A stretch of 62,429 nt of DNA, filler included, from Hausera hauseri (Eukaryota), in assembly GCA_046269625.1 (NCBI GenBank). It is 12 parts of 12 records of this genome, joined end to end, with 100 filler letters (N's around TTAATTAATTAA, not from the genome) between each part and the next. Parts side by side here need not be neighbours in the genome. Positions count along the whole stretch, not along the records: positions 34,176 to 39,212 come from JBJURY010354598.1; 11 more parts are not named here. One strand, given 5' to 3'. This document shows, one piece after another, positions 1 through 62,429 of the stretch. A program made the position numbers and the translations under genes. The stretch's first letter is position 1. The number at the start of each line of letters is the position of its first letter. Under the pieces are notes generated by a model that did not search any database, had not been told where the DNA came from, and saw only the letters and a list, made by a program, of their open reading frames with translations.

Positions 1-2
1 TG

Positions 3-1733
3 GCATACCTTTTGAAAGGTGTAGAAAAGAATAAAGTTTTGAAAATATTGCGTTTGGGTCAGAATTTGATATCACAGGAATCTGCAGAAAAATGTTTGGA
101 TTTATTGAGGAACGGCAGTATCAAGGGGTGCAGTTTGACAATTATTGATTTTACGGTAAACTGGTGCCATTGACGGGATTTTCGTGAGAGGGTTTTATTT
201 ATTTGTAGAACACAATTTACAATGGGGAATTCCAGAAAATTGTGGATTTGGTGAAACGTGAACGAGAGGAATTTGATTGTTTGTTTGGGTATGACGAATA
301 TGTTGATAAGAAAAAGGGGAAATTGGATAGACAACTTCGACTGGCGTTGGAAATGTTGAAGTGTTATTTGCATAACAATGAGATTAGTATAAATGAATTA
401 TTTGACAAACCCGTTGCCAGTGGTGATTACGTAATCAGTTGTAATGATTTTAAATTGATTTTGCAGGTAATTTTGCAATTAATTAATAATTTGTGGTTAA
501 TAGTAGCCGGTAAATGTACGTTCTGCCCCAATCGATAATCCAATCAAATCGATAAATCAACTTTGCCCTTCCAATTGTTGCTAGGCAATCTGTTGCTATG
601 GTGCAGTTCTCATGACAAACGTTGCTAAGGGTGTTTCTGGCATGGGACACCGTCCAAGGCGACCGCCACAAGGTGGCGGTTGTTATGGTAACATGAGTCA
701 TAGCAACCAATTATCGATTTTCGACCAAAATACGTAATTTGACTTTCCGAACAATCAATTTTACACAGTGCACCGATTGATTTATCAATCGGGTGAAGTT
801 GCTAATCGATCGAAGTTTGGTGCACTATTCAAATTGATGGAAGTCAATGAAAACGGTGCACTATACAAATGTGCAATTAGGCTTGTTAGGTCGTAAGGAA
901 TCAAAATTCGATATTATATTGAGCAGGGACAGATGGGAAACCGAGTATGTAGATCTCGAATATCTGACTCGATATTGCACATTTGTGTAGTGCACTGTTT
1001 TTCCAATCGATTGCACCCGGTGCCATGTGCTAGTCATCAATATTGGAATTATCGGAAATGCGATATTATTGATTTTTGCACCCAATTGCACATGTGCTGT
1101 ACACTTGCACAGTGCACTGATGTGCACTATCGATTAGCACTTTGTTCAGTAATATCCAAATAGGATATCCCATGCGTTTATTGCCGTCTTCTGTTTCTTT
1201 TGGTTCGGTCTACTCGCAAGGCCACTTTCTTTCTGCTCCAGTTTCTCACACATCTTGACAATCAGGCATTTCAGCAAGTGAACCTTTGAGGAAGCGAGAT
1301 AGTTCAGTTCCCTGAAGTGGGGATCCAAGGATGATGATGAAAGGTCACTTACATTCATCTTCAAATGGACTTGTGGTTGACACTTGATTGCCTGTTTTAC
1401 ATTTCTAATAGGAGGGGTTAATGCCAGCCTCATTGGCACAGATGGTTTGACAACAACTGCAATAGTTCTGTTTTTATTGAGATAGACATGTTTTAATAAA
1501 ATATTTAATTGGTGGAGCATATTTTTATGAATAAGTATTCAATATTCAGTCAAAAGATGTTGCGCTGTCTAACAATCAAATTAATTTGTTAATTGTGCAG
1601 ATGGATAAAAATGGAACTGGGTTCATTGACATCAGGTAATAATTACGTTCCATTTGATTTCCATTTGCACTGATTTTTGCTAAGGGATTTGACATTCGAT
1701 ACACACAATGATGGAGATAATATTCCTCAATAA
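3..1733 (+). CDS. LRR + EF-hand protein, LRRC74-like, 5'-partial; exons 3-155, 209-466, 1550-1635, 1685-1733
   Basis: Manual splicing with GT-AG introns of 53, 1083 and 49 bp keeps frame. It gives an RI-type LRR (LLKGVEKNKVLKILRLGQNLISQESA), a degenerate EF-hand (ELFDKPVASGDYVISCNDFKLIL) and a canonical-looking EF loop (MDKNGTGFIDI), with stop TAA at 1731-1733. The LRRC74 assignment rests on recalled architecture. Confidence 0.7.
577..707. promoter_or_regulatory. Cluster of RFX X-box-like motifs in an intron
   Basis: GTTGTTATGGTAAC (679-692) fits GTHNYYATRRNAAC. GTTGCTAGGCAAT (577-589) and GTTCTCATGACAAAC (606-620) are near matches. Half-sites: GTTGCTATGG (592), GTTGCTAAGG (621), CATAGCAAC (699-707). 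Confidence 0.45.
800..1139. repeat. Nested inverted-repeat (MITE/foldback-like) element in an intron
   Basis: Outer IR: TGCTAATCGAT (800-810) / ATCGATTAGCA (1129-1139). Inner 28-bp IR: 850-877 / 974-1001 with few mismatches. Many GTGCAC palindromes. Confidence 0.5.
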
Positions 1734-2059
1734 ATGATGCTGATGCACTTGATGACTTCGTGACTAAATAATAATATGACTTATTTTGTCTTTTGACTAT
1801 GATTTCTCTCATAATCTGCTCACCTTTCATTCAAATTTGACTAAATGTCACTAGGTACAAGTGTCCGCTCTTGCCCAATTATCAAACCAATGCCAAATCG
1901 ATTCCAGAACCATATTTCCCCACCTATCTCGGTATAACGACCATTTTCGGTAAAATTTACCCACGAATTCCTCCTCCCTGGTCGAAAAGGAGGTTGAGCA
2001 AAAATACCTTGGATCGAGTCAAATCGGCAGCGAGTAACTAGACGAGCCAAAGTTTATAG

Positions 2060-2340
2060 CACGGCGAAACTCATAAATGTAAGGGTAACTGCGCCACGGG
2101 TAACGCGACACACGTTGCTAGCACACGAATACTCGGAACAAATGTGAAATCGATGTCGGCAAATCGAATAGATACGGTTTCAAGCTCGTTCGAACATAGG
2201 AACATGGGGAAAACCGAATGGGAAATGTTAAACTCAAAAAATTTTCCCTTGTCCAAGTCCGTTTGGCACGCTGCCCGTCATGAGTTGAACATTTCACGAT
2301 CCGACGTTTGTAAGATGACTCCGCACCAAGGGGAAAATCT
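2060..2340 (-). repeat. Dispersed copy of the ~444-bp repeat at 55759-56640
   Basis: The reverse complement contains TGAAATGTTCAACTC..., GACTTGGACAAGGGAAAATTTT... and TTCCCCATGTTCC, matching motifs at ~55877-55980 and ~56396-56460. Confidence 0.55.
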
Positions 2341-3145
2341 TTCGCTAGCCGTAACTTACTATTTTTTATTTTTATTAGTAGAATGCGCTGTAGGGTAGGG
2401 GGTGGGCAGAGGGCGAGAACTTCACGAATCATTAGATTTTACAGACGTAAATTTTTATGCTAAAGAAATTTTGTTCATAAGGGGAAGATTAACTGAAATA
2501 TGGTTCGATAAGCAAAATGTTTTACAGTGCACATTTTTTTCCAGATTTAGGCAGTTTTTGGTGCATTCTAATCGACCCTTTAAAATGCGGTACTTGTGAC
2601 TGACCTACTTGAAAATAAAACAACTTATGATTGGAGTTTTGTGAAAATATTCCGGTATGTAGATAATGCAACTGGAATGATGAAAGGGCAGGTATTTTAC
2701 AAACAAACACACACATACATTGAATTTTCGTGCAAACTTTCCGAAATTTAATTTCTCTGATGACCGTGCATATTTCATGGATATGAAAATTCATACATGG
2801 GATCGAGAAATAGAAAGGAATCGTCACAACCGAACTAGAACCGAGTGGATATATTTGGAGTAGTCCATATTTCGANNNNNNNNNNAAATCTATATGCAAT
2901 TTCTGTTCGTCAAAATATGAGTACAATGTCACTACCTGATTTTATAAGCATCCATTGACCATTATTCGAATAATAAAACTCCAGATTTCATTAAATATCT
3001 ACTGCGTGATTTTTTTACCTTAAAATAAATAAAATGGCCGATGACTAACAATATATATCTAACTATCAATTGGGACATTTTATTACCATTCGGGTTTCCC
3101 TTTTATACTGATGAAGAATTTATGCGGGAAATTTCAATATGCCAT

Positions 3146-3172
3146 TTACGTCATCATGCAACAATGACGTAA
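3146..3172. promoter_or_regulatory. Inverted pair of CRE/ATF-like sites upstream of PC2
   Basis: TTACGTCAT (3146-3154) and ATGACGTAA (3164-3172) are exact reverse complements, ~370 bp upstream of the PC2 ATG. A further TGATGTCA lies at ~3342. Confidence 0.35.
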
Positions 3173-3534
3173 TCAAACAAATCATACCAAACAAGAGAAA
3201 AGTAACGTAGACAATATTATTTAATCCATTCATTATTTGTTCCCCTGCAATAGCAAAAAGGGAAGAAAACATCAGCATCATCACAGTTGCCCCTTCATTC
3301 CTTATGTGTATGTATGTATGTGTGTGTGTGTATGTCTAACATGATGTCACTTACTTATAAATGATTATTGATTCTCCAAGAGTTGTTGTTACTCGCTGCT
3401 GCACTATTTCTGAGACAAAGGAAAGTAAGAACAACTCACTAATTCATTCCTAGAAAATACGTAGGTGGTATTCGATAAATATTTTTACTCATTTTATTTC
3501 ATCAGAAATTATTCGCAAAATAACTTATCGAATA

Positions 3535-5137
3535 ATGAGTGCCGTTATACTATTCATATTATCCCAATGTTTATTGTTCTGCACTGCCGTTGTCACCAAC
3601 CAGTGGCACGTTAATCTCCATGACCCTGCTGATGATGAAACTGCACGAAAAGTGGCATTAGATACAGGATTCTCTGTTGTACGAAATCACATGAACAGAC
3701 CTAACGAATACGTATTTACTCACAAGGCATTACCACAAGCCACAGCCATTCGCAGCTGGAGTCATCACAAATTATTGATGTCTCATCCAATGGTGAAACA
3801 AGCAAAACAAGTTGAAGGATTCCTGAGAAAAAAGCGGGGATATAAAACAGTTGAAAAACGGGAACCAAGAGTCCCATTACCGAGCATCAATAAAAAGGGA
3901 ATTCCGGATCGTGAGAAGGCGAAATCGGATGAATTAAATTTGCCAAGTGATCCATTATTTGAGAAGGAATGGTACATTCGAAATACAGGACAAGCAGAAG
4001 GAGTCAAAGATCTCGATTTGAATGTTCTTAGTGCATGGGCACAAGGAATAACTGGCAAAGGGATAACAACGGCTATAATGGATGATGGAATTGATTATCT
4101 TCATCCGGATTTATCAAAAAATTACAATGCGGATAGTAGTTACGACTTTAGTAGTAATGATCCATATCCATATCCTCGGTATACTGATGATTGGTTCAAT
4201 AGTCATGGTACTAGATGTGCTGGTGAAATATCAGCTGAACGGGATAATGGAATATGTGGTGTAGGGGTGGCTTATGATTCTAAGGTATATGATTAATAAT
4301 GATGATGATATGAATAACATTTTAATGTGTAGGTTGCTGGTCTACGAATGCTCGATCAGCCATACATGACAGACCTTATTGAAGCAGCCGCAATGAGTCA
4401 TGATCGAGACAATATACACATATATTCAGCAAGTTGGGGACCCACAGATGATGGAATAACTGTTGATGGACCACGCAATGAAACAATGAGAGCTATTGTA
4501 GAGGGAGTCAACAAGGGACGTAAAGGAAAGGGGAGCATATATGTTTGGGCATCAGGAGATGGAGGGGCTGCTGATGATTGCAATTGTGATGGGTAAGTTA
4601 GTGTATGAGATATGACTAGAAGTTGTACATTGATTGGTCAGTTATGCTGCCAGTATGTGGACAATCAGTATTAATTCAGCTACCAATGATGGTCAAACAG
4701 CAAGTTATGACGAATCATGTTCTTCAACATTAGCCTCAACATTCTCAAATGGTAAGGCATGGTTCAGTCTGGATGCTGGTGTGGGTACAGTGGATCTCTA
4801 TGGTAAATGTACATTGCATCATTCTGGAACATCTGCAGCAGCACCTGAGGCAGCTGGGGTATTTGCCCTGGCATTAGAAGCTAATTCAGATATTGGCTGG
4901 AGGGATATGCAGCACATTACTGTGTTGACTAGCAAAAGGAATCATTTATATGATAAGGATAAGCGCCATAATTGGACTATCAATGGTGCGGGATTAGAGT
5001 TCAATCATTTGTTTGGTTATGGAGTACTTGATGCTGGTGATATGGTCAGTGTAGCTAAGAGTTGGGTGAATGTACCAGAAAGGTTCCATTGCATTGCTGG
5101 GCAAATTGGCAAACGTTATTTGTTCAATGTCAGCAGG
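3535..5137 (+). CDS. PCSK2: Neuroendocrine prohormone convertase 2, 3'-partial; exons 3535-4284, 4333-4592, 4642-5137
   Basis: Signal peptide; prodomain ending RKKR; catalytic Asp (IMDDG), His (SHGTRCAG) and Ser (HSGTSAAAP); PC2-specific oxyanion Asp (WASGDGG). GT-AG introns of 48 and 49 bp restore DSKVAGLRMLDQ and CNCDGYAAS. Next donor GTAAGT at 5138; the P-domain lies beyond the contig end. Confidence 0.95.
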
Positions 5138-5365
5138 GTAAGTCACGAATATATTTCGAAAATTTGCTGTTCACTTTAATTACAAGTGAAAACACCTTAT
5201 TGCTAGTTAAAGTTTTATAAGTTATACAAGTAAAAATTTTATTAAATATGAGTAGTGAAAAATGAGAGCTCTGGCTCAACAGCATACCCCACCCTCGATT
5301 TATTTGAATTGATGCGTTTAAACAAAAGTGAATTTCACGAATTGATGAATCGGTACTTATTTTTT

Positions 5366-5465
5366 NNNNNNNNNNNNNNNNNNNNNNNNNNNNNNNNNNN
5401 NNNNNNNNNTTAATTAATTAANNNNNNNNNNNNNNNNNNNNNNNNNNNNNNNNNNNNNNNNNNNN
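5366..5465. other. Artificial contig linker (first of 11)
   Basis: N-run/TTAATTAATTAA (stops in six frames)/N-run, exactly 100 bp. Also at 12874-12973, 17346-17445, 21708-21807, 26899-26998, 34076-34175, 39213-39312, 43937-44036, 48286-48385, 53324-53423 and 57904-58003. Confidence 0.98.
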
Positions 5466-8400
5466 ACAAAGTAGACAATGTGATTTTGCTATTCAGTTTT
5501 GGTATGAACCAGACGTTGTATAACTTCGATGTTTTTCTCCTTACTGTATTTTCTGAAAGTGACAGTTTTGTGATATGTCTATGCTTTTGTCTCCGTTTGT
5601 TGAGATGTTTTAGGAGAAAAGATGTTACATTCTGTCGTGCTGAGTGTAGTGTCTTGCTGAGGCAAAAGAGAAGAGTGAAAAGGAGTAACTGAAGGTAAAT
5701 GTTTGAAATTCTCCAAGGGAGTTCCCAAAGATAAGCAGTTAGAGGGAGCAGTGGTAATGGGGAAAAGAGCGGGGGAAGAAAGTGGAGTAGGAATAGAGAT
5801 AGGAATGGGAGGTTAAATTGATGAGGGCACAGAAACAGGAACAGGAAAAAATGGTAGTAGGGGTAGAGACAGGAGCAGAAACTGGAGGGAATGCAGGAGT
5901 TAGAAAATTTGTCGGAGCTTCGATTGGAGAGGTGTCGTCTACAAAAAAGGCAAGTTTCACACTATTTATATGAAATGCTAGTTCCTTTCCGTCTTTAAGA
6001 ATTACAGCGTTGTGAGAATGTAGTTGAATTAGCTTATAGGGCCCTATATACTGCGGTTGAAAACCAAACGGTGTTTGATTCCGTAGCCAAACAAACTTTA
6101 CGGAATACAATATGTCGGGTAAATACATTTTATTGTTGTGTAGTATCCTACAGAACGAGTCTTTACTGACCGTGATGAAATGGTCCTGCGCTGCTCTGAT
6201 CGTTTCGCCTGTAGGCGTATTATCTAGGGCGGTTAATTCAAACAAGGAACGAACAGGTGCAACAAATAAGGCTTCGGTAGGTGAGCATCCTGTGGAGGTG
6301 GATGGAGTGTTCCGCTAACCAAGCAGAACCAAAGGAAGAAGAACAGTCCAATTACTGTTGGATTCAGCGAGAATTTTTAGCGACATTTTCAGGGTTCTAT
6401 GGAATCTCTCAACAAGACCGTTCAATTGGGGATGATAAGGCGTAGTGTGTATATGACTGATCTCCAATCTGCTAACGAGTGATTTAAATAGGTTGGACTC
6501 GAATTGGGAGCCTTGGTCCGAAATGATAAATCTAGGAGATCCAAATCTGCTGATACAAGTGCGGATGAAAACTTCGGCTATTGTGTCCGTGTTAGTGCTT
6601 CGTAGAGGGACAGCTTTTGGCCAACGTGAGGCGCGATCCATCATGGCCAAAATGAATTGATGACCGTTGTCAAAAGGAAGAGGACTGACGATATCTATAT
6701 GTACGGACTCAAGACGTGATGTGCAAGGGAAGTGATATAGTGGTGGTTTTAGATGTTTGGTGATTTTAAATTTTTGGCAAGCCACGCACTCATTAACCCA
6801 CGCTTGCACATCGGAACGGATTGTCGGCCATATTACCTGTCGGTGGAGTAGGCGAAAAGTTGCCTTAGCACCAAGATGATGTAGTGAATGTACGCTGTTA
6901 AACGCTTGCCGTTGTAAAGGTGGTGCGGAATTATTACGGTATGACCTGGTTTGGAAGTGTCGAAAGCTACGCCGTCAATGATGTTGTAAGATCGGAAAGA
7001 TTTAAGCATGTCTGAAGGTGGTTGATTTTCTTGCAGCTGATCTTGTGTGAATATAGGTTTAAAATTGATGTAGCTAACGGATCTTGAAAGGAAATCAGCG
7101 ACTAAGTTCTTTACACAGTTAATGTGTTTGATCTCGAAATTAAACATCGAGAAGTAAGAGATCTGACGTTCGTGCCTAGATGATGGATGTTTCATCGTCC
7201 TGATGTTGATTAAATGTTCGTGATCAGTCTATATGGTGAAACGTCGAACAGCGAGTAAATGTGAAGTGTTTTAAATCAAGAACTATTGCCAGTAGTTCTC
7301 GGTCAAAGGTAGAGTATCTAGTTTCAGGAGGTGTTAACTTGCGTGAAAAAATTCCAAAGGCTGGTTTGCACCTTTATAGATTTGATGAAGTACGGCGTCC
7401 ACAGCGGTGGTGGAAGCGTCTGTAGTGAGGATCAGTTGTGCATCGTGCTAGGGAAAAGTTAATATTTCCAGTTTTTAAACCTTCTCTTAGCTTTTCGAAT
7501 TTGTTTACAAGTTCAGGAGTCCATTGCATTCGTTGGTGAGCAAATGGTGCGGTAAGTTCAGAGCAATACGGCACATACTTGTGAACGAAATGCAAGGTGC
7601 CCAAAAAACTCCTCATTTCTGTTGTTGTACTTGGTAGCTGTACGTTTTTTAAGGCTTCAACTCTGTCGGGTTGAGGCGAGTGACCTGCGGCAGAAATAAC
7701 GACCAAGAAAATGTATACGTTTCTGGAAAAAGTGACATTTGGCGAAATTAATCTGCAGGTTATGCTGGTGTAAGCGTTAAAAGATTGATCTGATGTGTTT
7801 TTTGTGTTGTTTGGTTGAGGAAGACACAATTAATATGTCATCGATATAAGGATGAGCATATGGAAAATCGGAAAGGATGGTATCGATGTGGCGTTGGGAA
7901 GTCTGCGCAGCATTCCGTAAGCCAAAATGCATGTACAGATATTCGTATAGGCCAAAAGGAGTAGTGACGGCCGTTTTTTCGATATCCTCAGGTGTCACAG
8001 GAATTTGATGGTAGGCTTTGGGTAAATCGATGGTAGGATAACTGGCAGTTGAGTTGAGACGATGTAAGATATCCTTAATGAGTGGCAACGGGTATGCATC
8101 CATTATTTTCAGTGTTTAACTGACGATAATCACCACATGGTCTAAAAGTACCGTCCTTTTTTGTACAACGTGTAAAGGTGATGACCAAAGAGATTTTGAA
8201 CGGCATACTATGCCGGAACGTTCTAGTTCAAGAAATTCGGCTTCTACGGCCTGCCAACGACGAGGTGACAGAGGTCGAACCTTTTGGCGTATTGGTCGTT
8301 GATGCTGTATAACTATATGGTGTAAAGTACTGTTTGCGGGAGTAAACGTACGATTTTTTTTAAGTACGCGTGGACATGATGTGTTGACGAATTGTTGTAA

Positions 8401-9154
8401 AGTCGTAGATAACTGTGATAGATTCGGTGAAAGTGGTGAAATGGCTTGAGTAGTAGCGGATGGAATGTGTGAGTTGTTTGGCGGTGTGTCGTCAAGTGGT
8501 ATTTGGTGTAAGATGGTCGAATTGAAAATGGTGTTGGGTGAAGTGATTTAGTCGAATGAATTAACGTTGGTGGCAGTACCACAACTATCGACATCGAACC
8601 TCAATCGAATATCAATATTATTTAAAAATTTACGAATTGAATTATTGTTATGAAAATTCGAATTATTCATTGATTTTTTAAAATTGACCTCCGCGTCCCG
8701 GTCGACTGCGCGGTAGTCTAAATGCTATGGACATGCTCAGAAATGTCGTCATTGGTGCCGTTCCTCAAACATTGCTGACTGCAGTCAACCAATAAATTAT
8801 AATGCGATAGAAAATCGGATCCTAGAATTGCCATCTGGACGTTAGCGACTGTGAACGTCCAATGGAGAGGTGAAGGAAATTTTGGTAAGATGAAATATAA
8901 TTTAGCCATGCCAAAATGTGCAGCGGTTGGCCTGAAGTGGTGTATAAGGGTTTAATTCTGTATGGAGAATTTTGTACAGGAAACGTTTGTGGTAATAAGG
9001 AAATTGCTGCACCTGTATCGATGAGGAAGTCAACAGATTGCGTTGTAGGAGCGCTGATTGCAGCCTTTAGAGTAAAGACAGCAAGAGGTGTGTCGGCGTT
9101 CAGAAACTGAAGTAGTACCTTTGCCAGAGTTTGCCGTGACCTCTGGCGGCAAAG

Positions 9155-9164
9155 TTAGTTTTTT
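9155..9164 (-). other. Putative -1 ribosomal frameshift site at the gag/pol junction
   Basis: Minus strand A_AAA_AAC immediately followed by TAA, then GCCGCCAG. The same arrangement occurs in the copy at 60631-60640. Confidence 0.6.
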
Positions 9165-10205
9165 GAAAACGGCGAACCTGAGCGATTGTTATAAACGAAA
9201 GTTGTGCAACCTGGAATGCATTTTCGTGCATTATGTCTGAATTTTGCATGATATATGCAAATTATGTTATCAGAGTGTAGATTGGATGAATAATAGCTAC
9301 ACTCTTAACAGCATTTATTTGCTTTGTTGTTAAATTTGTTGTGTTAATAACATGAATGACAGTGTTGGTGACGGTGTCCTATTTCTGGAAGGAGAATGTG
9401 TTCGACGAGGCGCAGAAGCATTCCGTCGGTGTAAGGAAAGGTCATTCAGTTTATCGTTGATGGTGTTGATTGTGTGTTGTAGTGCCGCATTTTCAGCACG
9501 TAATTGGTTCAATTGGTGCTCGATGGATGCATGTTGATCGTCATCATTCGTAATAGCGGCTGATATGATAGGTTGTGACTGGATTTGTAAGACTTCGTAT
9601 GCTTTATCTGCCAATTCAGCCAGTTTATCTAACGCTGTAGAATCTTCAACGGCGGTAAGTGAAGCCCTAATTTGAATGGGTAAGGCATTAAGGAAATATC
9701 GTCGAAGTAGATCCGGATTGTGTTCCTTGGTGACGCCTAAAGTACGTGAGCCAACGAGGTGCGTAGGAAAGCACTAGGTTTTTGTGTCCCCATTGCGTTT
9801 TCATTAAAGAAGCGCTTCATTATGGAATCAATTGATGGTTTTGTCTGCTTTAACACAGCATCGAACAATTGTGTATAAAGGTCAGAGTGTTGAAAGATGT
9901 CAAGTAAGTTGTGGATTGAGGCCTTTATGGAATTGGGTAGAAGGTAAAGTATATTATGGGCTTTGGATAACGAGTCCGTAATACCGTTGGACCTTAACCA
10001 GAGTTGATGGAAGTGGGGCCAGGTTTTGCTAGACTTCTCATTGTCTAAAGTATTCAGTGCAATGTGGTGTAGTACTGATAGGATTTTTGTGAGAAGAATT
10101 TGTATCGGTTGAAGTAAGTGGATGGTTTGATTTGGGGTAGTAGAGAATGGATTTGGGTTTTGTGGTCACCTTATTGATGGTGTCACTGGTTGGTGGTGAA
10201 ACCAT

Positions 10206-10418
10206 ACTGCCGCGGATTCTAGAATTGATATGTATACATAGATAGTTATGTGAGGCCATGATATATAGGAGGTCGGTTAAAATTCAACCGTTGTGGGTCA
10301 GATAGAAATCGCTGAAGATGGAGGTATTACGAATGATAGCGTATAATTATGATGTCTCGATACGTTGTCTGACATGTACTATTTGTATTAGACTATTATT
10401 AACATAAAGGTAGAGGGG
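10206..10418 (-). pseudogene. Ubiquitin-like domain in frame with the gag N-terminal region (copy 1)
   Basis: Reading through two stops: PLYLYVNNSLIQIVHVRQRIETS*LYAIIRNTSIFSDFYLTHNG*ILTDLLYIMASHNYLCIHINSRIRGS, continuing into the linker before gag. RGS is one substitution (AGT/GGT) from RGG. Confidence 0.65.
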
Positions 10419-10815
10419 GAATGATGGTAATATACTGTAAACGGAATAGTGTGATATATCGATGTGATCATTTGAAGTTAAGAGAGTTGCTTTAAACGTT
10501 TCTTTTGAAGAATATTTTCGATCTGTGGACTCACTATGGTAAATGGATCTATTGCGCTCATAACCGATGCGTACTGAAAAATGTCGATAATAAGTAGAAG
10601 GGACGGATTCTGTCCATAGTCAGAAGCTCTAGTCAGGTACTCGCTATGATCATAAGAATAAATCGGACCGACTTTGCAATAATGTGCCTTAATTCTAACT
10701 CGTCTCATTACAGATTCATCGAATTTCATAGATGATTCGTTGTTGGTTTTTGTAGGTTTGGCAAGACAAGGCACAAGTGATGTGTAATTAACAATGCCAC
10801 AAGATGACTGTACCA

Positions 10816-11715
10816 TTGTTTTAATTTCTATGCGGACATTATCGAGCTCACGAATTCTTACCAGAGTCAAATACTTCAGAACGTAAAAGTATAGTTTACC
10901 AACTTTTTCCAATGAAGCCAATTTAAATCTCGATGTAGACTGAGTAACTTTATTAACAGTTGGAAGAGATCTCGGAAGACTAGGTCGTGGGCAAGGGCTA
11001 AAGTGAAACCATTGTGGAAAAGAATAGAGGAAATTTATGATCCGAGGAATAAGGAAAAGAAATGTTTTGCTGAAAGAATCTAGAATTCCAGGGACCTCTG
11101 AAGTCGTGCCGAAATAATAGCAACATGTATCACCAACAAACGCCTTCGCTAGACACCAGGTGTATTTTAAATTTCCCTGACGACAGGAAACGAACGGAAT
11201 CATAAAAAACAAATAGAAAATGTGATACTGCCAAAACGGGCCGGTAACAAATTTAATAAAATTAAGGCAGTTAATAGAAACTACAATAACCAAACTTTGG
11301 TCAGCCTCAATTTTCTTAATATCGGCGTAAATAATGATACCGCCATTTGTTCTGTAAATGGCAACGTCACCATATAAATATAATAGAGACAACCGAAATC
11401 AACAGCCTTGCCCAAAAATGTTCTAAAGAACATCGGTGTAACAGTGTAAGTCATCCCATTTGAAATCTTGTATAAAATCAACAGAGGCAACGGCGCGAAT
11501 GTCGGCAATAGCAACCTATGCAGCCATTTTAAATCAAGTATATCATTTACGAATCCCAAAAGTGTCATACAACCTATTGAGGGCAAACCTGTTAAATATT
11601 GAATAAAATCAATTTGCGCCGAACTGATTGTCGGTAAATTACTATTCGAAGTGGGTATGAATAGAAATCTTATGAAATAAATAACACTACGCCATAAGTC
11701 TTGCGCTTCAGGTAT
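10816..11715 (-). pseudogene. DPAGT1: Fragment of UDP-GlcNAc:dolichyl-phosphate GlcNAc-1-P transferase (DPAGT1/ALG7)
   Basis: IPEAQ...FIP, CMTLLGFVNDILDLKWLHRLLLPT, GCLYYIYM, IEADQSLVI, FVGDTCCY, GILDSFSKT and NFLYSFPQWFHFSPCPR match hallmark DPAGT1 motifs. One frameshift near 11360; both termini missing. Confidence 0.9.
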
Positions 11716-12063
11716 TTCCTTACGGACGAAACCTAGAAAAGTTTGAACGGTCTTAAATCGTCGGTTTGGAAATACTTGTATGATACTTACTTGGTCATGA
11801 TGAGACATGATTCTCAATTCCTCGTCAATATAAATACTCAAACGTAAAAATAGATAGACAATCTCAGTTTTACTCACATTTAAAGGGAGTAATCTAGAAA
11901 TGGCAGATATACATGTTTTAAGAAGATCAATTTTTGGTTTTCTTTCGGCAGTTAAGACATCGTCCGGTTCTTTGTTAACGTTTTCCTGTTTCGTCAAGAA
12001 CATCGTACGAATGTCTTGTTGGTCCCACAGTTTTAACAGGGTATCAAATGTTTTTCGAATGTC
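11707..12063 (-). pseudogene. FRY: Internal fragment of Furry/FRY-like protein
   Basis: IRKTFDTLLKLWDQQ...[31 protein letters not shown]...LRLSIYIDEELR corresponds to the conserved Furry segment [32 protein letters not shown]. Only ~120 aa of a ~3000-aa protein. Confidence 0.85.
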
Positions 12064-12199
12064 TGTTGGTGTTTTCAAAAAAAAAACTGCAGCTGTAAAT
12101 GGCGATGAAGGTGGACCTGATGGTGGAATGAGAGATGTTTCTTGCGAATTTATATAAAGGAAAGTAAAGGATTGGTATGCTGTTGTTGGCGGAGCGAAT

Positions 12200-12603
12200 A
12201 CAGTTTCTATTACTGTGGAATTTCCGAATGAACATTGCACAGCGACTTTAAGGAGAATTGTGGAAGCGTAATTGGATATCTCACAACAACTGGTATGAAC
12301 TAAACGATTATACAAACATAGAACAGGTCCAAAACCGCTTTTACGATCCTGCAAACAGGCTTCAAGAACAGCTGCTAAATTATATTTATCAATTTTACTC
12401 CCCTCCTCCAAATGTTTATTGAGTACAAGGAAATATTCCTTTATTAAGCCGTCTCTGACCAAAGCTAACAACAGTGAATTCGTTGCAGCCAATTCTTTAC
12501 GTATGTTTTTAAAAGGAACACTGTATGTAACGGTGGATGGTGAAATTCCAATTTCTTTTGCACGGTAGTAAATTCTAAATGCTGCTTCACTATGTCCAAC
12601 CAG
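12200..12603 (-). pseudogene. PPR-repeat fragment, PTCD1-like
   Basis: GHSEAAFRIYYRAKEIGISPSTVTYS is a PPR motif. ACLQDRKSGFGPVLCLY...ILLKVAVQCSFG resembles PTCD1 CIQDKKTGFRYALQVW...LLLVAARDCGLG (recalled). Confidence 0.65.
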
Positions 12604-24599: not shown

Positions 24600-25200
24600 T
24601 AATAATAAAATAAATCTCGATCTGTAAATTGAGCTATAATTTCTGAGTAGACAAATGCAGGGATTTAATATATATGAAATCAATGTACAGATAAATAAAA
24701 TCCCAAAACAATGCAACTGACTGATTTAAATCTCCGTTTTCCTCGAGGTAAAATTTGTTGAATTATGCACGACAATCAGAAGAAAATCGTAATTATTGAT
24801 CCTAGATACAACTAAAATCCAACTTTCGACGATCAGAGAATAAAGAAATTATTAATCAATTATTGCATATCGCAAAATGCCGTAAATAATAAATCAAAAT
24901 AATACAATACTCACAAAAATGGCAATAGATTTAAAAAAACGTTAAAAATCATAGGAATTACGTAATTAAAAATGGCTTTACAAAAGCAATTAAACACATT
25001 GAGTTAAAGGAAATTCTATTATTCAAACAAACTTTTTTTTGGTAATACATGTTGCACAAAATACATCACGATTAAAAGAAACGATAGGCACTTGTTTACA
25101 AACAGCAATACATGAACAAAGTCAAATAAAGTTCATTATACTAGAAAAAATAGAGACAGAAATTGCAGATTTACAAATAACTTTAATTAGAATAGATCAC
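24600..25200 (-). pseudogene. Possible decayed rhodopsin-family GPCR fragment
   Basis: VICKSAISVSIFSSIMNFI*LCSCIAVCK...CITKKKVV*II resembles TM3-ICL2-TM4, and further hydrophobic segments follow. No intact DRY motif. Confidence 0.25.
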
Positions 25201-26343
25201 ACGAATTTTCGTAGAAATCTAAAGTTCTTTTACAGATATGGATGATGAGAGCACATCGATTTCATTGAGCCAGTGAATCATTGACAGCATGAGATCCGTT
25301 TACCATATTGACGAATTTTATATGTTTTTTTTGCCCTACCTGGTTTCGATAATGAAAGGAGACTTTGCGATATGTTTGCTTTAATTTCTTGATCGTTTAA
25401 ATCCGTATTGGTTTGTTCATTTCATGCCATTGCCCGTTGGAGAAATGAAAATACAATTTTTACCGCACATGTTACATTGCCATGGATTGTTAATATTATA
25501 AAGACCCATGTAGGGGCAATACGTTGTCAGAACCGCAAATAGAATTTTGCAGTGGTTGCATTTATGAAATTTTGACAGAAAATGAATGTCGCAATCAAGG
25601 CCATCTTTTTCAATATCTGGACTATCTGTTGGCCGTATATCTGATTCGTTTTTGATTCTCGTTACGAGATTTGTTGGATTAAGTTGTCAAATGAATTTAT
25701 TTCGTTGTTGCGTTGCAATTTAAAATTTCTGACCAACCAAGAACCGGTACTTTTCCGAGTAGATTTCAGAACTAATTCGAAATGCACAAACGGAATTGGG
25801 TTCGATTGTCATTTGATAACTTTGTGTCGTTGCCTGAACGTTTGAATGCACCTGTTAGGGAATTAAATTCTTAAGGCAGGGAAATCGGATCCGACGCGAC
25901 AGCAACGAAAAACCTAACCGTGCCCAACCAAATGGGCCGGAGGGCAAACGGTCGACGCCGGCACCACAATTACACGCACTATTAATTTCAATATTGAACC
26001 CCATACTGGCGTGTTTGTATATGAGCGTACAAACAGCCCCTAGTGATTGTAGACATTTTTATTTTTATCTGGTTTATACTACCACATCCACTGAACATTT
26101 TTGATCTATTCTGGCTCCCAAGTTCGCTGCTTTTATTGCTGAACAAATTCGTGTATTCTTTAATGGGAATTATCGTTTTCTGAAGTTGTTCTTTCAGTTT
26201 ATCATACTCATTACGTAATTTTTTTACTTTCCCCTGTCGCTTTTCTTACTCATGGACATTGAGCTTTTTCAAAAGGTTATTGAATCTATTCTTTATTTCA
26301 ACCGCTCGAGTTTCACCCATGGCTTGGCGAATTTGTTCGGTTC

Positions 26344-26531
26344 GATTCTTAGATTCGTCAACATTAGCTGTGACTGGATGAGAAGCTTGATACACATCCA
26401 AGGTTGCTTACCTGGAACTATCCGATTATTCAATAGATTCTTGGATTCGTCAACATTAGCTGTGACTGGCCGAGAAGCTTGTTACACATCCAAGGTTGCT
26501 TGTCTGAGACTATGCGATTATTCAATAGATT
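26344..26531. repeat. 92-bp tandem duplication
   Basis: GATTCTT(A/G)GATTCGTCAACATTAGCTGTGACTGG...CGATTATTCAATA units start at 26344 and 26436. Confidence 0.9.
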
Positions 26532-26639
26532 TAGTAATAAAAACTTTTTTGCATTGGATTCATAGATAGAACTTTTGGGACCTTCGCTTCTCTATTTAAT
26601 CGTAGAGCTTATTTTCTCATTTGAGGTAAATGGTGGTGG

Positions 26640-26898
26640 CGCCCGAGTGCGGCACCACACTAACCCTCGTAGCAGAAGTGAAACAATAGAAAAAAGCGAA
26701 AGACATGAAAACGTAGAAGGAATAGTTTTATAAGTTATTGCGTCTTTGTATGGATAAGACGTTGAATCTTATCGATATTTTGTTCTCTGCTGTATTTGCT
26801 GAAAGTGATTGTCTTGTGTTTTTTACCATGTTGTTTGATTGTTTGCTGAGTTGGTTGGTAGGAAGTTAAATTTTGATTTGACGTGTCAGCAGCTTGAG
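26640..26898 (-). mobile_element. 3' end of a Mag-like pol with putative PPT/LTR boundary
   Basis: KTITFSKYSREQNIDKIQRLIHTKTQ* matches KTVTFRKYSKEKNIEVIQRLVHTKTE* at ~5490-5575. It is followed by GAGGGTTAG and TGTGGTGCC (putative LTR start at 26659). Confidence 0.5.
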
Positions 26899-26999
26899 NN
26901 NNNNNNNNNNNNNNNNNNNNNNNNNNNNNNNNNNNNNNNNNNTTAATTAATTAANNNNNNNNNNNNNNNNNNNNNNNNNNNNNNNNNNNNNNNNNNNNT

Positions 27000-29900
27000 G
27001 GGTTACACATCAGTTCTGTCTCTTTAAATCCATCTACACAATACTCAACAATGATTAAATTAACGTCTCAAAATCCATCTACACTGAGCATCATGACTGA
27101 GTCATCAAAGGCGACAGTTGTTAGTTCAGACACACCCATTGGTACCGGTTCTTTGAATGCATCGACGCAATCATCAACAAATAGTAAACAAACAACTATA
27201 AATCCATCTACAGTGAACATGATGAGTGAATCATCAAAGACGATAATTCCTAGTTCAGAGACACCAATTAGTACCATCTCTCTGAATCAGTCAACACAAT
27301 CATCAACAAATCCATCTACACTGAGCATGATGACTGAGTCATCAAAGGCGACAATTGCTAGTTCAGACACACCCATTGGTACCGGTTCTTTGAATGCATT
27401 GACGCAATCATCAACAAATAGTAGACTAACATCCATAAATCCGTCTACAGTGAACATGATGACTGAATCATCAAAAGAGACAATTGCTAGTTCTGGGTTA
27501 CACATCAGTTCTGTCTCTTTAAATCCATCTACACAATACTCAACAATGATTAAATTAACGTCTCAAAATCAATCTACACTGAGCATGATGACTGAGTCAT
27601 CAAAGGCGACAGTTGCTAGTTCAGACACACCCATTGGTACCGGCTCTTTGAATCCATCGACACAATCATCTACAATTAGTAAACTGACATCCATAAATCC
27701 ATCTACAGTGTACATGATGAGTGAATCATCAAAGACGATAATTCCTAGTTCAGAGACACCCATTAGTACTATCTCTCTGAATCATTCAACACAATCATCA
27801 ACAAATCCATCTACACTGAGCATGATGAATGAATCATCAAATGCGACATTTGGTAGTTCTGAGGCACCCATTAATACTGTCTACTTGAATCAATCTACAC
27901 AAAAGTCAACAATCAGTAAAGTGATATCCTTGACTCCATCAACATTAAGCAGGACAAATGAGTTATCAAAGACGACAATTGGTAGTTCAGGAACACCCAT
28001 TAGTGCTGTCCCTTTAAATCCGTCTACTCAATATTCGACAGTTAGTAAATTAACGTCCCTAAATCCATCTACAATAAATCCAGCAATTAGTAGTACTGAC
28101 ACACATATTAGTACTGTCTCTTTGAATCAGTCAACGCAATCATCAAATAGTAAACTAACATCTATAAATCCATCTACACCGAACATGATGACTGAAACAT
28201 CAAAGGCGGCAATTGGTAGTTCTGAGACACCCATTGGAAATGTCTCTTTGAATCCATCTACACGGTACTCAACAGTTAGCAAAGTAACATCTCTGAATCC
28301 ATCGAAACTAAGCAGGATGACTGAATTATCAAAAACGACAATTGCTAGTTCACAGACACCCATTGGTACCGGCTCTTTGAATCCATCAACACAATTGTCT
28401 ATAATTAGTAAACTATCATCCATAAATTCATCTTCACTGATCGTGAAGAATGAATCATCAAAGGCAACAACTGGTAGTTCTGAGACACTTATTGGCACTG
28501 TCTCTTTGAATGCATCTACGCAATATTCAACATTTACTAAACTGGCATCCATAAATCCATCTACCCTGAGCAGGATTAGTGAATCATCAAAGGGGATAAT
28601 TGGCAGTTCTGAAAGACTCAGTAATTCTGTCTCTTTGAATCAATCAACGCAGTTTCCTTCGAAATCATACTCAAGATCCTTAATTTTCAGTGGAGACATA
28701 TCCATCCATTCTTCAACAGCTTCGGGTATGATTGGTACGTCGGTCACAATTCTCGATAGTAATTCAAATTCGACGCAAATTGATATGGGTCTTTCGACAG
28801 CCAACAGCTCATTGTCACAATCTCCAATGACTCTGTTAACTGGGGCGACAATCAAAAGTACTACTATATCAACTAATATGACTTTAGGTTCATCAACTCT
28901 GTCTTCTACATCAACACTTCCAAATACCGGTACATCAGAGACTATCAGAAATTCTTCGTTGTCAACTCCATCTGCAGCATCTACAATTCGATCCAGTAGC
29001 GCTTCCTTTCAACATTCTTCCATTACTGGAATGACTGGATTATCGGATACGACTGTCCGTAGTTCGTCAACATCGACAAAGATGGATTCGGGATCCTCAA
29101 CTCCATTTATTGCATCAATAGTTTCAAATAACGACACAGCGGTTCAACATTCTTCATCTACTGAAATGAGTAGATTATCGAATACGATAATCCGTAGTTC
29201 TTCAATATCAACAAATAATATTTTAGGATTTTCAACTCCATCTACTGTATCGATACTTCCAAATAACGGCACATCAGTCCAATACTCTTCTTCTGGAATG
29301 AGTAGATTCCCGTATACAACAATCCGTATTTCTCCATTTTCAAGAAATACTGTTTCTGAATCTTCAATTCCATCTTCTGCATCAACACATCCCAGCAATG
29401 GCACATTAGTCCAACATTCGTCACCTTCTGGATTGACTGGATTATCGGATACGATAATCCGTAGTTCTTCAATATCGACAAATATTGTTTCAGGATCTTC
29501 TACGCTACCAGCCGGCTCGACATTTCAAAATATTGGCACGTCGGTCAAACATTCTTCACCCACTGGAATGAGTGGATTAACGGATACGATTATCCGTAAT
29601 TCTACAATATCAGCAAATATTGCTTCTGAATTGTCATTTCCATCTTCAGCATTGACACTTCACGGCAATGGCACATCAGTCCAATATTCTGCATCTTCTG
29701 GATTAACTGGATTATCGGATACAACTATTCAGAGTTCGTCAACATCAACAACGATAGTTTCGGGGTCTTCAACTTCACTTATTGCATCGACAGTTTCAGA
29801 TAACGGTACGTCGGTCCAATATTCTTCAACAACTGGAATGACTGGATTATCAAATACGATTTTTCACAGTTCTCCTATATCAAAAAATATTGATTCAGGA

Positions 29901-32900
29901 TATACAGCTCTATCTACGGCATCAACACTTGCAAGTAATGTCACATCGGTTCAACATTCTACATCAGCTGTAATGGATGAATTATCCCATACGATTATCC
30001 GTAGTTCTCCAGTATCAATAAATATAATTTCTGAGTCTTCAACTCCATCTGCTGAATCGACACTTCCTAATAACGGTACGTCGGTCCATCATTCTTCACC
30101 TACTGGAATGAGTATACTATCGGATGAAACTATCCGTAGTTCTTCAATATCAACAAGTATTGTTTCAGAATATTCATCTCTTTCGTCTGCGGCGATGCTT
30201 GCAAATAACGGTTCATCGGTCCAGAATTCTCCATCAACTGAATTGATTGGATTATCCTATAAGACTATACGTAGTTCTCCAATATCAACAAAAATGGTTT
30301 CTGGATCGTCAACTCTTTTTACTGCATCGACACTTCCAAATAACAGTACGTCCGTCCAACATTCTTTATCGCTTGGATTAACTGAATTATCAACTCCATC
30401 AGCTAAATCGGCACTCCCAAGTAATAGCACATCGCGCCAATATTCTTCTTTTACCCGAATGACTGAATTATTGGATACGACTATCCGTAGTTCTCAAAAA
30501 TCAACAAATGATGTCTCATTTTCATCGACGCTTCTAAATAACGGTACATCGGTCCAACATTTTTCATCTAAAACTACTGGATTATCGGATACGCCTATCC
30601 GTAGTCCTCCACTATCAACAAATACGGTTTCAGAATTATCCATTCCATATGAAAAATCGGTTATTTCAAGTTTAGGCACAACAGAACATTTTTCTACACC
30701 TAATGTAGTGACTGGATCATTCAATGTGACTATCAGTCGTTCTCCAATATCCACAGAAATTCTTTCTGAGTACTCAAGTCCATCCTCAAAATCGACCATA
30801 CTGAATAACTTTACATCGGTTGAACACTCTACACCCACCAGAATGACGGGATTATCAGATTCGACCATCCGTGGTTCTTCCATATCAACGGATATAGCTT
30901 TTGGACCTTCATCTCCTGTTGCTCAATCGACTATTTCGAATAACGGTACTTCGGTTCAGTATTCTTCGCCTACTGAAATGACTGGTTCATCAGATACGAA
31001 TATTCGCACTTCTCCACTATCAGTAGATATTACTTCTGGATCTTTATCTCTATATTCTAAATCATCAATTTTACTTAATGGCACATCAGAACGTTTTTCT
31101 ACTCACGCTGGATTATCGGATTCGACTATTCGCAGTTCTGCAATATCAACGGATTTAAATGCTGGATCTTCAACTCTGTTTTCTAAATTGACTGTAACAA
31201 ACAACAATACATCGAAACATCCTTTAAATATAACCTTTATTACGGAACCGGCGAAAATGACGCATAGTAACATTCCGACATCATCAAATAACGCAAATGA
31301 TTCTACGAGTACTTCTTCGACCTTGATGAAATCCACTCTTTTTAGTAACGTTCCATCTAAACATGACTTGGATACAACTTTTGTAACTCAGTCGTCAAAA
31401 TCGACTTATAATAGTACTCTTACATCAGATCATGACATATATCTGTTCACGGAGAAATCTTTATTTAACCAGACGAAGTTGACTACACTGGACTATGTTT
31501 CATCAGTTGAACTTCCTGGCACGGTTCCTGTAACAAATGCGTCTAAAGCCGCTATAAATACTATACAAACGACATCACATACGGGTAATGGTTCTTTAAG
31601 TGCATCTTTATCATTCTCATCGACGACGACAATTTTGAATAACATTACATCCATTGAGTCCTTAAACAGAACTCTTCCCAGCGGTTCGTCAAAATCAGCT
31701 AATCGTAGTCTTCCGACTTCAACCCATACGGCATATGTTACGACGGAATCTTCATCAAAAGAGACTACATGGACTAGGCTGACTAATTTTACATCTGTTT
31801 ATCCTTTAAATGAAACTACTTTTATAGAAACGTCTAAATTGATTAATTATAGTAGATCTACACCGTCCATTATGGGGAATGGTTCTTTAAGTACTTCTGA
31901 ATCGATCTTTGCCAAATCGACAGTACCAAATAACGTAAAGTCAGTTCATTCTTCAATCCTGACACGTGAAAGTGAGTCAACGAAATCAACTAACGATACA
32001 TTAGTAATACCGTCACATATGGATAATATTTCTTTCAGTTCACCTATATCGTATTTTTCAAAATCGTCTATTACGAGTAATATTGCATCAACTGAATCAT
32101 CCGAACCGGCTGACAGTAGTACTCTAACAGAGGCACCAAAGGTGTATGGAACGTCGATATCCGCACCAAACCAGACACCAAGTATTATATTGAGTAGTAT
32201 TGCATCAGTTCATCCTTTAACCAACACCGCTGAAACACGATCTTCCAATATGACTAAAGACAGTACATATACTCCATCAAATCTAGTTAATGTGTCATCT
32301 AGTAGTCCTTTATCGACATTCTTGAAATCGACTATGTTGCATAACGTTACATCCTTTCAGCCATCAACCTTGACACTTACTACTGAATCGTCCAAATTGA
32401 CTGAGCATATTTCTCTGCCTTCGGCACATAATACATATTGGTCCACGATGGAATCCTTCTCCAACCAGACGAAATGGACTACAAATGGTAATACTACATC
32501 ATTACATGCAATGAACACCACCCACGTTACAAAGTCATCTAAAGGAACCAACTTTAGATCTCTCCTACATTCCCATGTGTCTAATAATTCATCACATGCA
32601 TATACATCAATTTTATTCAAATCGAGTATTCTGAGCAACAGTACACCCAGTCAGTCTTCAAATACAATGCTTCCTTTTGGATGGTCAAAACCACTTAACA
32701 GTAGTACTATAACATCATCAAATAAGGGTTTTGGGTCTACGATAGAATTTGTACCTATCCCAACACAACAGACTACTGTTAATAGCGGTACATCAGTTAA
32801 TCCCTCAACATTGTCTCGTGTATTGGAGTTGTCAGTAACAACCAACAATACTACAATAACACCCTCACAAAAGATAAATGGTTCATCAATTTTATCTGCA

Positions 32901-34075
32901 TCAACTATTTGGATTAATATGACATCCATTCATCCGTCATACACTACTCTTCTAACTGGATCGTCAAAGTTGGCTAACCGTAGTACTCTCACTTCCGCAC
33001 AAAGGAGAAATACCACGACAGCATTAATACCGATCGTGACTAAGTGGACTAGTCAGAGTAATGTAGCATCAGATCATTATTTACCTACATTATTTACAAA
33101 ATCGTCGAAGACATTTAATGGTAGCATTTCAATGACATCATATATGGAAAATGGTTCTTCAAGTACTTCTGAATCGTACTTTCCAACGTCTACTGTTCGG
33201 AGTGATATTACCTCAAGTTTCACTTCAAAAACGTCTCTATCAACTGGATTGCCAAAATCAACTAACCATAGTATTCTTACTTCAACGCATAAAGATTATT
33301 TTACTACTCCATTTTCATCAAGCCATACGAACTTGACTATTCCTAGTAACATTACATCATTCTCTTCTCCAAAGACCAGTGCTCAAATACAGTCATCGAA
33401 ACCAGTTACTGAAAGTTCTGTAACACCTTTAATTATGAACAATGATTCTTCGAGTGTTTCCTCGTCATACTCCTCAACTTCCAGCATTTTGAGAAACATT
33501 TCAACGATTCATTCTTTGCAAACAACTCGTCTAACTGGTTCGTCAAACCCGGTTAGACATACTACTTTAACATCAACTCATGTGGGTCATGGTTATACAA
33601 CATCATCTGCTTCAAACGAATCAAAACGGACTATTTTGAGTAACTTTACATCAGGTCATTTCGTTAACACTACGTTTGTAACTCAATCACCGGAATCGAC
33701 AAACGGTATCGTATATACATCTTTTATTGCAGATGGTGGTTCTTTAAGTACATCTGAATCAAATTTACCCAAATCGACTCTCTTGAGTACAGTTGCATCC
33801 AGTGAGCCATCAAACATGACACTTCTAACGAGGTCATCAAAATCGGATATCTATAGCTTCCTGACTTCAGCAAGTAGGGTATTTTCTACGACGACATCTT
33901 CATCAAGACAAACAAAATGGACAATTCCGATTAACGTAACATATGTCCACCATTCCAACACGGCGTATATATCAGAGTCGTCGAAAGTGACACGTGGTAA
34001 TACTTCTACACTTTCATATGTTAGTAATCATATATCTAATACACCTGTATTTAACTTTTCTAAATCGACTCTCTC
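27000..34075 (+). CDS. Very large Ser/Thr-rich mucin-like repetitive protein, open at both contig ends
   Basis: Single uninterrupted frame of ~2358 codons across the whole contig. Diverged ~40-46-aa repeats; no Cys seen in the translation; many NxS/T sequons. Near-identical 495-bp higher-order repeat at 26999/27494. Confidence 0.85.
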
Positions 34076-34727
34076 NNNNNNNNNNNNNNNNNNNNNNNNN
34101 NNNNNNNNNNNNNNNNNNNTTAATTAATTAANNNNNNNNNNNNNNNNNNNNNNNNNNNNNNNNNNNNNNNNNNNNCATTTAAAAGTTGTGCAATTTGCAA
34201 TTGCAACTACACCTACTAGTTCATCAGGATATACACCATTTGAACTAATGTACGGAAGAAAACCACTACTCCCAATGGACATTCAGTTATTACCAGAAAG
34301 GGAAATACCTGAAGTTCAGTCTGATGAAGAAATACATGAAAGCGTTGTAAACAGTTTAGCAAATTGCTGGAAGAAAGCTAAACAAGCTATCAAACAGTAT
34401 AAACAAGATTACCAAGAATATTATAATAAAAAAGCTAAACCGCATACATTCCAACCAGGTGATAAAGTAATGGTACATTACCCAGTAGCAAAACCAGGAA
34501 AATCGTTGAAATTAACACGTACAGGTAAAGGACCCTATTTAGTAGTAAAAGTCACCCCTGAAAACATATTTATTGAAAAGGGCACTGGTAGAAAGACCAG
34601 AATCGAATGTGTATCAGCTCAAAGAGTTACAAAAGGACCAAAGGAACCAAAAGCTAAGGAAGAACCTCGATACTCGTTACGATCATTGAAACAACCAATT
34701 TTAAAACCGGCTTGTAGTTTAGAACAG

Positions 34728-35760
34728 TTATTTCTTATAATCATGATTTTCGGTTTAATATTATCCACCACGGCACAAACCTTAATAACAGACCCTGTAA
34801 TTACAAATCTAGAATTACGAGTGAAAATTTCTTGGCAGAATTCAGTAGATTCAGTAAATGGATTATTCGTAGGAGAATCGAAATATAAAGAAATCACTCA
34901 ATTAATCCTATCACCAGAAATTAATGATGCAATTTGGTTGTCAACCAAACGCTGTTCAATCCCCTTGTTAAACGAAATTTGCCTTATAGATCTCTACTTC
35001 CTAACAACTGAAATGCTACTGAAACCAAAGCAGAAAATCCTGCCTATAGCAAGACAGGTATATGTGGAAAAAATTGGCTCTACCTTTCTCTTCATTCAAG
35101 AAAAAGACCATGAACCTAAGCTGATAGACAAAGTCATGATAAAAAGGCCTACCTTGACTGATGACGTCGATTTGCAAATAACGTATTATTTCCCTAGACT
35201 ATTCAAACATAAGTCTGGCGAAAAAGCCCTGAATTTCCATATTCACATGTCATTATTGCAATTCTTCCAATTAAGACAAACAACTAGAACGACCATAACT
35301 ACTTTACCAACTTCTAGTAATAAACAAATTACTTCTTCCAAAATAGGCAAAATACCTGAAGTAATAATCATCCCCTCGGATTCATACATTGAGTTTAAAA
35401 CTTTGCAACTAGTAAATGAGCCAATATCTATAACCTGTGTAGGCAAATATCATAATATATACGCTATCATAAAAAGTATGAACGAATGACCAGATGTAAT
35501 GACCTCCAACCTGACGAAGAGTACTTGATTGTTTTTACCCAAAACTATGCAAAGACCAGACACCAAACTATTAGAACTCAAACAAGAACTCAAAAATACT
35601 TGATGCATGAGGAATTTCCAGCTTATATACCAATACAGTCAACTATTAATTCCAATATCCAGTCTAGTATGCTAAAAACCTTAGTACCTTCCATAGTAAT
35701 AATATTCCTCCTACTGTCCATATCCACACCTTTTGTAATAATCGAATTAAAAAGATTCTC
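34728..35760 (+). CDS. Pol-fused membrane protein: signal peptide, ectodomain with FN3-like domain, TM
   Basis: LFLIIMIFGLILSTTA|Q signal (34728-34775); ISITC..Y....RCNDLQPDEEYLIVF (FN3 LxPxxxY tyrosine corner); TM LVPSIVIIFLLLSISTPFVII followed by KRFSKKR. Confidence 0.6.
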
Positions 35761-37012
35761 TAAAAAACGAGCCATTTTAAATAAGACCCTATTACTGACA
35801 ACTAATTTAATATGTATAATGAGTTTTGATGTGGAGTGGACGGTTGGCGTCAAAGGGAATAAAAAATTCAACCTAATACATAAGTACAAAAAATTACATA
35901 CAAAACGATCATATAGACTAACATACTTACAAAAAGTAGAAGATTCATACACACATGGCAGCACGTTACATCAAAGACCAATAAAACTCGACTATAGAAA
36001 GTTGAGTCCCACACATATTCAAAAGCTATGTAAAGCTAATCAAACCATTCAGAATTCTTTTCAACAACCACAAAACATGAAAACAGATCATTTTGACCCG
36101 AATTTCTCACCAGAAGACAGCGCCAGTTCAGATGATTCAACTGAGACAGTAATCATCAACCCCAAACGAAAGGTTGTATTACCAGAAAAAGAACTAACCA
36201 CAGTTCTTCAACGTCCAAATCCGCCGCCACACGATACAACGAAGTTTACATTCCACAACCCTTTACAAACCGGACTCTCAAGAGGTATTCTATCTTCAGT
36301 AGTAATTCAGAGAAAGGATCCCACTAAGAATCAATCGCAAAAATTTACCACGGATATCAGACGTAAATCATTTACAATGGATGATTTACCACAAAACAAA
36401 AAATCAAAATTATGTGATTAATTAATCGAAAATTTAGAACAATCGGAGCGAGACAGAATAGATAAAAGGCCATGGAGCGAACTGTATAGTAAATTTGTCA
36501 AAATATACCAACCAGGAAGAAATCTTTTCCCGTCTAAATTCTACGCTAGAATACAAGAATTGGCCGAAACATCTTCAGACATTCTATACCCAGAATGTAG
36601 GTACATCGATAATACGCTGAAAACTACTACAATCAATGAAAGATCGTTCAGAATATTGCGTATTGAAACACCTTCAATGAATGTTAATCTTAATACTATG
36701 CTCCATCTAGACCAGCAATTTGAGAAAGTATTATTGCATGTTGCACAAGGGAAAGTGCAATTCAAAGCGGATGTCGATATGTACGATGAGTTACAATTAC
36801 AAAATTCCTTGTTAACCTCCAAGATGACGATGCGTATAAAGTCCACAGCCTTTCAAACAAAGATATTAATGCGTATATTATCAGCACCACTAATCATGGG
36901 AATAGAAATTTGTCAACCATTGGATACTCAATTAGGTTACCAACCTCCAATATTTTACCAAGTACCAAAAGAACCGAATATTTACAACTATCGGCTAACA
37001 AAAGCCAATAAC

Positions 37013-37470
37013 TTTCGATATTTGGCCGTTTCACTCGCGTATGCACCAAACGGTGATCCAGTTCCTATAGAAGTGATTATAGCGGATCAAGCCAAGTTAA
37101 TCATATACCACGCATTTATTAATCCGAGAAGAAAAGTGTCAAACACTAATGAACACCACCACGGATTATCAATGGCCCTAATTCAGCAAGCCGAGGACGA
37201 AGAGATAGTTCGATCAGAAGTTATCAAGTTTCTATACGGGTATATCGTAATTAGTGCTAACACCAGCACAATACTAAAGATACTCCGTATACCCTCTACT
37301 TTTGTCTATGGTGTAATGGATATATTATCCACGTCAAATACAAAAGCTCGCTTTGCCGAGGCCAAGATTAAGCCCAACTTAACCCAATTACCCAAAATGT
37401 ACAACCTATCATACGAATTTCCTAAAGCAGCTGAACCGATTCTGCAAGCTGTTATCGACATATATAATCA
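37013..37470 (+). CDS. DEDDh (REX4/ISG20/DnaQ-like) exonuclease-fold domain, probably inactive
   Basis: YLAVSLA...EVIIAD...IYHAFINPRRKVSNTNEHHHGLSMALIQQAEDEEIVRSEVIKFLYGYIVISAN...LKILRI follows the DEDDh pattern. ExoI DxE, ExoII D and ExoIII H/D positions appear substituted. Confidence 0.6.
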
Positions 37471-38381
37471 ACTATTAAATAGTTGTACTAACGAAAAATG
37501 GGAATGGGATTGAATTCCCCCGGACAATAATCTAATTAGCGATGAAGGTTTCATGAGGATATACAAGAAGTACCATCCAGATTACCAATATGAAGATCTA
37601 AGAAAGACAGACGTAGCTAATCCAAGCTCGTCCTATGAACACCTAATACAGCAAATGAAAACCAACACACCAGAAATGCTAAAAACAGCAATCACCGATT
37701 CACTGGAACTATCAATATTGCTATACGGAGCAATTCAACTGACTATTAACGTCTACTTTAAACAACAGTCTTTAACAATTATGAATCAATATCAGCAAGT
37801 CCAGCCTAACCCCAGGCTTGGAACTATGATTGGAATGGTTTACAGGCATTCCACACAGAATACCTTACATCTAGTGATGGTTGGGGCCCATCTTGAGACT
37901 ATCAAAAGTCTCAATCACACACCGGTATTGGTACATCAACCAATACCTATGCAGTTGGACCAGATACCCATCCCTAAACCAAGGGGTGCGAAGACTATCA
38001 ATTTGAAAGGAACAAGCCGAGAAAAACTCAAGATGTTACTGTACCGAAAGGATGATCAGTTTTTGTTGGAAAATCTTTATAATATACAGAAGACAATTCA
38101 GAAGGACGAAGAAGTACCTAAAGACTCTTTAACAATTCAATTGTGATTTTGCTTAACTTTCTATCATGATATTTTAGCTTATTTTTCCTTCTTTACTTAA
38201 TGTATGACTTCTACTATTTTTATATGCTTTTGCACTCTGTATTTTTATTGACATTATTACGATTTCACTTTGTCTTTCGCTACATCAAATACATCATCGC
38301 GCTTTGTACGCTGTATATTATTATGCTACAGTTGTCGAATAATTAAATAACGATCTAATTTTGTGACCAAAATTTTTTTAC

Positions 38382-39212
38382 AGGGGGGAGAGATGTTAGG
38401 GTTATGAAGTTAGCACAAATATAAATTTATGAATTTATTAAAAACATTTGTTTAAGAAATTTCTAAAAAATTTAAAGATTAAAATTAAAAAGTTTACTAT
38501 TCTTAAGACGTTAAGTTAAATCTTCAATGAAATTTTTAAATTTAAAGTTTAAAGAAGAAAAATTAAAAATTAATTTAATAAAAAGTCAATAAATTTAATT
38601 AATTAAGTCAATTAAAAGAAAAAACTATACTACGCAAAGTATAGTTTAATAACGAATCGATACTACATAAAATATGTTAAATTTGATAAATTAAAATCAG
38701 TACTACACAAAGTACTGCATGTCCAAAGAAAAACTCATAATAAGATAAAGAACATTACCACGTAAATCACAAAAACTAAAGAACTATTACCCCACGATTT
38801 ACTAAAGTTCAAAAAACACCCACAGTCAATAAAATGGTATAAATACCCAAGTAAAAATTAGAATGACGAACACAAAATCTTAAAGGTTAAATTAACCGAT
38901 TTTAATTGCTAGACCTTGCCGTTAGATTCGGAAACAAGGTTCTTTTCAATATCATTCGACAACTGTAGCAAGTTAGTTTTTGTAATTGCTTGCCGTGATT
39001 CGGATACCAATACAATTTTTTTCAATCCGTGTTTATTTCATTTTGGGAAGAGTCCACGAAGAATTTTTCAGTAAGTATTTCAATAATTTTTTCGTGTTCG
39101 TTAATTTTCTCATCTTCTTCGTAAATAATTTAAATTTTTCCCCTTAATTAAGAGCGACAGCGGCCGAACCACAAGTAGGCCAAGCTATTATACACCAATT
39201 AAATAAAATCAA
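38382..39212 (+). repeat. Polypurine tract and 3' LTR (truncated)
   Basis: AGGGGGGAGAGA (38382-38393) is immediately followed by TGTTAGGG (LTR start 38394). TATAAATA at ~38838; AATAAA at ~39202. Confidence 0.75.
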
Positions 39213-39312
39213 NNNNNNNNNNNNNNNNNNNNNNNNNNNNNNNNNNNNNNNNNNNNTTAATTAATTAANNNNNNNNNNNNNNNNNNNNNNNNNNNNNNNN
39301 NNNNNNNNNNNN

Positions 39313-41250
39313 TAAATTTTCCAGGTAGGGATGCGATTCTTCATTCCCCTTCTTCTCTCGTCAAACTTCCTCCAGGTATTTTTTAAAAGTGCTGAATTTG
39401 TATTGCCTTCCTTTGTTTGTGTCCCAGTTTTGTTCAGTCAGTCTATAATAAACTTTCCCTTCTGCCAAGTATATATATACGTCACTGTGCTGCCCTAATT
39501 CAAATTTCAATAAATTTTGTAGACTATAGCTTCGTGCATCTTCATTTTTCCTCATCGCATATAATCTCAACACTCGATTCTCTTCGACAATTCCCTATAG
39601 ATGGTTAGGAATTTCATCCACTTTATTGTATTCAATCGCTGTCTAGTTCTGTAGATCCACGTGAATGTGCCTGTATATGGATTTGGAGTTCGGGGTGATT
39701 ATAATCGCATTCTCTTGCAAAAATCCATCGATGTCCGTACAAGAATTGCTGCTGGTCGCCATAATACTCACCAATCTGAAATAAAACAAATAAAGGTTAA
39801 TCCTAAGACAGATCTTTGTTTCATTACAAAACAATTTCACTGTCTGATGATAGAAAAACCTGATATGTAGTTGTCAGGTTATTTTATCATATAAATCACT
39901 TTGGTAAAGCACGATTATCCCTCCATCCTTATTTTTGTGCTGTTTTCTACAATTTTTGGCAAATATATAAAATGACTCAATTGATATTAATAAGACAAAC
40001 GCTGACACTGCGATAGTAGGCATAATAGATGAAGTTGTTAATTCAATTGTTTTCTGTGTTGCCATATATGTAGTAATTGTGTTTTCTATGTCTTGACCCT
40101 TTTGTGAATCTGGGTAATTACTTTCTGCTAAAGTGCTTAAGGTGATTGCCTGATTTTGCTTTCCTGCTGAATTAATTTGTATTATGTATTCTGTCTGAGG
40201 TTTTAATGTGTTACATTCTACTTGTCGTGTATTCTGTATAAGTTTTACTTTTTGTCCGTCATATAAGGTTCGACACTTTATTTCTATATCGTAGTTTAAT
40301 CCTTCCTCAACAAAGAACACTATTCTATACTGATAAACCAAAAATCTGATAGGTATGTTTTTAATTTCTGTTTTAGATATATTGTTCATTGTAACAATTC
40401 GTGCGGTCGACTTTTTAGTCGGGTTTCCATTGAAATTTTCCAAATTCTATTTTCTGGATAGTAAGTTCGTAATTGTATACTTGATTGATTAAGCCGTATC
40501 TCATATAAGTCAAATCTTATTTTGAATTCCTGGTTCACGGGTATTTTACAACACGGATGTTGCACGCCTGCGAGAATGGAACAATATCCTATTTTCGGAG
40601 TTGGTCCTATTGCTGCCTCAAACACGATACTAATTTCCCGACTGACGGTTAGCTCCGTCCGAGTATTTACTTGGATACATTGTCTTTCCTTATTCACAAA
40701 GATTCTCTGGATATTTTCGTTTAGTAGTCTTATGTCCGGGTCAGTGGATCGTAACAATTCGTTAAGTTTTATTTCATGACGCCTATTCCAAGCAGGAATG
40801 ACTAGTTGGAATTGTGGTTTGTTTCATAAATTTTAAATAATTTTGGTAGGTACAGACAATAGGTCAGATTATAAGTATATCCGAAATCTATGTCGCAACA
40901 TTACGTACGCTTTCCAGGCTTAAAATCACAATTCTTTGTTTCTTTTGTTATTACGTCATGTAAGACAATTTGGATCCATACAGAATTTCGGTGTGGTTTC
41001 CGTGTCTTAAATCCAATGCATGTGGAGTTAGGTGAGTAATAGTGGATCGTTATTGCTTGTAATAATCTTATATCTTCTTGTTTTTGATTCCCTTCGACTG
41101 TCGGTTTCCTTTCAGTTTCAATAACCTCCAATCTTGCTCCATTTTTCCGAACTCCGTAATTGTCGTGCCACCCTTTAGCTTGTGTTTTCGGGATATAGGA
41201 GGCAATTAGCGATAACGCTAAAATTATTTAAACATACGATATTGGTCTGT
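39313..41250 (-). pseudogene. Accessory region after integrase: FN3-like ectodomain + TM + further ORF remnants
   Basis: IEIKCRTLY...VECNTLKPQTEYIIQIN, TM IMPTIAVSAFVLLISIESFYIFA then KNCRK. Homologous to 34728-35760 (also QLRTYYP vs LQITYYFP). Confidence 0.6.
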
Positions 41251-41289
41251 TAATTATGGAGGATGTTTTTGTTTTCTTTTTATCTTGAT

Positions 41290-43936
41290 GCGAGCTAGAT
41301 CGCAAATTGTAACGTATTTCTGGTTTTATTTCTGTTTTAGCAACTCTCTGAATAGATACTACCTCTTCTTTGCCATTTTCATTAATGTACACCGTAGTTG
41401 GTGTGGTTAGAATGACTTCATAAGGTCCTCGTCTGTGCGAGTGAGTTTTAATGATGTACCTTTCTTTGCAATTGGATAATGTACGTAATCCCAGTTTCCT
41501 TTTTCTAAATCATGAGGTTTGGCATTTTTATCATATTGTTTCTTAAACTGCTCTTGATACTCAAGAGTAAGCGTTTTCGCTATATCCCAAAATTTCTATA
41601 ATCTTATTCGCAAAACTTCTGCGAAGTTCGGTTCTAAATCGTCTGGATTTGCGTCATACGGAGTCATTCCTAAGTCCGTAGGTAAAATCGCTTCGCGTCC
41701 GTACATCATAAAAAATGGTGTAAATCCTGTGGCGGGATATAGAGTAATATTGATAGCGAATTGTGTTCCTTCTAAAACTTCATCCCAGTTCTTTTGATTC
41801 TTTGCTACTACGGTAGATAGGACTCGTATGACTGTTGCATTCATACGTTCGACCATCCCATTGCACTGAGGGTGATATGCGGTAGTGGTTAGCCGTTCAA
41901 TTTTGAAGATTTTAGAAATTCTGTCAAATAATTTGCTTGTAAAATTTCTTCCTCTATCGGTTAGTATTTGATCGGGCGGTCCGTATTTGCAAATGATTTT
42001 CCTTACTACTGCGTCGGCTAGAGTTTCCGCCTTTTGATCAATTAGTGCGATCAATTCCACAAAGTGTGTTAAATGATCTACGCATGTCAAAATATATTTA
42101 TTATTTTTATGAGTTGCAGGTAAAGGTTTTACTATATCCATAGGCATAGCTTGCATAGGTCTGTCTGGTATGTCGATTGGTTTTAATTCTGCTACATAGT
42201 TTTTCAACTTTTTTGTTTCATTGCACAAACTTCGCAAGCGTCCACTCAATTTTTCACATCAATATAAACGCTTGGTCAGTAGTACTTATTCAATATTCTT
42301 TCTAGTTTTTTCTTTCATGACATATGTCCAACTAAATGTGAATCGTGTTCAGCCATTAATACTTCTGTTCGTAATCCTTTCGGGATAACTACCAGTTTCC
42401 GTCCCTTCCGTTCGTAATATAGAATATTATCCGGGTTCGATGCATAATATTTTTATCCGTGTCGCTGTAAGTGTTTCTTTAGTTGACGCCCTTTTGATAT
42501 CTTATCTTTCTCGTAAAATTTAACTATTTGTTGGATAACTTTATCTTTAGCTTGTTCTGCAGCAATTGTGATTGCTTTATTTAGTGTCAAGGTCCGTTGT
42601 CGCTCGACTAAATCTTCAAGTTGAGCTTTCTTCATGGTTGTAATCGTATTTGTCTTTGTTTTAAGTCTTGATAAGGCGTCTGCGTCTACATGTTTACTTC
42701 CGGGTTTATATTGAAATTCAGTATTGTACCGCGAAATTTCCTCAATCCATCGATTCAGTGTACACGTCAAGTTATTAGCCCGTCCCTTTAGCGTGGTAAA
42801 AGTTTTATGAACGGTTACTATAATAAATTTTTGTTCGTAGACATAGACATTAAAATGTCTCTAGGCTTCTTTTACGGCTAGTGTTTCTAGTTCGGTTACT
42901 GAATAATTTTTATCAGCTTTTTTAAGCGATCGTCCTCCATATGCAATTGGATGTTTTAGTTCTTCGTCTTCTCGTTTTTGAGCCAATTCGTAACCAATTC
43001 CTTCTTTACTTGCGTCTGTTTTAATTATAAATGGTAAATTGAAATCGGCGTATCTAAACACTGGTTCACTTGTTAGAATTTTCTTCATTTCGTCGAATGC
43101 TTTCTGTTCAACATAGGTCCATTTCCATTTGATGCCTTTTTTCAATAGCCTATGTAATGGCGCATTTATTTTCGAATTGTCTGTTACGTAAGTGGCATAA
43201 TATCCGAATAAGCCTAACCAATGCCCTACTTCTTTCTGATTCTGTGGTTCCATACAATCCGATATTTTGTTTCATAAGGATTTGTATGGCTTCGGTCCTC
43301 CTTCTCCGACTATGTGTCCAATATAAAATACAGCGTTTTGTGCCCATTTACATTTCTTGGGATACAGCTTCAATCCTGCCTGTTCTAATCGCATAGGAGT
43401 ATCCTCGATGTCTTTTAGATGTTCGTCCTCTGTTTTTGATGCTATCATTACATTGTCTAAATATGCGAACGCGTGATCTAGTCCCATTAACATCTTATTC
43501 ATCATTCTAGTGAAAATAGCTGGGCCGGTTGTTATACCAAACGGCATGACGTTAAATTCGTAAACTCCATCGTGTGTCTTAAATGCTGTCTTATAACGGT
43601 CATCTTCAATTTCTACTTGCCAGTATCTTGATTGTAAATCCAGCGTGGTAAACCATTTTGCTTCTGATAGACGGTCTAAAACTTCTTTCACTGATGGTAG
43701 TGGAAATGAATCCTTCATCATAAGCATATTTAAGGCTCTAATCTATACAGAATCGGTGTTTAGTGGTATCTTTTTTCTTAACTATGAGTATCGGCGAATA
43801 CCAAGATCGGTAGCTTGGTCGTATTGTCGGCTTTTCACATATGTTCTACTTTGGTTATTTCGGGCTTTAATGAATGCGGTTGTGGATACCATTTATGCAT
43901 CTTTTGCTCTTCCAAGTCTTTTGTACCAATTTATTG
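41290..43936 (-). mobile_element. Decayed Ty3/Gypsy pol (RT-RH-IN), same family as 34176-39212
   Basis: RT (DSFPLP, YKTAFKTHDGVYEFNVMPFG, AYLDN), RH (TDASKEGIG, NYSVTELE, HVDADALSR), IN (LTDRGRNFTS, YHPQCNGMVER). The shared VHYPIAKKGTSLKLT / GPY / RYNLRS motifs match the + strand copy. Confidence 0.93.
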
Positions 43937-44109
43937 NNNNNNNNNNNNNNNNNNNNNNNNNNNNNNNNNNNNNNNNNNNNTTAATTAATTAANNNNNNNN
44001 NNNNNNNNNNNNNNNNNNNNNNNNNNNNNNNNNNNNAGCTTGCCTTTGTCAGTGACCTTTGGCATGACAAATACCAATCATTAATGACAAAATTTCTTAA
44101 TGGATAAAG

Positions 44110-44450
44110 TTTCCACTATACGGACATGACTTTCGCACTATACGGACATGTCGTTCATATAATACGAACATGCAAGCCGTTTGTTAAAGGGATCAGTTTT
44201 CCACTATAAGTCCAACTTGCCCGTCGTTAAAGGGAAGCCGTTTGCACTATACGGGATACTCACCCGTCGTTAAAGGGAAGTCGTTCGCACTATAAGGGCG
44301 ACCTATTCGTTGTTTATGTATATAATTATATAGTATAACGACAAGACTTTTGCACTGTAAGGCCTACATGTCCGTTGTTAAAGGGATACGTTTTACACTA
44401 TACGTGCACGACGGCCGCACTATAAGGACAACATACGGACATGAAGTCCA
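44110..44450. repeat. ~43-bp minisatellite
   Basis: Recurring GTCGTTAAAGGGA...GCACTATA core with variable ~15-bp tails; CACTATACGGACATG subrepeats. Confidence 0.75.
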
Positions 44451-44859
44451 TTTGTTAACGACACAACCAAGACGTTGTTACAACTGACATCATAGTTGTC
44501 GACATGAACATTGTTCCAGTCGACACGCGATTACAAATAAAACATTTCCATGTCACTACAAGACCATGCACATTCATTATTACAAGTCCGACTCTATCAA
44601 GGAACATGATAGTGTTGACTGCTAGAACAAACAACATTACCCCTAACATTACAACTTTACCAAGACACAAAATAACCAACATTTCTCCTATACAACTGTC
44701 ACTACAACTTTACCAAAGGAACACGATAGTGTTGACTAACAGAACATTTCCCCAATACAAGTCCAACCTTACCAAGATACATGAACAAGCAACAACATTT
44801 CCTGCAAACCCATCGAACGTTCTAAGTTTCCGACCAAAGGCATACGATGATGATGCTAA

Positions 44860-45270
44860 CTAATAACACATTTTCCCAATCACCACATTCCCCTATCACT
44901 ACAACTTTACCAAGACACTATAACAGCAACATGTCCACGAACTCATCTATCATTACAACACTAAAAGTACAGAACCGTCCACCAACGGCACTTGCTGATG
45001 ATAACTAGTAAAACATTTTCCCCAACACCACATTCCCCTATCACTACAACTTTAGCAAGACACAAAACAACGCTACGTTTCCCCTATCCAACTATCACTA
45101 CAACACTAAGAGTTCAGAACCGTCAACCAACGGCACACGATGATGATAACTAATAAAACATTGCCCCCAACACCACACGATGATGATAACTAATAAAACA
45201 TTTCCCCCAGCACCACATTCCCCTATCACTACAACTTTACCATGATACAAAACAATACTACATTTCCCCT
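44860..45270. repeat. Diverged tandem repeat (CACCACATTCCCCTATCACTACAACTTTA core)
   Basis: Core occurs at ~44881, ~45025 and ~45211, preceded by TGATGATAACTAATAAAACATT-like sequence. Weaker copies lie at 44640-44770. Confidence 0.8.
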
Positions 45271-47329
45271 ATCCAGCACGTCTCGTATATAACTACAAGT
45301 CCAATATTACCAAGAAACATAGTTAAAAAAGTGACTTCGACAACGCATAAGAAGAAGAAGAATGGGCCCAAATGACCACTTGACTAGCTCAATTAAGTCC
45401 CATAGCAAGTATTGACACACTTTATACAAGAAAAAACAAGCTAGAACTCGCGCAATTATGCACATCCAATTACAAAAGGCAAGCTAAGTCGTGAGAAAGG
45501 ACACGTCTTTTCCTCATGATTGCTGATACGGGTCACTGACAAAGGTTACTATTGGACGTGACAAAAGTCTTTTCCTCGTGATTGTTGTTACGGGTAACTG
45601 ACCAAAGTCAAAGGTCATCGATCACGTGTTGTATCGTGTGCAAAAACGCTGACTCGGCTTTGTCTGTAAATGCTGTTGCTTATGAAACAAGGTACAAACA
45701 AGTTACAAGGTTAGTGAAACGTTAGTGTTGTAAAAGAATGTATATTTGTAAACCATCGGTTACATGAATGTTAAAAGACGTGTTTTATTTGAGTGAAAAA
45801 TGGAAGGCTTTGTACTCGGGCGAACACTGGAATGTTGGTTAGACCTCTGGCCGGATATGGTAACTCGGCCGTAAGTTATGTTTCGGTTGAGCGCTTTGCT
45901 TGGCAAGGGAAGCCTTTGTACTTGGACAAATACGTTTCGTTGTTCTAATAAATGGCCTTGAGAAACCTGCCTTTAACAGAAAATACCCCGCTTCCGTGTC
46001 CCAATTCACTCCCAAAGACATTCACAACCGTGAGGAAGCCAACCTAAACCACCACGAGCACTCTAAAAAAACACGACCTTAGCAGAAAATATCTCCCCTT
46101 ACTTGTCACTAAACATGAGGAAGTTGCCCTAAACCACGCCCGCAACCATAAGAAACCCGACTTTAACAGAAAATATGTGTCCCTAAACACAAAGAAACAC
46201 ATCCCGACAGGATGACTGCCGCGCTCTTATCAAGGCTTACAAAACATAATTGTACTATAATTACCTAATTAAAAACAATTACTTAATTACCGGCGATCTG
46301 ACGGACGATCCGGCGACCTTGCAGCAGCCTACCCCAGCCTCTGCAGCCGACCCCGCCACCATCGGCCGACATCAACTTTATCAACGATTACACCTATACA
46401 TAACTATTATTTAAATAAAATTAAACACATTTTTTAATTAAAACATATAATTAGCTAATTAATTACCTAATTAAAAAACAAAAAAATGTACAAGTCCGAC
46501 CTGGAACCAGCCGGCGCTGCCTCACCACTCACAACAACGACCGGGTACTCACCCTAACTACATCATCAAACAACAACACTGAGCGAATTAATCTTAACAA
46601 TAGGAGTTGTCCAGAGCACCCCCTAAACAAAATATGAAAGAGTTGTCTGCCCCTTGAAAACTTGACCAAAAAGAGTAGTCTCCCCTTACCCCGATCTACA
46701 CCCCCTACCGTATTTTGCTCTTTGAGTCATTTATCACCCCCTAGCACTCCTTACAGTATTTTGTTCTTTGAGTCATTTAGCACGCCTGTTGCAACCCCTG
46801 AAATGCGACTCGTGACTGCCTATATCACTACTTACGCCTGCCTTTAGGCGTAAAATGTTTAGTTTGTGGGCGTAGTTTTGTTTTCTTCCGTCATCTCTGA
46901 GGATTTACTGCACTATTTCACTTACGTGTAGAAATTGCGGTTCAACTCCCAGCCAACACAATGCACTGGTGCAACGATATAGAGGAAAGTAAGTTTCACC
47001 GATCTGGAACACTAATCATGACGGTATCTGGCTGGGCCAGATGCTTATCGGGCCACTTATTCCAATGTGGCAGCAGTACTAGCAGGCTCAGCCAGGAAGG
47101 ATCGAAATTTCATGAACCGCAAAAAGTTGTGGCGCACTTCAAACACACGCCTACACGCAAAAGGTTTGAATTCAGTGACCCTCGAATGATTGTCTTCGCC
47201 CAGCACCAAGAAAGAGAAAGAAAGAAAGGGGTCTAACATTGGCTGCCACCAACAATTAGCAGAAAAACTGTCCGGAATATCGCCATCTCCCTAACGGGAG
47301 ACGAAGAAGCGGAAATTTACCCAACAAAA

Positions 47330-47640
47330 ATGTGTCCGACCAATGGAACTTTCTCTATCGGTCAGACAGAGAAATCCCACACTTTCTAACTGTGAAGGCA
47401 GCAGATAACGAAATGCAATTTCTTCAGCATACGGGTAGTCCTCCAAGGGCAAAGAACCCAATGTACCTTGTGTGGGCTGGACACCTACTGGGTAAAACCA
47501 GTGTCCCACAAAAAAGAACGCCAGGAAAGACAAACCAAACTAAACTAGCGTTAAAAGACGACGAAAAGCTAAAAGAAAATACGCAAAAGGACATCATCAT
47601 CACCAGCTGCAACGCCGTGAAGCGTAGGTCGTCATAGCTC
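47330..47640 (+). mobile_element. Possible decayed non-LTR ORF1 zinc-knuckle region
   Basis: NEMQFLQHTGSPPRAKNPMYLVWAGHLLGKTSVP looks like eroded CxxCxxxxH/CxxCxxxH...CP knuckles. Confidence 0.3.
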
Positions 47641-47649
47641 CCCATCAAT

Positions 47650-48285
47650 CAAACATCTTCATTTGATCACTTTGCTGTGCATGGGATGTTCAACATTCTT
47701 CCGATAAACCACATCTCTGTTGCTTTTAAAGAATATTCCAGTTTTTTACTCAGTGTCCAAGATTCGTAGCATTACATTAATATAGGTTCGAGAAAACACT
47801 GCAAGACTCTGTTTCTCAACTGTAATAACACATCTGTCGTACACAATATGCTTTTCATTGTCTGGATTGCTATTATGGCGTGCGCAGTTCTACTTTTGAT
47901 TTCTGTGTCACATTTGCCATTCGTGGTATTTGAATGTCTGCTATTGATTCTCTTTTTGCACTTTTATCGTTACATTGCACAATGGTGGTTCTTTCTTCAT
48001 AGAGACTGTAATCGTTGCAATTTTTAGTGGTCATTCTTTTCACTTTCAGTTATTACCGTGTTGAGCATCTCCTGTAAATCCCTTTCGTTCTTAGCTATTT
48101 TCACAGTGCCATCTGCATAGCGTAAGTTATTTAAATTACATCCACCAACTTTTAATCCGGGCAAATCTGCTATTGATCTATTATGTTTTCACAATATAGG
48201 GAGAACAGGTCTGTTGACAGAACACAAATCTGTCGTACACCCTGTTTTATCTCTTGGAATGGTCCTGATTAATTTTTTATCTGTA
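47650..48285 (-). mobile_element. Non-LTR retrotransposon RT fragment (RTE-like)
   Basis: IKQGVRQICVLSTDLFSLY, GLKVGGCNLNNLRYADGT, DLQEMLN, EIKSR, CYESWTL. Confidence 0.85.
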
Positions 48286-48385
48286 NNNNNNNNNNNNNNN
48301 NNNNNNNNNNNNNNNNNNNNNNNNNNNNNTTAATTAATTAANNNNNNNNNNNNNNNNNNNNNNNNNNNNNNNNNNNNNNNNNNNN

Positions 48386-50868
48386 CACGAACCTAGAGAT
48401 TCGAATCAAAATGGAAAATGAAAAGCGAACACAAATATATAGTTTGAGAAACCGAATTATGTCTCCAAACAACGAAGAAACCAAATACGTAATAAAAGCT
48501 TGTATCATAGAATTTGATGAATATAAGAATGAATTTAGTTGTGCCAGCCGGATTATGAAATTTATAAAAGTTCCAGATGATGAACTAAAGGATGTATATA
48601 AGATGCTAGACAAAGCTATATTGGCTAAGTCAATAATCGCCAATCAATTGTCGGAATGGTCCGAATTAGTAGCGCGACTAAGTAAATTAGTGGAAAACCG
48701 TAGGAAAGAATTTCCAGAGAGCGAACCTTTTACAAAGAAACAGTTAGAAGAAAGCGCATGTAATTTAGATACAATACAAGCAGAAATAGACATCCGAACG
48801 CGATTCAAAGCTTTACGGCGACTCAATTTTATGAAGAAGAAGCAAGAAACGATGATACTGGAAGTGATTTATAAAATGATCGAAGAGACAAACTTTACAG
48901 AAAAGCGAAATATGACTTGTAATTTTTATCCAAGATTAAGAAATATCCGACTAGAAGGAGTCCAACATTTAACAGATAAACCTATCGACGAGACTTTAAT
49001 TCAGGATATCGAAACCCTAAGCATTTGTCCGGGACATACAGCAACTTTAACAGAAACAATAAAATTCTTTCACAAACCACAAGAGTGGATGACGCGATCG
49101 GATCAGAATTTTTATACCGAGTTGACAAAGATAAGAAATGATCAACATCTCAATTTCCAGGAATCTAAATTCATAAAAAAATTGTTGGATGCGATGGACC
49201 CCGACTCAAAGGTCATAAATAAATGTATGAGCGGAGATTAATGATGAGAAGATGAAACATTTAATACCAAGACTACAGCAAGTAGAAGAAACGTGCATCA
49301 GAACAAAACAAGGAGCAACAAGACTAGATGAACTGGCAAAAGAGTTCGAAAGCTATCGGAATAAGTACGCCTTTACGGAATTAGAAATCAGAAATAAGCG
49401 AGAATTTGTACAACAGTGGCAAAGAGATGTAATCATGGAACTAACTGATTATCGCCAAAAGGGATTCATAAATTCTAATGAATTAGGCGAATTACTGAGA
49501 ATGATTCAGTATGCCTATGGAAACGGGATAGGTTTCCGAACTACGCAGATGAAAGAAATACAACCAAGATTGAAAGAAATCCGAGAAAATGTGCAAAGAA
49601 CGAAGACAGCCTTAATAGACTATGGGCTTCCAGATGTTGAGAATGAACCGGAATGGGATGCGTACTTAGATGCAATAACTGCCGAAAAACCCGTGACTCC
49701 AGTACAACTAAATGTGATAGAAATAAGGTCCGCAGAACAGGATATTCAATGTGGAAATGCTCCTGGATTCAGCGCTAGCTGAAAAAGATTTAATTGAACT
49801 AATTAACGTGAACCTTGCTGAAAGTAAGTTAAGACAATTTTCTAGTGAGAATACAATTTATAGCACGGTGCCGAAATTTTTGATAAGGAAATACGCTAAA
49901 ATCTTGAAGGCTAAACCTGAGGTAGCGATAAAAGTGTTGGTACCATCCGAGTGGATGGACGAAAAATAATGTGAACTAACTACATATTCCTATGTGAGGG
50001 ACGTAAAAGAGTGGTTATTAAATAATGGTGGAAGAGATAAGCTAAAGTATAGATTTTACTTTAGAGGTAGAATACTCGACGACTTAGAACAATTAGTAGA
50101 TGTAGGGATTATCCCAGACAAAACAAATAGGATAGTTGCAACAATAGCCAATGAACAAACAAAAGAAGAGGCCACGTGTAAAGCCAAAACAGAGCAATGC
50201 GTAGGACAAATTATGGGAGTCCGACATGCTGCTATGTACTTCGAGTATTTACAGACGGATCAGGACAAGGAACAATACGATATAAATTTAGTACCACTGA
50301 GTGAAACAACAACTAAAGATCCAAGGCCGAAACGTCTGGTTGGTAGGCCTAAAAAGACGCGAGAAGTTGACTATAATGGAGAATTGATTAGAGAATTGAG
50401 ACGGATATCGATTCCAACTGACAGTACAAATAATGAGGAATTAAGCGAGTTAATAAAGAATTTGATACGAATTGTAAATTATTCGAGCCTTCGAGGTGAT
50501 ACACTAGATGATAAAGAAAAGGTAATATTTAATGCAACTAGAATGATGAGAAGTTCACGATTTAAACTGTCAAAAGGTAATTTAACCGACAAATCGGTAA
50601 TCAAAAAGATCATGGTAGAAAACACCACTGACGAATTAAGGAAAGTATTACTATACTTAGCTATCAAAGTAAACCCCAGTCGAGAGAATGAAATGAATAG
50701 AGCTACAAACTTAGCACGAAGAGCGGCGAGAAAGCTGCCCGCGAAGTAACTTGGTCAAAACTATTTGACAAGGAAGAAGACAAACGGACTAGTAATAGTA
50801 ATGAACTCGACGATATGCTACGTAATTTGGTAACAACCGATAATAATAATCGGAAAAATGAATCAAAT
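48386..50868 (+). pseudogene. Disrupted long polyprotein-like ORF of unknown function upstream of a viral glycoprotein
   Basis: Abutting ORFs 48411-49241, 49252-49782, 49751-49969 and 49994-50749, separated only by stops or frameshifts. Charged and helical; no introns evident. Confidence 0.55.
49928..50146 (+). pseudogene. Internal ubiquitin-like domain
   Basis: IKVLVP...VRDVKEWL...KYRFYFRGRILDDLEQLVDVGIIPDKTNRIVATI fits the Ub fold pattern (RLIFxGxxLxDxxxLxDxGI). No terminal GG; one in-frame stop. Confidence 0.7.
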
Positions 50869-52982
50869 TGGCTAATCAGCTTACTCACCTTGATGATACT
50901 AATAAAGCATATAGACGCTGTTACCGTCTACGATTGCGATAAATTCAAACTAGGGCGAAGATATTCGTTAATGGATTTGTAAGTGTGCGAATATTCCAGA
51001 CCGCACAAGTTGGAAACAAGAGAAAAATTACTTCCTGTATTAATAACGAGAATTGATATCGTGAGATGGAATGGAACGTATGCTGAGGCGATCTCGTAGC
51101 ATTTTTCACTGTGGGTTAGTACACGGACATTCCTCCATAATCAAGCCAACAACTCCGCTAATCCAAATGAATTTAGAACGCCAGAATTGCAAGCAAGCCA
51201 AGGAAACTGGAAGAGTACAATGGGACAATATGCAATTAGAAATGCAACTAGGAAAGATAATTAGGGCGTACAAAGTAGTGGTCGGAAGGTTAGATATGCA
51301 TAGCGGATATTGTTACGGAGCAGAATACGACACCGGAAAGGGATTGCAAACAAACGTGGTAGTCGTGGATTTCTACGAATCAGAGATGCGATCACAAAAA
51401 GTAATGTTCCATAGTGTCACCAAGTTACACACCGAGAATCAAAAATGTCATTTACAAGACGGAACCTGTGCTTTTAGAAGTTCCGTTATAATATGGGAAC
51501 CTTCCTCTGGAAGAAGTTGTAATTTTATTAAAATTAAGGAACTGAAGTTTAATGAAACTACCGGAAAGCGATACGTGGATAAATCGGATACCAACTCAAG
51601 GACACGCGAAGATGTATCAGAAAATCCTACGCCAACTATATTAATCTCCGATTAGCATGGACTAAAATTTATTAAGAAAGAAATGATTCCCCGTTAGGAC
51701 ATAGTGATGTTCGCTACTAACTATAAGGCGTTCTTCATAGCCGAAACCGAGATAAATGCGAAAACCTACAGGTTGGAGACACAGGATATCCGAATTGAGG
51801 ACTACTTGAAGAACAGAGATGATTACTTTTACTATAAAGGACAAGTCGGAATAACGGAATTATATCACAAAATGATCGAGAATGACTGTAAATTAGATAC
51901 CGAGATCATGAGGACGCAATTAACCCTTATATACTCCAACTTATAATTGGCTTCTCCAATAATTCCTATGAGAGAGGGAATTTTCTGTCAGGTCACGGGC
52001 GAGGTACTGCTAACCTATGAATGCGAAAAGAGAGATATACACATCAACGTGGAAAAAAAACGTTGTATTCAGGAACTCTCTCTCATCTATCAGAATATTC
52101 CCAGGTTAGCTACACCGTTGACGAGAGTGTTAATAGATAATGCAACCCAACCAACTATCCTTAAGGATCACAAAGCAAGCTTAGAAGAGCCTATGTTTAG
52201 ACGTAGTGAAACAGACTGGGTTAGTTTGCCAAATGGAGGTATTACTGCCGCTCCAAATAAATTAACAGGAACAAACCTTGCGAAAGGAATTACGGACGAT
52301 AAATTTCAAGATATCTCATCGAAAGGCATATATGGGCCTGAGGAAATTGAGGCTTTCAGACAATTCCTTGCTTTTCCGCGACAGCGAACACACGAATTAA
52401 ATCGAGCTATGGCCTCTGTAGTAGACAATACCCGATATCAGGCTAAATGGGAATCCTTACTTGGCGTAAACCATTATCAGCGAGTAACAACAGAAATACT
52501 CTACAAATTTTGGGGAAGATTTTTGATTTTCGGACAAGCCGCATCCGGATTCTTAGAGATATATTTTCTGATACAAATGATTAAAGCAGTCATCCAACCA
52601 GTAATAAATGGGTATGAAATATTTACATTGACCGGATTTTCATGTAAAATACTGACCGCAATAATAATACCCTTTGGGAAGTTTTTAAAAACATACGAAG
52701 AAAACAGATGGAAATCGGTCGCAGAACGCCATGTTGGTTATAATAATCGTAAACGAAAAGGAAGGCAAAAATATACGAAGAAATAATTCAGATAATGACG
52801 ATCCTAAGGGAGGAGAAGTACTTTCAGTAATAAACAGATACAAGACGTACTCTGCCATTAAAGCACCATTGCCTATGTTATCTCCTACTGCTCCAGTCTA
52901 CGAAGACTGTGAAAAACAATCCATGAGTTTATACCAGACGGAAATCTATAAAAGGAAGATTAATGTAGAAGGCCCGTATTAA
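50869..52982 (+). pseudogene. Chuvirus-type glycoprotein, disrupted
   Basis: Signal WLISLLTLMILIKHIDA|VTVYDC, YSLMDL.VC, FHCGLVHGHSS, GYCYGAEY, CHLQDGTC, IIWEP, GIYGPEEIEAFRQFLAFP, FWGRFLIFGQAASG...IKAVIQPVINGY. These correspond to recalled chuviral G motifs. Confidence 0.8.
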
Positions 52983-53424
52983 GGCACCAAATGCTACGGG
53001 ATCCTACGGAAAATGTGTTACCGACAGTCCGTTGATGATCCCAGGATGTTGTATTCTCCGAGTGAATCTCGAAATATAGAGACTAAATCGCCTGTTTGGG
53101 AAAGCCCAAGGTTAAGAACCTTTCGGAACATGGAACCGCACACTAACAATCGAGAACCATTAACCAGTACTCAGGAAGCAGAAGATTTAAACCTCGAAAA
53201 CAATGAATTATACCCAAACGGTGAGTTAAGGCAACTGGCCGAGCACATAGTATCCTCCCCAGAAATCCGAATCAACGAACATAAGATATCAGCGGCAAAA
53301 CGCTCAAAGGATGCATCAAACTGNNNNNNNNNNNNNNNNNNNNNNNNNNNNNNNNNNNNNNNNNNNNTTAATTAATTAANNNNNNNNNNNNNNNNNNNNN
53401 NNNNNNNNNNNNNNNNNNNNNNNA

Positions 53425-53538
53425 AACAATGTTGAAGTGAATATCCGATGTGACGCGGGCTATCTTATTGAATTTCCGTACGGTACCACAACCAGTCTAA
53501 TTCTTCATTTCCGTCGAATCCAAAAACAACATGACTAA
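53425..53538 (+). pseudogene. Polinton/Maverick minor capsid (penton-like) C-terminus
   Basis: NNVEVNIRCDAGYLIEFPYGTTTSLILHFRRI matches the IxIxIRDxxGxxIxF..GxxxxxLHFRR ending. Confidence 0.7.
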
Positions 53539-53894
53539 TTCTGAAATCGGTTCCATTTACAGTAAACCTCACAGGGTGGTTAACTGCCGTATTTCGTTGG
53601 TACACAGTATGGCTCTGAATAGTTGCGTACATTGGCAAGTTTAGCATTTACGGTATTGATGCGTATTGGAGCCGTGGCAGCAAAAGGGCACAGGACGTAC
53701 TATGTGATAACAAATCGATTGTACCATCGCTAAAGGAACACGCCTTGTCGGAAATAAAAAGCGCTGCACCGGGAGTCGTTGAATCGGTCAAAAAACAATT
53801 CTCTGGCAATGGCTTGATGAGAAAACGCCGTAGAGCATCATTGACCTCATCAACTATAAACAAACGTCATCGTCGTCGTACGATTTTCGATTGA
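53531..53894 (+). pseudogene. Polinton small basic ORF between penton and MCP
   Basis: GG*LPYFVGTQYGSE*LRTLASLAF...AQDVL...SLKEHA...SGNGLMRKRRR...KRHRRRTIFD*: amphipathic QxGxG start and basic xIFD end. Two frameshifts. Confidence 0.6.
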
Positions 53895-53913
53895 TTGATT
53901 GACAGATAGACAA

Positions 53914-55141
53914 ATGGCATCTGCAAAATCTGAATATATTTGACAAAGCGGCGTCACAAGTTGTTATTGACAATGCGGCATTTGAAGAAATCTACCCGTT
54001 GATTTGGTTTCAACGGACGATAACACTGACATTTAATTTAACATTATAACATCGGACAATGAATACCTGAATTTGAACGATATGCTACTCTATGTAAAAG
54101 TCATTGTTAAAAATGACGCATCAACGGTTCTCGCTGCAACAGACACTGTCCCACTGGCCAATTACCTTTTCCTCACATTGTTCCAGGAAGCTTCACTGAC
54201 TGAACAGCGTCAAAATCAAAGGCAACACCTGTCTATACAGTATCAAAGCACTCACTGAATCGGCTCTGAATTACAACACAAGCAAGAAAAGGACTCATTT
54301 GACGAAAACCATTGGATATGACGCCACTCCGGCAAACCGTCAGGCGTGGGTGGCAGAATCAAAGGCACTGACAATGTGTGGACCCTTGCACTTTGACTTT
54401 TTCGATTAGCCAAAATATATACTGCCCGGTGTTAAAGCCATGATTTGCTTCAAACGCAGCGGCAATGTATTTTGTTTGAAAACCACCGTTGGAAATCTCA
54501 AACCCCTACTGAAAATTACCGAGGCACGATTATACGTATGTCGAGTAAAGATAGAATTATCTGTGCTCATGGGACATCGATTGGGCTTGGAAACGCAAAA
54601 TGCTTGTTACCCGATACAACGCACAGAACTCGTCTTTTACATCATACCCAAAGGTTCGACAACGTTTTACAAAAATGCACTATTTGGCGACATGCGATTG
54701 CCGAAATTTGTGCTCGTTACATTTCAAACGACTGTTCCACAATCGGGCAGTTATACGATCGATTCGGAAACGTTTACCCGTAGCAATGTGAATTACATCA
54801 GTTTGGATAAGAATACGGATTTCGTTGAGACATACAAGCAAGATTTCGAGACCGGCGATTATGTTTGCACATATATGCAATCTATTGTGCGCAACATGGG
54901 TTTGCTCAACAAAAACATCAACAATAACATATCGATGGATCTGTTCAAGTCCACCTATCCATTCTTCACTTTTGTCCTGGCGCCGGATTATGACGTTGAA
55001 CAGACTCAACTACCTCAGCAGGGAAACCTACGACTGGAGGTTCACTTTGCTAAAGCGTTGGAAAAACCTACCGTGATGTACATTTACGGTGTATTTGATG
55101 CCTAGGTTGAAATAACGAAAAACGGAACTGTCATTGTATAA
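53914..55141 (+). pseudogene. Polinton/Maverick major capsid protein (double jelly-roll)
   Basis: LNIFDKAASQVVIDNAAFEEIYPL, ITEARLYVCRVK, YPIQRTE, LPKFVLVTF, FTFVLAPD, GNLRLEVHFAKAL, IYGVFDA*VEI. Several stops and frameshifts. Confidence 0.88.
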
Positions 55142-55235
55142 ATAAAATCCCATGTATCTCACCTTTTATCCTTCGTCGTATTATGAAGTAATTTAATACT
55201 ACTATTACTATTATACTTAATTCACATTTAGCTCC

Positions 55236-55589
55236 ATTGAGCTCAGTCACTACGGAAAACTGCTCTTGGGCGTGAAATTTCGTGGCGTGTTTCCAGTGGA
55301 CCGTGTGCCGCGCGATTTACGACAAACCGACGGCTTTATTGTCAATACACACACTTCACCGTTGCCAGGCGAACATTGGATTACTGTGTACGTCCACCAT
55401 CCGACCAACGTCGTCAAAGTATTCGATCCGCTCAGATTTTACTATTCGTCATCGTTAGTTTCTCAAATTGAACAGAAATCACCATCATCGTACCGTGTTG
55501 AATATAATCGAGTTCATTATCACCATCCAATGACTATACTGTGTGGAAATTACTGTTTATTGTGGCTTACTTTACAATCACTTTTGTGA
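55236..55589 (+). CDS. Polinton adenain-like cysteine protease (likely decayed)
   Basis: FRGVFPVD, IVNTHTSPLPGEHW (His), VFDP (Asp), LCGNYCL (Cys). The oxyanion Gln appears replaced and no clear start codon is present. Confidence 0.88.
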   Translation: MELSHYGKLLLGVKFRGVFPVDRVPRDLRQTDGFIVNTHTSPLPGEHWITVYVHHPTNVVKVFDPLRFYYSSSLVSQIEQKSPSSYRVEYNRVHYHHPMTILCGNYCLLWLTLQSLL

Positions 55590-55758
55590 AATATATGTGT
55601 GTTATTTTATTGCTGTTGTTTTGTGTACCAAAGAGCGAACAAATCATGAGAAATAATAATAATATGATATGTGACAATCATTCTGATTGTGAGTAGTAGT
55701 AGTCAATTATGAGTTCGTCGTACAAAATAAAATTTACACAAGCCTTTTTACAAAAAAC

Positions 55759-56640
55759 AAACGAACGAATGAACGAACGCATTTACAATGAGATTTTGAC
55801 TTTTTAACAATTCGCTTTTTCGTTCGTTGCATTTTTCACCCCGATCCACTGGTCTGATCGTGAGGCGGCTGTAATATGAAATGCTCAACTACTGATGAGC
55901 TACGTGCTCAACCCAATTCCACAGCCATTAGACTTGAAGAATTGGAAATTTTTACCGTTTGAATATTTCCCCATGTTCCCATAGTCAGACCAAGTTGAAA
56001 TTGTGCGCGCAGTCGATTACCCAGCATCGGTTTGATATTTGCACCAAACACTGCACAATTCGTAACTCGTTTCTCGTTTCTCAAAACATTTCCTGTTTCG
56101 CTTCTTTTGCTTCTAGCGCCGCCTAGTAAAATTTTCGACTCTCGCCGCGCTAGAAAATTTTGCGCCACTCATCGAGCTCTACTGATTTCCATCGGTGACA
56201 TGTGCCAAACGAACGAACGAACGCATTTACAGCGATGATTTTGACTTTTAAGAATGTGTTTTTTCGTTCGATCGTTCGTTCGTTCGTTTGATTGAATTTT
56301 TCACCCCGATCCATTGGTTTGATCGTAACGTGGCTATAATATAAAATTTTCTGCAGCTTATGAGCAATGAATTAGATCAATTTCCATCACTGGCAGACTT
56401 GAACATGGGGAAATTTTACCAGTTTGAAATGTTTCCATCTATTTTTTCCCATGTTCCCATGGTCTAATCGACTTGCAATAGTGTCCGTTGCAATCGCCAA
56501 TATTGATTTACCCCTTATGCACATTTCCTCAGTGCTAACATGTTTTGCGTTACACGCGGAGCATTTCCTGTTTTGCATCTTCCTCTTCTAGCGCCTTTCC
56601 CTAACATTTTTCGCATATCGCACCTATACTAACTTTTTCT
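55759..56640. repeat. Two diverged tandem ~444-bp units
   Basis: Each unit: (GAAC)n-GCATTTACA-GATTTTGACTTTT-(CGTT)n-TTTTTCACCCCGATCCA-...-CCCATGTTCCCAT-...-CATTTCCTGTTT-CTTCTAGCGCC. Starts at 55759 and 56207. Confidence 0.85.
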
Positions 56641-58003
56641 CCCCTCGTCACGGGCTGTCAATATCATTTGGTCCAAAGTCCATTGCTCGACCTCATTTCC
56701 TTGGGTGGGGGTCGTGAGAAAACGTTTGTGAAATGTTCAGAATAACCGGTTAGGTGGGGTAAACTGGTCGGCTGGCCAAGCAGAGACGTGCGGCAGAACG
56801 CTCAATTCTACCTACTTATACTACCTCAAAAAATAACGATTCAGTCCAATCCAGAAAACCAAATTTGTGATTCGAAATGTTACAATCAAGAATAATTGAC
56901 CATGACTAAATATTTCTGTAAAAATAATGAATACCTATATATAAAATTGGTTTCTTGATGAGTTTCTTCACCACTTTTGTACGTACATTGTAAAATATTA
57001 TTCTCCAAAGTTGCAAATTAATTAATTAAATTAATAATTAAATAGGCAATAAGAATTTTTATTGTGCCCTCATTCACAGGTTCTTCACCTTGATGACATT
57101 ACTTGAATTCACGAACATTTTATTACAAAAGACAAGTTGTTCAATCGATTAAAATTACGAATGAAGGAAACAAGCAACACTTATTTAAAGTACAAAGAAA
57201 TAACATCTAACTATCAAACTTCAACGACTAATTAGCTTCACCTCAAATTTATCTCGACAACTACACATCTTCCTATAAATCCAGAAAATTTAATTTACGA
57301 ATAAAGATAAAACTCAAAGTTGAATGACGCAACTCCAAGAACGAAATTCATATATTTTGCTACAAACCAAAATCTAAGTTATAAATGAAGACGAATTCCA
57401 GAATTCTCAATAGTTCAATTTAGGTAATCCATGTGTCCACAAATCGAAAAATGGAAACTATTAATAGTCGGTGGACACCAGAGAAATTAATATTGTAACA
57501 GGAATGAATTCGTCAAGAGTCTCAAATCAGATAATGTCATAAAACCGAATATCGTTGTTTACTCAATATTGATGTGCAGCATTTATTAAAAAATTATCAG
57601 AAATTAAAGTTCAACCTCTGCTGCTGCTATATGGACACATGAAGAGAACATTTAGAAAATTATTATGTGAGCATATCAACACAATTTTTAGAATTACCGT
57701 AATGTTAAGATTAATGGTGAGAAAGCAAGAATAAGTTTTTGAAACTGTTGTCTAAAATTGCAAAATGAAAGTCGGAAATTATCATGAGAATATGGTAATA
57801 AATTTTGGAATTGCCGTAGTCACATGCAAAATTAAATGTGTCAATCACCAAAAATCCGACAGTATATAAGCTACCAACTATAGGCTACCATAACCAAAAT
57901 ATTNNNNNNNNNNNNNNNNNNNNNNNNNNNNNNNNNNNNNNNNNNNNTTAATTAATTAANNNNNNNNNNNNNNNNNNNNNNNNNNNNNNNNNNNNNNNNN
58001 NNN

Positions 58004-61000
58004 CCAGAGATTTAAAAATATCAGCTTCAAATTGCGGACCCTGGTCCATTATAATGTGATGTGGCGAACCAAAGAGGCTGATCCATATCTTGATAAATGC
58101 ATCTGCTATCGAATCGGTATTGGTTGATCGAAGAGGAAAGGTTTCCAGTCATTTAGAAGCCGGATTTATCATAGACAAGATGTACTGATAACCGTTGTCG
58201 GAAGGTAGAGGACCGACAAGATCTAAATGCACGGTATCAAAACGAGAAGTGCAAGGGAAGTGGTAAAGTGGTGGTTTGATATGTTTATGAACCTTATATT
58301 GTTGACATGCTACACATCCATTGACCCAGATGTGTACATGGGTACGCATAGTTGGCCATACAACGTGGCGTTGAGTAGATGAAATGTGGCTTTTGAACCC
58401 GGATGATGAAGAGAGTGAAAGTGATTGTAAGCTGTCTTTTTTAACGATGGAGCAAGAATGATTTTTTATTAGTCAAGTTGGATGTGTCGCAGGCGATGCC
58501 GTCAATGATCTCAACAGATTGAAAGGCTTGGAGAATATCAGATGATGGCTGATTACTTCTCAGGACTTCAGGGGAGAAAATTGGCTAAACCGTAATTAAG
58601 CTGACCGACCGCGACAGAAAATCTGCTACTAGATTTTCGGTGCGAGAAATATATTTAATAGAAAAGTTAAATGTCGACAGGTATGATATCTGTCGTTCTT
58701 GTATGGGTGATGGCTGTTTTAACGTCATGATATGAAGTAGAAATTTATAGTCGGTTTGGATGACAAATTGACGTGATAGAAGCAAATGCCTGAAATGATT
58801 TACCGCTAGAACTATGGCCAGTAGATTACGGTCGAATGTTGAGTATCGACTTTCTGGTTTCGTGAGCTTTCGGGAATAGAATTCTAACGGCTCATCGACA
58901 CCACTGCATATCTGGAGTAATATCGCCAGTGGCTGTGCTGGAGGCATCGGTGGTTAGTATTAGTTCCGCGTTGGGTTTTGGAAAAGCCAAGATTTCAACG
59001 GTATTCAGACCTTCGCTAAGGTGGTCAAATTGGTTTATTAGATCAGGAGTCAAGTGGATTAATTGCCTTTTCTTCCCGAATGAGAGGTGTGCGAACGGTG
59101 CCGTTAATTCGGAGCAGTGTGGCACGTATTTGTGTACGAAATGCAGTGTTCCTAGAAAACTCCTCATGTCGGTGGTAGTAGTTGGTAATGTCACATTTTT
59201 TAACTGTTGTAAACGATCCAGCTGGGAGGGAATGACCATCGGGCGTAATTATGTGGCTTAAGAAGTTGATGCATTTCTGGAAGAAATTACATTTGGAGAA
59301 ATTAATTTGCATGTTGCTTTGATGCAATCTATGAAAAATAATTCGGAGATGCTCATGATGTTGTTTGGAGGAGGTGGAAGCGACTAGAATGTCGTCTATG
59401 TATGGATGAGCAAAATAAAGACCTGAGAGTACGGTATCAATATGGCGTTGAAAGTTCTAGGAAGCGCTACGTAGGCCGAAAGGCATGAAGATATATTCAT
59501 AAAGGCCAAATGGTGTGATAACAGCAGTTTTTGGAATGTCATCAGGTGCAACAGGAATTTAATGATAGGCCTTGTGCAGATCAATGGTAGAATAGGTGTT
59601 GGTGTTATTGAGGCTATGAAGGATATCCTAAATGAGTGGTAGTGGATAGGCATCTGTAATGGTTAGGTTGCTTAATTGACGATAGTTGCCACATGGCCTA
59701 TAAGTCCAATCTTTCTTTTAAACTACATAAAGAGGAGAAGTCCAAGATGAATTCGATTTCCGAATAATGCCAGATTTTCCAGTTCATTAAATTCCTGTTC
59801 CACAGCCTTACGTCTGCGTGGCGACAAGGGCCTGACCTTTTGTTTGATAGCCCTTTGATGGTCTGTTTTTATATTATAATAAATTAAGCATAGAGACTTG
59901 AAGTTGATGTCCCTTTTGACTATGCGAAAGAAAGACGTTGTGATGTATGATTTAAGATCAGAGTCTAGAGATAAGAATGGTTGAGGCATGTCATCGGAAG
60001 AAACAGTTGCAGTAATTTACAAAAAGCAACTGACATTGCCACTGTTAACAACCAATTTGGATTTTTGTTTTAAAATAGATTTGTGATTGTTATTCATAGT
60101 TGAAGGAATACCGACTTTATCGAACGTTTTGTCAATAGTTCACGAAGCGTTCAACATATTTACGCAGGAGTGCAACGAATTGCTCGCTAGATTGTCTGAG
60201 ACATTTGATTTGATTTCCGATCGAGTTCTTGAGCAGCAGACAGCCGTATTTACAATCAACCAACAGATCGTGTGCGGTCAGGAAATACCAGCCGATTATT
60301 GGGGAATTTATATTAGCGATAAAGAACTTCCAAACAAACTTATCCGGTAGGTGATGGAAGGTAAAAGTTAGCTCTGTGTGCCAACAATGCGTAAAGGCTG
60401 TCCACTGGCTGTGAAGAGTTAAGGCGAAGAAAAATTGTTGGATGTTGGAGCGAAAGATTGCCGTAGAAAGGAAAAGGCGGTTCTAGAGTCAATGAGAAAG
60501 TCTATATTTGATGAAGTGTCAGAGAAGATTGCAGCTTTCGACAGAAAGACTACAGAGGTGGTATAAAGATGGCCAGAAAAATGCAATGTATTGCCTATAC
60601 CAGAATGTGCTGTAGAATCTGGCGGCGTTGTTAGTTTTTTGAAGGACTTGGAGAAGAAGAAGAAGGGGAGGAAAAAGGAAGAGATTTATTTTTATAATAT
60701 TTGCAACCAGGCACACATGATCTGGCCTGTGACTGGTTCTTATTATGGTAGATGCAAATAGGGTTGTCCACAGCGTATCGTTCGCTGTAGAATCGGCAGC
60801 CCAAGAAACAGTGCCTTGCATCCTTTCGAAACTTCGTATGAGAGAAGCAAGCCATGCGTCCGCCAAGTGAAATGGATCGCGTAGGGTGGTTTGAAGTGCA
60901 TCGCTCCCTTGAAGGTCTGGTTTCACTTCGCCGAGGTCCATTAAGATTGTTCAGTTGGGTGGTATTGGCCGAAATTGACTGCTGTAATGTGTCAGATTGT

Positions 61001-61383
61001 TGTTGCATCATTTTCAACTGTTGAGTGAAAAATGTTGTGCCTATAGCTGACGCGTGTGTGGTTGTAGCCGCAATTGGGCGAGAGTTATTTGTATGGAGGA
61101 TTTCAAAGGATTTATCAGCCATTATGGCCAATTTTTCAATTGCAGTGGACTCATCGACGACGGTAAGGAAGGTTCTGATTGAGGTGGGCTAAGACGATAA
61201 GAAATAACGGAGAATTATGTCCGCGTTATTCATAGGCGTCATACCTAAGGCGCTAAGCTGCAATATGGCCGATGGGAGAAAGTCGGATGGCTTTTGCTTT
61301 CCTATCGCATGGTCGTTGAAGCATTTTTGTATAATGTTGTCTATCGAAGGATCCGTGATATGGATTGTAGGAAATAAATCCAA
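58004..61383 (-). mobile_element. Decayed Mag-like Gypsy copy (gag-PR-RT-RH-IN)
   Basis: IGKQKPSDFL, two CxxH..AR.C..GC knuckles, A_AAA_AAC-TAA at 60631-60640, FLIDS, RT (YIDDIL), TTDAS, YSTFDR, HLDLVGPLP, MDQGPQFE. Confidence 0.92.
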
Positions 61384-62429
61384 TTCGATAAAGATAACTC
61401 CAAACGATAAGTCTTTATACTGACAATTTGTTTCACTTTGAATACAACTTGAAAATCTGATACAATCAATTAACCCATATATTTTATTTACTTATATACA
61501 TATTATTATATACACTAATGTCTTTAAAGATCAGTCTATCCATTGGTAATCATCGTTTCATTCCAATATGTAAAAAAATAATAATTCAACGAATTCGTAT
61601 GAAGAAAAACTGTTTGATGTTTCCTCCATAAAGTTCGAACAAATGGATGCTAAACTTTTCATCGAAAATTTTGACGATTTTCTCGCAACACAATGAATTT
61701 CATTAATTCCAACTTGTTTTATTGATCACAGGTCAAAGATAAATGCTCGATTACTTCGTTTCAATGAAAAGGTGATCACTAAGATAATGCGTGATTACTA
61801 TATTCATCCATTCAGGGATATTTGCTCTACCAACGGTACTTCATTTAACAGCAAACTGATTTCAATACCATGTTGATATTTCATCTCATTTCCATCTGAC
61901 AACGCTTCACTTGATATTCTGAGATTACACTTGATATTAACATGGTGGGGAAAGTCCTCTCACCAATCCGCTAACCCCTCCAGCGCGACCACACTTTAGG
62001 CACTACACCTAAAGCTTATAATGCCCTTGATTATTTTTTTAATTTTTTTTCAATTTTAGATCACATTCGGATGTAAATTTTCCTGAATATGTATTCGTGT
62101 CTTCCAGTATTCATCATTTGTAAAAGTAACATAAACGGATGTGTTTAGACCAAATTAACATGTGGCTTTAACCCCATCTCATTTTGGTAAATAATAAAGG
62201 TGCCGTTTCAGAAAGAGGAGGGGTAGAACGGAAAAAAGGTGAGGTGAAGTGGAAGTAAAAAAACGAGGCTAAGAAAAAGGGGGAAAGAGGGCAAATTAAT
62301 AGAGAAGGTCTCATTATTTTTGCAAAACTCACATGAATGAACTGATGGAAAAAATAATGGTGGAGTGAGCATTGGTGAGTGTATAGAGGGCATGTTGGAG
62401 AAAAAAAAGCATAAACTAGAATGCATAAA

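What the first reader, a model, noticed from the sequence alone, without database searches (positions are those of the whole stretch)
34176..38146. Gypsy element whose Pol extends into an FN3-like membrane protein occupying the env position
Seen: integrase (GPY...RYSLRS) continues in frame into a signal peptide, an ectodomain with CNDLQPDEEYLI, a TM segment and a long tail. A single frameshift and two in-frame stops separate the pieces up to 38146, followed by PPT and LTR, so the cargo is inside the element. Known: env-like genes of invertebrate LTR elements are typically captured viral fusogens (baculovirus F, phlebovirus G, gB/chuvirus-like), and FN3 domains are adhesion/receptor modules. 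Inference: this is a non-fusogen surface protein for cell attachment, cell-to-cell transfer or immune decoy, released from Pol by signal peptidase.
Basis: partly seen in the sequence, partly recalled or inferred. Interest (0 to 1): 0.83.

Follow-up and report, generated by a model that had tools for sequence, protein, structure and literature searches.

The report
Giant retrotransposon with two surface proteins
This is the broken tail end of a giant jumping gene whose intact relatives encode, in one long protein, both a virus-type membrane-fusion protein and a second surface protein predicted to fold like fibronectin, which likely serves as the cell-attachment partner that the fusion protein was missing; here a likely inactive nuclease follows it.

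Summary
The contig 34176-39212 is the decayed 3' part of a Burro-like giant Gypsy. Integrase runs in frame into a signal-peptide-like segment, an ectodomain and a TM helix. This layout is conserved: 16 of 18 related giant polyproteins have it. The ectodomain repeat of an intact relative folds as FN3, and the window matches that repeat. It does not replace env: 14 of the 18 relatives carry a gB-type fusogen, upstream of Pol in the 11 mapped, and another contig of the window holds such a gB. The 'long tail' contains an ISG20-like DEDDh exonuclease lacking its catalytic residues; relatives carry it as a separate, sometimes intact, ORF. Both stops are absent from nearly all other copies covering them, and differences between copies are mostly synonymous. 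Best reading: a second, fast-changing surface protein that likely serves as attachment partner of gB. Function and a physical link to gB in this copy are inferred. Not found in the papers searched; two key Burro papers could not be read.

The parts
34176..34685 (+). Integrase C-terminal part with GPY (34530) and RYxLR motif (34668); contig is cut here at its 5' end
   Evidence: tblastn with L001 polyprotein E 2e-24; Pfam MLVIN_C E 0.1; motif in 17 of 18 extended relatives, 0 of 19 other hits
34719..34775 (+). Internal signal-peptide-like segment, in frame with integrase
   Evidence: KD19 2.1; same position in relatives; no SignalP run
34776..35680 (+). Ectodomain of about 300 aa, broken by one frame change; N-terminal 190 aa unassigned; no N-glycosylation sequon
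   Evidence: 13 of 19 listed differences to other copies synonymous, 5.7 expected; no Atlas hit; sequons
35361..35602 (+). FN3-like domain, in two halves on either side of the frame change (zone 35456-35489)
   Evidence: halves match positions 10-41 and 45-87 of a profile of 19 repeats from relatives, each above 1000 of 1000 shuffles; a relative's repeat folds as FN3
35681..35749 (+). Transmembrane helix followed by basic residues
   Evidence: KD19 2.6
35750..36505 (+). Cytoplasmic tail or linker of about 250 codons, no family; contains the stop 36419-36421
   Evidence: no Pfam hit; stop absent from all 7 covering contigs of X1 and X2; 11 of 18 differences in 36250-36418 synonymous, 5.8 expected
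36536..36919 (+). N-terminal domain of the accessory module, beta-rich, possibly a double-stranded beta-helix (cupin/2OG-like) fold
   Evidence: profile of relatives E 1e-17; Foldseek rows T7H, vaccinia C16-N, ABH2 at E 7e-5 to 3e-4 from the whole model, not folded alone
37001..37468 (+). ISG20/REXO-like DEDDh exonuclease fold without catalytic residues (pseudo-nuclease)
   Evidence: Foldseek ISG20 E 1.1e-7; VIA Z 16.2, rmsd 2.8, 152 aligned; profile vs ISG20L2 E 2.5e-18; catalytic columns
37514..38146 (+). C-terminal 210 aa of unknown kind, behind the stop 37511-37513
   Evidence: open frame; stop not shared by nearly all covering depth in X1 (438 of 446) and X2 (20.1 of 20.1); no Pfam hit
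38382..38393 (+). Polypurine tract
38394..39212 (+). Probable 3' LTR, starting TGTTA; end not seen
   Evidence: position after PPT only; no second copy in window
39313..43936 (-). Separate contig: second, more decayed family with RT-RH-IN, signal segment, FN3-like repeat (40368-40126), TM, short tail with stop, then start of the accessory module (39699-39379)
48386..53323 (+). Separate contig: 5' part of such an element with ubiquitin-like domain and broken gB-type fusogen; link to the finding's contig not shown
   Evidence: Pfam PF24664 E 7e-10 and 1.5e-29; tblastn with L001 E 6e-66

Best explanation
The finding is the decayed 3' part of a giant Gypsy element whose intact relatives make one polyprotein carrying two membrane proteins, a gB-type fusogen before the protease and a second, FN3-fold (predicted) type I membrane protein after integrase, which likely sits on the same particles and likely serves as the attachment partner of gB. 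Shown in relatives: the order Gag knuckles - ubiquitin-like - signal - gB - TM - protease(s) - RT - RNase H - integrase - signal - ectodomain - TM - tail in one frame. Inferred: the chain crosses the ER membrane at each signal and TM segment; signal peptidase frees both ectodomains and the element's proteases free the enzymes; both surface proteins are made one to one with Gag and Pol and would be packaged together; the fast-changing ectodomain binds a host surface molecule and gB fuses. In the window's family the same frame appears to run on into a beta-rich domain and a catalytically dead ISG20-like exonuclease fold, likely an RNA-binding accessory factor.
For: Intact relative L001: one ORF of at least 3012 aa with both membrane proteins. 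Of 18 related giant polyproteins, 15 pass the hydropathy threshold for both a post-integrase signal segment and a TM, a 16th by eye for the signal segment; 1 has signal plus Ig domain without clear TM; 1 has neither. 14 of 18 carry PF24664, upstream of RT in all 11 mapped; the other 4 begin downstream of where gB would lie. FN3 fold of a relative's repeat: pLDDT 81, top rows of Foldseek and of the wide VIA search are FN3 domains (best Z 9.7, rmsd 4.5, 95 aligned; Z 9.4, rmsd 2.7, 88 aligned). Window halves match the repeat profile. Ectodomain is kept under purifying selection among copies yet diverges far faster than gB between families: RT/gB/ectodomain identity 94/94/57 and 88/94/40 in two sister pairs, medians 70/38.5/10 over 78 pairs; the slot also holds an Ig domain (P0026, PF13927 E 4e-8) or a small Cys-rich domain (P0023, P0024). 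Window RT of contig B groups with 14 such elements at 97/93; window gB contig exists. Chary and Hayashi note that gB errantiviruses lack gD/gH/gL and their entry route is unknown (PMC13524379 discussion).
Against: No experiment on function. The finding's contig is cut inside integrase, so gB upstream is not shown for this copy; window families are divergent (integrase about 35% to L001, long branches). One gB-carrying relative (P0013) ends without the membrane cassette, so it is not universal or that record is cut. The window ectodomain has no N-glycosylation sequon, unlike the relatives' 1 to 14. Foldseek E-values for FN3 are only 1e-3 to 1e-2, and the fold was predicted for a relative's repeat, not the window's own. 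gB-like G proteins of chu- and related viruses are recalled to act without a separate attachment protein. In all 16 relatives with a TM the protein ends 21-119 aa behind it, and in L001 and contig B the exonuclease module is a separate ORF, so the fusion in the window's family may be an accident of this copy.
Confidence: 0.52

Rival explanations
1. The second membrane protein stays on the host cell surface and acts as a decoy or signalling modulator (cytokine-receptor-like or adhesion-like FN3/Ig mimic), or blocks superinfection, rather than acting on particles.
For: FN3 and Ig domains build host receptors (searches list IFNAR2, IL-22R1, gp130, contactin among matches); fast divergence and domain swapping fit an arms race equally well; Burro elements carry many host-manipulating domains (PMC6431247 section 7); tails carry YxxPhi and Pro-Pro motifs (9 of 17 with PP in the first 45 aa, PPxY in 2, no control).
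Against: One-to-one synthesis inside the structural polyprotein fits a particle component; other accessory genes of L001 are separate ORFs.
Confidence: 0.25
2. The cassette is mainly a membrane anchor: the signal and TM segments tether Pol, or the cytosolic tail and pseudo-nuclease, to the budding membrane; the ectodomain is secondary.
For: Signal and TM segments are the constant parts while the ectodomain varies from 105 to 396 aa; 9 of 18 relatives carry an extra protease-like D[TS]G motif behind the RT, in the stretch after integrase, as if to cut Pol off this anchor.
Against: A tether needs no folded, disulfide-bearing ectodomain under purifying selection, repeated up to several times.
Confidence: 0.13
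3. One reading: the window's family has no fusogen and the FN3 protein is its only surface protein, in the env position.
For: The contig itself shows no gB; window families branch deep; no read or contig links 34176 to the gB contig.
Against: All sufficiently complete relatives (14 of 14) carry gB; a decayed ubiquitin-like plus gB contig of the same build lies in the same window.
Confidence: 0.07
4. Chance capture of a host receptor exon, or assembly chimera, with no role.
For: This copy is broken at three places; the data set is fragmented.
Against: Multi-copy in three runs, synonymous excess, same layout in a second window family and 16 relatives.
Confidence: 0.03

Closest known systems
Burro / GYPSM1 giant Gypsy elements of planarians (Arkhipova and Yushenova 2019, PMC6431247; section 7 read whole)
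   Same: One huge polyprotein; Gag with CCHC knuckles, ubiquitin/SUMO-like domain, mononegavirus-type env in frame between gag and pol, ankyrin repeats and RING fingers in some relatives, accessory ORFs.
   Different: That section describes no membrane protein after integrase, no FN3 and no exonuclease. BIR, MATH, BCL2 and dUTPase were not hit in the 15 relatives scanned. Relatives here are 2600-4060 aa against 4873-5140 aa. Grohme 2018 and Lee 2026 could not be read.
GAG-ENV-POL HSV/gB-type errantiviruses of Platyhelminthes, Bryozoa, Nematoda (Chary and Hayashi, PMC13524379; abstract, section 5 part 1, section 9 part 1, passages, supplement 1 rows)
   Same: Ty3/gypsy Pol with gB-type env upstream of pol.
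   Different: Main text has 0 occurrences of 'fibronectin' and 'exonuclease'; it states that the entry mechanism is unknown for lack of gD/gH/gL. Figures and most supplements not seen.
Bdelloid Juno/Vesta ORF3 types (Rodriguez et al. 2017, PMC5408684; parts 1-2 of 5 and passages)
   Same: LTR elements with a 3' accessory DEDD exonuclease or small TM proteins.
   Different: Those are RNase D-like DEDDy with intact catalytic residues, in separate ORF3s without TM; here the fold is ISG20/REXO-like DEDDh with an extra N-terminal domain, dead in 4 of 6 sequences (one of the 4 cut short), and co-occurs with two membrane proteins.
Viruses with separate attachment and fusion proteins (herpesvirus gD/gH-gL plus gB; paramyxovirus HN plus F) and arenavirus NP exonuclease
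   Same: Division of labour proposed here; DEDDh fold (Pfam Arena_ncap_C E 9e-4). Roles recalled, except the herpes statement read.
   Different: No sequence or fold relation of the FN3 protein to those attachment proteins was found; here both come from one retroelement polyprotein.

Membership tests
Ty3/Gypsy LTR retrotransposon | Pol order PR-RT-RH-IN with GPY/F module | tested here: met
   GPY and integrase end in the contig; full order in contig B and L001
Ty3/Gypsy LTR retrotransposon | PPT and paired LTRs with target-site duplication | tested here: inconclusive
   PPT plus TGTTA present; second LTR and TSD outside the contig
GAG-ENV-POL gB-type errantivirus | gB-type env upstream of pol | tested here: inconclusive
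   Met in 14 of 18 relatives and in a separate window contig; not visible on the finding's cut contig
Burro (planarian giant Gypsy) | Single gag-env-pol ORF with ubiquitin-like domain | tested here: met
   L001/P0009 and P0010; shown for relatives, not for the window copy
Burro (planarian giant Gypsy) | BIR, MATH, BCL2-like, dUTPase-like domains; over 30 kb with LTRs | tested here: inconclusive
   No Pfam hit for these in 15 relatives; the paper used HHpred, not available here; lengths unknown
Burro (planarian giant Gypsy) | RT groups with Burro1-4; triclad host | not testable with these tools
   No Burro sequence was returned by any tool; host not determined here
Fibronectin type III domain | Seven-stranded beta-sandwich with FN3 topology | tested here: met
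   Model of L001 repeat, top structural matches FN3; window domain by profile
Fibronectin type III domain | Pfam fn3 sequence profile above cut-off | tested here: not met
   No fn3 hit for window pieces or relatives; best FN3_DSCAM E 0.047 in contig B
Viral fusogen (class I, II or III) | Fusogen profile or fold for the post-integrase ectodomain | tested here: inconclusive
   No fusogen profile hit and none at E<=0.001 in the viral structure library; only one repeat was folded, the N-terminal 190 aa of the window ectodomain were not
DEDDh exonuclease (ISG20/REXO-like) | DnaQ-like fold | tested here: met
DEDDh exonuclease (ISG20/REXO-like) | Catalytic D-E-D-H-D | tested here: not met
   Window has none of the five (last two columns less sure); intact in P0002 and P0006

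The most novel reading that the evidence does not exclude
A lineage of giant LTR retrotransposons has a two-component entry machine like complex enveloped viruses: a conserved gB fusogen and a separate, exchangeable receptor-binding protein (FN3, Ig or Cys-rich), both cut from a single Gag-Env-Pol-Env2 polyprotein that threads the membrane twice over, plus an ISG20-like (pseudo)nuclease against host RNA defence, in one family anchored to the membrane.
Probability: 0.42. Interest if true: 0.87.

Novelty: new variant of a known kind. Interest (0 to 1): 0.72.

Why it matters
How gB-carrying retrotransposons enter cells without herpes-type helper glycoproteins is named as open in the most recent survey (PMC13524379). 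A conserved second membrane protein in the same polyprotein gives a concrete candidate that can be tested in planarians, where giant elements of this build are abundant and expressed. It would also be a retroelement with separated attachment and fusion functions, an unusual polyprotein topology, and a new accessory nuclease family with live and dead members.

Tried and rejected
No whole genome held. Homology search with the 363-aa piece found nothing and with alignment A1 only P0004. Atlas gave no usable hit for the ectodomain. Viral contigs held no relatives. Complex prediction of L001 gB ectodomain with its FN3 ectodomain: no verdict (score 0.00, alignments not used). No RNA holder listed. 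Depth differences along the contig not used, as contig depth cannot rank parts. The C-terminal 210 aa show no significant match to P0004 nor to the N-domain profile. One search was uninformative (query was inside the alignment). First RT tree with all 37 rows left contig B unplaced on a long branch; one search resolves it only after 17 named rows were dropped (13 outgroup, mostly long-branched, and 4 near-duplicates). A strict splice-acceptor scan found one site before the L001 exonuclease ATG, none in contigs A and B, and one in the control stretch: weak. A 22-base PPT pattern search found nothing because it was miscopied. Earlier-findings look-ups by sequence and words were empty. Literature searches without a description of the post-integrase membrane protein.
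Full report
1. What is in the sequence. The window is a chain of unlinked contigs joined by artificial spacers, so neighbourhood across spacers means nothing. The finding is contig 34176-39212. It starts inside integrase and reads GPY (34530), RYSLRS (34668), a hydrophobic segment (34719-34775) and an ectodomain in one frame to 35489. A second frame from 35456 holds CNDLQPDEEYLI, a TM helix (about 35681-35749) and runs to 38146 with two stops. The open stretches are far beyond chance. A purine tract and TGTTA follow at 38382-38398; no second LTR is in the window.

2. The breaks are decay, the cargo is under selection. Three coded runs hold the family in many variant contigs. The stop at 36419-36421 is absent from all 7 covering contigs in X1 and X2; the stop at 37511-37513 is absent from 438 of 446 depth in X1 and 20.1 of 20.1 in X2; three contigs differ by an indel at the frame change, though they are a minority of the depth there. 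Among the differences that the tables list (40 best-supported rows per call, the two stop rows left out), synonymous ones are in excess: 6 of 9 in integrase (2.2 expected), 13 of 19 in signal plus ectodomain (5.7), 11 of 18 in 36250-36418 (5.8), 17 of 21 in 36422-36600 (5.9), 7 of 11 further down (3.3). The stretch 35760-36250 was not tested.

3. The tail. The piece 36422-37513 hit DEDDh proteins weakly (Pfam Arena_ncap_C E 9e-4; PolC exonuclease E 0.32; 29 of 30 Atlas hits RNase_T). A search of 1.84 billion representatives found 5 relatives. The model (pLDDT 67) matches human ISG20 (Foldseek E 1.1e-7; VIA Z 16.2, rmsd 2.8, 152 aligned), and the profile hits ISG20L2 at E 2.5e-18. The window has none of the five catalytic residues; P0002 and P0006 have all five; P0003, P0004 and the shorter P0005 lack them where covered. 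An N-terminal beta-rich domain gives weaker matches to double-stranded beta-helix proteins, not tested alone.

4. An intact relative changes the picture. The exonuclease relatives led to locus L001: one ORF of at least 3012 aa (3700 aa as P0009) with zinc knuckles, a ubiquitin-like domain, signal segment, gB-type fusogen (PF24664 E 3e-85), TM, two protease-like domains, RT, RNase H, integrase, then signal segment, ectodomain, TM and a 91-aa tail; a 222-aa ORF and the intact exonuclease ORF follow separately. A search with its last 776 aa among proteins of 1656-5271 aa gave 37 hits. The top 18 form the group of interest: 14 carry PF24664 (upstream of RT in the 11 mapped), 4 begin further downstream. 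After integrase, 15 of 18 pass the hydropathy threshold for both a signal segment and a TM, P0011 has the TM and a signal segment by eye, P0026 has a signal segment and an Ig domain without a clear TM, P0013 has neither; of the other 19 hits only P0027 has such segments. In the window, contig 39313-43936 repeats the 3' layout and contig 48386-53323 holds ubiquitin-like plus gB pieces.

5. The ectodomain. A Cys-containing repeat was found 19 times in 12 of 14 ectodomains examined. A profile of these, without window sequences, matches contig B (22.1 bits) and the two halves of the finding's domain on either side of the frame change (10.8 and 15.3 bits; profile positions 10-41 and 45-87), each above all 1000 shuffles. 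The L001 repeat folds as an all-beta domain (pLDDT 81); the top rows are FN3 domains in Foldseek (E 1e-3 to 1e-2) and in the wide VIA search (Z 9.7-8.1); the viral library gave nothing at E<=0.001. The ectodomain diverges much faster than gB and is replaced by an Ig or a small Cys-rich domain in three relatives. The window's ectodomain has no N-glycosylation sequon.

6. Placement. With all 37 rows the RT of contig B is unplaced. With 17 named rows dropped it lies on one side with 14 extended elements against 6 others at 97/93, on a long branch. A fast integrase tree puts contigs A and B beside P0026. The host was not determined; unchecked notes of other agents call it a probable flatworm.

7. 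Mechanism. Shown: domain order and reading frames in relatives, selection among copies. Predicted: FN3 and DEDDh folds. Inferred from general knowledge of viral polyproteins: internal signals direct two lumenal domains, signal peptidase and element proteases release the parts, both surface proteins are made one to one with Gag and Pol. I put 0.9 on the architecture, 0.85 on gB upstream in the window's family, about 0.6 on a particle-attachment role given that, and about 0.55 on the pseudo-nuclease being truly fused to the TM protein in this family (in 16 relatives the TM protein ends within 21-119 aa; an ATG at 35819 could start a separate ORF). The dead nuclease most likely binds RNA ends, as inactive DEDD derivatives Maelstrom and EXD1 are said to (PMC5408684 passage).

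8. What is known. Burro elements have env in frame between gag and pol (PMC6431247 section 7); GAG-ENV-POL gB elements occur in flatworms, bryozoans and nematodes, and their entry route is called unknown (PMC13524379); bdelloid elements carry DEDDy ORF3s (PMC5408684). PMC13465017 and PMC8532177 were seen as passages on Burro1 only. None of the texts read describes a second membrane protein after integrase or an ISG20-like module; searches found none. Grohme 2018 and Lee 2026 were not held, and figures and most supplements of the eLife paper were not seen; they may bear on novelty.

9. Verdict. Real feature; new variant of a known kind; interest 0.72.

Noticed in passing
window 34665-34682 and P0009-P0026: A [RKHS][YF]xLR motif behind GPY in 17 of 18 extended polyproteins and 0 of 19 other hits. 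It recalls the foamy-virus Gag chromatin-binding arginine anchor (role of R540 read in PMC6042332 passages; the motif's letters are recalled). Possible nucleosome tether.
   Followed up: partly
window 39879-39868 (minus): In contig B the TM ORF ends at a TGA followed by CAA CTA, a context recalled as leaky for read-through, and the accessory module follows in the same frame.
   Followed up: no
window 39781-39766 (minus); L001 9998: Acceptor-like tract, four bases, then a donor-like GTGAGT just before the accessory module in contig B, with the same reading in P0005; acceptor directly before the exonuclease ATG in L001. Suggests spliced accessory mRNAs.
   Followed up: partly
P0012, P0013, P0015-P0021, P0023: Extra retropepsin-like domains after integrase and beside the gB anchor, up to three D[TS]G motifs per polyprotein; ankyrin repeats after integrase in P0020 and P0021.
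   Followed up: partly
P0027: A different Gypsy whose integrase runs through a chromodomain in frame into a signal segment, a long ectodomain with a precomputed PF00974 hit, and a TM: a Pol-fused glycoprotein of another kind.
   Followed up: no
P0004: Accessory module relative ends in a RING finger.
   Followed up: no
L001 9207-9875: 222-aa ORF of unknown kind between polyprotein and exonuclease.
   Followed up: no
window 26999-34075: Open frame of over 2300 codons, Ser/Thr-rich with 129- and 135-base repeats, mucin-like.
   Followed up: no
window 3454-5179: Subtilase (prohormone convertase-like) host gene with long exons.
   Followed up: partly
window 54410-55589: Pieces resembling a Polinton/Maverick capsid gene (recalled) and an adenovirus-type protease (Pfam E 0.024).
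   Followed up: partly
window 11281-14550: Decayed furry-like gene piece (MOR2-PAG1_N) and a BTB-BACK-UCH mosaic on neighbouring contigs.
   Followed up: partly
window 20986-21705 (minus): ORF with a P-loop and DD motif recalling a small superfamily 3 helicase, next to a 3-kb AAC-type repeat; no Pfam hit.
   Followed up: partly

What the first reader, a model, noticed from the sequence alone, without database searches (positions are those of the whole stretch)
37013..37470. Catalytically dead DEDDh exonuclease-like domain inside an LTR retrotransposon
Seen: the REX4/ISG20/DnaQ-like spacing is retained, but all acidic catalytic positions look substituted even though this copy has few other lesions. 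Known: DEDDh domains serve in viral immune evasion (arenavirus NP, nidovirus ExoN), and inactive DEDD folds act in RNA pathways (Exuperantia; Maelstrom lacks the DEDD tetrad). Inference: a possible RNA-binding anti-silencing or RNA-transport factor encoded by the element.
Basis: partly seen in the sequence, partly recalled or inferred. Interest (0 to 1): 0.72.

Follow-up and report, generated by a model that had tools for sequence, protein, structure and literature searches.

The report
Dead exonuclease kept by a retrotransposon
A virus-like jumping gene carries an extra gene predicted to fold like an RNA-trimming enzyme but with all five cutting residues replaced; related copies conserve the protein, so it likely grips and shields RNA instead of cutting it.

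Summary
Observation confirmed and extended. Window 37010-37507 encodes a DEDDh fold of REX4/ISG20 type (model vs ISG20: Z 19.6, rmsd 2.2 A), and all five catalytic positions are replaced (A, S, I, K, I). This is not simple decay. Among related copies in two sequencing runs, 36 of the 40 best-supported differences (113 in all) are synonymous (32% expected), none lies in a catalytic-position codon, and no indel is listed. Of six distant relatives (19-24% identity), two keep D-E-D-H-D and four lack the ExoI D and E. One active relative sits at the same place in a giant Ty3/Gypsy element with Burro-like env-before-pol order. Best reading: an accessory pseudo-enzyme that likely binds the element's RNA and shields it from host decay or silencing (0.45, untested). 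Retrotransposon DEDDy and AlkB cargo are known in catalytically intact form; I found no paper on this dead fusion. The scan noted the same protein kind earlier on another genome (e1-9291447). New variant of a known kind.

The parts
34176..34690 (+). Integrase C-terminal part of a Ty3/Gypsy-type pol; cut by the contig start
   Evidence: 36% identity, E 4e-28 to the L001 pol; Pfam MLVIN_C E 0.1 only
34691..35486 (+). In-frame extension of pol: hydrophobic, signal-peptide-like segment, then an ectodomain-like stretch
   Evidence: Hydropathy peak 2.12 at 34731; same layout after the integrase of L001; 13 of 19 listed copy differences synonymous
35456..36421 (+). ORF in a shifted frame: FN3-like repeat (judged by eye), transmembrane segment, then a region of unknown nature; ends in a stop at 36419-36421
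   Evidence: hydropathy peak 2.57 at 35693; no Pfam FN3 hit for this ORF
36461..36931 (+). AlkB-like / 2OG-oxygenase double-stranded beta-helix domain (residues 14-170 of P0001) without a conserved metal triad
   Evidence: VIA Z 11.8, rmsd 3.3, 144 aligned to ALKBH7; Z 11.3 to Ofd2; shared with all 6 relatives; His columns
37010..37507 (+). DEDDh (REX4/ISG20-type) exonuclease fold with all five catalytic positions replaced (A202, S204, I284, K335, I340)
   Evidence: copy differences
37511..37513 (+). In-frame stop that is nearly private to this copy
   Evidence: At 37513 the laid contigs differ in depth 438 of 446 (run X1, 12 contigs) and 20.1 of 20.1 (run X2, 3 contigs)
37514..38146 (+). 210-codon continuation in the same frame; unidentified third domain (OTU-like only by eye, from recalled motifs)
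   Evidence: No informative hit in Pfam, NCBIfam, PHROGs, PDB sequences or the protein collection
38382..38393 (+). Polypurine tract, preceded by a T-run
   Evidence: Read from the sequence
38394..39212 (+). Probable start of the 3' LTR (TG...); its far end is not defined
   Evidence: TG directly after the polypurine tract; no second LTR on this contig

Best explanation
This is an accessory gene of a Ty3/Gypsy retrotransposon whose product is predicted to join an AlkB-like barrel to a DEDDh exonuclease fold; its five catalytic positions are replaced, related copies differ mostly at silent sites, and it likely acts as a non-cutting RNA-binding module that shields the element's RNA from host decay or silencing. 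Shown in the sequence or by calls: position between integrase and polypurine tract, replacement of D-E-D-H-D, conservation of the protein among copies, homology of both domains with six relatives. Predicted (about 0.95): the two folds. Inferred (about 0.9): no canonical exonuclease activity, because the four metal-binding carboxylates are gone. Inferred (about 0.85): the protein was under purifying selection while the family spread, so it has a job. Inferred and untested (0.45 overall): both former substrate pockets, one shaped for a nucleic-acid 3' end and one for a methylated base, now only hold RNA. Bound to the element's transcript, the protein would keep host 3'-5' exonucleases or small-RNA trimming and silencing factors off it, or help its export and packaging.
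For: Fold. Catalytic loss. Selection: 36 of 40 shown differences synonymous against 31.7% expected (binomial p 2e-14, rough omega 0.05), no indel row. Listed differences flank the ExoI codons (37024, 37028, 37030; 68-73% of X1 depth) and the ExoIII codons (37420, 37432, 37442-47), so the same contigs span those codons without a listed change. Depth of the loss: four relatives at 20-30% domain identity also lack ExoI D and E; three of them have the same Ala for the first Asp and Asn for Glu. In an unrooted tree the dead forms lie on one side of a 97/98 branch. Position: an active relative occupies the same slot in L001, and the neighbouring element in the window has the AlkB-like part in that slot. 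Precedent: DEDD pseudo-exonucleases Exu and PXL bind RNA (PMC13659232, passages); an orchid Gypsy AlkB binds and demethylates RNA (PMC9289625, abstract).
Against: No call tests RNA binding, expression or silencing. The DEDD-like domain is near neutral (15 K+R, 14 D+E), as is the AlkB-like domain of this copy (+1; relatives +3 to +7). PXL needs a basic patch and has a SAM-like partner domain; no such partner is identified here. Only 40 of 113 difference rows were shown; if all 73 hidden rows were non-synonymous the fraction would fall to 32%, the neutral value. The tree has long branches and no outgroup; 44 of 500 label shuffles did as well. Genomic context is known for only 1 of the 6 relatives (through its cluster member P0011). 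This copy itself is broken by stops on both sides of the ORF.
Confidence: 0.45

Rival explanations
1. The dead domains are protein-binding decoys or adaptors: they mimic a host REXO4/ISG20-like nuclease or AlkB-family enzyme and tie up its partners, or link a host target to ubiquitin machinery.
For: Near-neutral charge. C-terminal parts vary between relatives: P0006 ends in a RING finger (Pfam E 2.6e-7), and the window has an unidentified third domain. The vaccinia C16 N-terminal domains are a structural hit (Foldseek E 3e-5; PDB title 'C16 bound to Ku70/Ku80'). Burro elements carry apoptosis and ubiquitin-related domains (PMC6431247, passages).
Against: No partner is known or predicted. Both folds derive from nucleic-acid-handling enzymes, and the active relatives have the same two-domain layout.
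Confidence: 0.27
2. The domain is a non-canonical nuclease that lost DEDDh but cuts by another site, or the AlkB-like part binds a metal or metabolite and does the work.
For: Maelstrom swapped DEDD for an ECHC zinc site (PMC7968707, passages). A Glu in the P-I-E motif is kept in all five dead forms. His106 of the AlkB-like part is kept in 6 of 7 rows, and this copy has H95-x-D97.
Against: No Cys in the window's DEDD-like domain. The His-95 column reads H,L,P,P,P,H,Q, so the HxD motif is not conserved, and no conserved distal His exists.
Confidence: 0.12
3. The protein handles the element's DNA or particle (binding cDNA ends, nuclear import or integration targeting) and has no part in RNA silencing.
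For: DEDDh and AlkB folds also act on single-stranded DNA (structural hits include DnaQ, ExoX, TREX1). The gene lies downstream of integrase.
Against: The closest structural and profile matches are ISG20, ISG20L2 and SDN1. In L001 the gene is a separate ORF behind a splice-acceptor-like site, not part of pol.
Confidence: 0.12
4. The domain is a decayed remnant of an active exonuclease with no present role.
For: This copy has three frame breaks. Two of six relatives are intact. Dead forms sit on long branches.
Against: Five of five catalytic positions changed, needing at least 10 base changes, while the fold is kept. 36 of 40 shown copy differences are synonymous. Four distant relatives share the loss.
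Confidence: 0.04

Closest known systems
DEDDy-type ORF3 of bdelloid rotifer Juno/Vesta LTR retrotransposons and Terminons (Rodriguez et al. 2017, PMC5408684; parts 1-3 of 5 read)
   Same: A DnaQ-like exonuclease fold carried as an extra ORF downstream of pol in Ty3/Gypsy-type elements; function untested there too.
   Different: The rotifer ORFs are RNase D-like DEDDy with invariant residues intact (DEED). Here the fold is REX4/ISG20-like DEDDh, catalytic residues are gone, and an AlkB-like domain is fused in front. The rotifer proteins were not aligned here.
Burro giant Gypsy elements of planarians (Arkhipova and Yushenova 2019, PMC6431247; passages)
   Same: L001, which carries the active relative, has a mononegavirus-type fusion glycoprotein (PF24664, E 8.7e-84) in frame upstream of protease-RT-RNase H-integrase in one ORF of over 3000 aa, plus accessory ORFs.
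   Different: The passages list MATH, BIR, BCL2, ankyrin, SUMO-like and dUTPase domains for Burro, and no DEDD or AlkB domain. For the window's own element the 5' half is missing, so its env order is not shown.
Pseudo-exonucleases Exuperantia and PML PXL (PMC13659232; passages)
   Same: DEDD fold without the catalytic acids, used for RNA binding; Exu is a structural hit (5l80, Z 11.0, rmsd 3.6).
   Different: They are cellular, pair the EXO-like domain with a SAM-like domain, and PXL resembles TREX1/Plex9. The window domain is much closer to ISG20 (Z 19.6) and is element-borne.
ISG20 / ISG20L2 / REX4 / SDN1 DEDDh exonucleases
   Same: Best structural and profile matches; likely the family the domain came from.
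   Different: They are active enzymes; the window domain keeps none of the five catalytic residues.
AlkB (2-ODD) ORF of orchid Ty3/Gypsy elements (PMC9289625; abstract and passages)
   Same: AlkB-type fold as accessory cargo of large Gypsy elements.
   Different: The orchid protein is an active m6A demethylase close to plant enzymes. Here the barrel is detected only by structure, lacks a conserved metal triad and is fused to DEDDh.
Arenavirus NP C-terminal ExoN and Maelstrom (PMC7968707; passages)
   Same: Same fold class; weak Pfam and PDB sequence hits to arenavirus NP.
   Different: NP is an active nuclease, and both have an ECHC zinc site; the window domain has no cysteine and no DEDDh.

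Membership tests
DEDDh (DnaQ-like) fold superfamily | RNase H-like DnaQ core with ExoI-III spacing | tested here: met
   VIA Z 19.6, rmsd 2.2, 160 aligned to ISG20; Foldseek E 7.8e-8; profile E 1.7e-19; predicted model, not a solved structure
Active DEDDh exonucleases (REX4/ISG20) | Catalytic D, E (ExoI), D (ExoII), H and D (ExoIII) | tested here: not met
   A202, S204, I284, K335, I340; 0 of 5 kept
Active DEDDh exonucleases (REX4/ISG20) | 3'-5' exonuclease activity | not testable with these tools
   Needs a biochemical assay
Maelstrom / arenavirus NP type | ECHC zinc tetrad | tested here: not met
   0 Cys in residues 196-352; only the P-x-E Glu is present
Exuperantia / PXL EXO-SAM pseudo-nucleases | Loss of DEDD acids | tested here: met
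Exuperantia / PXL EXO-SAM pseudo-nucleases | SAM-like domain after the EXO-like domain | tested here: inconclusive
   The downstream 210-codon part has no informative hit and only a pLDDT-35 model
Exuperantia / PXL EXO-SAM pseudo-nucleases | RNA binding | not testable with these tools
   Net charge +1 is no test
AlkB / 2OG-Fe(II) oxygenases | Double-stranded beta-helix fold | tested here: met
   Z 11.8, rmsd 3.3, 144 aligned to ALKBH7; several other 2OG-oxygenase chains at Z 9.7-11.3; no Pfam hit
AlkB / 2OG-Fe(II) oxygenases | Conserved HxD...H iron triad | tested here: not met
   H95-x-D97 in this copy, but the column reads H,L,P,P,P,H,Q and no later His is conserved apart from His106; the register to AlkB is inferred, not read from a residue-level superposition
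Ty3/Gypsy LTR retrotransposons | Integrase of Gypsy-type pol, PPT and LTR edge | tested here: met
Ty3/Gypsy LTR retrotransposons | PR-RT-RH-IN order and paired LTRs in this copy | tested here: inconclusive
   Contig starts inside the integrase; order shown only for L001 and RT-RH-IN for the neighbouring element
Burro elements | Fusion glycoprotein in frame between gag and pol | tested here: inconclusive
   Glycoprotein upstream of protease and RT in L001, gag not on the fetched stretch; not on the window's contig
Rotifer DEDDy ORF3 | DEDDy (RNase D-like) subtype with intact residues | tested here: not met
   Active relatives have His in ExoIII, the window none of the five
OTU deubiquitinases (third domain) | OTU fold and Cys-His dyad | tested here: inconclusive
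   Resemblance recalled, by eye; no OTU row in Pfam at E up to 10; the 210 codons contain no Cys

The most novel reading that the evidence does not exclude
A lineage of large, envelope-carrying Ty3/Gypsy elements encodes a dedicated counter-defence protein made of two or three dead enzymes in a row (AlkB-like, DEDDh-like, possibly OTU-like). It went from trimming RNA to binding it, and it suppresses host small-RNA or RNA-decay surveillance. Active and dead relatives coexist, giving a natural series for how a transposon turns an enzyme into a silencing suppressor.
Probability: 0.2. Interest if true: 0.78.

Novelty: new variant of a known kind. Interest (0 to 1): 0.52.

Why it matters
Few animal LTR retrotransposons have a known protein that counters host silencing (own knowledge), and the role of their DEDD-type extra ORFs has been open since 2017 (PMC5408684). 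Here the dead form appears to be kept by selection, and intact relatives with the same two-domain layout exist. That allows a direct side-by-side test of cutting versus binding. It also adds an AlkB-like + DEDDh fusion to the cargo of giant Gypsy elements. If the protein only scaffolds, the interest drops to an annotation-level addition.

Tried and rejected
No whole genome is held for the window, so copies could be judged only through laid contigs. Word-based protein searches found nothing for the ORF or the third domain, and only P0009 for alignment A1. DNA scans for relatives found none in viral contigs or, with the window protein, in metagenome contigs; the active-pair alignment gave 1 locus. 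A single-sequence fold of the DEDD + third domain was unusable (pLDDT 34.8) and was not searched. The third domain stays unidentified; phrog_6306 at E 0.005 was not followed. The Atlas gave no result for window sequences; for the dead relative P0009 it returned RNase_T clusters at 0.90-0.91. No RNA holder was listed among 3 runs; this says nothing on expression. No splice-acceptor-like site passed my simple filter on 34176-38400, although one did in L001 and one in the neighbouring element, so how this ORF starts is open; the first Met after the 36419 stop is residue 86, inside the barrel. Whether the 36419 stop is shared by other copies was not visible (40 of 1095 rows shown). BLASTP found no significant match between the post-integrase membrane-protein regions of the window and L001 (best E 0.21); the shared layout rests on hydropathy and reading by eye. 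Maelstrom and Exu membership were considered and not adopted. No complex prediction was run, as no partner is claimed. Literature: searches listed no paper on a catalytically dead DEDDh or an AlkB-DEDDh fusion in a retrotransposon. PMC13524379 (env-carrying Gypsy survey) has 0 occurrences of DEDD, Burro or fibronectin in its main text (term search only). PMC6338049, part 1 of 4 read, names the DnaQ-like domain as a known accessory domain. Supplements, the original Burro paper and Repbase entries were not seen and may annotate this ORF.

Full report
Setting. The window is a string of about twelve unrelated contigs joined by N44-TTAATTAATTAA-N44 spacers. The finding lies on the 5037-base contig 34176-39212, the 3' half of an LTR retrotransposon on the + strand. 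It opens inside an integrase (36% identity, E 4e-28, to the pol of a Ty3/Gypsy element). The frame runs on into a hydrophobic, signal-like segment; after a frame change near 35460-35486 come an FN3-like stretch (by eye) and a transmembrane segment. The same frame continues through a stop at 36419, a 363-codon ORF (36422-37510), a stop at 37511 and a 210-codon ORF. A polypurine tract at 38382-38393 and TG follow. The host is probably an invertebrate animal (inference); no genome is held.

The fold is real. Alone, the stretch gives sub-threshold hits to arenavirus NP C-terminal domain (Pfam E 1.9e-4), PolC exonuclease (E 0.027) and arenavirus NP (E 0.04). A search of 1.84 billion representatives gave six relatives, E 2.8e-8 to 6.7e-4, 19-24% identical to the ORF. 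Their joint profile hits ISG20L2 (E 1.7e-19), SDN1 and ISG20. The model built on that alignment (mean pLDDT 73.3, pTM 0.50) superposes on ISG20 with Z 19.6 and rmsd 2.2 over 160 residues. A profile of the two active relatives alone scores the window domain 32.7 bits against at most 7.7 for 1000 shuffles. The model drew on the alignment, which includes the active relatives, so model and profile are not independent evidence.

The catalytic residues are gone. P0004 and P0008 keep D, E, D, H, D. The window has A202, S204, I284, K335 and I340 in those columns. P0005, P0006, P0007 and P0009 also lack ExoI D and E. P0007 ends before ExoII. P0005 has Glu in the last Asp column; P0006 and P0009 keep none of the five, although P0009 has an Asp one column before the ExoII site. 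Three of the four share Ala at the first Asp and Asn at the Glu, close to the window's Ala and Ser. An unrooted tree puts active and dead forms on two sides of a 97/98 branch. With long branches, no outgroup and 44 of 500 shuffles as good, one loss is allowed but not shown.

The dead form is conserved, not decayed. Three runs hold the stretch. Laid contigs show a multi-copy family with 80-100% identity. In 36990-37480, 40 of 113 difference rows were shown, ranked by support. Of these, 36 are synonymous against 31.7% expected for the same transition/transversion mix (p 2e-14, rough omega 0.05); none falls in the five catalytic-position codons, and no indel is listed. Rows at 37024, 37028 and 37030 (68-73% of X1 depth) bracket the ExoI codons, so a majority change in those codons would have ranked with them. 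Limits: 73 rows unseen (worst case 36 of 113, the neutral value), sites not independent, contigs collapse rare variants, X1 may be the source sample. For comparison, 6 of 9 rows in the integrase and 13 of 19 in the ectodomain-like part are synonymous.

The protein is larger than the finding. Residues 14-170 of the ORF model as a double-stranded beta-helix matching ALKBH7 (Z 11.8, rmsd 3.3, 144 aligned), Ofd2 and ALKBH5, with vaccinia C16 and cupins among Foldseek hits. All six relatives share it (60.9 bits against at most 12.5 for shuffles). No iron triad is conserved, even in the relatives with an intact nuclease. The stop at 37511-13 is nearly private to this copy: contigs differ at 37513 in depth 438 of 446 (X1) and 20.1 of 20.1 (X2). 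The 210 codons behind it therefore probably belong to the same protein. They remain unidentified; an OTU likeness is by eye and from recalled motifs only. The relatives have other C-terminal parts, P0006 a RING finger.

The slot is conserved across elements. Locus L001 holds a 99% match to active P0008. It is a giant Gypsy element: one ORF of over 3012 aa with a mononegavirus-type fusion glycoprotein (PF24664, E 8.7e-84), two aspartic-protease stretches, RT, RNase H and integrase, then a membrane-protein-like extension; a 222-aa ORF and the AlkB-like + DEDDh ORF follow. The env-before-pol order recalls Burro elements (PMC6431247). The adjacent window contig (39313-43936, - strand) is a second element with RT-RH-IN, an FN3-like + transmembrane ORF and the AlkB-like part in the same slot (35-44% identity to P0007 and P0006), cut by the contig end. 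Context of the other five relatives is unknown.

Mechanism. With the metal-binding carboxylates absent, canonical two-metal hydrolysis is unlikely (established DEDD chemistry; PMC13659232). Selection implies a job. Both folds come from enzymes that grip nucleic acid, and Exu and PXL show that a DEDD pseudo-nuclease can bind RNA. I therefore favour an RNA-binding shield or chaperone for the element's transcript (0.45). A protein-binding decoy (0.27), non-canonical catalysis (0.12), a DNA- or particle-level role (0.12) and decay (0.04) follow.

Comparison and novelty. DEDD-type extra ORFs are known from rotifer LTR elements, with intact residues and of DEDDy type (PMC5408684). An active AlkB is known from orchid Gypsy elements (PMC9289625). 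Eight literature searches listed nothing on a dead DEDDh or an AlkB-DEDDh fusion in retrotransposons; supplements and Repbase were not seen. I met it after reaching this reading; it is unchecked and not independent. New here are the copy-level sign of selection and the private stop. Verdict: real, new variant of a known kind, function untested; interest 0.52.

Noticed in passing
window, whole: The window joins about twelve unrelated contigs with N44-TTAATTAATTAA-N44 spacers; neighbourhood across spacers has no meaning.
   Followed up: yes
window 39313-43936 (- strand): Second Gypsy element with RT-RH-IN, an FN3-like (Pfam E 0.047) + transmembrane ORF and a stop-broken AlkB-like ORF at 39843-39382, cut by the contig end.
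   Followed up: partly
window 39776 (- strand); L001 9998: Splice-acceptor-like T-rich...YAG sites shortly before the ATG of the AlkB-like ORF in both elements, suggesting spliced accessory messages. At 39776 a donor-like GTGAGT follows 4 bases later.
   Followed up: partly
window 48386-53323: Broken ORFs with a Monjiviricetes fusion glycoprotein (PF24664, E 1.5e-29 and 7e-10), 27% identical to the L001 glycoprotein; possibly the 5' part of an element of the same kind.
   Followed up: partly
L001 2-9040: Polyprotein with glycoprotein upstream of two tandem aspartic-protease stretches, and an in-frame membrane-protein-like extension after the integrase.
   Followed up: partly
L001 9207-9875: 222-aa accessory ORF without a Pfam hit, coiled-coil-like by eye.
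   Followed up: no
window 37514-38143: Third domain looks OTU-like by eye (recalled motifs) but has no cysteine; unverified.
   Followed up: partly
window 36737-36739 (His106 of P0001): His kept in 6 of 7 rows inside the AlkB-like barrel, and an invariant I-x-N-x-L-K motif at residues 62-67; candidate functional site.
   Followed up: no
protein P0006: Dead relative of 870 aa ending in a C3HC4 RING finger.
   Followed up: no
window 26999-34075: 2358-codon Ser/Thr-rich open frame with 129- and 135-base repeats, mucin-like.
   Followed up: no
window 54410-55102: ORF that resembles a Polinton/Maverick capsid by eye (recalled; not tested).
   Followed up: no
window 5466-12873, 21808-26898, 58004-62429: Three further decayed LTR-retrotransposon pol regions on the - strand, related to each other.
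   Followed up: no
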